Shown: positions 1 to 64,000 of the stretch, one piece after another
Layout: each line of letters opens with the position of its first letter
Numbering within the stretch: the stretch's first letter is position 1
From: Paramecium tetraurelia
Taxonomy: Eukaryota
Direction: 5' to 3'
Assembly (NCBI GenBank): GCA_000165425.1
Contig: CT868016.1
Span: 62,001-126,000 of the forward strand
DNA length: 64,000 nucleotides
Translations under genes and position numbers: made by a program
Notes under the pieces: generated by a model
The model's database searches: none
Told to the model about the DNA's origin: nothing
What the model saw: the letters and a program-made list of their open reading frames with translations, nothing else

Positions 1-1156
1 TTGTATTTTTTGATTGCCTTTTGGAGAATTGATGGGTAGAGGTTTGGGTGCTATAATGGATTAAGCTTTGGCAGGATTTTGTTATGGTTATTAAGGGATT
101 TGTTTGATTTTAGGATCCTATTCTTTATTGGCAATTTCTTCTTTAACTTTTCGAATAGCATCTACTTGATCATTTTCTTATCGTTTTTTTTCTGGTTTTG
201 TCCAATCGTAAATGTAATCCAACTAAAGGTTCTATCTTTGTAGTGCTTATTTGAAGAGATTCCTCAAATAATTATAATCTGGTTTTTCTTCGAACTTTAA
301 TTTCTTAACATAATTTAAGTACTAAGTCATTTCTTCAGGTAATCCTGAGCAGAGTTGTTCGGTGGTAGTTTTAATTTTCTTTTCTTTGATTAAGACGTAT
401 TTGTCATTTTTATTATTGCATGCAAGATTCATCCAGGGTAGAGTACCTTTAGCTAGATAAACAAGAACGTAAGCCAAGCCTTCGAGATCGTCTCTTCTAC
501 TTTGTTCATATCCCAAATGAGTATTGATACTAGCGTAACGAGCAGTTCCAGTGAGTGGTTTGTTTTCTTTGAATGGGATATGACCATCTTTAGTTAAATA
601 TCTTTTGGCCAAACCCATGTCTACCACATAGAGTTTGGACTGCTTTTTACCAATACCCATGAGGAAGTTGTCAGGTTTGACATCACGATGTATGAAGGAT
701 CGTGAATGCATGAGTTCAAGTCTTGACACCATTTGTTCTGCAAGCATGCATACCTGAATTAATATGGATGTTACTGTTTTAATGGATAATTTGCGATGAC
801 ATTAAGCAAACAAATCTTCAATTGAGGATCCCAATAGCTCCATGACCAAGTAATTGTAATCTCCTTCAGTTGCTGCTCCGAATACTTTTGGAATGCCTTA
901 GAATTTGGATTTAGTCGGTACCTTTATCGAGTTGTTGTGTATCTTAATGAAGGAATGCATAAACTTTGGCTTCATATAGTATTTGAGGATATTGGCAATT
1001 GGTTCTTTCCAATTTGATAGCAAATTCCTCTTTCTGCTTATTTTAGGCTAGATAGATCTCTCCAAAAGCACCCATTCCCAGACGTTGGATGAGTTTGTAA
1101 TTTTATTGTTATAAGTAAGTATTTGATAAGTTTCGGTTGCCCAATGGATTATCCAT
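1..1156 (-). CDS. CK1: Casein kinase 1 family Ser/Thr kinase (3' end runs off the window)
   Basis: Code-6 translation from ATG 1156 gives [58 protein letters not shown]. Short GT..AG introns near 899-923 and ~755-775. Confidence 0.95.
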
Positions 1157-1174
1157 TATTAATTTACGTTTTTA

Positions 1175-1951
1175 ATGAGAATATTGATTGTAATAATTAT
1201 ATCAGTTACTCTAAGTGCATTCTAAGCCAGTTAGAATAATATTCAGGATTCTCAGAGGACTGATTTTGTAGAAAGAGTGGTAATAAATGAGATTAAATAG
1301 GACGTAGTTGATTAATTGGATCTGAATTCGTAAACTCCATTTGTAGATTAGATCAATGCATAAGTGGAATCATTGTTGAAAGTCAATGAAATGCAATAGA
1401 ACCATTCTGAAGATCCCTCACAATATCCCATCAAACAAGAATTCATACATTCAGTGTAATATTGGCTAGACAAATTAGATAATGATTAGCTCTCCTAAGA
1501 CTCATCAACCTAAAATGATATCAATAACCTCTAATAAGTCCAAGAACAACTAATAAATCAACCTGATTAGTCTACTCATCTTAGCAGATTGGCTAAATAT
1601 ATATAAATTCAATAAGTAGAGCAACAGTAGCAATCAGAAACACTCCCAAATAACCCCAATTCTAAAGTTGAGGAGACAAACCCTCTGAAATTGATGCTCC
1701 TCTATTCCGATAATCCCAAATAATACAACGATGAAATTGATTCACACCAAATCCTTATTACCAATGAACAAATTTTAGATCAACTGGAAAAAGAAAAACA
1801 AGATAAGATACTCAAAATGCAGAGTCTCATTATTGAACAACTCAAAGACAAAAAACCAGATCCTATTAAGGAGGAGAGTTTCTTAGAAAGGGATTACATT
1901 GAATGGGAAATGAAAACATTGACAAGTAACGACAATTTGAGGGCTAAATGA
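1175..1951 (+). CDS. Hypothetical secreted Q/E/N-rich protein, 258 aa
   Basis: Intronless 777-nt ORF in code 6. Signal-peptide-like start MRILIVIIISVTLSA; ends DNLRAK-TGA. Confidence 0.75.
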
Positions 1952-2016
1952 ATATATTATTTAATAAATATATATATTGTGATTCATATTACCAATCAAA
2001 AATAAATTTATTTAAT

Positions 2017-3006
2017 ATGGAGTATAGACCCCCTATGCAACCAAATAGAGAAATCCCTCAATCCATTTCGCAAATTCAATAGGAATAGAGAATGAAGTTC
2101 CAATTGCAACAGATTCAGGCCAAGATCATTGAAGAAAGACCCAATTTCCAAGAAATGCAAGGTGGACAACCTCCAAATAAACCCTGGTTAGGAGAAGATA
2201 TCTACATGGTTGTATTTCTGCTTACTGTTGAAAATGATCGATTGAGAGAAGAAAATACTCACTTTTAGCAATTACTGAATACGAGTGAAATGAGATACAA
2301 GGGAGTGGATTTAGTTGAAAATGAAGTTATATCTCAAAGAGTTAAAATAGGTGAATATGAAAAGAAACTAGCTTTATTGCAAATGGAATGCGAATAATGG
2401 AGAGTTAAATATTAAAATAGAGATAAGGAAAGTGAGGATCAGAGATATCAAAATGAACTTTAAAGAAGAATATAAGTGGATAGAGAAATACGAGAACTTA
2501 CGGCTAGATTCATCGCAGATAGAAATCAATTAGAATAAGAAAATCGATCTTTAAGAATCGAATTAGATTAAATTAAATTGTCAAAATATTCTTTTGAGGA
2601 CAACAAGAGATAGTGCGAATTCTTGTAAAAAGAAAATTAGAGATTGAAATAAGAATTAGATACTTTAAAGTATGTAAAATGCATTATTAATTTATAGGAA
2701 AGGTTTTGATGAATTAGAGTATGTATTGTAAAGTGCTGGAGACTTAGAATAAGAGAATCAGCATCTTAAAATACAAATTGAATAACTTTAGAAATAATTC
2801 TAATAATTACAATAACAACAATCCCAAATTGTTCAAAAACCTTAATCTACTAATAGAATTGAACTATGTAATCTAATCCATTATTCACTCTAGCCAATTC
2901 TAATCATAATGTTCTGCAAGAAAACAGGAGATTGAAAGATGAAAATGATAGGTTAAGAACATTACTCAATCTAGGAACTGGAAGCTATTCTAAACCATTT
3001 ATGTGA
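2017..3006 (+). CDS. Coiled-coil protein
   Basis: MEYRPPMQPNRE...VENDRLREEN...EIRELTARF heptad-rich sequence. Short introns near 2670-2697 and ~2867-2893; TGA at 3004. Confidence 0.75.
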
Positions 3007-3104
3007 ATTCCATAATTAACATATTATTACAAATATTCTACTTCTTTCATATCATATATTCATCAAATTATTACAAAATAATACACCATAAATAAAAATA
3101 TTAA

Positions 3105-3353
3105 ATGTAATTTGGAAAGCAAAAAGGCTCTCATCAAGGAACATCTTGGGAGAAACTCAAAAAGTCCATCTACCCAACCAATAAAGCTGAAAGAGAAAAG
3201 AGATTAAAACAATTTAGAGATATTGGAATATTTTTAGCTTCCATATTGGTTGTTAGTGTTTTTGAAAAAAAAATATAGAACTTGCTGAAAGTTGATAAAT
3301 CAGATATAACCTAATTTAGCAACATGTAAAGCTCAATGCATGCAGCCTATTGA
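3105..3353 (+). CDS. 82-aa single-TM microprotein, Tom5-like candidate
   Basis: MQFGKQKGSHQGTSWEKLKKSIYPTNKAEREKRLKQFRDIGIFLASILVVSVFEKKIQNLLKVDKSDITQFSNMQSSMHAAY*. AT-rich flanks on both sides. Confidence 0.75.
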
Positions 3354-3741
3354 TTTATTCAATGAATGACGAGATTATATAAACCATCCAAATAATTTTA
3401 ATCTCTTATGCAAGTCTTCTTAAAATATTATTTTTTTAATCAAATTTATGTGGTTATTTTATCAAACTCTTTATATCAATAAAATGTTCTTGTACAATGT
3501 CACGTCAACTTTTGAACCTACTTTCAAGGTTCATATGCCTATGCCTATATAAACATTATATTGTAATCTGAAAAATCACTAATTTATTATAATAATTATT
3601 TTCACATCACACTTAATTCTAGTATCCGATAATTATCTATCGCTTAAAGAACGCTGCTTGCAAGATGAGAATATCATTGTTCTATAAATATCTAGACTCA
3701 GAATTCAAAAGATATCATTTTACAGTTATTGAAATAATAAA

Positions 3742-5896
3742 TCATAGTATATAAGCTAAAGGTACATCATCTTCGAGAAGGACTTCAATTTCTTCTTCTC
3801 TGTCGTCCTTCAGTTCTAGAAAGGTCTCTTTTTAGTTTTTTATTACTTAGCCGTCATAAAACAAGGTTAAATTTTGTTGTCTTAATTTCTATTGAACTTA
3901 ATTAATTAAATATTGGATTACCTAATTGATATAGGTTTGAGTGTTCAAGTTCTTTATCAACTTGAATTAATTGATTTGGTGAAAATCCATCTGGAATCAT
4001 CTTGAGAATGAGGTTTACAAGTTTTCTTTCCTTCGAAATAACTTGTTCTTCCAAAATGAAGAGATTTTCACTTTCTTATAGAACACCTTAAATATTTGAA
4101 TTCAAGTTTACTCTATTTCCATTATACATTAATTCATAATTATCAGGTAATTAATATTCAGTTAACAAAGCCTTTTTAACTAAAGAGAATTTAATTGTAT
4201 ATTAATTGTACTTTTTTTACTCTATTCTTTAAATTCCATCCTTGTTATATTAAATGTGAATAATAACATTTGCATTATTTACTTAATCCTCTTCTTACGA
4301 AACAATTTAGTTTTAATATTCAGCATAAAGAGCCACTTCAATTATGCTGTCATTTGATATTCCAAGTTCTTTCAAACTCTTGCCTATGTCTACTGCCCTA
4401 TCATTATATTTGAGAATATAGGTATCTCCATATTTTTAGATTGATTTATAGATTATGGATTGAGATAAGATTATATTTTCATCTATTATTACTTATTAAG
4501 GGATTAGAATATCTGAATTTTCTTATTTGCAAATAATATTTACAATTATGATATTCGTATTTTCTGTTTTACCTTCTTCTTTGAAATTCTCCTCATCGTC
4601 TGTAAAGTATGGATTTTCTGTAAAGTATGGATTTTCTATAAAGTAGCCATAACTATGAATGCTGTTAGTAGCTTTATGTTACTCCTTATCGTGTCCAATA
4701 TTTTTCATTTATTACTCCTTTTACTATTATTAAATCTTATTACAAGGTTATATCTTATTATCATAGATAAGCTTATATTATATTAAGTAATGTTTATTTG
4801 CTTCAAAGCCTAACTATTAAAATGTTGTGTTATCAATATCTAATTATTGATTATCATGAAATATAAATTCCACGTTTATGCATTTATTATTTTAATTCTT
4901 AATTATATTTTTTAAAGCTCCCAAGGTTTACTTTAAATTAACAACTTTAACTTCTCTATTGGTCTTATTAAAGTCGTTTATGATTGTTATAATAGCTGAT
5001 TCATCCTTACTTTCTTCCACTTCTACAACACCGTCCATTAGATAATCTTTATCCTTGTCTTTGGGAAGTTTTGGAAGAACCTATCCATTACATTTAATTT
5101 AATAATCGGAAATGTTTAGTACTCTATGTTTCTTTCTTATTTCATTGATGTTGTCTTCTAAATTTTGATCAGTTTAAATCTAATACTATTCGGTACATTA
5201 ATTAAACTTATAAACTAAAGCGATATGTTGTTAACTATTTATGGTCAAGGTTTAGTAATTTGGAATTTGCAATGAATAGATGGTTTCTTTCATATTTTCC
5301 ATTCTATCTAGTTGAATTCTATCATTTTTAAATATTTAAAATCTCCCTTTAATTTGCAATTGCTTGCGTATTTTCTACTTAATATTTGAGATAGTATCAA
5401 ATACGGAGAAACGAAACAAGTATAATTTATCCAAATTCTAAATTTATAGATTAGCCTGCATCTGGAATTTATGTACTTTTTTTTAAGGTATTTAAAAAAG
5501 GGACTTCGTTTTGCATAACTTATTGCCATCAAGGATGACTTCCACTTGATAATCAGTCTTAAAGTGTTCTGCCAATTACCTTTCTACTTCCAAATAGCTT
5601 ATGTAAATATTCATAAAGAGAGTCTTGACTTATTTTTTATCTTCTTTCAACTAAAATTGAATGTAGTCAAAATAGGAAAATTACAAAGTTATTTTGCTAT
5701 TCTATTTTAATTCTAATTCTTCTATAGTTTTATCTGTATTTAACATTTTGTCATCTTGATAGGCAACTGCTAAAGTAGCATCATTGAATCTAAAGTTTTA
5801 TTTTATAGGATCTATCCCTGATTCTAAAAGGGATTTAGGATCAGCTTGAATCACAAAGATTTATTCAAACTATATGCACTCGAATTTTAATAGCAT
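3742..5896 (-). CDS. Protein of ~8 tandem diverged ubiquitin-like (beta-grasp) domains, 709 aa
   Basis: Open code-6 frame with one 25-nt intron (2155-25=2130 nt). Repeated ~70-75 aa units ending in ubiquitin-like motifs such as DKTIEELELKQNSKITL, TTFQQLGFEANKHYLI and KSLKELGISNDSIIEV. Confidence 0.8.
4600..4645. repeat. 18-bp tandem duplication (x2.5) encoding ENPYFT-ENPYFT in the UBL protein linker
   Basis: ctgtaaagtatggatttt occurs twice exactly, followed by a partial third copy. Confidence 0.9.
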
Positions 5897-5937
5897 TAAA
5901 ATTTATATATAATAATAAATTATAAATTTTGAATCAT

Positions 5938-7737
5938 TCAATTGTTAATTTACTCTATAAAGAACTTTGTGTTCCTATGAGTAGAATCAATTTCGAAAGT
6001 TTCTTAAAGTCTATTTTGGTTTAATTTTAAGATCAAATTAGTAGAAGCATTAATTTGATATAAATTTTTGAATTTATTAATAATATTTTAGACAGTCGTA
6101 TTGCACTTCACCTTTAATGTTATTTCGTCTTATTTATCAACAATGTATAATGTAATTGGTATCAAATTATTATCATTTATTCTGCTCTAATTGATTATGA
6201 GACTAGGTTTTTAATCTGTAAATTATATGACATCTCCTTCTTTGTATATGGCAAGTATGTTTTAACTTAATTCAGGTTAAGCATCGCGATGTATCAAACA
6301 ATAACTATTCGTAGAGCCCTAAAATAAACGTAGAAGATTTTATCTTAATTCTTCAAAAGTCCAATTGTCCTGAACTTCAATAATATGATTAGTCTCTCTA
6401 TATAATACCAAAACACTTTTCTTGATTATTTCAAAAATAATGCAATCATTATTTTATGCTCCAATTCCTTCAAAGGTATGCCCTTTTGAAATCTATTGAT
6501 CTCCTAACCAAAGTTAAGTTTGCTACCCTCCAACCAATTCCTATACATATGTATCGATTAAATCATTTTGAGCTACCTTCTTTATAGTCTTCACTTTGGT
6601 TTGTTTATTCAGAAATCCTATTTACAACCAAGAAAAAATCTAGCTTTAAGAGATTTCCTTATAGTATATAGTTATTTTCGGTTCCAATTTAATTTCATCT
6701 TAATTGGTTAATTGTTTATGAGAACTGTTATAAAAATAAATCCTTTTCTCTTTAAATTAAGGCAGACCTTGTAAGAATTAAAGATTAATAGGAGCATTAA
6801 TCTTTTTTTTAAATTACTATTTTGGATTGAGGTTATTTATCAGATACAAATCCTACATAATTATTTATTCTAATTTAAGTATTTCATAATCTTTAAGTTT
6901 AAGTTCCTAAACTGTTTATTCAGGCAGCAACTCCTAATTTCCCTTTGTTAAAGATACTTCCTCAGCAATCGCATATAATTACTTTAAATACGTAATTAAT
7001 TCTTTGATTTATACACATTTACTTACTTTAAAACTTTGGGTCTCAACAGAGGATACGATAAGTATGACACTATCTAGTATTTTTAGTTCTAGCTTTTAAT
7101 TTTGAGGAATAGAATAATTATAATAGTTATCACCCTCGTTATTAATTACTTATTCATTGTATATAAGCTCGAATTCTAATTCTAAATTTAATTTCTATCT
7201 AACCTTTTGGTTGATATGCTTAAAATCTTCATTTAATAAGGTCAGAAATGTGTATATTTCAGATTTATATTCTAGTAAAAACGTTGGCCTTGCTATACAC
7301 CTCAATTCACAATCCTTTAAAATTTATTATTGGTAGAGTGATTGATGAGGTTCCAAGAGAGTTTAACCTGAATAGAGATCCAAATGATAATTTGAAATGG
7401 CAAACTCATTATAAATTTGTTTGTTTAGGCATGTTAATTTATCATAGATATTTATTTTAGAAATTTCACAGGATTCTTGCATTTCATTCGTAATTTTTAC
7501 TTTAACATAGAAAAAGAGCTTAACATTTATACTTGATGAATTGTTGATATTTAGGAAATTGATTTTGAATTTTACATCCAATTTATTATTTTCGTAAAAC
7601 ACATCTACATTATGAAAAGGTAATCTATTCTATTCTCTAATTTTTTCAACCAATTTCTCCAAAGTCTCATTATCATTTATCTCGACTTAGATATCTTTAT
7701 CTAGATTATCTATGTGAACTTTATAAATTTTTTCCAT
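5938..7737 (-). CDS. Second protein of ~8 tandem diverged ubiquitin-like domains, 599 aa
   Basis: Intronless 1800-nt ORF in code 6. Units include DIQVEINDNETLEKLVEKIREQ...VFYENNKLD, EQTVQELKLKDYEILKL and GHTFEGIGAQNNDCIIF. Confidence 0.82.
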
Positions 7738-7741
7738 TTTT

Positions 7742-8082
7742 ATGTAATATTATTATTAAAGTTAAGAGAATATGTGATTCTTTTTATCTCAATTGAAGCA
7801 TTTAGCATTTAAGATTGCAATTAATAATAGTTCAGATTAGTAATAATAATTATATAACTTGTATAAGGATAAAAGGAATTGGAAGAATAAAAGAAATTAA
7901 TTGAAATGCTGGAGAACCAAAATTTTGAATAATCGAAGAAAGAGAACATATCAGAAAAAATAGAAATAGATTAATTGAATATTTATTATACTATTATCAC
8001 TGAATTCACAAAATAGAGTGTATAATTTAAGTTTAGTAAGTAATAAGCTAAATTTGATTCATTATTGAGATTGTTGAAGTGA
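7742..8082 (+). CDS. Small hypothetical coiled-coil protein (95 aa, tentative)
   Basis: An ATG-to-TGA model is restored by two canonical introns (25 and 28 nt): MQYYYQSQENIIQHLRLQLIIVQIRQKELEEQKKLIEMLENQ...LLRLLK*. Confidence 0.45.
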
Positions 8083-8703
8083 TATTTTGAAAAAGTTTCT
8101 ATTAAGGTTAGAAATAAAGGGCAAGTTTAAGCAATAAATGTTTCTAATAAATAAAAATACAAAAATTGTATAACATCAAATTAAATCAATCTTCTCTAGG
8201 GAAAGATATACAAATAATATTTAAATAAAAAGTAGAATTATAAATTCATAATGATTCAATACTTTATATCTTTGATTCTCCTTTTTTCGACTTCTTGCAA
8301 GGTGTGGTATAGTATGAAATGATGTTAATCTATTGTGATGTTAATTTAATGTTCAATTAATGTCACAATAATTATTAATTTGATGATTTAATTATTTCAA
8401 CTATTTTTTATTAATTAATTAAATGTAGATTTCTGTAACTGTAAATTTTAGTTTGCTATCATAAATTATGTATTTGATTAAGGGTATTAATACTCACTCT
8501 CATTTTTATCATAAATATTATAATCTCTCTTTAAAGATACTTTTATATTAATAAGTAGATTAAGCTTCATTGTAATGAAATTGGAGATTAACTGATAATC
8601 TTATTTTTTTAAGATAGATAGGATACATACAAGGTCAGATCTTATAGGATTGGTTGGCTTGTAAATAATTTTGTTGGTTAACTCAAATTAATATTTTTCA
8701 TTA

Positions 8704-9327
8704 ATGATTAAGCCTTAAATTATTGGGAATAATCAAGGAGGAGAACAAAGTTCTGAAGAGGATTTTATTAAAGCTGCAGCATATACTAAAATGATAAATA
8801 GAAGAATATCATATGTTTATTCTTTGTATGCATTAGCTGTTCATATTGTTCTAATTGTAGAAGTTTTCAATCATTAATAAATTCCCTCCTAAGTTTGTTC
8901 CATAGCATCAAGTGGTTTATTAATTATATAGCATTTTTACCATGGAACAATTATTACTATTTTGAATTTATATTTAACTTTACCACTCTGTGGGGTAGGT
9001 TATTTTCTAAGCAAAATGGAAGTAGCTAATACTCTAGCTTTTCTTTTTTAAATATGTTTGTGGTTAGGAGAGCAGCTCCACATAATTTTGCAATATAACA
9101 CTGATAACTTGATGAAAAAACGACCTGTAGTTCAATAAAGTACATATGATTAGAATGGCGAATAATTAATAATCAAAGCAGATGGGTAATAATCAAACAA
9201 ACCACAGCGAGAAACTACTAAAGAGATCAATGATTTAGGAGAAACACTTAGTATAGGTACTCGATAAATAAATAATAAATAAAAAGATGAGCATTAAGAT
9301 GAACGTCAATAGAACTTGGTTGATTGA
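8704..9327 (+). CDS. Hypothetical multi-pass membrane protein, 207 aa
   Basis: 624-nt code-6 ORF with 3-4 hydrophobic segments (YVYSLYALAVHIVLIV; IITILNLYLTLPLCGVGYFL) and a polar tail. Confidence 0.7.
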
Positions 9328-10018
9328 TAATTAATATATATGGCCAAAGCCCATTAATTGATTTATAAAGTAATAATCAATCATTATAATTTACTATTAA
9401 CATATGACCCTGGATCTAAATATTACTATTTATTTTCTTTATAATTTTCTTATTATAAATTAATTTTTAACATAACATAAAGATAAAGCAATTTTATGAA
9501 TTTATACTTAATTGTTTATCTAGACATTTTGTTGTTTTCATTTTTAATCAATTTTATGTAGACAAAAGAAGCCTTTTTAATAATAAGTAAATTTTTATAA
9601 AAATATTAAAAAGTGCAAAAGTTTAAAAATATATCCTTATTCCTTAGGAAGGTTTTAAAAAGTCTTTTTTAAATATTTTATCTATCGATATATTATATCT
9701 CATTCACGGTTAATGTATCTCAAAGGGACATTATAAAATAGATTATGATGTTTTTAAGAAGAATGATTACATTTAAGTTAAGAGTTGAAATTCCTATGAT
9801 TTGAAATAATTGTGGATTATTATAATTCTAAAGGGAAGGTAATTTAGGATTCGGATCATGATTAAGATATGCAATACTTATTATTCTTATGATGGAGCTT
9901 TGGTTGAGGTATTAGAATGTTTCTACCAAAAACAAAGATTTTATAGGTGTAAAGTTTAGGTAAAGATTTTTTAAATAATTTATTTTTTTTGTATTGATAA
10001 TAAAAATTTTATAACGAA

Positions 10019-11624
<1,606 letters not shown>

Positions 11625-12076
11625 CAAGTTTAATATTATTATTATATCACAAATAACTCAATTAATGTTCTTCATTTTTAAATTACTCTTTTTCCATTAA
11701 CAGTTTAATATTTTATTGATCTACTTTAGGTAATCAAATAAATAATTTAGAATATTGAGTTTTATCTACATACTATTATATTTTAAGATCTCTTTAAGAC
11801 AAAAAACAATAGTTAGATCAATATATTGTAAGAGAATTATATGGTTATCATTTTAATATTGTTTATATCCCTTTTAGAGACAGGTCTGATCTTATCAAAC
11901 TATGATTTATCTGATATCTATTCGTTATACATATTTTTAATTATACGAATTTCTTGGAAAATTTAATTTAATTTAAAATAAAATTTAATAATGATTTGAC
12001 ATTTTGGTATTAGAGAATAAGAACATATTAATATTACTTATACATTTAATATAAACATTATTCTACTCCTTATGCA

Positions 12077-13606
12077 TCACTCCGTCTACTTTTATCTCTT
12101 TAAAGGTTCTAAGTGATTGAAAATAGATTTTCTTATTGCAATTTTTTTCAAAAAATTACATTGAGTATTGCATCTCTAGCTTTCTCTTGGAGTTGAATCA
12201 TCTTCAAGTTAAAAGTTGCTGAGCTTTTTTCCGGCAATTTTAGTAAGAAACGAGGATTGCTATGAAGGATTGGTTATTGGACTTTGGGGTGATCTTGGAG
12301 TAGAAAAAGGACTACTCTTACCTATGGGAGGAGTTAACATAACATTCTGATTCGTAATTGATGCCTTCTTGTTCTTCAACTTAAAAACTTTAAGATTGCT
12401 TAAATTTTATTCCAAGAACCAAGGATGAATCAGTGCATCTTATAAATCTATTCTTTTAGATGGATAAGGTTATAGGATACTATTAATAAACTATAATCCC
12501 TTTGGACTCAAGTTTAAATTACTAGTTTTGACTTCTCCTTTATAATTTTATTAAACTTTCTGGTGAGTATTACCTTCAAAAGGTATTGTACCACTCAAGG
12601 CACAATACATTATAATTCCAACACTATACAAGTCAACTTTTAAATCATAAGCACAATCGTGCAGGATTTCAGGAGCTACGAATCCGACACTTCCACATCT
12701 GTGGAATAAATATTTAGCTTCTTGGTTATAAAAGTCAGCTAATCCATAATCTGTAACACAAAGACTGTCGAAATTTCCTTTTTCACGAAATACAATATTA
12801 TCAGGTTTCAAATCCCGATGGAAGATTCCAAAACTGTTAATGTGATTAAGAGAGACCAATAGCTTATAGATAATTTAAGCTGTCTGTTTTTCCGAAAGAG
12901 GAGCATACTTATCAAGGTACGAACTAAGATTTCCACCTTTAAGTAATTCCATGACTACATAGATATAGCATTATGTTTCGTATAATTCCAATAATGACAC
13001 TGTAGATTCATGATAGATTGTTCTTAGGACCTTTATCTCCTTTAATAATGATTATTTGTCTAAATGAGAATTTATAAATGATTTTTCGAACATTTTTACT
13101 GCGAAATAATCATCAGTTTATTTTTTCTTGGCTGAGTAGACCTAATAAATGGTTATAAATCATATATACCTCTGCGAAGGCACCTTGTCCAAACTTTTTT
13201 ACTAGTTAGAATTTCATTCTGAATTCTTCTTGAACAGTGTATCGTTTTATGATTTTAATCAAATTTTCTATGTCTCCTCTTATAGCCACGAGGTTTTGGC
13301 CTTAAGATAGTTCGAGAGTGCTTGTTTATTCTCTTGGATTCTTAATTATTTTCAACGACGCATTTAAATAACATATCCATTTCAAGTCATTCTAAAAATA
13401 ATGGTCTATTATACTTATTTAGTATTGGTGAGTATGAATTCATTTTTTATTTAGAGAAGTTTCGTTTTCCATTTGCCATTGTTGATTTAAATTTTGAGAT
13501 GGGCAGAAAAGGTGATCGATTAAGTATCGCAAGGACAGGCTTCATAACACCAGGTTGGAAATCTTGTATCGTAAGTCTCAGAGAAAAAAGATTAAGTAGC
13601 AGCCAT
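12077..13606 (-). CDS. CaMK-like Ser/Thr kinase with N-terminal PH-like region
   Basis: FGQGAFAEVY, FAVKMF, HRDLKPDN, DYGLA, CGSVGFVAPE. Introns of 23 and 28 nt; S/P-rich tail ending in TGA at 12077. Confidence 0.9.
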
Positions 13607-13885
13607 ATTGTAAATATATTATAGGAATTAAAAAGCAAATGCAATTAGCTTTGTATTGTAAATAATTTCAGACAGTAAACATGTCTATATTATTGTAAAT
13701 AAATTATGCTTTTGATTTTAATTTAAATTATTTCTTTGTTTGTTTGGTAAAATTTACTATTATTGATGACGCATTAGGTAATTAATAATTAAGGTTGTAT
13801 GGTCAGCAATTCCATTTCATACACATTATAAAATCTAATATTTAAGAATATAGAGAATTATTAAATACTAAGAAAATAATTTATA

Positions 13886-16248
13886 ATGAGTGCTTCTAAT
13901 GTTTATCATGTTGACTAAAACGTAATATTTGTGCTGAAAGATAGTTCATCAAATGATAAATAGAAACAATAAAGTATTCAATTTACCAAATATAGTCCGC
14001 AAAATCAACAAGGAAAAGTTAAAAATAATCTTGCAAATTAGCGGATGCAAAGCAGCTCATTCATATTCTCTTTGTGAGAAGATCTTTGAAATGATATTCA
14101 GTAAATTGTTGGGTACAAAAACACTCAATACTTTTAGAAAATTTTGATAAACAAAAGAACCATCAACCATTAAATGGATAATCTAATAAACAAGTAAACT
14201 CAGCCACAATAACTGAAAAACACTTCAAAGAATTAGTATTCAACTCTGTATTTGAGAAAAAATATATCCGAGAAAAAGAAGACCTTTATAAGGAAGATTT
14301 TTAAATTGCATGGAGTTTGACAGAAAAAAAGCAGCCACTTATCATCCTATTTGGTGGTACATCAGGTACTGGTAAAAGCACAGCCAGCAGTATATTAGCA
14401 TCAAGGTTTGGGATTTCCACAGTCCTGAGGTATTACTTTATCAAATGTAAGCACTGATTCCATAAGACATATAATGAGAAATTTCTTGTCGAAAGAAGAA
14501 AACCCTGTATTGTTTGCAAGTACTTATGAGGCTGGTAAGACATTGCCTGATCTGAATATCAGTGATCAAAGGAGAATAATCAAAGGATACAAGGCTTAAT
14601 GTGAATTAGTTTAATAGAGATTAGAACATGTAATTAATACTTTTGATGAAAAAATGGATTCTATCATCATTGAAGGAGTACATCTGACCCCTATTTTTAT
14701 GATGAAGATTATGAAAAAGTACAAGAGAGTTTTACCATTTGCAATATGCATTAAGAAAGAATCAAAACATAAGGAGAGATTTGCAGTGAGATCAAAATAT
14801 ATGACTCTGGATTCCAGACATAATAAATATGTTGAGAATTTTCAAAATATTAGATTGATTCAAAAATGGTTTTTAGAAAAGGCAGATGAATTCCTAATTC
14901 CTAAAGTAGACAATGTCAATATTGATAAAAGTATAGATACCATACATAGAACTATTATCTAATATATGAAACATATATCAGATGATCAATCTGTTACAGA
15001 ACTTAAAAATGCATTGCCCATCTATGAAGAATTCAATAAGGTGATAAGTGATGCATGGAGTTCAAAGGAAGTAAAGGATTATATCCCATGGTTAAGTGAA
15101 TAAAACTGAGATCTATGAGCAATTCTTACAAAAGATGAATGAACAATAGGCAGACACCAATACAACCATCACCTAAGAAACAGACAAAGTAAACCCAAAA
15201 GTCTTGATTTAATAATCAGTTCAAAAATTCAATGAAATCAGTTTCAAAAATGAAAATAGAGATAATCAAAACAATCTAACTAATACAACTGAAGTTAATT
15301 ATATAGTGGATGATCAAGATGAGAAAAAGGAAAATCTCAATCATATAAGTGATCAGGAGGATCAAAATGAAGAGAGAAGGAGAAGAAATCAAGATGATAA
15401 TGCCAATCCAACTTTTAAAAAAACTAAATCATTGAAAACATTGATCACTTAAAATGAGAGTGAATAACAAATCCAAGAACCCATAAAAGAGTAGAATAGC
15501 AAAAAGTAACTGAAAGTGGCATTTCAAGAACCTGAATTTGAGAAGGAAGAGTAGGAGTAAACAGAGTAAAGACCTCATAGAACTGATTATAAAGGCATCT
15601 TATATCATTTGACTAAACATAAAAGAATCTTCTTAAGTAAAAAGACTAAACCATCAAATCTGGTATTTATAAAAAAGATGATTTCTAATTATAATAAAAG
15701 TTATCAAAGTCATGACAGAATCAAATTAATTCAGAATAATGATGGTAGTTACTGCTTATTTAAAATGAATGTATCAAAGTTCATTAAGAAATCTGATTCA
15801 AGAGAAGAGTCTTCAAGTGAACCTGATGATAAGTATTAAAAAACATTATATAATTTAGTGAACAATCAGTTGTGTAATAGGGGAGATCGCTTATGACTTT
15901 ATCTAACCTTCCATTCAGTGAAAGAAGAGATTAATCAGATGGGGATTCTGTGAGATTCAGAAATGATGTCAATAGCGATGAAGAGGAAATTGAAAATGAG
16001 AATGAAAATGAAAATTCTGTGGAAGGTAATTTAAATTGATCCATACAATATTAGCATCTAGTTCTGATGAAGAGGAGGGTAATCTGGAGAAAGTTAAATT
16101 GAAAATGAATGACGATGAGGAAGATTACATTGAACTATAAAAGATTATTGAGGAAGATGAACAAATCAATGAGTAAGATGAAATCATGGAAACTCCATTA
16201 TAAGTTTAATTACTTGATTAATAAGATTATTAAGATCAATCCCCTTGA
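13886..16248 (+). CDS. P-loop NTPase of the 2-phosphoglycerate kinase / plant LPA1 family with long acidic C-terminus; apparent frameshift at ~15090
   Basis: LQISGCKAAH, Walker A GGTSGTGKST, VLSTDSIRHIMR, IIIEGVHL, HKERFAVRSKYMTLD. Five short introns. In-frame TGA at 15107, with coding continuing in the +1 frame. Confidence 0.85.
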
Positions 16249-16635
16249 TATTATACAACTTACTTATATCATTATTGAATATAAATATCCTATTATTCCT
16301 TTTTTAGTGGAATAAATTCTTTCAAATACCTCTGTTTTAATTTATTATAATTAATCTATCATATTAAATTTGAAAATTTGGAGTTTTCAATTTAGAAATA
16401 ATAAACATCAGATTTAATCCTTTTAGGTAAATCCAATTAAAATCTAGAATTAAATGTGGCCATATCTTTTGATTATTAATTCTCAAGAATTTCTAGAAGA
16501 GTAAACACTTTAAAATGAAAATTAAATAATGATAATTCTCATTAATAATATTAAACTCAGATGATTCCTACAATTATTCATTTAGTGCAATTGATTGTGC
16601 ACACATACTTTATGTATATCAATTTTGACTCAAAA

Positions 16636-17270
16636 TCAATCGAAGAATTCTGGAACTAAATAAAGTACTTGACAAATATCAGCAATTTGTGCATGTACTC
16701 CTTCCTCATCCCACAGGTTGTTGAAGACTTCAAATTCATCCGTAGAAGAGGGTGGCTCATCAACATCCCAAGACATCACACTTTCACTCACTATGCATAC
16801 TAGTGCATGAATCCAATTATATTCATAGTCATGACAATGTTTTGGACTATGTTTCTCATCGACCCCAAGTTGATCTTCGCCGATAGAGATGTTAGTTAAA
16901 TTGACATGGTCCTCATGTGTTATGTTCATGGAGGAAACTGGATCTTAATGTAACACTCTTGACTATTTTTAGGCAACTCAACCAATTCGAAAAATAGCCT
17001 CATTTAAAGATGAGAATCAAAGGATTAATCTACTTTGTCTATGTAGTACTCTACTTTGGAATTTATGGTATATATATATATAATATCTCGAAAATAGGCC
17101 TCCATTATTTGATTTATGAATAGCATGTCTATGGCTTCCAAGCATTACTCTCTAAGTTTGAACTCATTTCCATGTATGCCATTTTATTCGCCACTCTGTT
17201 TGGTTTAGATGTTGTTTACAATAAAGTGTTATTCAAGCCACGCCATAACTTTGTATAAATCAAAAATCAT
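16636..17270 (-). CDS. Hypothetical acidic protein
   Basis: MIFDLYKVMAWLEQHF... joins the track ORF 16636..16929 through a 20-nt GT..AG intron. The true start may be ATG 17280 if one T of a T5 run is spurious. Confidence 0.55.
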
Positions 17271-17996
17271 TGACGTTCATTAACTAATTATAATATATCT
17301 TATAATATGTAATAATCGTTAATTATTATTAATAATTTTATTTATTATTAGAAATTTAACAAAATATTATTCAAGCCAATATGATCATTAAGTCAATAAA
17401 TAGAATATACCAAATAGCTGACCAAAGGTTAATATAGATTCATCAAAATAATGATTATAATTGCTTTAATCAATTATATTGTTGATAAGCTGGGTGTTAA
17501 GGTGTAATGGTCTATAACCTCAAGAACCTAAAAATCAAAATATTTAAATGTAATTCCTTTCTACTTTTTAAAATAAACTGCTGATTGATAAATAAAAGAT
17601 TAGATTGATCATTATACAACAAAGGCTGTTAGATATCTTAATTAAAAATAGAGAATATAAAGTATGTTAATTTCAGTATACAAGGTTGATTACAAATTAT
17701 ACCAATCAAATATTAATAAAAAGGAATGCTATATTTTAGAATTCAGAATTATTATTAATTATTTTCTGATATATGGTTAGTTAGAACAAGTCTGTAGTTT
17801 AAAATAGGGTTTCCAAAGTTACCATAATAATCATCCATCTGGAATATTGAACAAATTGTAAATTAACCTGTTCTAATTGAGTTTATTTCTAAGAAGGATA
17901 AACGATATTTTCTTAAATAGTGATTATAAAATTCTTAAAAGTTTATAATATTAACTTAAATATATAGTTATGAACAAATTCAGTCCAAGTTAAAGG

Positions 17997-18379
17997 TCAG
18001 TCTTCTTGTGGCACTACAGTTAATTCTATCCTTCTCTTATTCATCTTTGGGCTCTTTGATTTTTGTAGTTTAAATTGAAGGCGAATAAACTTTTGGTTAT
18101 GGTGTCTACAACAATTCTTTTTGCTCAATTATTTTTTATTCTTCTCCCACAATTGGTTTTTCGACAGAATTCTTTGCTTGTATAGTAAAACTTTCGAATA
18201 ATTTTTCGATTTCTTATCCATGCTTCATTTATATCGATCTTGTTTCTATTATAAAAGAACTGCTTTTTTTATTTCTTTCCTTTGGTTTCTCCTTCATCTC
18301 TCATTGGAGAATTATGTTTAGAAACCGATTCCTTAATTAAATTCTCAATCTCTTATTCGAATTCCTAGTTACTTTTCAT
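17997..18379 (-). CDS. Small hypothetical hydrophilic protein
   Basis: MKSNQEFEQEIENLIKES...QEIEKLFESF...RRIELTVVPQED*. Needs a 28-nt intron or a 1-nt indel near 18300-18325. Confidence 0.5.
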
Positions 18380-18825
18380 TATTTTTATTTTATTGATTGA
18401 TAAATTTTTATTGACAAAATTTGAGCAGGTATTTAATCATAATATATTTATAATTAATTTTCCATATTAATGAAGTGACCTTATTTTTCTATTCACACGT
18501 CCTCATATATATATAGTCATAATAACTAATATATTAAGGTTAATAGCTGTAATCACTTGGGATTTGTGAATTGATTATTAATTAATAGTTCTATTAAGGA
18601 AATAAGAAATTAACAAATATAGTGTATCAATTATCTTTAAAATTACATGAATCATATTTATATATACTGTTATAAATATGTAAAATATAAGATAAAAAAC
18701 AATAATATATTGTATGATATTAGAGTTGCTAATATGCTCATCGATTTGATAATCGTTATTAAAACAATTGTTTTATCAGTTTTATTTGATCAATAATATT
18801 AAAATTAATATTAGCTCAACACATC

Positions 18826-20915
18826 ATGTCATTATTTGCTAATTATGCGAGGTTGAAAAGAAAGACGTTTTGGGTTATGAGATACATCGAGGTGACACAA
18901 GAAGTAAGTATACCGATGACAGTAATAGGGAATACTGGTGTATAGAGACAGAAAAGAGGACAAACAAAATAAGGCTGAACTTAAATTGATTCATTGCAAA
19001 GTGAAAGAGTTATCAACCAATAATGGGTTTTAGATATAAATTATACATGGCGATGATTCTTTGAAAATAATGACTCACACAAACCAGGAACATAAAATAA
19101 TTGTATAAGCAATCACTTAGATTAAATAAAAATCTGAATAGAAATAGGAAATCCAAGTGCAAGCGCAAGAGCAATTCTAGTAAGTCAGATAAACCATCGT
19201 GCCTTCAATTATAATTCAACAAGTAAAACCACCCACATTCCAACCCGATAATGATTTGATTAAGCAATCTCAAGGGGATCAAATTAAAGTTCAAGCATAG
19301 CAATTGATAAAGAAATTTGAGTCTTAATAGCTAACCTTAATAAATGTGATCGACGGCATATTTTTCTACAAGACCGAAAAAGCAGAGAGAAATAATGAAG
19401 AAGCTGAGACTAAGTCTAACATAATGAGTTTAATTTCCGACGAAATAAAAAATGTTGGATACTTATTAACAATCGCGATAGCCATCATATTCTTTACTTT
19501 GTTATCCATATTGGTCTATCTACTATTGAGTCTCGTGGACAATAGAACCTACACTTATAGCATCCTTATAACATTGAACATAGTAATTCTTCCATTGTTG
19601 TTCAAAAAGCACACCCCTCCAAAATAAACAGAAAAAGTGTAATAATTCATGGTGTAATGTAAATGTCTAATGAATGTGGATTACAATGCATTGGTGTATC
19701 TGATTAGTAAATTTGACGTTAGAAAAGAATGGACTCCAAATCTGCTGTTGATAAACAATGATAAGAATTTGATTACGGCATTGTATTCAAATCAATTGGT
19801 TGAGAAGTTTACCTAAACAGTATTTTACGATGAAGATACATTCTATGTGGTTGAGCACTTTCATGTAAAAATCTTGAGATTATTTGTTATCAAATATCTG
19901 TTTGATGAAGACAGTGTAGAAGTGAGATGTATTGCTGACAGTACTCAAATGCAAATATTGCCCTGTCTTAAACAGTTTATCAAAATCCAAAAGCAGAACC
20001 CAAAAAGCATTTTAATAGAATACCAAGCGTCTAAGACATCAGGTGATTAGATGTCTGTTATTTAATCAGAAATTATCTACAAATAATCTGATTATTCTAG
20101 AATTACTCAATCTCCTAATTAATCCATCTCTGTCGAACAACAACCTCCATCCCTTCCATCTAACTCTCCTAGACAAATTTCGCAATAACTGCAATTGCCT
20201 TAAAAGCCATAACAACCCTCATAACTACAGTAGCTATAATAACCACAATAACCGCAGTAGTCTTATCCTCCAGAAATCTAAAAGATATTTGATATGACTA
20301 TTGAGGCTAAAAAATAATTAGAGTCTGTCTATCCTTTAGGTCCTTCTTGGTAATAGAAGGAAGACAAAGGAGGGTTCTTGATTCACACAAGATTCGACGA
20401 AGCAACAGGACAGACTATGAGTAGAGGGGAAGGGATCTTGCCTTATACAATCCAAGAGATTTTTGAGATCATTGAGAAAGTTGAGAAGAGAGGAGATTAT
20501 GATTCTCTCTTTGATTCAGTATACATATGTAATTTATGATAGGGATACATGGTTAAAAGATTGGATGGAGATACAGGCATAGTGTACTAGAGATTTAAGA
20601 CCATTAAAATTGTTGTGAAAATCAAGAGATTTTGTGTTTGCATCGAGAGTATTTCGAGAAGAAAATAGGTGGGTGGTTATAGCAAAATCAATCGAGTATC
20701 CTGAATTACCTCCAATAAAGGAGTCAGTAAGAGGGGATTTAAAGATAGCTGGATGGATTTTATAAAAGGCTGATTAGGGAACAAAGACTTGTTTCATCAC
20801 AATGGTGGATCCAAAAGGATCTATACCAGCTGCCATAGTGGCTAGTTCTGCTAAGGAGCAAGGACAATGCGTCGAAAAAGTGAAGGCTCTGCTAGACAAA
20901 AGAAATAAAAAATGA
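18826..20915 (+). CDS. PH domain - 2 TM - degenerate START-like - START lipid-transfer protein
   Basis: PH start (YARLKRKTFWVMRYIEV), two hydrophobic helices at ~19450-19600, and START motifs KRGDYDSLF, SRDFVF, VRGDLKIAGW, VDPKGSIP. Extra A at 20618-20621. Confidence 0.85.
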
Positions 20916-21051
20916 ACACTTAATTGTGAATTAATTTAAAAGTTTATAATTATTCAAATTCGCGAATTCTTAAAATTATATATAGATTTTTCAGAATTCC
21001 CACTTTCCAGAAATCGATATTTATTTTAAACTCAGTTCTAAATTTAATAAT

Positions 21052-22917
21052 ATGTAAAGAATACACCCTGATTAGGAGAATAAAGGTTTAAAGGTAGTGA
21101 AATCAGCCACAACCAATGTCTCATCGAGGACCTTTTAGAATAGAAAGGTTGTTGACTTAGTTTTTGAAGACATCCATTACTCAGTTCAGACTGGAAAAAG
21201 TAATCACATAAAATAGAATTAGCTGAGAGAGTTATTTTGGATCATGTATCTGGGATTTGTCCAGGAGGATAAACTACTGCCATTTTAGGGAGTTCAGGAG
21301 CTGGTAAAACATCTCTCTTGAATGTTTTGGCCTGCAGGATTACAAGCAATAAGCATTGTAAGCTAACTGGCGAATTGTATGCAAATCAGGATAAATATAA
21401 TTACGACAAATTTAGTGAGTTTGCTTCTTATGTAATGCAAAATGATGTTCTTTTGGAAACAATGACTCCAAAGGAAGCCTTTACGTTTGTATCTAGTTTG
21501 AAATACAGCGATGAGGAAACGAAAAAGTTGAGAGTAGAGGAAACCATTAAGAGCATGAGATTGGAGAAGTGTTAGAATAGCAGAGTGGGAGGAGCAATGG
21601 TAAAAGGAATCAGTGGAGGAGAAAGAAAGAGAACATCTATTGGTTATGAATTAGTTTCGAATCCAAGTGTTATACTTCTTGATGAACCCACTTCAGGCCT
21701 AGATTCATTTACTGCATTTTAAATTATGTATTAATTGTAATTGAGTATTTAGACATCAATTAAACTTACTTGCCAAAGATTAGGACAAAACTATTATTTT
21801 TACTATTCATCAGCCAAGTTCAGATATCTTTTTATTGTTTGATAGAATAATGCTATTGGTTTAAGGGAAACTAATTTACTAAGGAGATAGATGTAAAATT
21901 ATTAGTTATTTCAAATCTTTTGGATTCGAGTGTCCAACACATTCTAATCCTATGGATTATCTAATATCTATTACTCATAGTGAAGACCCAAAGAATGTTG
22001 AGGCCTATTCTCTTTATTTTTAGAATTACGAATAACAATTGGCTAATGAGATAAGATAAGAAATTAATAATCGGAATCAATCAATCATAACATACAAGTC
22101 AGTAGAAACTACGATATCTTATTAGATAGGATTGTTAACAAAAAGATGCTTTGTAAATTTCAGCAGAGATGATATGTAAATGAATGCGAGAGTAGGATCA
22201 GCTATATTCTAAGGCTTGTTGCATGGAGGAGTGTTTTGGAAGGCTGCCATGGAATCGGAGACTATCTCTGATGTAAGAAACATTGAGGGATCATTGTATT
22301 TCCTATGTGTCAATTTTGCAGTAGGATCTATGATGCAAGTAGTACTGGGTTTTGCTGTTGAGAGAGAAGTGTTTTTAAGAGAGGAGAATTCAAAACTCTA
22401 TTCAGCCTTCTCATACTTTATAGGGAAGTAATTTGTTGAAGTCCCCTTCTGTATACTACAACCTCTGATTCTACAGCTCATATCTTACTGGATGATAGGT
22501 TACAACGATCAAGATGCATCAATAGTCATAATCAACTTCTTTATTTGTATTTTACTTTGCATTTGCTCAAACTCTTTGGGGTTGATGGTTGGTTGTGCAT
22601 TCAGGGATATTAAATTAGCATTGACAGCAGTACCAATTATAATGATGCCAGTGATTTTATTGTCTGGTTACATGGCCAATTCCAAGAATTTTCCAGTGTG
22701 GTTTGGATGGTTACAGTATCTGAGTCCAGTACGGTATGCTTATGAGGCAATTTCATTAAACGAATTCACTAATCGTAATTTCTAAACTGACCCAAGAGAT
22801 CTGTATGATTTTCATATTGGGATGTGGAATTGTATCTACATCCTAATTGGATTTATTGTTGGATTTAGAATATTTGGATATTACTTTTTAAAAGGATTAA
22901 GGGAAAGATTATAATGA
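21052..22917 (+). CDS. ABCG (White-family) half transporter, 605 aa
   Basis: Walker A GSSGAGKT, signature [25 protein letters not shown] and C-terminal TM helices. Introns of 23 and 25 nt give 1818 nt. Confidence 0.95.
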
Positions 22918-23042
22918 TAATTAATCTATTTTTGTATTATTATTTATTCAAATATTTGTATATACGGTAAATTAAATTAATATATTAACTCAATCAAAAT
23001 TGTATTAAATTTATGTCAATATATATAACATCATTTAAGTAT

Positions 23043-24221
23043 TCATTTCTTATTGATCAAGACACGTATTTTCCCTTGTGGCAACGATTGACAGGACCTA
23101 ATAAGAACTGAGTATGGATTGGTAATGGAATAGTATTAGCCATCGATTTGGAAATATGTTCTAAGTTATTCATTCTATTTGAGTGGTCCTCCACTTTGAC
23201 TTAATCTGGTAGCCTATCCAGGAATCCATCTTTCTGAGCCTAATCCTAAAATAGAGTTGAATGAGAGTATTTCCAACTTCCCATCAAAGACAGAAGGAAT
23301 GTTGGAATAGATTTAACTTAATTTTATTAAGCATTGAGCCATATGTTTTTCAATCCTCCAGCATAGGAGTTGATGTTCAAACACAACAAATTAACTGGAT
23401 CTCCTGGCACTACTATTTAATTGTTGTGCTTTGAAATCAATGCAGTTTCTAAGTTATCATCATTAACGTGATGGATGTTCTCTATAGATTGGTTAACTTT
23501 GGGAGTGTTGAGGAACATCTTCTTAAATCCTTCCCAACAGTAGACGCACTTGTTACAACATTGATTGGATGTCCTATATTTATCAAATCCAAATCCGATG
23601 CGTGCATCTACTCCAATACTAAAATAATTAATCATCTATTTGTAATATCTCTGATCATTTAATTGCAACTTCATCTCATTTGCCCCATTTTCATTCCTTC
23701 TGATCTCACTAATGAATCCATCCTTTTCAAATATGAGCATATCTACTTACTTCTTTTAGTCTAATATCCACATCCCAGACATCGAAAAAGGACCAACTCC
23801 ATCAACCCACTATTCCACAAACCCTCTCAATACCAATTACATCGTTGGGCACTGAAGTTCCCCATCCCAAAGTATTCGCAAAATCGTTCCCAGTTCCAAA
23901 AGGGAATGGAATAATGATGCATCGATGGATGTTCACTTGATGTTGTAATAGTAATTCCACTATCCACATAATTGATCCATCTCCTCCAGCCATCACTACA
24001 TGGATGTCATCTGCTTTCTATTTCATTATCAACTACAACCCTGTCTCTCTTGATTCGCTATTGCAGATATTATAAAACCTCACTCTGCAAATTCTATCCC
24101 TGATATTGAAACCAAGTTCTTTTTACTATCATATTTTTGAACTTACATCAAGTTATAGGAATTTTTAACCTCTATTTCCACCACTCCCAGCGTTATATAA
24201 AAGATGATACACTTATTCCAT
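23043..24221 (-). pseudogene. Diacylglycerol kinase (catalytic + accessory domains), disrupted
   Basis: NAGSGG, AGGDGS, PFGTGND, NYFSIGVDA, NINSYAGG, DGKLE and QIDG are all present, but there is an in-frame TGA at 23802-23804 and a frameshift at ~23310. Confidence 0.75.
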
Positions 24222-24338
24222 AATTAAATATAATTATATTCTTTCGTATCCTCTCAAAAGAGCATTGTATTTATTTACATTCTGTGAATTATTATTTCAA
24301 CTAATTAAAATTTTGATTAACAATAAATTTAATTTTAT

Positions 24339-27300
24339 ATGAGCTACACTCCACAGCAACAGGAAGAAGTTAGAGCAGTTTATCAAAGGAATCAGCAACT
24401 TGAGATGCAAGTCAAAGCCTCTGTGAATGAAGTACAGCAACTTAATCAAAGATTGCAAATGTAAGAGCAAGCCTTCAAATAATCATAATAATAGTTGAAT
24501 CAGCAATTGCAAAAACTATCCCAGGATTTATCAATCAAGACTCAGCAGTTAGCCAATACTGAATAACAATACAAAAGATAATTGGATCATGCAAATGAAT
24601 AATTGAATATCGTTAAATAATAAACTCAATTGAGACTAGACTAACTTTCACAGGAATTGAAACTAAAATCAACAGCCTGTGACAAAGCAACTAATGAATT
24701 ATAAGCATGCAAGAACATTGAAATATTGCTTTTATAGAAAAATGCTGAAAATTTGAATGTAGTTAAATCATAATAGCTTGTATAACAAGATGCCAATGCC
24801 AAGAGAGTGATTGAAGATTTGAATGATAAATTGAGAGTCTTTGCAGTTCAATCTCAAAAACAAATTGGACAATTACAATAAGAATTAGCTATCAAAAAAT
24901 AAGAAATCGATCGACTCAGTTAAGAACTCAATTCTAGAAAGAATGAAATCTATCAACAATAATAAAAGATCGAAGCCACCAATATCGCTAAGAACAATCA
25001 GATCTCGTAGTTAGAATCCTTGTCTAAGAAGTAATTGCAGGAGTACAATGACAAACTCAATCAGTTCCAATCTCAAGCCTAAATGAGAATCGATTAACTC
25101 AATCAAGACATCAGTAATAAGACTGCTATGCTCGAGAAAGCCAATCAGGAAATCGCTCAAAAGAGAACAAGAGATCTAAGCCAATAATAAGCATTTTGAG
25201 TAAGTTAGCAACCAATACCAATCGAAAATTTAAGAGATGATGGGCAGATTGAATGAGCTTCAATTGCAGGCTGAGAAGGAGTAAAATCAATTTGGAAGAA
25301 CCAAGGATGATTTCTAAGTCAAAGTTCAGAATCTATCCAGAGACTTGAGTATTCAATAACAACAAAGCAACTAATTTGCGTAGGCCATGCAAAAAGAAAA
25401 ACTAGTAATTAAAATAAGAAATCATCAATCTGCAATAGCAAATAGCTTAAAAGCATTAGCAATATAGCGAATAGAAATCTTAAGCTGATGCTTAGATCAA
25501 TAAGTTGAATATAGAAATCAGTAAGTTAAAGACAGACTTGGCTGTTAAACAGCAATAACTAGAATCAAGTGAGTAACAATTCAACCAGTATAAGATGACA
25601 ACGACTAAATAGATTGACTCTATGATTCAATAATTCGAGTAGAGATAAAATGAAATTTCATTAGGATAATGAAGTCTAATCTAACAGATTGCTTGCTCAA
25701 AATAAATAAATGCTTGAGAAAACGGTTGAGGAACACAAGAAACAAATAGAGTAGTTGGACAGATTTTGGAATGATAAGTATAGATAGTTAAGTGAATAAG
25801 GTGGATAGGACTAATAGAGGATGACATAACAGTATTTGACTATTATTGCTGAGAATGAGCGAAAGTTCTAGAATTTGTTCAAGAATCAAGAATAATCATA
25901 TTTGTCTTAATTGGAAGCTTAAGAATAGCATTTTGAAATGCAAATTAATCAACTGTCGAATCAATTGAGAGTAGGTGAGTGGAGAAAAGGAATCCTTACA
26001 TACGCAATTGGTTACTGCTTAGGCTTAATTGAGAGATTTCGATTAGAGAGTGAGGGAATTGCATTACCATGGGTAGACGAAATCAGAGCAGGCTTATTTG
26101 TAGATAAATGGGTTGCAAAGTAGTAAGGAAGGTAATGATTATAAGTTATTATTAAATAGAGTTGTTTGCATTCATAAAGGAGAAACAGATTGAGTATGAT
26201 GCGAAGGTATTTGAACTGCAACAATAAATGTAAAGTTTAGCTGGTAATAAGGAAGCAATAGAGAAGGAACTGAGTTTGGAGAGAGTGGCAAAGGATGGTT
26301 TAAAAAAAGAGATTTTGCAGATAACTAATTAGCAAAAGATAAAGGATATGGAACTTAGAAATGAAATTTCTTTAAAGAGTTCAGAAATCATTAAATTAAA
26401 TAAAGAAGCAGAGAGATTGGATGGACTATTCAAGTAAGCCACATTGGAACTTAAAAGAATCAATGAGTAGAATGAAGATCTAAGATTGATTGATGATTTC
26501 CAATTAAAGGAGAAGGATTTGGAGATATCCAAATTTAAGTAAATAGAAATTGAACTGAAGAATAGAATCTAATAATTGCAAAAATAACTATCAAATTAAG
26601 AGTGGTAATTATCATAGGAGAATATTAAATTGAAGCAGTAAGTTAAAGATCTTAATAATGATGTGAGTATATTGAATACAAGAGTCAACATGTTGAAAAC
26701 TCAAAATAAGGATGAATCAGAGAGATTCCAAGAATTGTTATAGTCCCATGATGTTGAATTGTAGAGTTGGGCAGACAGATACAAGGATTAGTCATAACAA
26801 ATTGAAACCATGGCATAACAACTATTTGCAGCTCAACAATAGAACAAGTATAAAGAATAGCTTATCTTTGAATATGATAAGTTAAAGCAAGAATTTGATT
26901 TGCTCAACAGATAATACTAATCGTTGCAGGAGAATAGTTTAAGGAATAGTAATATTAAGGAAAATGCTAAAAATGTGGAAATGCAGTAATTGCAAGAGCA
27001 TTACGAATAATAGGTGGTATAATTGTAAAAGGAAATTGATTTTATGAGAGATAATAAGGTCAACCTAAGATAAGATGCATCAGTAATTGACTTTAGTGTG
27101 CAGATCACTGCATTAAATGATCAATTAGTTAAGAAGAACAACGAAATCACAAATATCAGAATGTAAGCAAATAGGACAATCATGGAAAAGGATAATCAAA
27201 TAATCTTATTGCAAGAACAATTAGAGTAATTGATATCAAAGGTTGATATTATCGAAAACAATCAAAACGATTAGGCTGAAGCAATTGAGAAGGCAGAGAA

Positions 27301-30300
27301 CTTGGAATTGATTATGAACGAAAAAGATAAGTTTATCGTTTAATTAAAGGAAGAACTTCAGAATTGTAAAGATTAGATCCTGGAAATGGAGGAACAATTG
27401 AAAATTAGATAAAATTCATTGGATATGATACAATAATAAGCCTCCTTAATTTCAGAACTTAAATCTTAAGTAGAGAGGAGATAAATAGAAAATCAAACTG
27501 GGGTACAACCAAAACCGGTTCAATAATGTTTTACTAAGAGTATCAGAAGTTCAACTCATAGGATGAGTGGAAAGAAAAGTCAAAATATTGAAGAGTCTCA
27601 AAAGGAAATCATTTCTTATGTGTAAAAAGTAACTGATGTCTCATTCAAATAACAATCAAATCAACAAATTATTTCAATTGTGAATCCTCAAATAAGTGAA
27701 ACTAAATAGATATTGAGACAATCATAAGAAGAATTATAGCAAAGAAATCTATTAAACTAATCAATTATGGTCTTGTAGTAGGAATTAAAGCAAGTCAAAT
27801 TAAATTTATCAAATGAGTAATAAGCCTCAAGTCAATTAAGATTTGAATTATCTTAAGCCAATGCCAAAATTGAATAATTGTAACTTGAACAATCCTAACT
27901 CAAAAATAAATCACAATAAAATGGTATTTGTATTTCAGTTACTATTTCTAGATTCTATCAATGTTGATCGACTAAATACAATGAGTATGAAAACGTATGA
28001 GTCCAACATGCAAAGTTTGAAATCTGAAAAGTAAGACTTGTAATAAAAATTAATTGAGTAAGAATAGTAATTTACTACTTTCACATCCAGAATAAATGAA
28101 CTTTAGAATGAAATCAAAAAGCAGAAAGAATAAATCTAATAATTGAATGATTCAGAAAATTAAAAAGAAAATTAGATCTTTGAATATAAAAGCATCATTG
28201 ATCGATTGCAAAATAATCTAAAATCTGAATAATCGATTGTCAGATAAAAGCAATCTGAAGTGAAATAGATTACTTATCAATAAGAACAAATCTAGTAGAT
28301 GCTCTAATAAGAGTATTAGGAGATTAAGAAAAACAATAATGAACTATCCTAATAGAAATTGAAATTGGAGTTAGAGATCTAAGAATTAAAATCTCAGTTG
28401 CAATAATCATAAGTTAACTAGCAATTTTATGAGTCTAAAATTACGAAATTGAACTCAGAGATACTCTTAGTTAGGGAGAAACTTGGAAAATTTGAACAAA
28501 AAACAATTTAAATTGAGTAGACTAAGACTTAAAGCAGTTAAAATAGTGACTAATTATAATCGCAATTTTAACAGCAGATACAAGAGTTAACAAGTAAATT
28601 AGAAAGGTAGTAATAATTAAGTAATTTAAATCAATAGGAGTTAAATAATCAATTATAGATTCTTAAAGAATAATATTAAGATACCATTTTCAAGTTTGAG
28701 AACAGTTAAGAATAGGTTAAATTGTTATAAAATAGTCTTGCACAATAAAAGTAACAATATCTGAATGATATGAATGAGAATGCTTAGATGCTTTCAATTA
28801 CAAATCAAGAAAATTAAAATCTGAAAATATAGATTGAACACTTAAATCAACAATTGAGTGCCTACAAAGAATCTAATACAAATGTTCAGAAGTGGCAGAG
28901 TCAAGTAGATTAATTGCAAAAATAATTACGCGAAGATAAACTACAATAACAAGAGTAAATTATTATCATTATCATATAAGTTTGAATAACCAATTGCAAA
29001 ATTAATTGTTTTAGTTTCAACAATCCAAGCGAGAATGGCAAGACCTAATATAGAGGTTACAGGAAGATAACAATCAGCTACAAGCAAATCTCAACAGAGT
29101 TCTTACAGCCAGATCAGAAAAGGAGTAGATTGACAACTATACACACTAATAAAACTAAAATATTTAGATAACAACCAATACTATCAAGACTTAGTTCATG
29201 AGTAATACGTCGGGGATGTCATCAGAGAAGATATTAATTGAATTACAGATAGCTTAAGAAGAAAATGTCAAATTGATTAGTTAATTGTAAGTGCTTCAGT
29301 TGAACAACAAATAGTTAAACAAAGAGATATAAGATTTTGATGAAAAGCAAAGGCAATTAGAAAATAGATACAAGGAATAATACTTGAGAATTCAATTAGA
29401 GCACGACCTCTCATTTAAAAAGATTGAATAGGAAAATGTGAAACTAATTAGCTAAGTGGAGGTTTATTAGAAAAAGTAATAGCAATAAGAAATTTTAATT
29501 GATGATTACATAGCATAGATTGAAAAGTTGAATATCATCAACAATCAACTATAATCGTAGTTATTATTGGTGTAAAAGGACAACTCCAATTTTTACAAGG
29601 ACTAAGATAAATAGATCTATAGGTTGAGTGAAATCAATTAACAATTATTAACTTAAATAACACAATTAAATAATTAGAAGAATACAGATCAATTGCAAAT
29701 TAAAGATTTGATAGTTATTAAGTAGACATTGGAAGAACAATTGAGTTAACATTCAGAGGAAATATTTTCTTTGAATGAAAGACTTAAAGATCTATCTGAT
29801 TAAAATACTCAATTAACTCATATGAACTCAGGATATCTAAATTAGATAACTGGATTGTAAGCTTAGTTATCTGAATTGTAAATCAAATTCACTCAAAATA
29901 TCTATGAAAACAAACCAAGATTTAGTGATCAATAACCTAGATAGTCCACCTCGAGCAATAGTAGGCAAATTGAAGAATTGAACAACAAGATTATTAGTCT
30001 AAATAATTAAGTCAATATTTTGAATCAATAAAAATCTTAAATTTAGTAAGAATTGATTTCAGTGAGAAAACAATTACAAAATGAGTAGGATGACAGATTT
30101 TCATAGCAATCTCGATAAAATAGATCCAATTAATATAAAGTAGCAAGTGAAATGGAGGAAAGAATTAGGTAATTGTAACAACAACTGGAGGAGGAGAAAC
30201 TAGGAAAATTTAGTAATAATAGTGAAGTTGAATTGAAAAACAAATAAATCATGATTTTAGAATAGAACAATAAAAAATTATAATAATAATTGGAATAATT

Positions 30301-31909
30301 GAATCTATAAATTGAAGAGGAGAAATCTCTACTTTATAAAGAGATTGATTAGTTGTCTGAATAGAATAAACGAACAAAACAATTAAAGACTTCTGAGTAT
30401 GATATCGAATTCAGAAATTCAGTTAAATAAAGCGAAAGTCTTAAGTAGGAATTACTGTAAGCCAATCAAACCATTAAGAAGTAGTAGAGTCGTATCGCAA
30501 CTTTGGAAGATTAGATTACTAAATAAAATAATGGATCAATTGATATGGATAGATAAAATAGATTTATTCTAGAGTTAGAGGAGAAGCTTAAAGGAAATCA
30601 ACGTAAATATGAAATTGAAATTAAAGAATTAAAAAATGATAAGCAATCTCTCAATTAATAGTTAGAAAAGGCTCAATATGAGTTACAAGAAATTAAATCT
30701 AAATATCATATTGAATTAGAAAAAACAGAATAGAAATTATAGAAAGAAAACCAGCGATTCTCTTTGTAATTAAATGATAAAGCAGCTTATTTGAGTCAAT
30801 TAGAAGTGAAAAATAGATAGTTGAAAGAGGAAATTCTGAATTAATAAGAAAGATACGATGAGAAATTAAGATAAGCTAACGAGAGAATCAAAGAAGTGAC
30901 TGAGGATTTAGAGATAATGATTGATAATTATAAGAAGGAAAAGCAAGTATTTAATAATATAATTAATTTAGTTAAGTTAAAAATGGGAGAGATAGAATGA
31001 AGATCTACGTAGATAATTACAATCTTCAGTTGATGATGTTAAGATAAAGACTGAAAGATTGAGTGTGGAAAAATATGAAAGGATGTCTTTAGATAGTAGA
31101 AAATAGATTGAGCAAGTTTAATAATAGTTAAATAATGAGATAAATGGATTGAAATAAGATATTAGATTAAAAAATGAGTAAATCAATTAGTTAAAATCTA
31201 CTAATTAATCTCTTTAATAAAAGTTGAGTAAATTTGAAACTTATATTCGGGATTTGGAAGATTAATTATAATAGTTTTCAAATAAAGAAGAGTAATTATT
31301 GAGAGATTTGAATTAATCAAAAAATTAATCTTTAGCAGATTCCTTAAATGTGAAGGTAATGGCATTAGAAAACAATTTAGTTAAAGCATAACAAAGAGAA
31401 GATTAATTATTACAAAAAATAAGATAATTAGAAAATTAATAAAATTCATTTCGAAATAATTCTGATTATAGAAATTTAGAAGTCAAAAACAATAATATGT
31501 TTGAGGAAATCTAGATTTTAGTTTAGACAATTAAAAACTAAGATCAAGAGATTGCTACTTTGAAAAATGAATTAACTTCCTATCAAAGAGAAGTGTCATT
31601 TATGAAAGAGGTTGTTAAGGAAGACACTAGTAGATTAGAGACATCTTCAGTTTTAGATGATAAAAACAGAAGAATAGTGGAATTAGAGAATAAGTGTGCA
31701 TTACTTGCTAATGAGAACACTAGACTCAATTAACTAAAAGTATTATATTAGCATTAATTTATTAGGTGAAGTAGGTTGATGAATGGAAAGTAAAATATGA
31801 TAAATTACAATAAGAATTAGAGAAGAGTTTAAATATGAAAGGTTGGGATGATCAATCAAGAAATATTGTAATGTCTAGCAATTTTGGATACTTATCAAAT
31901 GTTAAATGA
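24339..31909 (+). CDS. Giant (~2,500 aa) Q/E/L-rich coiled-coil protein, probably cytoskeletal/cortical
   Basis: Near-continuous heptad-rich code-6 frame from MSYTPQQQEEV to ...NKCALLANENTRLNQ...SNVK*. Short introns near 27865, 28955, 30947 and 31740; frameshifts at 25160-26170. Confidence 0.85.
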
Positions 31910-31977
31910 ATTATTTAATTATATAACAGTTATTTCTATTTCTTTTTTACATATTTTCATAAATTAAATAAATTTCT

Positions 31978-34900
31978 TCATTCTATTAAATAAAGCTTCC
32001 TTTTTTTTTCATTCTATCTTTTCCTCCAAAAGTAATATCCAATTCCAAAGCAAATTAATATCACAATTATTAGTACCCATATTTACCAGAATGTAAAGTA
32101 ATTGTATACCACAAGTAATTAGACAGAAGCAATCGAAGAAGTGAATCCATTAGATACATTAAATTGCAAGTACTCATTTTCTATTTTTCCCTTGATACAT
32201 AATTCCAATTTATCATTAAGACTATATTTGTTATAATATCTCTGTTTACTTTAATCTACACTATAGAGAAATGGCTAAAACATAATTTAATTTATTTACT
32301 TAATATAATTCACTTATTATTTCGAAATTAGAATCTGAATCAGTTGGAATTGCTATTCCTCCAATGGGATTTATAACCTCGTATTAGTTTTATTGATATA
32401 GTGTTAGGATGCTTTATTCATCTTTTTGATACTAAATGATCACCTTATTTTAATAGCTAATTGACTTTATCGCAATCCAATCTGCATAATTCTGGAATAC
32501 AAGTAATTTCTCTTTTGACTGACCCTTTTTTGGTGACAATTCGACATGTATTTAAAAATGTAAATATGTTTAAGATATAAACAATAGCTCCTACTTTATA
32601 GTCTAATTAATTATTTCAGAGCTGATTATGTGCAAATTCAACCATTCCTCATCTACATTTTAGAATCCATGATTCTTTATAATTTTATTAATATCAATCG
32701 TATGCTTCTCTAAATCAATTTATTATTCGCTTTGCTTTGGGTCAAATGGTAATATATTTAATTGGTAATCGTAATAATATATGTAATATTAGGATGTATT
32801 CTATATGATATTCATGTAATATCCTGGTAACTGCATATTTGTAACTAATTTGCATTAATTTAGTCTAAAATCTTCATTACATTAATAAAAAGCAATTAAA
32901 TATTTCTCAATCAAAAACATATCTTACCCAAACAATGCTATATCGATTAATTTGGAACTTATGATTAAATTCTCTTTATCAACTTTAAAAGTATTATCAA
33001 TAGACCTCCATTACATTATAGACAAGGAATCTTAAATGTTACATTTTAAGAGAATCTTTGAAGATGATGAATATAATATTTGAGTGCATTTTTAATCAAA
33101 TTAGGCTTATTGAATGATTTATTTGTTTGATGTTTGAATAATAATAAATTTATTTGGATAGAGAATGATCAATTAATTTTGATCTAAATCTTTGATGTCC
33201 ACTCCAGCTTCAAAATAATTGATTTGATTTAAGTTTAGATATTGTTGTAATTAAATTTAATAATTACAATCTCTACAATTCAATTCTATGTTTGTGACTA
33301 TCGAGTTCTTGATCCAATCATCTGAAATTGTTTCACAAAAATCCTAATATTTCTAACTTAATTATTGAGTCACATTCAAATCATCCTGATTTAATTGTAT
33401 TTAAGTTTGAAAATTCCTTATAGTTTCAACAGAAGATAGAATAATATTCTAATTCTAATTTTCAATAAATGTTGTCATATTAATTTGTTCGATGAAAAGT
33501 GAATTTTTCATTTCGCAAGTAGATTATATTTAGAAATCATGATAAAATTCAATAATTGTATCTTCTTTAATAAAAATTTTATTATCAAAAGCAGTCAAAA
33601 ATCTTTCTTCATACACATCTACTTTATGCCAAAATGAATTAACATTCAACTTGTTTACATTATAAACCAAGAGTTTATTATCAGAGATTATGTAAATCCA
33701 ACCATCATAAGTATATCGCGTTGCCATATTCATTTTATAGCCAAAAGAAGGTAACTATCTGACAAAATGAATGTCCTCTTATTAAACCATATCATATATT
33801 AAATATTAATTGCCAATCATGATTGCAAAATACTTTTCAAATATTAAAATGTCTTAGACTTTATCCTCAAATGTTAGGATGTCAATTATTGAAAATCCAA
33901 TCAAAGAGCAACTTAAAATGATCACTTCAGTATCTTCCTGATTCCTAACAAATACTTTAGTACTCTATGGATTAGCGTGAATGCCTGAAGGAGCCCATTT
34001 TTTTACTCCCAAAGCCTAGATGGTTTAGGAATTAATCTCAAAGAGGCTCAATAAATCAATATAGGAAGAATAGTAGGCTTCGATTGTAGAATTAGCTATT
34101 GATAATAGAAGTAGAACTTCTTTGCTTTTTTAAACTTTATCACCATAGCTCTTAGTTGTGATGGTATGAGTGAATATTTTTTTATTTTACATTGTGAATA
34201 CAAAAAGAGTATATGGATCTGTTTATGGATATGCTATCAACATCGTATTGGATGAAGACCAAGTGCATGAATTATTCTGCCTTAAATAGTCTAACTTTAT
34301 CATAGTCTAAAAAATCTAACAAGTTGAATTTGCAATTGAGCAATAAGTAAATTGAACCCAATCATTATTAAATTATTTAGCTATCAAATATTCCTATTCA
34401 ATTTATGCAACTGAGAAAAAGGTTAAAGAACTATTGCTTGGTTGAATCTAAATGTTTGAATTATCAAACTTTTTTACACTTATGTGGAGGTTTACCAAAT
34501 TATTGGAGATATTTAAAGCTTTTATTTTTATATTCTATCCTTAAATTGTTTAAACATTTAAATAGATTTGAGCATTTTTTGGATATGTTGGTATCGCACC
34601 AGAAAATAAACTTTGATTTGTTTCTGATACGAAGATTCGTTCAGTGTCTGTTGAAACTGTCGAATGATGTATTTAAAATGTGCATTTTTCATTGTTAGGC
34701 AGATTTTAGATAATTTAAGATACATGTGTATCTTCATAAATTATATTTGATTTATGGACTATAGAGTGTTAATTAAGTAGTAGATACCTTCCTATGTTGA
34801 ATTATTTAATAGCTATGATATCATCTTATGTGTAATCGTTTAATAAGAACTGTATATTTGGTACTTCCTTTTAGGAGATGCTTCTTAATTACAAATCAAA

Positions 34901-35956
34901 TGTTCTTATTATTTTATTTTCTGATAATGTAAATATTACTGATTATGCCATATAAATTTAGTCAACTTGTGTGTCTAAGATTTATGAAAATGAATCTGTA
35001 AGAGTCTAAAATAGAATCTTATTTCCATAATTGATAACATATGTTCCAACTTTTTTGAAGTTAAAATCAAATGATTTTACGTTCTCTCCATGTTAGAATT
35101 CATGCAATAATTTCCATTAAGTTTCACGTTTTGAATAATTCAACACCAAAACACATCCATCATAATTTAAAATAGCTATTTAACCTACTGTGCTTATTCG
35201 AAAATCCACAATCTATAGATTTTGAGAAGTAGAGGTTAAGTACTTCAGAGCAGTTGAATCAAGATAATACTCCAACATACCTTATTGATTAAATACTTCA
35301 AGGACTGAATTATACTACTATAGATTCAAATCATAAAGAGAAGCTCTAAATAACTACTTATTAGCAGCTAATAATTTCCTTTTGGTAGCAGAAGTATAGC
35401 CAATTAAATTATCATTCACACTTTTCATAAAAGTTTAGGTTTCATCATCCCAAAAAAACATAACATTTTACATTCCTCCATTTTCTTCTACATAAATACA
35501 ATCAGCAACAACGGTCGAATCAGATAAAAATGCTAAGTCAAAACAAAAATCTGCATCTATATCAGTGCTGAATTTGTCAAATTAAGGGATTCTACTCTTC
35601 TGACCTCTATTTATCTGGTTACTTATTGAGATTTTGAGTTTATTATTATTTTTTACCAAAGCTGCGAATTTGTTCTTCCATTCATAACTAAGATCCTATT
35701 ATAAAACATCAACTGCTAAAATTTAAGTGGAATCATAATCGACTTATTCCAATAGTTTTATTGGATCAATGTAACTAAGTGTTTGTGATTAGTCAATTAT
35801 TTAAATATTGCTAAAATCTCTGCTCATAAACACATCCTCATAATTCAACTTTACTTATTCATTCTGAGAGGAAAAGATTTGAACTGAGTCTTTTTGAAAT
35901 TTAGTACACCCTTATGATGTGTGTACCATTAATAATAGTACTATCATAAAAACCAT
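31978..35956 (-). CDS. Large type I membrane protein (~1,317 aa) with beta-rich ectodomain
   Basis: Signal peptide MVFMIVLLLMVHTSQG, then a C-terminal TM IWVLIIVILICFGIGYYFW followed by RKR and a short tail. One 25-nt intron makes the length a multiple of 3. Confidence 0.8.
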
Positions 35957-35981
35957 ATATTAATATTTATATCAACATTAA

Positions 35982-38900
35982 TCAATTTTTGCAACCCAGA
36001 TTCTCTAATATACTTAATATAGTATCTTCAAGATAGCCTTAAGAGAATATCAGCTAAGGGCCGATGGACAAAAAGTATTTTTTTAAACCTAATTTACATT
36101 ATTTGCTTAGCTTTCTCAAGCTTATTTCTTCTTCCAGTCTATCATTTTTGAAAATAAAAATTTACATCATACAACCTACTTTAGTAAAAATGCTTACTTG
36201 ACTTATGTAGACTTATCAAGAATAAGTCTGAGTTCAAATAAAATAATACTGATTTAATAAATCTCATCTTTCGAACAAACCTTTAAATCTTCAATCCCTA
36301 ATCAACTTCCAAACACCTTATGTGACCCTTCATTATATACACATATAAATTATTTTTAGTAAAATCTACGGAAGATTGAAATTTTTTTGGCATGTTGAAA
36401 ATGCACTCAGCAAACTCATTATTCTTATCCTTAAATGTCAACCTTAAGTTTAATTAATAAACCTCAATGTCTATATTATCTACAACTAAGGTTGTTACAT
36501 AAACTGGTTAAAATTCGCGAGAATTGTCAGCAGAATATTCTAAAGAATCCTATTCTTAAAAGGAAATATTAAATTATTAGGATGTTAAATACTCACCCTA
36601 AGAATTTAAAAATCCTGCACTAAATTAAAACTTTATTGATTAATTCTCTAAATTCCTTATTTCAGATTGATCAAAATCTTATCTCTCTTAAACATCAACT
36701 TTGTCTTAATCCTCTGCTTATGAAACTTAAATGTTCTCATTTTATTGTTTTAATTCAACAGATTCAGTCATTGACTTTTTTTCCAAATCATTATTATCGT
36801 TATTTTCGATAAAGTTATTTATGTTTGAATTCTCTGGTTTGTTAAATACCTATTAAGTTTAAGTTAAAGTTTATAATTAATTATAATCTCTACTTCTATT
36901 AAGTTAAACTTCAACTTTTTGGTCTTAGAACTCCACAGGTTAATATACTGAAATGGATTCTTAATTCGATGTTTATATATCTTAATTGTCTTGATCATCA
37001 TTTTTTATCGATTCTTTTTATGCATAGTCTATATTATTCTCTTCATTCTTTTATATTTCTAAACTCAATTCAATATTAGTTTAATTTTGGGTTTCCTCTA
37101 TTTTTTACACTTTTAAATGTAATTCTATTTCTTCTTCTTTTTAATTATTATCTTTTTATGCATTTTATTCTATAGAACCTTAGATATGAACATTGAATTC
37201 ATAATCTTGTTGTCTTTCAGGGACTACAGATTCTTAAATATTTATTTATTAGATTTCTTAGTTTTTATCCTCAATTTACAATTATTCCACTTCAATTAGT
37301 TCATTATTACTTATTTGACTTTAAAACTGCTGTATGTCTTATTTAAAATCATGCTTAGGATAATCATCAATAATTGAATTCTATTATTTTGAGTAGTTTT
37401 CATTTGATGTCTCCTCCTTATTCTGTATGAGAACATCTTAATCATATAATTGCTATTCTTCATCATCAAAATTTTATTTATTTGTACTATCTTCTACAAC
37501 TTGAATAGTATTTAATTATTCATTATTGTTGTGATCAGAATCTGTAGGTATTAATTTAATTTTATAATATTCTACCTCTTATTCAATATTTTAATCATGC
37601 TTGATTTACTCATTTTCGTTTTGATTGATCTACTAATTTTGGTTCATTTGATTCACTTCTGAATACTGTTCATGCTTCTCCTCTGAAAATGGTTAATGCT
37701 TTTCATCCGATTATGTTTCCTACTTTTGATCTGATTATAGTTAATGTATCTCTTCTGAATATGGTTGATGATTCTCATCTTATTAAAGTTCATGTTATTG
37801 GTCTATCTGTATTTCCTACTTCTCCTCTGATTATGGCTCCTACTTCTCTTCTTATTATGGTTAATTATTCTCTTCTTATTTTTGTTAGTTATTCTCTTTT
37901 ATAAATTATTCTAGTTGAACATCATTCGAATCTTAACTGATCAATTATGGTTTTGGTATTTCCTCATGAACTAGTTAAATTTTTGTATTATCATTCTCTA
38001 TAGATTCATTATTTTCTAACTATTAACTTTATTAAATCTATTCTTATTATTATTCTTAATTTTCGAGATTAGGTGATTCTTATCTTAATATTAAAATATG
38101 ATATTTATTCCCTACTATTTAAGTGATTTATATTTCAATTTACAAAAGTAATCTATTAATATATATAAAATTCTTTTATTCCAAATAAAGTTTGATTTGA
38201 TTATTATCTATTTGTATAATATTGATTATCTAGTTGGTAATCAAATCTATCAAAATATTGAATTCATAGGAATCCTTAGTAATTTCTTCATTTAATATCG
38301 ATTAGCAATTATTAATATTTAAATAAAATCTAAAATCTTATTTATACTTTCCTTTTCTCTCAACTAATAAAATCCTAATCCTCTTCAACTTATATGAATA
38401 GTTTGATAGTATTATGAACTGATGATCATCTATATCCTTTACTTTTTTATCATTGTGTCCTATTTCAAATTTATCCTTTTTTTTTATAAGTTTTAATTAT
38501 TTTTGCCACCATTTCTAAATAATAATGATCTTTCTCAATTTTTCTAATTTCTTCTTCTTCCATTCATTAAATTTCTTTTATGCTATCCATCTTTTTACTG
38601 AGGCTTGAATAGTTGTGGCTGCCTTAAACCTAATTTGTCTTTTATTTAGATTCTTGTTGCATTGTATTATTATCTAAGAATTATTATTCTTTTCTATATT
38701 TTTTACTTACTCAATTCTCTCCTGCAAATTCTACAATTCGTCGATCTTCACTTATTTAATCCTTTATAAAAATGATATCATACTTTTCAAGTTCAAAGAT
38801 GCTTTGCTTAAGAGAATCAAGTCTTTAATGTTGACTTCTATCTTGATAATTATCTTGGCTCTATCTGTATGTTGCAGATACTGAATCATGGCACTCACTT

Positions 38901-39280
38901 TGAACTAAAGAAACCTAACTATTTTAGATCTCTTAGAATAAGTTAGCATATTTGGTCGTCAAAGGCAAAAGCTGGAAATCTGTCAAGGAGACAACTGTTC
39001 TTTTGACAGAGTCAATCTTTTTCGGAGGAGCCTTCTTTTGGGGTAGTTGTTTCATAGAAGGCATTGAAGAAAACATTGTTTTATTGAGGTTGCTAAGATT
39101 GGTAGAGTTATTTATTTTAAATACTACTTACTTACCTTTGACTTCAAAGAACTCTGGCTTCAAACTATAAGCCTTCATGTAAGGTTAAATTTTTTTTGAT
39201 ATCAATTTTCTGTGTGATTTGTTTTATTGGGTTTCCACATAATCATTGACTTAAACTTAGATTAATGATTTATTATTCAT
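35982..39280 (-). CDS. IQ-motif protein with long acidic Q/E/N/D low-complexity region
   Basis: AATTIQASVKRWIAQKKF and IIIQKWWQKQLK motifs. 22-nt intron near 38762-38783; ends ENLGCKN*. The start codon is uncertain. Confidence 0.7.
37655..37900 (-). repeat. Degenerate 24-bp coding repeat (~10 octapeptides)
   Basis: Translates as KENNQQKQ EENNQPQQ EEKQEPQS EEKQEIQI DQQHELQQ DENHQPYS EEIHQLQS DQKQETQS DEKHQPFS EEKHEQYS. Confidence 0.8.
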
Positions 39281-39288
39281 AATATAAA

Positions 39289-39706
39289 TCAAAAGTAAAG
39301 AGCTTTTTTATATTTTTAGGGCGTGGCCAACCGTTGGATCTCGCATTTCAAATTTTACACCTCACATTATAATTCATTATAGAGACACTTAAACAAGACC
39401 TTTTGCTTTTGGAGTTTATGTTTCATCTTTGCATTTTGTTACATATAATTATACTTCATTCTCCTATTCGAATGCTCGATTGAGTCTCTCAGTCAGAATA
39501 TTAATGGTTTGATCCTTTTCCTTTATCTTTTGGGCGGGCTTTACAACTGTCTTATTAGAACTCTTGCATTGTAAATATTCACTTTTCACACTACGCGTCG
39601 TTCTGTTACTCTTTCGAACACTCTCACTTCGCTTGATTTGAGATCTCAAATCATCTATCTTCTTCTCTTGCCTCCTGATCGTTTCGATTAATAACATGGT
39701 AGACAT
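39289..39706 (-). CDS. Small coiled-coil protein (129 aa)
   Basis: Track ORF MSTMLLIETIRRQEKK... extended through TAG (Gln) and a 28-nt intron to ...QKYKKALYF*. Confidence 0.65.
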
Positions 39707-40023
39707 CTGTTAAATTAAAATTTATTATTAATTTATAACCAAAACCCCTCAATTTTACACCTAGATCACTTACCACCCAAAAAATCCCATACAACAAACA
39801 TTCGTTGTTTTGTATATATTACTTTTATCAAAAAGTTTAAATTGATCATTTGATTATATAAATATCTTGGATTGGCTCTGTTTAGTCTAACTCTATAAAA
39901 AAGGCATCACAATAGCGACACAGCAAAAACTATTATTATATATGCCAATTACTATCAACTTTTATGATCAAATTGAGTTTTATAATATTCCTGCATTTAT
40001 TTTGGATTACTATTTAAAATATT

Positions 40024-40834
40024 ATGAGCGATTGTAAGGGAAAGAAATTCGACAGTGACGATAGCAGTATATATTTAGTGTAAACCATTAGATATTTATG
40101 AAGTTGAATTTGTGTATGGTAAGAAAATGTTCAAAAAGTAAACACTGTATGCTGTGAAATGGTTGGGATGGGCTAAATCCTAAATGACTTGGGAGCCATT
40201 TTCCAATTTTACTCGCATTTCCAGTTATCTTGTAAGGTATCAGTGACTTATCTAATATTTATAGACGATTAGAAACAAGACTATCTTATGCTTAATATCA
40301 CAAAAAGATTACTCCTAGTTCAGGGGGTATACGAGTTCATATCAAAGGAAAATTTTGTTAAGTCTTATAGAATGAGGCTAAACCATAACGAAAAACTATT
40401 GAATCTGAAAAGAAGATTGTATCTCATTCATCTGATACCTAGGATATTTATGATAAAGCATAGAGGATCATCACATAAATGAAATAAAATCTTTTCTGCT
40501 CGAATAACAGTAATGAAAATCTGAAAAGTTAAAAGAAAGTAAAAAAATAAAATAATCATATATTAAAAATTGTAAATTCCTAAGAAAAGAATTAAACAAT
40601 ATCTCAAACTGGTGGTAATTTAATAGGGTAAGAAAAAATAATACCGAAGTAGATCAATAAATAAAGAGAGTTAAATAATTAGAAATTAATTGATTTAGAA
40701 TTAGAAAGAGATATTGAATTCTTAATTAAACACGAAAAATTAATGAAATAATTTGAGAATCAAAAAAAATAAACTAAATAAGGAAATTTTTTAAAAAGTA
40801 AAGATTATAAGTAGAAATAATAATAATAATAATG

Positions 40835-40871
<37 letters not shown>

Positions 40872-41878
40872 TACTCAATTAAAAAAATATTGTATATGAT
40901 AAGGAATAAGATAAATAAAAAAATAATAATCAATTATTTTGTGAATTTTAAATTATTCTCAATAAACATGATAATTCAGAGTTAAATATTCCAATTTCAA
41001 AATAAGTTGAACCCAAAAAGAACTCTGAAAAATAATGGATACTTCAAAGGGATTCAAATAATTAATAAGTGCATAAAGAACTTCCTAAAATTGTTTTAGG
41101 AATTCCAGAATTCAAAGTAAAAAAGACGGCTAGCACAAACGTTCAAGAAACATAAAGTTATCGTTAGGAGGACTCTTTTGAAATTGATTTAGTATTAATT
41201 GATGATAGTGAATAAAAGCTAAAAGAGGGAGAAAAATAGATAGATATGGAAAAATTATAAGGACCTTGTGCATCGGATGTCAAAATTACGCAATAGCCTT
41301 ACCAAAACAATTAATAAAAGAAGGGAAGGGTTGTAAAATCAGTTCTGATTGCAAAAACAAACCAACTTATTACTGAAACTTTTTCTAAGACAGAGAAATA
41401 ATTCATCTCTGAGGTATAAGATGAATAACCAAAAAGATAAGTTGAATTGCCTCAAGGACTTACTTTAAATCAGTTGTTATAATTGGAACCGAAGACATAA
41501 TCAAATTAAAAAACTCCTACTAAGTAATAAGCATAACAAGACATATAAAAATAATAATAAGAAAACAAAATCATAGAAAATACGACTTACAGGTGTTGCC
41601 TGCCAATAATACAAAAATTATAAGATTTTGAAGTCTAATAACTTGAACATAATCTCTTGAATATTGAAATGGTCTAATATGATATGGATTTAATTGAAAT
41701 CAGATTTCAAAAATTAATTATTGAGATAATAGAATCTCATCATTTAATGATGGGAAAATTATTATTTAAATGCATATATGACAATGGAATGAAATATTAT
41801 GTGGAATATGATAAATTGAAAACATACTGTCCAACATTATTATTAGATTACATGATAGTAAATTCAATATTAATATGA
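40024..41878 (+). CDS. HP1-like protein: N-terminal chromodomain, long hinge, C-terminal chromo shadow-like domain
   Basis: YEVEFVYGKK...YAVKWLGWAKSQMTWEP (aromatic cage Y/W/W) and a C-terminus LLFKCIYDNG...LKTYCPTLLLDYM. Introns of 25 and 28 nt; frame change near 40830. Confidence 0.85.
40818..40867 (+). repeat. TAA microsatellite (poly-Gln in code 6) in the HP1-like hinge
   Basis: (TAA)n runs on both sides of atggaa. Confidence 0.9.
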
Positions 41879-42951
41879 TTTATGAATTTTTTCAATATAA
41901 ATTCTAATTGAGTTGATTAAAATTGCAATCAAACCGAACTAATTTACTTTCATATCCATTAATTTATTTACAATGATTCCTGTCATACTATTATAATATA
42001 AGAATATAATAATAGTAAGTGATAAATAGGTCAAGGCACTTAGATATTTTCCTCCTTCCACTTATAATTTTTCCTGTTCCTTTGTTACATGCTCATAGAG
42101 TCGTTTAACTCTATTCGCCTTCTTTTGAATTATTGAATTTCCAAAATAAAGAATCACCAAAAGTATATGCAATTAACATATTACTAATGCATATATTGGA
42201 ACTGGTATTTAATAAAAATTAAAAATAAATTAGAGTAAATCGAAAGGGGGTATATTATTGAAGATGGCGTAGAATTCATATAGCACACTTATAGAAAAAT
42301 AAATTGTGTTTATTGTAATGTACAATTTCTTTAGGAGATTGAGCAATGTTTTTAACTTTTATGCTCTGACTTCTGATCTTCTTAACATCAGATTCCTTTT
42401 CATTATTAACCCCTCGCTTTCTAAATCACCATAATAATCTTTATTCTTTTCAAAATGCTATTTTATTCCAACAATAAGGATAGTAGAACCTTAGTAAATT
42501 TATAAGAGTCCTTGTACAGAAATAAAGCAATATTGAAAATCCTCATAGGTTTAATTGGTAAAGAAAAAAAGAACCATAACAATTAATGGCAATAAGAGTT
42601 TTCTTCTATAATACCTAAGAATATTAAAAAGTGGTACCATAAAGAAGATTCTTAGTGTTTTTAGGTCGAAAGTCCAAATCTCTTTCTTATTTATTCTTAT
42701 TCTTCTAAGTAATTAAATCTATTCAATCTAAGATGAATGGTCTCTATAACAAATTATTACCAAGCAGCTTAACCAAATAAAATTGACATTAAAAATTCCT
42801 CATTCCATTTCAAACAAACAGATACAACCAATATCAATAGAAGGAAAGTATGCACGGCTATCGCAACTTTGGTGACTATACCTATTTGTTTATTTCTTAA
42901 TTATCTCTGCATTATAAATAGGGATAGACCTATTAAGAATAATAATTTCAT
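41864..42951 (-). CDS. Hypothetical multi-pass membrane protein (~354 aa)
   Basis: ATG 42951 with one 23-nt intron (gtaccact...ttag) and at least 6 hydrophobic segments. The 3' end is uncertain; an alternative last intron would stop it near 41920. Confidence 0.7.
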
Positions 42952-43064
42952 TAATTATAAAATTATAATTAAATTCATGATTGTAATTGTATTTTTTTCA
43001 ATAACAAGGGATAACTTCGTATTTATAAAAAGTGTAATGGGAATATATGAATTGACAATAAATT

Positions 43065-45109
43065 TCAATTTTATAAGCATCCTTCAATTTTTGGTTACAG
43101 TTATTCCATTGGTTCTGAATGTTCCTTAAATTTATCGAAGTTACATTCTTAATTTTATAAAGAATCTAAATCTGTTTCAAGTTATTATTATAAAGGTTCA
43201 ACTTATTCCTATTATTATAAAAGTTGTTATTATTAGACAAATTCTTCTTACTTTTCTTATTATTATTCTTCTTATTATTATTTTTATTATTATTATAATT
43301 TTTTTTCTTTTTCTCTTTTGATTTCTTAAGCTTTTTCATATCTTGTTAATGGCTTACTTCCTTGATTTTCAGGATTTGGTTCCAAAAAATCTTAGATCTA
43401 ACCAGTGCTAATATAATAATAAAATGCCTTAAGGACTCTTGGGATTTATTCTTTATTGTTAATATACCTAGGTTATAATGCAATTTTACTTGAAGACATT
43501 TTTGATATATGGGTCAAATTTAAAAATAGTTTATTTAGCAATATTGATTGCTAAATAAGTTTTAAAGTTAGCTAAAGTCTTAAAAGGGGAATTTGTTAAT
43601 CTACTTCTGGGATTAAGGAGGTGATAATCAAGAAAGGCATTTACGATTCCAACTCCAACTTCTTCGTAATCTTCTATTGTAAAGAACTTGGATTTGGGAT
43701 AAGTTGTATACAAAGTTCCCAAAATGTCATTTTCCTCTAAGTTGTTTTCTTTGTATGAATTATCTAATGAATTAATATACGTAATACCTTCAGATTACTT
43801 ATAAGTTAAATTTGTAAGCCTGCCTGTATTGTAATTGCATTCAAGAGTATAACTATGAATGATTCCACATGTCTTAAAGAGGGCTACTCTGCCTGAACCT
43901 TCTTTACTGAGTCCGTCTCCTTTATCTGCAGAGTACATGTTCTTCTCTGTAAAATTACAAGCATCATAATCAAAGATCTAAGAATACAAGGTCATTAATT
44001 TAGGAATTGCACAATTTTAGACCTATTTGCTTAATTGATTGAGTTAATTCCCATAAATAAATGCTCCCTTATGATTAGCATGAGCATGTAAGTCAATATA
44101 TCCAAGGAATCGATCTGTTTTATGAAGTCTGATTAGATATTCTTTGATTGCATAAATTGTTGGATGATCCTCTTTGGAAGGCGATAAATAATAGCGATTA
44201 AGATTCTAACAGAGCGAATCAGTTCTGTAATGTCCTCTATAAACTCCATCAGGATTAATTATGGGAACAAAGCACCAAACAAAATTGTCTCTGGCAGCCA
44301 TAGCGACAGGATCATTTGGAGTTAAGAGATATTTGATAAGTCCATTTAGAACAAAAGAACTAGGCACCTCTCCTGGATGAACACGAGCAGAGATGAATAT
44401 ATGAGGCTTTTTAAAAACAGCTGGTCTTGTTTAAGGGAAAATTCCAGGCAATGGTTATTCTTGAATTTCTGAGGAGCCATTTGTGATTGTAATCAAATTG
44501 ATAGGTCTACCTTCTTTGGAATATGAGAGTATGGAATTATCATAATAAATATTCGGGATTTAAAGAGAGATAGTATAACAATGTTGTAGAAAATCCTAAG
44601 ATATTGAATTGAGGTTACTTCATTGTCTTGACAACTCCACGGATAGAAAAATGCAAAATACACTGTTTCATGATTAGGAAGCATGTGTTAGAAAGAGATT
44701 TCAAATTATTTTTCTGCTACTAGTCGATATTGACAGGGTTCTTTAATCCTTTCCCATTGAGTGGAATTAGAAGTTCTAAAAACTGGTTGCATACCTTCTT
44801 TAAATAATACGATCTTTAATAGCATATTGCATTACTTAATTTTGCATATTAGCTATTACAAAAGTGATAGCTTCTTCAGACTTAGCAGATACCGAGAAGT
44901 AGAACCAGGTTCTGTAATTAGTGGTTTTTCCATTGATTCCCCAATCACTTGAGATTTGGAGGATATACTTATGATTTGATTATTGAATTATTTCATACTT
45001 TTCCATCTTCATAGCTAACACTTTTTAAATTGCCTGAATCAAATGCGCTTGAGAAAGTGATGTCATTAATTGTTTAAGTAATCTAGGAGGGATATTCCGG
45101 GTTATTCAT
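43065..45109 (-). CDS. CCP5: Cytosolic carboxypeptidase (M14D, CCP5/AGBL5-like tubulin deglutamylase)
   Basis: [65 protein letters not shown]. Five short introns give 1923 nt. Confidence 0.92.
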
Positions 45110-45154
45110 ATTTCAAATTAATTATTATTTTTTATAAAGCTTAATTACAAATAT

Positions 45155-47111
45155 TCACTAGAGTTTTGATTTTAGAATGTACAACGCCATAAATGCAAAT
45201 ATTCTAAATAGGAATATGAACCCTATCAAGACATAGATGCAAGTCCAAGTGCCAAACTTAAAATCGTACAGGTCGATTGGATCGACTTCATATAATTAAT
45301 CTTTAAATTCTACTCTGGACAGAACTTCAAATGAATATGTAATTGGACTTGTGTATTGGATCCATCTGGTCCATGAATAGAAGAATTTAGGGTTTGCGAA
45401 AAAGCCAGAGAATAACACATAAGGTAGTAGAGTATAAGGGGCAATTCCAAGAATGGCTTTCAAATCACTAAATATACAGCCAATCAACATTCCTAAAATT
45501 AGATGTTTGAATATACCTAAGCCACTAGCCCAATTGTATATGAGGATTGATACAAACAAGTGCATAATCACTGCTTCAGTTGTATTGTGATATCCGCACA
45601 TCCAATAGGATATAAGTTCTTGTAAAATAGGAAGCACTATGCATAAGGGAATTTCAAGTATTTGCTTGCCTATAAAGTAGGAGGAAATCGAGTATAATTT
45701 AGAACTCTCCTCTCTTAAGAATATTTCCCTCTCCACTGGAAATGTTAGTATGATAGCCAAAACTGCAGAGATTACAAGATTGAACACACAAAAGAAGAGA
45801 GCTAAAAAGATCATAATGTATATTTACATCCAGATATTCCCATTAAATCAGACACAGAACCTTCATTATCAGCAACCTTCCAAAATACTCCTCCAAGTAA
45901 CAACCCTTGGACGATTGTTTAAAATATTCTGATATAAAATTATAGAGGATCTCTTGTAAAAGCCAAGAGATTTCTATTTGCAATTTATTTTATTTGTTAA
46001 ATCTAAGTGATTTCTATCACTTTTAAAGGCAACAACAGATTATCGCCATTGGTTATTTACTACATTACATTCGGATGACAATTTTGATCATAATATTAGA
46101 ACATCTTATTGAAGTGCTTTTAGTTTTCCAAGTTTTCTACTTACATCAAACTTAAGTAATAATCCATCGGATTAGAGGATTGAGGACAAGTAAATCCCAA
46201 ATTTTAAAAATGATCAATAATCTTATTTTAAAATTTATAATTACATTGCTTTTTTGGCCTTGATAAATAAATTTACCCCCAACTAGAAGCATTATTCTAT
46301 CGAACAATTAGAATATGTCTGTACTGGGGGAGTGGATGGTGAAAATAACAGTTCGATCCTACTAACTTGCTAATTGCTTTAATTCATTGCTGAGTAATAT
46401 TATAAATTGATACATTATAGCAAATGCAGTGAATGAATCTAATCCAGACGTAGGCTCATCCAACAAGATACATGCAGGATTAGATACTAGTTCATAGCCT
46501 ATTGATGTTCTCTTTCTCTCACCTCCGGATATACCTTTGAATGTAATTCCTCCAATTAATGCATTTTAACATTTCTCTAATTTCATACTTTTTAGAGTTT
46601 CTGTAACTCTCTGCATTTGAGTTGTGGGATCTGAAAATTTCATGCTAGCTGCAAATGTAAAAGCTTCCTTTGGAGTCATGGTTTCCATTAGAATATCATT
46701 TTGCATAATGTAAGAGGCGAATAAACAGAATTTCTCATAATCGTATTCTTGATGATTGGCTAATACTCTTCCTCTTAATTAAGATTCACTATTTTTTGGA
46801 ACTCTACAAGCTAGAATATTTAAGAGAGTTGTTTTGCCAGCTCCTGAACTTCCTAAGATGGCAGTAACCTATCCTCCTGGACAGATACCAGTCAATCCTT
46901 TTAGAATTGGTTTGTTTTCTTAAGATTAGGTTATCACAATACCTCTTTGTTAGCTTTTTGGGTCCATGACTCTGACCGAATACTCTATATTTTCAAATGA
47001 TAAGTCGACCAGATTGTTGGTTTTGAGGGATTTAGATGTTGAGGTCTAGTTATTTGAGTTTAGTAGTTGGATCCCTGGTATATTTTAAGGAAAAACTCGA
47101 GTGATTTTCAT
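45155..47111 (-). CDS. ABCG half transporter, paralog of 21052..22917
   Basis: [27 protein letters not shown] and [15 protein letters not shown]. Several short introns. Confidence 0.95.
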
Positions 47112-47244
47112 TTGGTTTATAAAATTAAATTTATTAAGAAATTCTTCTAATTCTTTGTTCTTAAGAATTGAAAAAATGAAACTGAAAACTGATAAAAGCT
47201 GATGAAAATATATTATTAAATTTTTATATAATAAATATAATAAA

Positions 47245-48656
47245 TCATGCTTATTTACAAAACTTCTTTTAAATTAAATCGTTGAATTACAATGGGTCAA
47301 TCATTAAATTATTAGGAAGTAAGAATGGTGTATTCTTATTGTTAAGTAACAACTCAAGAGATATTTAAGGCAAAAACTTGTATTGGTTCAGAAGTTACTG
47401 CTATTACTATTGTTGTTATTACTATTAGACCGAGATGTCTGGTTTGGTGGTTGGATAGTTCTCCTTGACTTTGATTTCATCCTAAAATCGATTTGCAGAC
47501 AATACTTTATTGAGATTGATAAGGAGAGATGTGAACTGTTGGGGAGTCATTTGAGCAGTCATTTCATCGATTTGATCATCCAATTGCTACTGACAGATCC
47601 TGAGGTCTTTGGATTTGCATTTCATTTGTTTGATAAGACTAAAGATATGCACTCCATATTTACTAAGAAAAAGAGCGCTTGTGCTCCAGGATGCGTCTCA
47701 CGATGTGGATGATAGTGTTCTGCATTTTCTCTTCGCTGCATCCAGTGATTTCTTTGAATTGCTTGACATACTCATGCAATTCTTCATCTTCAAGCAGTTG
47801 AACTGAATTAATCTTTTAAAATTATACAATTTTTAGTGAGACAATTACTTCCAAAGAGTAGAGTCCCGTAATTACCATCCATCAAAATACGGGCTACATT
47901 CTAAAAGCAATATCTAATGTATTGCTTTCGTTTTGAACCTGTGGCACTAAACTTCAACTTGTATGAGTCAGTGAGTAAAGCCTGCATCTCCTGTCCCTCA
48001 GTGGTCTCAGGGTCTTTGCTTTGCAATTAATCGAATATCTGAGCCTGCTCGATGATCATTCCTTTGAAACATTGATTGTGTTCAATGATGTTGTGGATGT
48101 GCTTGAATGTGATCTCTGTCTGTTATCGGAGTCCCTCGATCTGTCCATTCAAATCCTCGACTTTCTTCTCCAACAACCCAATGTATAGCTTCTTCCTTTA
48201 TCTCGAATTTCTAGCACTTTCCCGATTTTTCTGCATCTTTAAATCCTCATTGTCCAACTATTTGGAAGAGTTCGAAGACACGTTATCCTTGACTCTTTTT
48301 GAAGGAAGCAGTTTCTCTTTGTCCTCCTCCATACTTACATTGAGGAGAGAACTGATTTTCTTTATATAGGCATTCTTCACATTCCCCTTTATATTCTGTA
48401 GACACAAGACATCATCTTTTAAGGAGGCCTACGAATCATTCTTGATCATCTGTCTGTCCTCCTATTTAATTTCAGCAGAACTTCTGACTCTCTTCACTTG
48501 GTTCTCAAGATTGGATATTACTCCGTATGGCAAAAAGGGCATAAAATTCTATTACTATGCTGGTTTCTTCTGAATTATATTATAAATAATTACCTCCTCG
48601 ATATCAAGCATATAATGTTCTGGATATTCACAATCCACCTTATTATTGGAATTCAT
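47245..48656 (-). CDS. bZIP transcription factor
   Basis: Basic region KMQKNRESARNSRQRKKLYI followed by leucine heptads LLEKKVEDLNGQIEGLRQQ. 26-nt first intron; Q-rich tail. Confidence 0.9.
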
Positions 48657-49270
48657 AATTATTTATAATACCTATTTATTATATAATGACGTCTAAGAAT
48701 TAAAATATACAATCACAATCCACCATAAAATTAATTGATAATATATACTACGGAATATGATTCAAAGACGTATTAATTATTTTTAAATTTTAATAAAAAT
48801 TGAAAACAACAAACTTTTGTGTGGATACGTATTGTTACTCCCTTCAAAATCCTCATAAATCTCAACTTCACTAAAAGTCCAAATCCAAAATTAATAGTTC
48901 ATAATAAAATTGTAAGAAGCTGTTATGTGGAAATAAATGCATACTCATTTTGTCTCTTACTTTTATTTGATGTGAATATTGGAAATCAGAAATCCCTGTG
49001 TAACCAATAAGTATGCAATATGCAAAATGCAATTATATGTGTAATGCTTTGTGAATCAATAGTTTGATAGTTTGAGGTAGGAGGGCTAGGATGTTTCTGA
49101 GTAAATTAAATTTTAATTCAGCAGAAAAAATAGAGGAAAATAAAATGGTTATTCAAAACTAATTATTATTGATTGGACAGTACTTGGTTTAAGGATAGCA
49201 AATTTCTTGGAATATTTAGATTGACTTTATAAAATTAATTATACTATAAAATTTGAATTCAAATTTATAT

Positions 49271-52200
49271 ATGAACAACTCACCAATAAGAAATCAGTCT
49301 TATTACTAAGATAAAATTAGATACCAGAGATCGCCTTATTCTGATAAAGAAAATATGATGAGTGAAGTTAATTAGAGTCAATAGACACTCTAAAGGGATG
49401 CGATCGAAATATTGAATGATGTTGCAGAGACATCAAAAATTGATGAGTCGGTTTTAGACAGTAACCTTACTTTGTTTGAAAAGATTACTCATCACAAATG
49501 GTAAATAAGAAGATTGGTCTTAATGAATTTAACAGAGGAATATTAAAAGAACCAGACTGTTTATGAATTTCAATCATCATGGCTGAAAAATATTATTAAT
49601 GATAGCAATTAATTCGCAATGACAGAGGGTCTTAAATTTATATAGGTATTTGTTAGAAGTTAACAAATGAATTACCACATATTACCCTACTTTATTGGAG
49701 ATCTCATTGAAAGAGGCTCCTTTGTTAAGTCTCAAATCCAAGATCTTGTCATTGAAATATTATTGCAATGTTGTAAAACAGTACAAGACACCGGTTTCAT
49801 CCTCTCAGAGATCCATAAAAAAATAGAAGCCAAACACCCTAAGATTATGACTCTCTGTTTGACAATCATAGAGAGGATTCTTGAATTATAACCCAATCAA
49901 CTAGTTAAGTATGTATATTGAGCTAATTAATTTAGAGATTAAATAAGAGATTTTATTGAATTATGTGTCTCGTTAGTTTCACATACGAATAAAGTAATAA
50001 GATAAAAATCAATCAATATCTTTTGCAAGCTGTTTCAAATGATTTCAGAGAGTTTTGAATAGGTCAAGAAGACTTATTTAGACAAGCGATTGAGACAAAT
50101 TCAAATTAAAGAGTTGGAATAATTATGCAGCAAAATCACAAAAAAAACATAGAAAATTGAAATTCAATCGACATAACCTGTTATTCAGATCATAGATTTA
50201 CATACATTGTTGCCAGATAAATTCTTTGAAATGCCCTATTATAAACACAATGAAAAGAAGAACATAACTGAACAATTTGCTAAGAATTTAGAGAAGTATG
50301 ATGGAGACATTGATAACTCTAAAGATTATGGGAGTATTTATGCAATTATCATAACCTTGCTTGAAGAGAGCAATTATTTAATATATAGTTAGGGGATGAG
50401 ATGCGTTAAGGGATTGGTCAGATTGTTGAGAAGAGGAATCCCTTAACCAGTGGCCAAACATTTCTTTATTTTGATTTTGGATAAATTGAAAGGTTCATTG
50501 TCCAAGCCTTTATAATCAGCTGTATTTAATCTTTTGGAAGACATACTTATATATGAAAACATCTCCTGTGATCAATTCATGGAACTAATGATTAATTAAT
50601 TAGAATCTTCAAAAAACATAGGATTGAAAGTAGCTTGTGCAAGGTGGTTTAAAGATGGTTGGCTAGCCTTGGCATTGGCTGTATAGACAGGGTCATATGA
50701 ATCATCTGATTCTGAGGTACTCAAGAAATTTGCTCAGTCTAATTGCGATAAAATATCGAAATCTCTTCTTGTTCTTTATAAGAAGGTGTAAGCAATCTTG
50801 AAAAAAGAGAACAATCTCAATTACAAGAAAGTCTTATTGGATTTAATTAATTCAATGCAATGTGATGAACAGAATCTCTAGGTTACTGTTATTGAATCAT
50901 AGATTGCAATTGTAAATCCTTAATTTGATTTACAAGAATCTAGGATCACTGATAAATAATCAAGAAAACAATAAATAAATTCAGTAAAGAGTAGGTATTA
51001 AACTGATGAAGATTTATGTGAATTTGCTTAGATCGGAGAAGATATGTAGAATTTTAATTAAGCGAATAAAAACAGATAAAGCATAGAATTACCTACATCT
51101 CAATTGAACAGAGAACAAACAGAGTTCATGAGTAAATTTAGTAGTGATCTCACTTAATTAAGAAAATTGTCATAAAACAATTAAGATCAACAAATCTAAA
51201 ATAAAATCGAAGAAATTTTACACTCATTCAAAACTCATTACTCAGATAAAAATATTACAAGCAATGATTTCTTATAATAAATGACAAGCAATATAATTAT
51301 GGAATTGGTTCATTTCTGTAAGAAAGTTTAGGTCTAAAAAAAGCTAATTGCTGATAAATTGTATGACTTCATCATTTCATTATTAATCAAAATGAATAAA
51401 ATCTAAGTGACATTGGATCAAGAAATGCTCTATCAAGAATATAAGATATGTTTGATCCAATTAAATCAATTAGACATTCAAAAACTATTGCCACTTCTAG
51501 AGAGCTTGTACATTTGTAATTCATTAGAGAGTATGATCAAAATTGGTTACAGGATAACTAACAAGTATCTCTAAAAATAAACAAACAGCAATATTAAGAT
51601 CTTTTAAGCATTTATTAATTGGATTACATAAAAAATTAATGCTGCGACTTAACAACAATTAGATCCTTCATTCATAAGGACGTCTTATAAGACTTTTGAA
51701 ACCACCTTTAAAATGTTCCCATAAACATAAATAGATATAAGATTATTACTAAATGCTTTCAGAAGTCGAATGGTAAATCAACAAGTTGAATAATTGGATC
51801 AGTATTAGGATTTATTAAATCAATCATAAAGGAAGTCTAAATCTAAATCATTTGGATCCTAATCTAGGTTTTCACCTTACGAAACACCAAACAAAACATA
51901 AAGTAAATTAGAGTTTTCTGATTCTGAAGAGTAAGAGAGTTTAGAATCATTACTATAAATAGAATAATAGATTTCTACACAATTTACTTTATAGGCGTTA
52001 GATAAATTTATCCATTACTTGAATCGTTATCGAGCCTATTAACTTTCTAATCAATCATAACACACAGTATTCTTAAGTCCAAATTCTAGTTCACCTGGTA
52101 AACATTGGAGAAGAGGCATTGGAAGGGACAACATGATTATAAGTTCTCCAAATAGATAATTATTTGAAAGTACTAAATTTGAAGATTTCACGAGAATTTT

Positions 52201-54158
52201 AGAAATAATTTGTTAAAATTTCACCTTTCAAATTCAAAACCAAGTATTCTAAGTCTTTTATTTGCTCAAACATATCTTTCCAAACAGTCAATAATGTCTG
52301 ATCTACCTTATCTTTGCTTATATTTGTCCAAAGACAGAATATTCTGAAAATTTTGAAGTTTTCCTGAGTACATTCTTATAACTTGATAAAAGCGTTATGG
52401 CATATTAATATAGATAAGCCTTTAATATCTTGTATTAAAAATCAGAAAATGAGAAAGTATTAATAAATTTAATACACACAGGATTCAATTTTCTATTTCA
52501 AAAAATATTCGAAAATGATTTACTAGCATGTATTCAATATTTCATCTCCACTCTAACTTACATGCTCACCTAGAATATGTTTTATTAATTAGCCAACGAT
52601 TTATTAAGCAAATATTAACAATAAACCAACAATTTTAATTAAATAGTAGAGACCGAACTAATTAATTATAAAAAACTATATGATACTTACTTAAGTTGGT
52701 AGATTTAATAACAATAAGCATATGAAAAGCCTCAAATTGACTTTTAAAAACTTTATAAGTAGCAATAGAATGACATATTGATTGTTGATCTCTAGGAAAT
52801 TGATGAATGTGCATCCAAAAGAGAAGAAACTGTTAGAGAAAATGTAAATAATAGTTAATAGGAGAACTTTATCCATATTAACAAAGAAGATTTCGATTTA
52901 TTAGAAAGCACTGCTAAAAACTTTCTTTCTCAGTAAACATAAAGGTATAATGAAGAAGGATCATAACAATAACCAGACATTTTAAATATCTAATAATTCA
53001 TTAGTCCTCTCCAATAAATCAGCCAAATCAGCAATTAAATGCATGATACTGTCATTTAGGATTTAGCAAAGAACCTCTATTCAAATGATACTCATAGACT
53101 AAAAGAGCTAGATATGATCAAACTGCAAAATGAAACCTACCGATAACATAAACGTGATAGTCATAAATAGGTCTTAGAGTCATATCCATAACCACCTTTA
53201 AAGGATCCAATGAAGTAAAAGATAGAGAAGATATATGAAGAAGTTCAAAATGAATCAGTACATGGCAATTTCAATGAAAAAAGTCTACTCGGAGATGTTC
53301 TAGCCCCTATTGACACAACATAATTGTTTGATTAAACTAGAAATATGAAAAGAAATGAATGCATTAAGCAAATGTAAGAAATCTTATTGACATCAACATC
53401 ATTATATTTCGATGTAGCATCAACTCTACTTCTTTAATATGAAAATTTGGATATGGCTGAAGATAAATTGGCATTTATCAATGATCTAAAATTATCTTTG
53501 GTAAATTAAACTTTATTAACCAATATTAATCAACAAAACTTCTCTGTCATCATTGCCATAGTCTTGCGATTATGTACTACTGTAATTTATTATAAATATT
53601 TGAATAGCCTGCTACCTAATCTGAAATCTATAACAGTTCATTAGGATATGATGATAATCAATTGACAAAGTGCTTATAGCAAATTTTAGATGTTCTTTTG
53701 CATTCTAAGGAGACTGAATAGGTCTTGATTTGTTTAGTACATGTTTTTAATGATCATTTGCCTATGGATTTCACAAATGAAATTTCAAAAAGTATTTCAG
53801 TTTTTATATAATTTTCCTAGTTGAAAAAATGATGTTAAGACTAAATTTAAAATGTATCGAAAGATTGATTTAGAATAGCGAAAAATTAAATGTTTTTGGT
53901 ATTTTAATAGAGATATTTAAATTCTTTAAATGCCACCCTCCGGAAAATTTAATAGTAATTATTAAAACTAATATAATTTAGGAAGGTCTACCCTCAATTA
54001 AGGAACTGGAGTTATATTTTAGATAAATGAAGTAAATTACAGACAGTTTATTAAACATCAATCTCAAAGAGGGAAAAGAATTCTTGGATTTTGTTTACAG
54101 AAAAAATAGTAAAAGCATCTTTTTAGATTATGTCAAAAGTGTGATCGAAAAAAAATGA
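49271..54158 (+). CDS. TOG-domain microtubule-associated protein (XMAP215/Dis1/ch-TOG-like)
   Basis: KITHHKWQIRR and NDSNQFAMTEGL (TOG1-like), LLPDKFF...DYGSIY...EESN (TOG2-like), and a helical C-terminal region with EIFKFFKCHP. Several short introns. Confidence 0.75.
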
Positions 54159-54350
54159 TCTTTTTAATAATTAATTTGATTTTCTAACTATTTAGTTATC
54201 ATTTAAATTCTGATAAATCATATGAAAGTCGAATAATCATATTTAAAAGATATGTTCTCAATAAATTGGGTTTAATAAGATAGTAATTAATATTTTTGGA
54301 TGAATTCTAATAGAAGTTATACAATTTTTTTTCGTCTTATTTATAATTTT

Positions 54351-54907
54351 ATGTAATAAATGCTTCATCCAAAAAAGGATACTTAAAGAGGGTCAATAGT
54401 GGGGAATAGTCCTTTAACTCCAAGAAGTTAAACTTCAAGGAAAAGCTCTTAACTGAATAGACAATCTTTCGAGTAATAGGAACTCTATTCTTCAAGGAGA
54501 TTTGGGTTGAATCTAAAAGACCCACAAGTACTGAGCTACTGTTTATTTGATAGAAAGTGGAGGAAATGATCAAAATCAGATAGCAAAGATTACCTCGAAA
54601 AGAAGCAGCAAAGGACGGTGAGAAAGATCTTCGAGAAATATCAAAAGCGTATGATGTATTAAAAAATGCTTTGCCTGAAATAAACAATAATTAGGGAGTG
54701 ATAAAGGATCAAGAACTGCTATAATTTTATAAATAATAGATTGTAATAAATTAAAATCCACGAAAAAATTTTTTTGAGTTCAACACCTATTTTTATAAGA
54801 ATTATTAAGCAAACAATAATGGACCTTGCACAACTCTACCTTAATTGCTAATAAAAAAAGTGGAATCCTTTTAAAACAAATTAGAACAACTTATCAAGGA
54901 TCGATGA
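54351..54907 (+). CDS. Hypothetical basic protein (176 aa)
   Basis: ATG 54351, one 26-nt intron and TGA 54905 give a 531-nt spliced frame. Confidence 0.65.
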
Positions 54908-55000
54908 AGGCAAAATTAGAATCTAAGAGATTTGTTTAGCATTTATATTTCTATATGGCTATCTTATATTTTGTTTTTGTTATTTGTTTTATTGAATAAA

Positions 55001-55494
55001 TCACACCAGACTTAAATTGCTGACTGATGCTGTGTCCCAACTGGTATGTCTATCTGTTCTTTTGAGACTAATTAATTTTCTTAAGCAAGCCTTATAAACA
55101 AATCTTTCCTCCTCACATTCCCATAAATAATGCTTGATTTTTTTTGTTAATGGTCGCATACTAACAGTATAAGAATAAGTAAATACTAGGTGTAATGTGT
55201 TGAGCTATCTTGATGCATGGGTGTATGTCCAAAATCCTAGAGCATAAGGGGAAATAATTACAATTGACTTGCCATCAGTAAGCATTCTAGGCCACATTGA
55301 AGGCCAGCTTGGATGAATGATTTCCATTTATTTAGTATTTGATCTATTGAAATAATTGAAATGTTTACTCGAAAGCGCAGTCTTCATAATCGTGCATTTG
55401 TTTTAAGCATGGAGTTGTGTCTAAATAGGCTAGATATCATACCAAAGACAGGTGGCACTGAAGAGGGGAGTGTACCAAAATACAGATAACTCAT
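55001..55494 (-). CDS. Twin CX9C protein (131 aa), probable mitochondrial intermembrane-space protein
   Basis: Four introns (22, 25, 25, 26 nt) give 396 nt. Motifs C22-LKQMHDYED-C32 and C94-EEERFVYKA-C104. Confidence 0.85.
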
Positions 55495-55508
55495 ATTAAA
55501 TAAATTAA

Positions 55509-55866
55509 TCAAATATCTGGTTCTTTTGATTAAGGATTTCTGGATTATTTTTGTTCGATTTATTCAAATACTTCAACTGGATCCTTCTTTTTACGTTAGT
55601 AGTCTTGCAAGATTTATTTAGCCGCTGCCCTTCTCATGTCATTCTTAGCATCAATTGAAATATTCGGAGATTTGCTTGAATTCAGAACTTAAGAGGCTAA
55701 CTATAATCAACTATTTGAGTACTTCGTCGTCTATTTTCGGAGAGATTTCAATAATATTATTTAATTCATAACCTGTTTTTATCAAAATATTAATACCTAC
55801 ATAAGCAAATATTGCAGCTATACCACCATAAGTAGCTATGTTTCCTACTAAACCATACCTGAACAT
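55509..55866 (-). CDS. Small protein with N-terminal Gly-rich TM helix (103 aa)
   Basis: MFRYGLVGNIATYGGIAAIFAYVGYEL...; introns of 24 and 22 nt give 312 nt. Confidence 0.75.
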
Positions 55867-55894
55867 TTTATAACCAAAATTAATAATTATTAAT

Positions 55895-56331
55895 TCATTT
55901 ATATTATTTCATTAGTTTTCTATAGTCACCGAAACTAGATTTCATTGTCATTCTCTTCTTTACAAGTGGAACTTAATCGCTTTCCAATAATTCAATCATC
56001 GACATAGATATTTTTACTATTGAAAAATCTCATATTTTATATTACTCTCTTCAGGAGTCAACTTTTATGTCAATCCCAATTTTATTTGCTTTATGCACCA
56101 TGCTATTTCAAGATCTGTCTATTCAGCTTCAGGCAAATTCAATTTTGCTTTTATTTCTTCTTCCACTTACTAAATCATCTCTTGATTTTGCTCCTTTAGC
56201 TTTTTCTTCTTCTCCTTTTTCTTCTGATTCCTTATTTAGTTTTTACTTAGTTGATTTCCTTACTTATCCTCTTATTCTTCAACTCCTTGCTCTTTCTCTT
56301 ATTATTACAACTCTTCTGCTTAATTATCCAT
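55895..56331 (-). CDS. UPF0488 / C8orf33-like (DUF4615) protein, 135 aa
   Basis: EIAWCIKQIKLGL and PLVKKRMTMKSSFGDYRKLM match the family motifs. One 29-nt intron. Confidence 0.85.
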
Positions 56332-56868
56332 TAATTAATATTAAAATGTAATATTTTATTTTAATCTTAATCCATTAGATGATTTTCATAAAAAAAAATT
56401 TGAATTCATGCTAAATCAATCTTAAATAATTTGTTTTAGATTACAATATAGTTTTTTCAAGGATGAGATTATCAATTTATGTGAATACATATAAATATAA
56501 CCAATTGTAGTTTTAATTCATCTTTAAAAATACAATACATATTTATAATTATTAGAACATCTGATTTATTGAGCAGCTTGAATGCCTATTAGTGAGCATT
56601 TCAGAGATGAACCTCAAATACATGTTTCTTTAATGTAAATGTAAATTGATTTCATTATAATTATTATTTCTGTAAATAAAGATACTCTAAAGTTTTTTTT
56701 TCTCAATTCTAAAAATAATCATTTCATTAAAACCGTTATATTGAGAAAAAATACAGACTAATTTAATTATATTTATGAAAAACATAAATGAGACTTAATA
56801 AAGCTTTTTAAGACCATTCATAATTTTATTTTATCAAGTATCAATATTTCTATATGTTAAAATATAAA

Positions 56869-57206
56869 TCAGAATTTGATGACTGTTCCTTAACAATTTT
56901 TGACTCTACAATCTTGCAATATTTAAGCTTTAGATATTCTTGATCCTTTCAAACAGATTTCATACTTAAAATAATCAAACAATTTACACTGTCTTTTGCT
57001 CTTTAATGTTGGTTTTTTTCAAAGCCTAAGTTGCCAACAAATTACCAAGAGCAATCTGCAATATAATCATGACTTAATCAAAAATATTAATACCAAGTTT
57101 TATCTCTATTGCAATTGTAAAATTCCGTTTTGCACTTATCTTATAGACATGACACGTCGGCTAAGGTCACTACAAGCATTATTATTAGAATGATGAATTT
57201 TTTCAT
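56869..57206 (-). CDS. Secreted 8-Cys mini-protein B (97 aa)
   Basis: Introns of 21 and 23 nt give 294 nt: MKKFIILIIMLVVTLADVSCLQDKCKTEFYNCNRDKTCHDYIADCSWQ...YEICLKGSRISKAQILQDCRVKNCQGTVIKF*. Confidence 0.85.
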
Positions 57207-57225
57207 TATAAAAACGAATTAATAT

Positions 57226-57586
57226 TCAATATGACTAAATAATCTCATCTATTCTAATACTCTCCTCATAAAGCACCTTATTGCAATGTTGTCTACTGCA
57301 ACTATTTAAGCTCTTAGCAGCTGAGTTTGTGCTCATACAGTAGGTGAACTAAAGATTAAAAATATCTTACATCTTGATATCCAGCTTCTGTTCCCTTATA
57401 TTGACCAGATTTTTGTGCACGATGCACGTATTATTTAAATTGGTTTGCACATTTAGCAGCAGTTTAATCACAATTGCCTCCGTTTTTACAAGCTTTTAGC
57501 TAAGCTCCACAATATGCATTAGTACAATCTCCTGCTTTTGAAAAACACAAAACAATTAGAATGAGTAAAATTAAGAATTTTTTCAT
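57226..57586 (-). CDS. Secreted 8-Cys mini-protein A (112 aa)
   Basis: One 22-nt intron gives 339 nt: MKKFLILLILIVLCFSKAGDCTNAYCGAQLKACKNGGNCDQTAAKCANQ...FTYCMSTNSAAKSLNSCSRQHCNKVLYEE...*. Confidence 0.85.
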
Positions 57587-57912
57587 TTTAAATTTATATA
57601 TAAAATTAATGTTGCTATTACCATAGAGGGTAACCCAGCATACTTTTATAGATAAATAGTTTACATTCCTATATAGATTTTTATGGATATTAATTATCTA
57701 ATTGATTTCTTTGATTATTATTGAGTGAGATGATTATCAATAGATCAATTCATATTAAATCTACATTTGAAGGTAAGGTAGTGTAGGGGTATTTGTAATA
57801 TTCTACGAGTGATAATTTATAAGAGCCAAGATCGAAAAAACAAAGAGGAAAAGTTCTTGTAAACTAAGCATTTCGTTTCTGAAATGAATTATATAAATAA
57901 ATAATTTATAAA

Positions 57913-58431
57913 ATGGGAGGTTGCTTATATCGTGAGTCAAAGGATCAATATCATTACAACACTGAAGACATATTGCTGAAATAGAAGTTAACCCATGAAC
58001 GATTGCAGAACCTTTTGAGACTACGTGAGGATAGGGAGTAAATGTAATAAAGATATTAAAAGAACATCGAGGAAGGTGAGAAAATGAAATAGCCTAAAAA
58101 ACTAAATCAATCATCAGTAGAATAAAGTGGATTTGACATCAGCCTTAGTAAAAATGTTTAGAATCTACATTATATCGAAGAGGCTGAAGATGAATCAAGT
58201 TTTATTGATCAGCAAAAACCTTAGACTTAATAAAGATTACCAGATGATGAGAATTATGAGGAAGGAGGAGATTTACTTTTATAATTGGCCTCATCTTAAC
58301 AACTAAATCTAAATAAAGCAGATAATATAAGAGATTAATTATAAGGGAGATAGAGTAACGAAATGGATGATGAGATATTGCAATACTTTAATACTACAAA
58401 GGCTAATTATGAAAGTAAAGTAGAAGATTGA
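57913..58431 (+). CDS. Hypothetical protein with N-terminal MGGC dual-acylation-like motif (172 aa)
   Basis: Intronless 519-nt ORF starting MGGCLYRE, with a coiled segment and an acidic tail. Confidence 0.75.
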
Positions 58432-58460
58432 TTTAATATTTTTAATAATTTTATATATAA

Positions 58461-58908
58461 ATGTCATCATAATCTTAATAAGAATATGATTAGGATCAAG
58501 AAAATAATGAAGAACTGTAAGACGATGATCAAGAATTCTCATCAAAATAATAGGAAAGCTAAAAATAGGTTAAGACTACTATCAAAAAGGTTAGGAATTA
58601 TCAAAAAGTACCTGAGAATCTTAAATCATAACTACTTAAATTAGTAATTTAGTAGGGTGTTAAAATAAATTAAGTACCTAAGAATATGATATTTTAAGGC
58701 AGCTCAACAATTAAATTTAAAATATGCAACAGCTAAAACAATAATCTTCACTTACAGGGCTTAATCAAAACCAAAGAAGTCTAAAAATAAAAAAAAGAAG
58801 ACAAGTACAAAAGTAGAATTTGTACCAATCCAAAATAATAATGTTAACCCTATTCATGTTGAAATTTCAATTGGAGGAAATCTCTAGAATAAATTTACAC
58901 TCGAATGA
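58461..58908 (+). CDS. Small helix-turn-helix (homeodomain-like/psq-type) DNA-binding protein (140 aa)
   Basis: RNYQKVPENLKSQLLKLVIQQGVKINQAAQQLNLKYATAKTIIFTYR. One 25-nt intron. Confidence 0.8.
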
Positions 58909-58989
58909 ATTATTGTTGAAATATTTTGCGTTATTATATGGAAATATAATTAATCAAATATCATTCTATAGGATTATCCTTTAAGGATT

Positions 58990-59603
58990 ATTGGATTGAT
59001 TTAATTAGTAAAATATATCTATTTTGAGTAATTGAAATCTAAGAGATTTCCCATTTGTAATTTGTGAAATTTAGAAAATTGTAAATATGGTTTATAGGAT
59101 ATCTCCTTTTATTGGATTTATATGTTTAAATAGATGATTGCTTATTCTATATATATATAAAGTTTTGGTTCCACTTTTGATTAATACTTGGTCTACATGG
59201 CAAATAATTTCATAAAAATAAACCATCTACTTATCTTCTATTGTTTTGGTACTTATATTTATTATCTCATTATCCATTGTTCATTTAAATGAGCTATTCT
59301 AAAATATTTTATTCAATTTCCCAATTGTTTTTCATGTAATTATAAAATTTAGTTTTATCCAAATAAGCCTCAAAAAAACAAAATGAATTAGCAACAATTT
59401 AAAAAGTAATGAGATCGTTAGTATGATTCGATAGAGTAAGATTATTGAACAGTCTATCTTGGAGATATGTAACATTCTGATCAATAAGATTTAAGGCGCA
59501 AATTAAATCGATAAGCTTTTTGGTTAGTTATTAATAAATCGATGGATCTGTACTATTTTGGATTAGGAGATTATGAACATTCTTAGATTAGTTAGGTAGC
59601 CAT
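58990..59603 (-). pseudogene. Possible decayed gene
   Basis: The frame from ATG 59603 reads MATQLIQECSQSPNPKQYRS...KSY*SECYISPRQTVQQS, with several in-frame TGA. The 3' boundary is approximate. Confidence 0.3.
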
Positions 59604-59678
59604 GCTGAGGATGTTTAATTATTAAATTTTATTGTTTTATTCGTATATAAATCGACTCATCGTTAAATTTTTTATATT

Positions 59679-60778
59679 ATGAACATAATTATGCAAAATG
59701 ATAATGCATACCTAGTTAAGAGAAAATTAGGAAATGGCTCATTCGGTTGTGTATACTTAGTATGTGACATCAAAAGTAACCAAGAATTTGCCTGCAAAAT
59801 TGTAATTCAAATGTTACTTATTTTAGGTGTCTAAATCTATGCTGAGCAAATATTAGGCTGAGGGGATGGTGAGGTAGGAGATTCAAATTCAATCAAGCAT
59901 CAACCACAGAAATGTAGTAAAAGTGTTTAATTCATTTGAAGATACTAAAAACATCTACATCATTTTAGAATATTGTAAGGAGGGTTAATTGCAACTCCCC
60001 TCACAACCTTATACAAATAAGCAACTAATCTAATTCCTCAACCAAATGCTCAGCGCTCTTGATTCTATTCATCAAATGAATCTTGTGCATAGGGATATCA
60101 AAGTAAGTAACATCTCCCAAATTCCAGTTAGACAACATTCTAGTTCATGAGGATGGATCATTCAAGCTTTCAGACTTTGGATGGGCTACCCAAACATCTT
60201 AAATTAAGCCAATCCTATGTGGTACAACCGAGTATATGCCTCCAGAAGTTGTCAAGAACTAAATCCATGACCAAAAAGTAGACTCCTGGTCATTAGGAGT
60301 AGTACTCTATGTATAAATATCATATATCTCAGATTTTGACACACTGCAGAAAACCTTTTGTGGCTAAAACAGATCGTGAATTAATTAAATTAATTTCTGA
60401 AAATGAAATTAAAATTGATACTTCATTGGATGAAAATCTATAAATCCTCATTCAAGCATTGCTTACCAAAGATCCTGTTTATAGACCCAATATCCAATAG
60501 CTCTATTTCAGCAAATGGATCAAATTCCAAATGAAACTGCATAATATCTTCAATAAATACGAGCATGAAAAACTAAAGCATAAATTCATAAATCAAAAGA
60601 TTGAGATAAAATCTGTAGATAATCGGTATTGATTCTATTAATTTTAAGAGCTATCTAGTAGAGAAAGAAGACTATCACTTCAGATTCATCTCTATCTCAT
60701 AGTATTAGTACCTAGTTGAGCAATTGTGACATGAACGAATCAGGAGTGGTTGAAAAATAGAAATAGGATAAACTATGA
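59679..60778 (+). CDS. Aurora-like Ser/Thr kinase
   Basis: LGNGSFGCVY, FACK, QEIQIQ, HRDIKLDN, DFGWA, CGTTEYMPPE. Four short introns. Confidence 0.9.
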
Positions 60779-61356
60779 CTTATTAATATATAATTATCCA
60801 AATTATTGGAAATCTTAATATTTACAGTTGTGCACAGAATCATAGGAGTTTATATTATTAACATAAAAGGGTTACTCAATTAATTGTTTTTATTATTAGA
60901 TTATACATACGGAACATTAAAATGGTAAGAATCCAAGGGGAAATCTTATTGATTAATATTATATGATGATTAAATATTATTAACAAATTATTGAGAGTAG
61001 TCTTTATAATTATTTTTGCATCATTATCAATGTTGACTCATTTTTCAAAGTTCAAGATATTTCTAAATATACCTGATGATGATTTATGATCTGTATGAGT
61101 GCAAAAAAAGGGAAATCGCATCGACTCCTAATAATATGGAAACTTGAATGTTCTCTAAATTATTATTGGCCATGTGTTGATGCTCTATTCGAAAATAACG
61201 CTTTTGATGGTGACATTAGGATGGATTTGATAATATATTATTTGTTTATAAGCAAATGTTGTTCTGCTTTGGTTGTATCTTGAGGGAGATGGTAGTATAA
61301 ATCCCACTTTATGAGGGGAAAAATTTAAAAAGAAAAAAACATTTTTAATTATAGAT

Positions 61357-62405
61357 ATGGCCTAGCATCTGTAGGACAGCGAACTATTAACAGCGAAACC
61401 TACCGTTCACAATGGATAGGAAATGGTTATTTAGGGTTTGGGTGCACAAGAACAAAGTGATTCTAGCTTTTCATCCCAACATTTATGTTCTGTAAATAAA
61501 TCAGACTTAACTTGATTAGAGCCAATAGAGTAGTCACAGGAACATCAATCTTAGTCAGAGTTCATTTAAGAAGATCAGTAAGAGCAGTTCGGATCTTTAG
61601 AATTTCTCAAACAAACATGCCCACATTTGTGCCCATTATAATTTCCTTGGTAGATGTCCCTTGGAACATTGCAAGTATTATTACTACGTTATAATCTATA
61701 GAAAAAGACACATTTTTATATCAGAAGATGACGGTTTAAGTGAACTAATATCAGACAACATTGACTTGATTGACAACCTCACAAGCAGCGGAAACAAACT
61801 TAAATTACCGCACTCTACCTATGGAACTTAGTTATCTAAATATAGAAAATGTAAATCCAACACTAAGGAATTTTGTGAGAAATTGGAACACAAATTCATA
61901 ACTTAAGAATAAATACATTTTGGCGATTTTCCTATATAAAATTTTTGGAATTGGAATGCATTTGCTCTGCAATCCTTTTCCATCAAGTCCCAACCGGATT
62001 TGGGCAATAATCCCCAAGAGAATAAATATTTTAGCCAATTAATTAAGCCAAAACCTCTTGTGGATTACAAATAGGCCTCGGAAAATTTTAGAGAATTCTT
62101 CATCAGCTCTAAACATTTCGAATGAGATCAAAAAAAATCTAATGTCCAAACTGAAATCAGACATTGACAAAATGCAACAAAAAATAAAGACTATTTCAAT
62201 GCTGAAGAAATGGATAAACAACCAACAAGTGGATTAGAATGAGTACAAGAACTTGTAATCCTCCCTTTCCCAAATTCAATAAATCCATTATACTAATTTC
62301 CTCAGGATCACTAACATTTCAATATCCAGTATTTATACCTTAATACAATTAGATTAAGCCAAATTCAACAATTAGTTTCAAAATGTCGAATACGTCTAAT
62401 AATGA
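61357..62405 (+). CDS. CCCH zinc-finger protein; apparent +1 frameshift at ~62083
   Basis: CAHYNFLGRCPLEHCKKRH (C-x8-C-x4-C-x3-H) after removing introns of 28 and 27 nt. TGA at 62123, with coding-like continuation in the +1 frame. Confidence 0.7.
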
Positions 62406-62461
62406 ATTGTATCATTATAGCATGTATAGAGAGTTATGTGAATAATAAAATATTTAATATA

Positions 62462-63484
62462 TCAATTGCTCTGATCAAGCGAGTTGCTTTTATTTCTCTG
62501 GTCTTTTATTATACAAACCCGAGTTGCATCATCGAATTCTAAAAAATCATAGATGCTCGGAGTCAAATACTCTATTTTAGAAATAATTTGTCTCAACCAA
62601 ATCTTTATCATAGCTATTTTCTCATTAAACATTTAATTAGTGTCAGGTCCATGTTGGAAAAAGTCATTTGGTAATTTATAAATTTCAAATCCAAATTTAT
62701 CTTCCTATTAGAGCCTACTTTCAAGCATGACAAAATCATTGATGGTCTTTTTAAGTTGATAATGTTTATTAGGATTGGATAGAAATATTTTTAATGTAAT
62801 TACTGCATCTATTCTACCATCCTTTTGTTATACAATTTTCCAAGTTTTACTAAAATGAATATTACATTTGAATAAGGATTAAGTAGAAGATAATCCAATA
62901 AAACTATTTTATATAGGTATCATATTTTGTCTACTATCCTCGTAATCTGGTACAGTCATACCAAGTCCTGAGATGCCTTCGAATTCAATCTTGTCCTATT
63001 TTCTGATAAAAAAACTAAAAATGTTGAGACTGAATTGATCAACAATTATCAAATACAACACTACATTGCTCAAAATATCGTATTCCGATTGATTCAATCC
63101 ATTCAATATAGCCTAAATTAGATTAGTTATTAGACAAATAATCCAAAATATTTTGTGAGCGAACATAATAGGGACATTCTTATTATACTCATGTAAAATG
63201 CCAGCTACTTGAGTTGAATAGACTATACACATAAACATAAATATTTAAGAATAGTCTGATTTATATAAATAGAATTTTGGATTCAAAATAGAAACAAAGT
63301 TATAGGTTAATGTTAATAGAACACATAGAATTAGTAAAAACACTCTAATTTTTAAGGTAGCATTGTATTATCTGTATTAATGATGGCCTGTATTTTTGAG
63401 TTAAACAAACCTAATGGTTAGTAAAATGAGCGTAACAATTCCACTAATGGCAGGTATATAGATATCAAAAATTCTATTCTGCAT
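62462..63484 (-). CDS. ~5-TM membrane protein with C-terminal PX-like domain (340 aa)
   Basis: Intronless 1023-nt ORF. Hydrophobic helices including HKIFWII are followed by YQLKKTINDFVMLESRL...KLP...IKIWLRQII...IYDFLE. Confidence 0.75.
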
Positions 63485-63556
63485 TAGAATAGTTTGATTA
63501 ATTATTTAAAAAATGGAATAATATTATTTAATATTGATTCAATATGCTTTAAATTA

Positions 63557-64000
63557 TCATATTTTTTCTTAGAATGTCCTGTCCGATTTAGTTACTTTTT
63601 TGTAGTCAGCTTATTAATAGATGTTGTAAGATGTTCCCTTGGGATACCAATTCTCATCTAAATTAAAAGTTAATGCAATAATAAACCTTCCATTTCCAAT
63701 TGTTCTTAGATGTCATCCTAGGACTTCCATAATTCCCTTCTGCAATTAGGATTTCTGGGTGAGGGAAAGACTCTGTCACTTTCAGGAATATTGAATTGAT
63801 CTTCAATTCCGACCATTTCACCTCCCCCTAGATAGATCAAAGACTTTATTTACATTCGCATTCATATTCGAACCAAGTATTAGGCACACCCAAATCCAAA
63901 TCACCTGTTGGTTTGATCATTGGATCTGACCACAGGAAAATTTCCCAATGATAATCTATCAATTCCCTCACTGGTGCAAATCCAACAGGCAATTTAGCCA
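63557..64000 (-). CDS. 3' part of a hypothetical Trp/acidic-rich protein (5' end outside the window)
   Basis: AKLPVGFAPVRELIDYHWEIFLWSDPMIKP...EDENWYPKGTSYNIY...QEKI*, with introns of 25 and 29 nt. Confidence 0.7.

What the first reader, a model, noticed from the sequence alone, without database searches (positions are those of the whole stretch)
3742..7737. Tandem pair of genes each made of ~8 diverged, non-cleavable ubiquitin-like domains
Seen: two head-to-tail genes 41 bp apart (709 and 599 aa). Each divides into about eight ~70-75 aa units with the beta-beta-alpha-beta-beta spacing of ubiquitin, including 'T(I/V/L)xx(I/L)xxK', 'L.Y.G..L' and 'K(S/T)L.ELGI...S.I' remnants. Units are very divergent from each other and between the genes, no unit ends in Gly-Gly, and no catalytic domain is visible. 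Established: true polyubiquitin genes have near-identical GG-terminated units. Inference: these are unprocessed, unconjugated poly-beta-grasp scaffolds or decoys from an old tandem duplication, possibly an uncharacterised ciliate family. Similar proteins may already exist as unannotated entries.
Basis: partly seen in the sequence, partly recalled or inferred. Interest (0 to 1): 0.78.

Follow-up and report, generated by a model that had tools for sequence, protein, structure and literature searches.

The report
Two tandem Paramecium poly-ubiquitin-like genes
Two neighbouring Paramecium genes each encode a chain of about eight very diverged ubiquitin-like domains with no cutting or attachment sites; they are real and conserved between species, but their role is unknown and they are a curiosity more than a surprise.

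Summary
The gene structure is as described. The window is Paramecium macronuclear DNA read with TAA/TAG=Gln. Gene B (7737..5938, minus strand) encodes 599 aa. Gene A (5896..3742, minus strand, one 25-nt intron) encodes 709 aa. They lie 41 bp apart, head to tail.

Gene B is a genuine array of ubiquitin-fold units. Three different units each hit Pfam Rad60-SLD. The family profile aligns in register across unit boundaries with linear polyubiquitin. A low-confidence AlphaFold model still gives 56 significant Foldseek hits, and all 38 rows listed are tandem ubiquitin-fold proteins.

Gene A is weaker on its own. It has no Pfam hit and no significant fold hit. However, an ortholog passes Rad60-SLD in unit 6, and A is collinear with B unit by unit (permutation p=0.0018). 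This supports an old duplication of an already multi-unit gene.

No unit ends in Gly-Gly and there is no catalytic domain.

Orthologs exist in P. pentaurelia and P. primaurelia, auto-named "Ubiquitin-like domain-containing protein". An exhaustive search found no relatives beyond a few ciliate-looking proteins.

The function was not tested. The best guess is a non-covalent, multivalent ubiquitin-like scaffold.

I rate it a new variant of a known kind, of modest interest.

The parts
5938..7737 (-). Gene B coding sequence, 599 aa plus TGA stop, no intron; 39 TAA/TAG codons read as Gln
   Evidence: The P. pentaurelia ortholog P0003 is also 599 aa and aligns without gaps at 70-71% identity.
5897..5937 (-). 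41-bp spacer between the stop of B and the start of A
   Evidence: No GT..AG intron of 15-120 nt fuses B to A in frame.
3922..5896 (-). Gene A exon 1 (residues 1-658 plus the first base of codon 659)
3897..3921 (-). 25-nt intron of gene A (GTAATCC...TTAAG, phase 1)
   Evidence: Removing it restores the frame, and the resulting protein matches the orthologs P0004/P0005 across the junction.
3742..3896 (-). Gene A exon 2 (residues 659-709 plus TGA)
7510..7737 (-). B unit 1 (aa 1-76)
   Evidence: As a slice: Pfam Rad60-SLD 22.3 bits (E 1.2e-4) and ubiquitin 18.8 bits. Aligns to a ubiquitin unit.
7285..7509 (-). B unit 2 (aa 77-151)
   Evidence: Collinear with the next ubiquitin unit of polyubiquitin. 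Weak UCH_UBL1 hit, E 0.027.
7075..7284 (-). B unit 3 (aa 152-221)
   Evidence: Collinear with a third ubiquitin unit. Best A partner is A unit 3, hhalign P 5.5e-4.
6862..7074 (-). B unit 4 (aa 222-292)
   Evidence: Pfam Rad60-SLD 21.4 bits, E 2.2e-4
6652..6861 (-). B unit 5 (aa 293-362)
   Evidence: Secondary-structure pattern of the low-confidence model only; no family hit.
6424..6651 (-). B unit 6 (aa 363-438); holds the only GG, at 403-404, which is internal
   Evidence: Secondary-structure pattern only; GG position.
6202..6423 (-). B unit 7 (aa 439-512)
   Evidence: Secondary-structure pattern. Weak PB1 hit, E 0.17. Best A partner is A unit 7, P 4.4e-4.
5941..6180 (-). B unit 8 (aa 520-599), after a 7-aa spacer
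   Evidence: Pfam Rad60-SLD 24.8 bits, above the 23.8 cut-off, E 1.9e-5
5669..5896 (-). A unit 1 (aa 1-76)
   Evidence: hhalign to B unit 1, P 0.0045 over 63 columns. Ortholog P0005 has weak TUG-UBL1 (E 0.014) and ubiquitin hits here.
5459..5668 (-). A unit 2 (aa 77-146)
   Evidence: Pfam Ubiquitin_5 22.3 bits against a 23.2 cut-off, E 1.7e-4. Best B partner is B unit 2.
5231..5458 (-). A unit 3 (aa 147-222), with the helix DTISNIKQKIRKQ
   Evidence: hhalign to B unit 3, P 5.5e-4. Motif found. It resembles the ubiquitin helix printed.
5009..5230 (-). A unit 4 (aa 223-296)
   Evidence: Secondary-structure pattern of the low-confidence model only
4763..5008 (-). A unit 5 (aa 297-378)
   Evidence: Secondary-structure pattern of the low-confidence model only
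4565..4762 (-). A linker (aa 379-444): Gln-rich and acidic, modelled without structure, with a doubled ENPYFT
   Evidence: It is 29% identical to the ortholog, against 41-63% for the units.
4328..4564 (-). A unit 6 (aa 445-523), with KSLKELGISNDSIIEV
   Evidence: Ortholog P0005 hits Rad60-SLD at 25.4 bits, above the 23.8 cut-off. P0004 hits ubiquitin at 23.4 bits, at the aligned place. The window copy has only UAE_UbL, E 0.036.
4040..4279 (-). A unit 7 (aa 540-619), after a 16-aa spacer
   Evidence: hhalign to B unit 7, P 4.4e-4; secondary-structure pattern.
3745..4039 (-). A unit 8 (aa 620-709), interrupted by the intron
   Evidence: 58% identical to the ortholog. Weak USP47_C hit, E 0.011. 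Its last 51 residues were not in the structure model.

Best explanation
These are two tandem, paralogous Paramecium genes. Each encodes a protein built almost entirely of about eight head-to-tail, strongly diverged ubiquitin-fold (beta-grasp) domains.

They descend from one ancestral multi-unit gene that was duplicated in tandem before the Paramecium species compared here split. That ancestor may itself have come from a polyubiquitin-type head-to-tail array.

No unit boundary and neither C-terminus carries the Gly-Gly that deubiquitinases and E1 enzymes need. The chains are therefore most likely neither cut into monomers nor conjugated. They would act as intact single polypeptides through non-covalent contacts: a multivalent ubiquitin-like scaffold or adaptor of the 'integral ubiquitin-like domain' type.

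Shown here: the gene models, conservation between species, the ubiquitin-fold identity of several units, collinear paralogy, and the absence of GG and of catalytic domains.

Inferred only: that the proteins are not processed, and that they work as binding scaffolds.
For: - Gene models.
- Orthologs: B is 70-71% identical, without gaps, to a 599-aa P. pentaurelia protein. A is 44-48% identical to 736- and 740-aa proteins of P. primaurelia and P. pentaurelia. The A and B orthologs of P. pentaurelia both sit on a contig of 680,776 bp.
- Ubiquitin fold in B, from Pfam: Rad60-SLD at E 3.4e-10 and 40 bits over 3 stretches. Three different units scored alone reach 22.3, 21.4 and 24.8 bits.
- Ubiquitin fold in B, from the PDB: the family profile hits 21 of 21 sequences that are ubiquitin chains or variants. 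It aligns over about 208 positions in register with three consecutive ubiquitin units.
- Ubiquitin fold in B, from Foldseek: 56 hits at E<=1e-3. All 38 rows listed are linear ubiquitin chains, ISG15, FAT10, OASL, di-ubiquitin binders, USP7 or kindlin.
- Evidence for A: ortholog unit 6 passes the Rad60-SLD cut-off. A has sub-threshold beta-grasp family hits in units 2, 3, 6 and 8.
- A-to-B collinearity: the diagonal of the unit-by-unit hhalign matrix sums to 84.8, against a permutation mean of 43.6 (sd 12). Only 72 of 40,320 permutations are as high. Two of 8 diagonal pairs have P<1e-3, against 0 of 56 off-diagonal pairs.
- Constraint: A units are 41-63% identical to the ortholog, against 19-29% for the linkers.
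- No GG at unit ends and no catalytic domain.
Against: - Both structure models are low-confidence (pLDDT 38.4 and 32.0), so the fold evidence is soft.
- The Foldseek alignments have low TM-scores (0.15-0.41 on the target) and rmsd of 13-28 A.
- A's model has 0 hits at E<=1e-3; its best is 8.1e-3.
- A itself has no Pfam family at E<=1 as a whole protein. It has nothing in the PDB by sequence, either as a profile or as two large slices.
- The PDB E-value of 2e-13 for B is a sum over four registers of an identical-repeat target. Single stretches have E 0.04-4, and di-ubiquitin scores E 0.03-0.14.
- No internal repeat is detectable by sequence.
- In the alignment, ubiquitin's Leu8/Ile44/His68/Val70 positions align to Gln/Tyr/Asn/Lys in B units 1-2. 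Binding to ordinary ubiquitin receptors is therefore doubtful.
- Expression, localisation and partners were not testable here.
Confidence: 0.6

Rival explanations
1. Only B is a poly-ubiquitin-like array. A is a beta-rich protein with one or two ubiquitin-like domains (unit 6, perhaps unit 2) and otherwise unrelated folds.
For: A has 0 Pfam families as a whole protein. It has no significant Foldseek hit and no PDB sequence hit. Units 4 and 5 of A rest on the secondary structure of a model with pLDDT 32.
Against: A is collinear with B unit by unit (p 0.0018; A3-B3 and A7-B7 P about 5e-4). Every family hit in A that is ubiquitin-like by name falls in a predicted unit (Ubiquitin_5, Ubiquitin_3, UAE_UbL, USP47_C; Rad60-SLD, ubiquitin, TUG-UBL1 in orthologs). 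The four best Foldseek rows for A are tetra-ubiquitin entries, though not significant.
Confidence: 0.15
2. The arrays are structural: a rigid rod or cytoskeleton-associated repeat protein in which the beta-grasp units serve as building blocks, not as ubiquitin mimics.
For: In B, the last strand of one unit runs into the first strand of the next with 0-3 residues between them and no flexible tail (DSSP, for example E68-75 then E78-84). The ubiquitin receptor-patch positions are not kept. The family is lineage-specific.
Against: There are no hits to doublecortin, FERM or other cytoskeletal beta-grasp families at E<=1. There is no localisation data.
Confidence: 0.15
3. The genes are decaying relics of polyubiquitin genes and have no function of their own.
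For: The units have diverged extremely, and A evolves fast (44-48% identity to its orthologs).
Against: Frames of 599 and 709 codons are open, with TGA as the only stop. B aligns without gaps at 70% identity to its ortholog. A's units are better conserved than its linkers. A's intron position is kept in the ortholog proteins. Both paralogs are retained in at least two species.
Confidence: 0.05
4. The chains are precursors that are cut at non-Gly-Gly sites, or are conjugated by an unusual route.
For: None from these data; it simply cannot be excluded from sequence.
Against: There is no GG at any of the 14 internal unit junctions or at either C-terminus. The junction sequences are not alike, so no shared cleavage motif is visible.
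Confidence: 0.05

Closest known systems
Polyubiquitin precursor genes (UBI4/UBC type)
   Same: Head-to-tail ubiquitin-fold units of about 70-76 aa without spacers. The B family profile aligns in register across three consecutive ubiquitin units. All 21 PDB sequence hits are ubiquitin chains or variants.
   Different: The units are not alike: there is no self-similarity by BLAST or HMM. None ends in Gly-Gly. The chains are therefore not expected to be cut into monomers, an inference from the known Gly-Gly requirement of deubiquitinases, which I recall rather than tested.
Rad60 / Esc2 / NIP45 SUMO-like domains (Pfam PF11976 Rad60-SLD)
   Same: This is the best-scoring Pfam family for B units 1, 4 and 8, and for unit 6 of an A ortholog. 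These are integral, non-conjugated ubiquitin-like domains lacking Gly-Gly.
   Different: As I recall them, those proteins have two C-terminal domains after a long N-terminal region. Here there are eight units and nothing else. Scores sit at the cut-off (21-25 bits), and the ubiquitin model scores nearly as well (18.8 bits). The hit therefore indicates the fold class, not orthology.
Tandem ubiquitin-like domains of USP7/USP47, ISG15, FAT10 and OASL
   Same: These are tandem ubiquitin-fold domains in one chain, and they appear among the Foldseek hits of the B model. A weak USP47_C hit falls at the C-terminus of A.
   Different: Those proteins have 2-5 units. They are attached to a catalytic domain (USP7, USP47, OASL) or end in Gly-Gly for conjugation (ISG15, FAT10); these details are recalled. 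Here there are 8 units, no catalytic domain and no Gly-Gly.

Membership tests
Polyubiquitin precursor | Near-identical 76-aa ubiquitin units | tested here: not met
   Self-BLAST finds no internal repeat. A seeded unit HMM scores other units at the level of shuffled sequence.
Polyubiquitin precursor | Each unit ends in Gly-Gly, the deubiquitinase cleavage site | tested here: not met
   A has 0 GG. B has 1 GG, at 403-404 inside unit 6, and it is absent from ortholog P0003.
Polyubiquitin precursor | Units joined head to tail without spacers | tested here: met
   B units 1-3 align in register with consecutive ubiquitin units. B has one 7-aa spacer. A has spacers of 66 and 16 aa.
Ubiquitin-fold (beta-grasp) domain superfamily | Match to a curated ubiquitin-like family model above its cut-off | tested here: met
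   B: Rad60-SLD at 40 bits against 23.8, and unit 8 alone at 24.8 bits. A from the window: none. A ortholog P0005: 25.4 bits against 23.8.
Ubiquitin-fold (beta-grasp) domain superfamily | Strand-strand-helix-strand-strand fold in a structure | tested here: inconclusive
   The models have pLDDT 38.4 (B) and 32.0 (A). The B model gives 56 Foldseek hits at E<=1e-3, and all 38 rows listed are tandem ubiquitin-fold entries. The A model gives none at that level.
Rad60/Esc2/NIP45 family | Two C-terminal SUMO-like domains after a long non-ubiquitin-like N-terminal region (recalled definition) | tested here: not met
   Eight units start at residue 1 in both proteins.
ISG15 / FAT10 type modifiers | Two ubiquitin-like domains and a C-terminal Gly-Gly for conjugation (recalled definition) | tested here: not met
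   B ends ...IEQINN and A ends ...PLAYIL. Each has eight units.
USP7/USP47 C-terminal ubiquitin-like array | Array attached to a USP catalytic domain | tested here: not met
   No peptidase or other catalytic family at E<=1 in either protein.

The most novel reading that the evidence does not exclude
The two proteins are genetically encoded, deubiquitinase-proof mimics of a linear polyubiquitin (or poly-SUMO) chain, born from a polyubiquitin gene that lost its Gly-Gly joints. They would act as sponges or decoys for chain-reading proteins. In this reading the faster-evolving copy A is tuned by conflict, for example with the bacterial endosymbionts of Paramecium.
Probability: 0.12. Interest if true: 0.7.

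Novelty: new variant of a known kind. Interest (0 to 1): 0.35.

Why it matters
Proteins that carry one to five built-in ubiquitin-like domains are common. A protein that is nothing but eight such domains, kept as a tandem gene pair in a ciliate, is an unusual architecture that I did not find described.

If the chains do imitate ubiquitin or SUMO polymers, they would be a natural uncleavable chain and a handle on how chain readers work in ciliates. If they are only structural, they show how a polyubiquitin-type array can be recycled into a repeat scaffold.

In either case the finding gives a domain map and a testable idea for a few 'unnamed protein product' entries. It does not bear on a long-standing open question.

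Tried and rejected
- Self-BLAST of A and B and A-versus-B BLAST: no internal repeats. The best A-B match has E 0.012-0.03.
- Unit HMM seeded on B units 1, 4 and 8: other units score at most 8.9 bits, while shuffled sequences reach 7.2 and reversed sequences 6.4. This is noise.
- Hydrophobic autocorrelation: B's best lags are 147 and 73, and A's are 110 and 150. Neither is significant.
- Whole-protein hhalign of the A family against the B family: E 0.014 with probability 3%. It is collinear but weak.
- PDB sequence searches with the A family profile and with two A slices: no ubiquitin-like hit. The A profile matched one unrelated chain (E 0.9) and one slice matched six unrelated chains (E 0.15-0.35), all non-significant.
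- A single fused B-A gene: no in-frame intron exists.
- The exhaustive search hit P0007 (1034 aa, bacterial-looking, E 1.5e-9) is rejected. One 27%-identical 73-aa match is counted eight times over near-identical repeats, and it straddles the B unit 5/6 boundary.
- Further family members in the window: none.
- Ubiquitin-system genes nearby: none among the 35 large ORFs scanned.
- Literature: six full-text searches listed nothing on a ciliate poly-ubiquitin-like family. I saw only the search listings and abstract starts, and read no paper.
- The ESM Atlas tool does not take window proteins read under the ciliate code, so that look-alike search stayed undone.
- No complex prediction was run, because I make no binding claim between named partners.
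Full report
GENE MODELS
The window is AT-rich (GC 0.24-0.34), and long frames open only when TAA and TAG are read as Gln (table 6). Two minus-strand genes fill 3742-7737.

Gene B runs from ATG 7737 to TGA 5940-5938. It encodes 599 aa, with 39 TAA/TAG codons read as Gln.

Gene A starts at ATG 5896. Its frame breaks near 3920. Among the GT..AG intervals that restore a frame to the TGA at 3744-3742, a 25-nt interval at 3921-3897 gives 709 aa. The orthologs read straight across that junction (...SNLYNL-VEQKLNQTNL... against ...SNLYQL-VQQKLRQQNL...), which confirms that intron.

The spacer between the stop of B and the start of A is 5937-5897, 41 bp. No GT..AG interval of 15-120 nt fuses B to A in frame, so they are two genes.

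ORGANISM AND RELATIVES
The nearest proteins are from Paramecium.
- B is 70-71% identical, without a single gap, to a 599-aa P. pentaurelia protein (P0003).
- A is 44-48% identical to 736- and 740-aa proteins of P. primaurelia and P. pentaurelia (P0004, P0005). Those two are 90% identical to each other.
- UniRef names them 'Ubiquitin-like domain-containing protein' and 'Rad60/SUMO-like domain-containing protein'.
- The P. pentaurelia A and B orthologs both sit on a contig of 680,776 bp. This suggests the pair is kept together, but adjacency was not checked.

An exhaustive phmmer search of 1.84 billion representatives with B gave only 5 proteins at E<=1e-3:
- B itself;
- a 66-aa fragment very like P0003;
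- two ciliate-looking proteins of 486 and 382 aa, 25-27% identical over B residues 38-360;
- one bacterial-looking repeat protein that I reject as a repeat-inflated chance match.

The word-limited searches with A, alone and as a profile, found only the two orthologs. Both searches scored only the roughly 8,000 candidates sharing the most words. The family is therefore small and, as far as these searches see, confined to Paramecium-like ciliates.

IS B A UBIQUITIN-LIKE ARRAY?
Pfam evidence. The whole protein matches Rad60-SLD at E 3.4e-10 and 40 bits, against a cut-off of 23.8, through three stretches. Cutting B into 100-aa slices shows three different units hitting on their own:
- unit 1: 22.3 bits for Rad60-SLD, and 18.8 bits for the ubiquitin model;
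- unit 4: 21.4 bits;
- unit 8: 24.8 bits.
These units are not alike in sequence, so the hits are independent.

PDB sequence evidence. A profile of the B family (5 sequences) matched 21 distinct sequences at E<=10, and all 21 are ubiquitin chains or ubiquitin variants. The printed alignment runs over about 208 profile positions in register with three consecutive ubiquitin units. Unit ends in B fall on ubiquitin's ...LRLRGG|MQIFVK... joints.

A caution applies. The headline E of 2e-13 for nona-ubiquitin sums four registers of an identical-repeat target. Single stretches have E 0.04-4, tetra-ubiquitin scores 2.3e-5 and di-ubiquitin 0.03-0.14. B alone reaches only E 0.013.

Structure evidence. The AlphaFold model is poor (mean pLDDT 38.4). 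Its Foldseek search nevertheless gave 56 hits at E<=1e-3. All 38 rows listed are linear tetra-, tri- or di-ubiquitin, ISG15, FAT10, the OASL tandem domain, di-ubiquitin-derived binders, USP7 or kindlin. The best is 5b83_D, at 1.6e-7 over 299 columns. TM-scores are low and rmsd values high, as expected when domains match but their mutual orientation does not. The tool also warns that low-confidence models can mislead.

IS A ONE TOO?
On its own, A shows little:
- no Pfam family at E<=1 for the whole protein;
- nothing ubiquitin-like in the PDB by sequence;
- a model with pLDDT 32.0 and no Foldseek hit at E<=1e-3. The top four rows are again tetra-ubiquitin entries (E 0.008-0.07), but unrelated proteins follow.

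Indirect evidence is better:
- Slices give sub-threshold hits to ubiquitin-like families inside predicted units: Ubiquitin_5 at 22.3 bits against 23.2 in unit 2, Ubiquitin_3 in unit 3, UAE_UbL in unit 6 and USP47_C in unit 8.
- Ortholog P0005 passes Rad60-SLD (25.4 bits against 23.8), and P0004 nearly passes the ubiquitin model (23.4 against 25.4), at the place aligned with A unit 6.
- A unit 3 keeps a helix, DTISNIKQKIRKQ, close to the ubiquitin helix DTIENVKAKIQDK as printed.

UNIT MAP
The secondary structure of both models repeats strand-strand-helix-strand-strand(-strand).
- In B the helices start at residues 26, 101, 172, 244, (320), 392, 461 and 549. I place eight units at 1-76, 77-151, 152-221, 222-292, 293-362, 363-438, 439-512 and 520-599.
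- In A the helices start at 24, 101, 169, 246 and 325. An unstructured Gln-rich and acidic linker follows at 379-444, and then three more units. The eight A units are 1-76, 77-146, 147-222, 223-296, 297-378, 445-523, 540-619 and 620-709. The last 51 residues of A were not modelled, because a spliced protein cannot be handed to that tool.

These boundaries are my reading of low-confidence models. Sequence statistics alone do not reveal the repeats: self-BLAST, a seeded HMM against shuffled controls and autocorrelation are all negative.

A AND B ARE COLLINEAR PARALOGS
I cut both family alignments at the unit boundaries and compared all units with hhalign.
- The A-unit-i against B-unit-i diagonal sums to 84.8. 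The mean over all 40,320 permutations is 43.6 (sd 12), and 72 permutations are as high (p 0.0018).
- Units 1, 2, 3 and 7 have their best partner on the diagonal.
- Local P-values are 5.5e-4 (unit 3), 4.4e-4 (unit 7), 0.0045 (unit 1) and 0.016 (unit 2). None of the 56 off-diagonal pairs is below 1e-3.
- Whole-protein comparisons point the same way but are weak (E 0.012-0.014 over about 210 collinear N-terminal columns).

The ancestor was therefore already a multi-unit protein when it was duplicated. Both copies have orthologs in P. pentaurelia, so the duplication predates that split.

WHAT IS MISSING
- A has no GG anywhere. B has one, at 403-404 inside unit 6, and it is not conserved.
- The C-termini are ...PLAYIL (A) and ...IEQINN (B).
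- The junctions differ from one another, so no shared cleavage motif is visible.
- There is no catalytic or other non-ubiquitin-like domain.
- There is no other family member in the window.
- There is no ubiquitin-system gene among the 35 large ORFs scanned. The neighbours are protein kinases, two ABCG-type transporters, a diacylglycerol kinase, an M14 peptidase, a bZIP protein, a TOG-domain protein and long coiled-coil proteins.

ARE THEY REAL GENES?
- The frames are 599 and 709 codons long, with TGA as the only stop.
- B's ortholog aligns without gaps.
- A's units are 41-63% identical to the ortholog, against 29% and 19% for its two linkers.
- The intron site is kept.
- Both paralogs are retained in a second species.
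Expression and dN/dS could not be checked with these tools.

MECHANISM
From the established need of deubiquitinases and E1 enzymes for a C-terminal Gly-Gly (my own knowledge, not tested here), I infer that the chains stay intact and are not conjugated. The most likely mode of action is then non-covalent: a multivalent array of ubiquitin-fold surfaces that serves as a scaffold or adaptor.

Two observations temper the 'polyubiquitin decoy' version. In the alignment, ubiquitin's Leu8, Ile44, His68 and Val70 positions align to Gln, Tyr, Asn and Lys in B units 1-2. The units also abut with almost no flexible joint, which would suit a rod-like structural protein equally well. I put about 0.8 on 'both are arrays of ubiquitin-fold units', higher for B than for A, and about 0.4 on 'binding scaffold' as the function. 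The overall confidence is 0.6.

NOVELTY
Tandem ubiquitin-like domains without Gly-Gly are a known kind of element. An all-ubiquitin-like eight-unit protein kept as a tandem gene pair in a ciliate is a variant that I did not find described. Six full-text searches turned up nothing, and I saw only the listings. The proteins already exist in public databases under automatic names.

LEFT UNCHECKED
- Ciliate genomic DNA of other species could not be examined for synteny or dN/dS.
- No expression data were available.

Noticed in passing
window 4601-4636 (-), A residues 421-432: The unstructured linker of gene A holds a directly doubled hexapeptide, ENPYFT-ENPYFT, followed by an acidic run. It is not conserved in the P. 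primaurelia and P. pentaurelia orthologs.
   Followed up: partly
window 21168-22914 (+) and 45158-47300 (-): Two ABCG-type half-transporter genes (ABC_tran plus ABC2_membrane) lie in opposite orientation about 23 kb apart. They have very similar Walker-A regions and are probably paralogs. Each is split over two frames, which implies introns.
   Followed up: no
window 24288-31766 (+): A run of long Gln/Glu/Lys-rich coiled-coil-looking ORFs (303, 637, 422, 720 and 282 aa in overlapping frames) with no Pfam match. It is probably one or two very large coiled-coil genes interrupted by short introns. The region also shows strong positive GC and AT skew.
   Followed up: no
window 32216-35971 (-) and 36145-38958 (-): Two large ORFs (1252 and 938 aa) with no Pfam family at E<=1e-4. 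The first begins with a hydrophobic, signal-like stretch. The second has a long acidic Gln/Glu-rich middle.
   Followed up: no
P0007 against B residues 358-430, window 6448-6666 (-): A 1034-aa bacterial-looking protein made of near-identical repeats of about 92 aa scored E 1.5e-9 against B in the exhaustive search. Pairwise, it is one 27%-identical 73-aa match repeated eight times. I read it as an E-value inflated by repeats, which is also a warning for the polyubiquitin E-values.
   Followed up: yes
P0006: A 66-aa database protein almost identical to residues 60-125 of the P. pentaurelia B ortholog. It suggests a truncated gene model or a broken copy of B in another Paramecium genome.
   Followed up: no
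window 43372-44619 (-) and 49076-53662 (+): An M14 zinc-carboxypeptidase-like gene, and a TOG-domain (XMAP215/CLASP-like) gene followed by a 1247-aa ORF. These are ordinary ciliate cytoskeleton-related genes and are unrelated to the finding.
   Followed up: no
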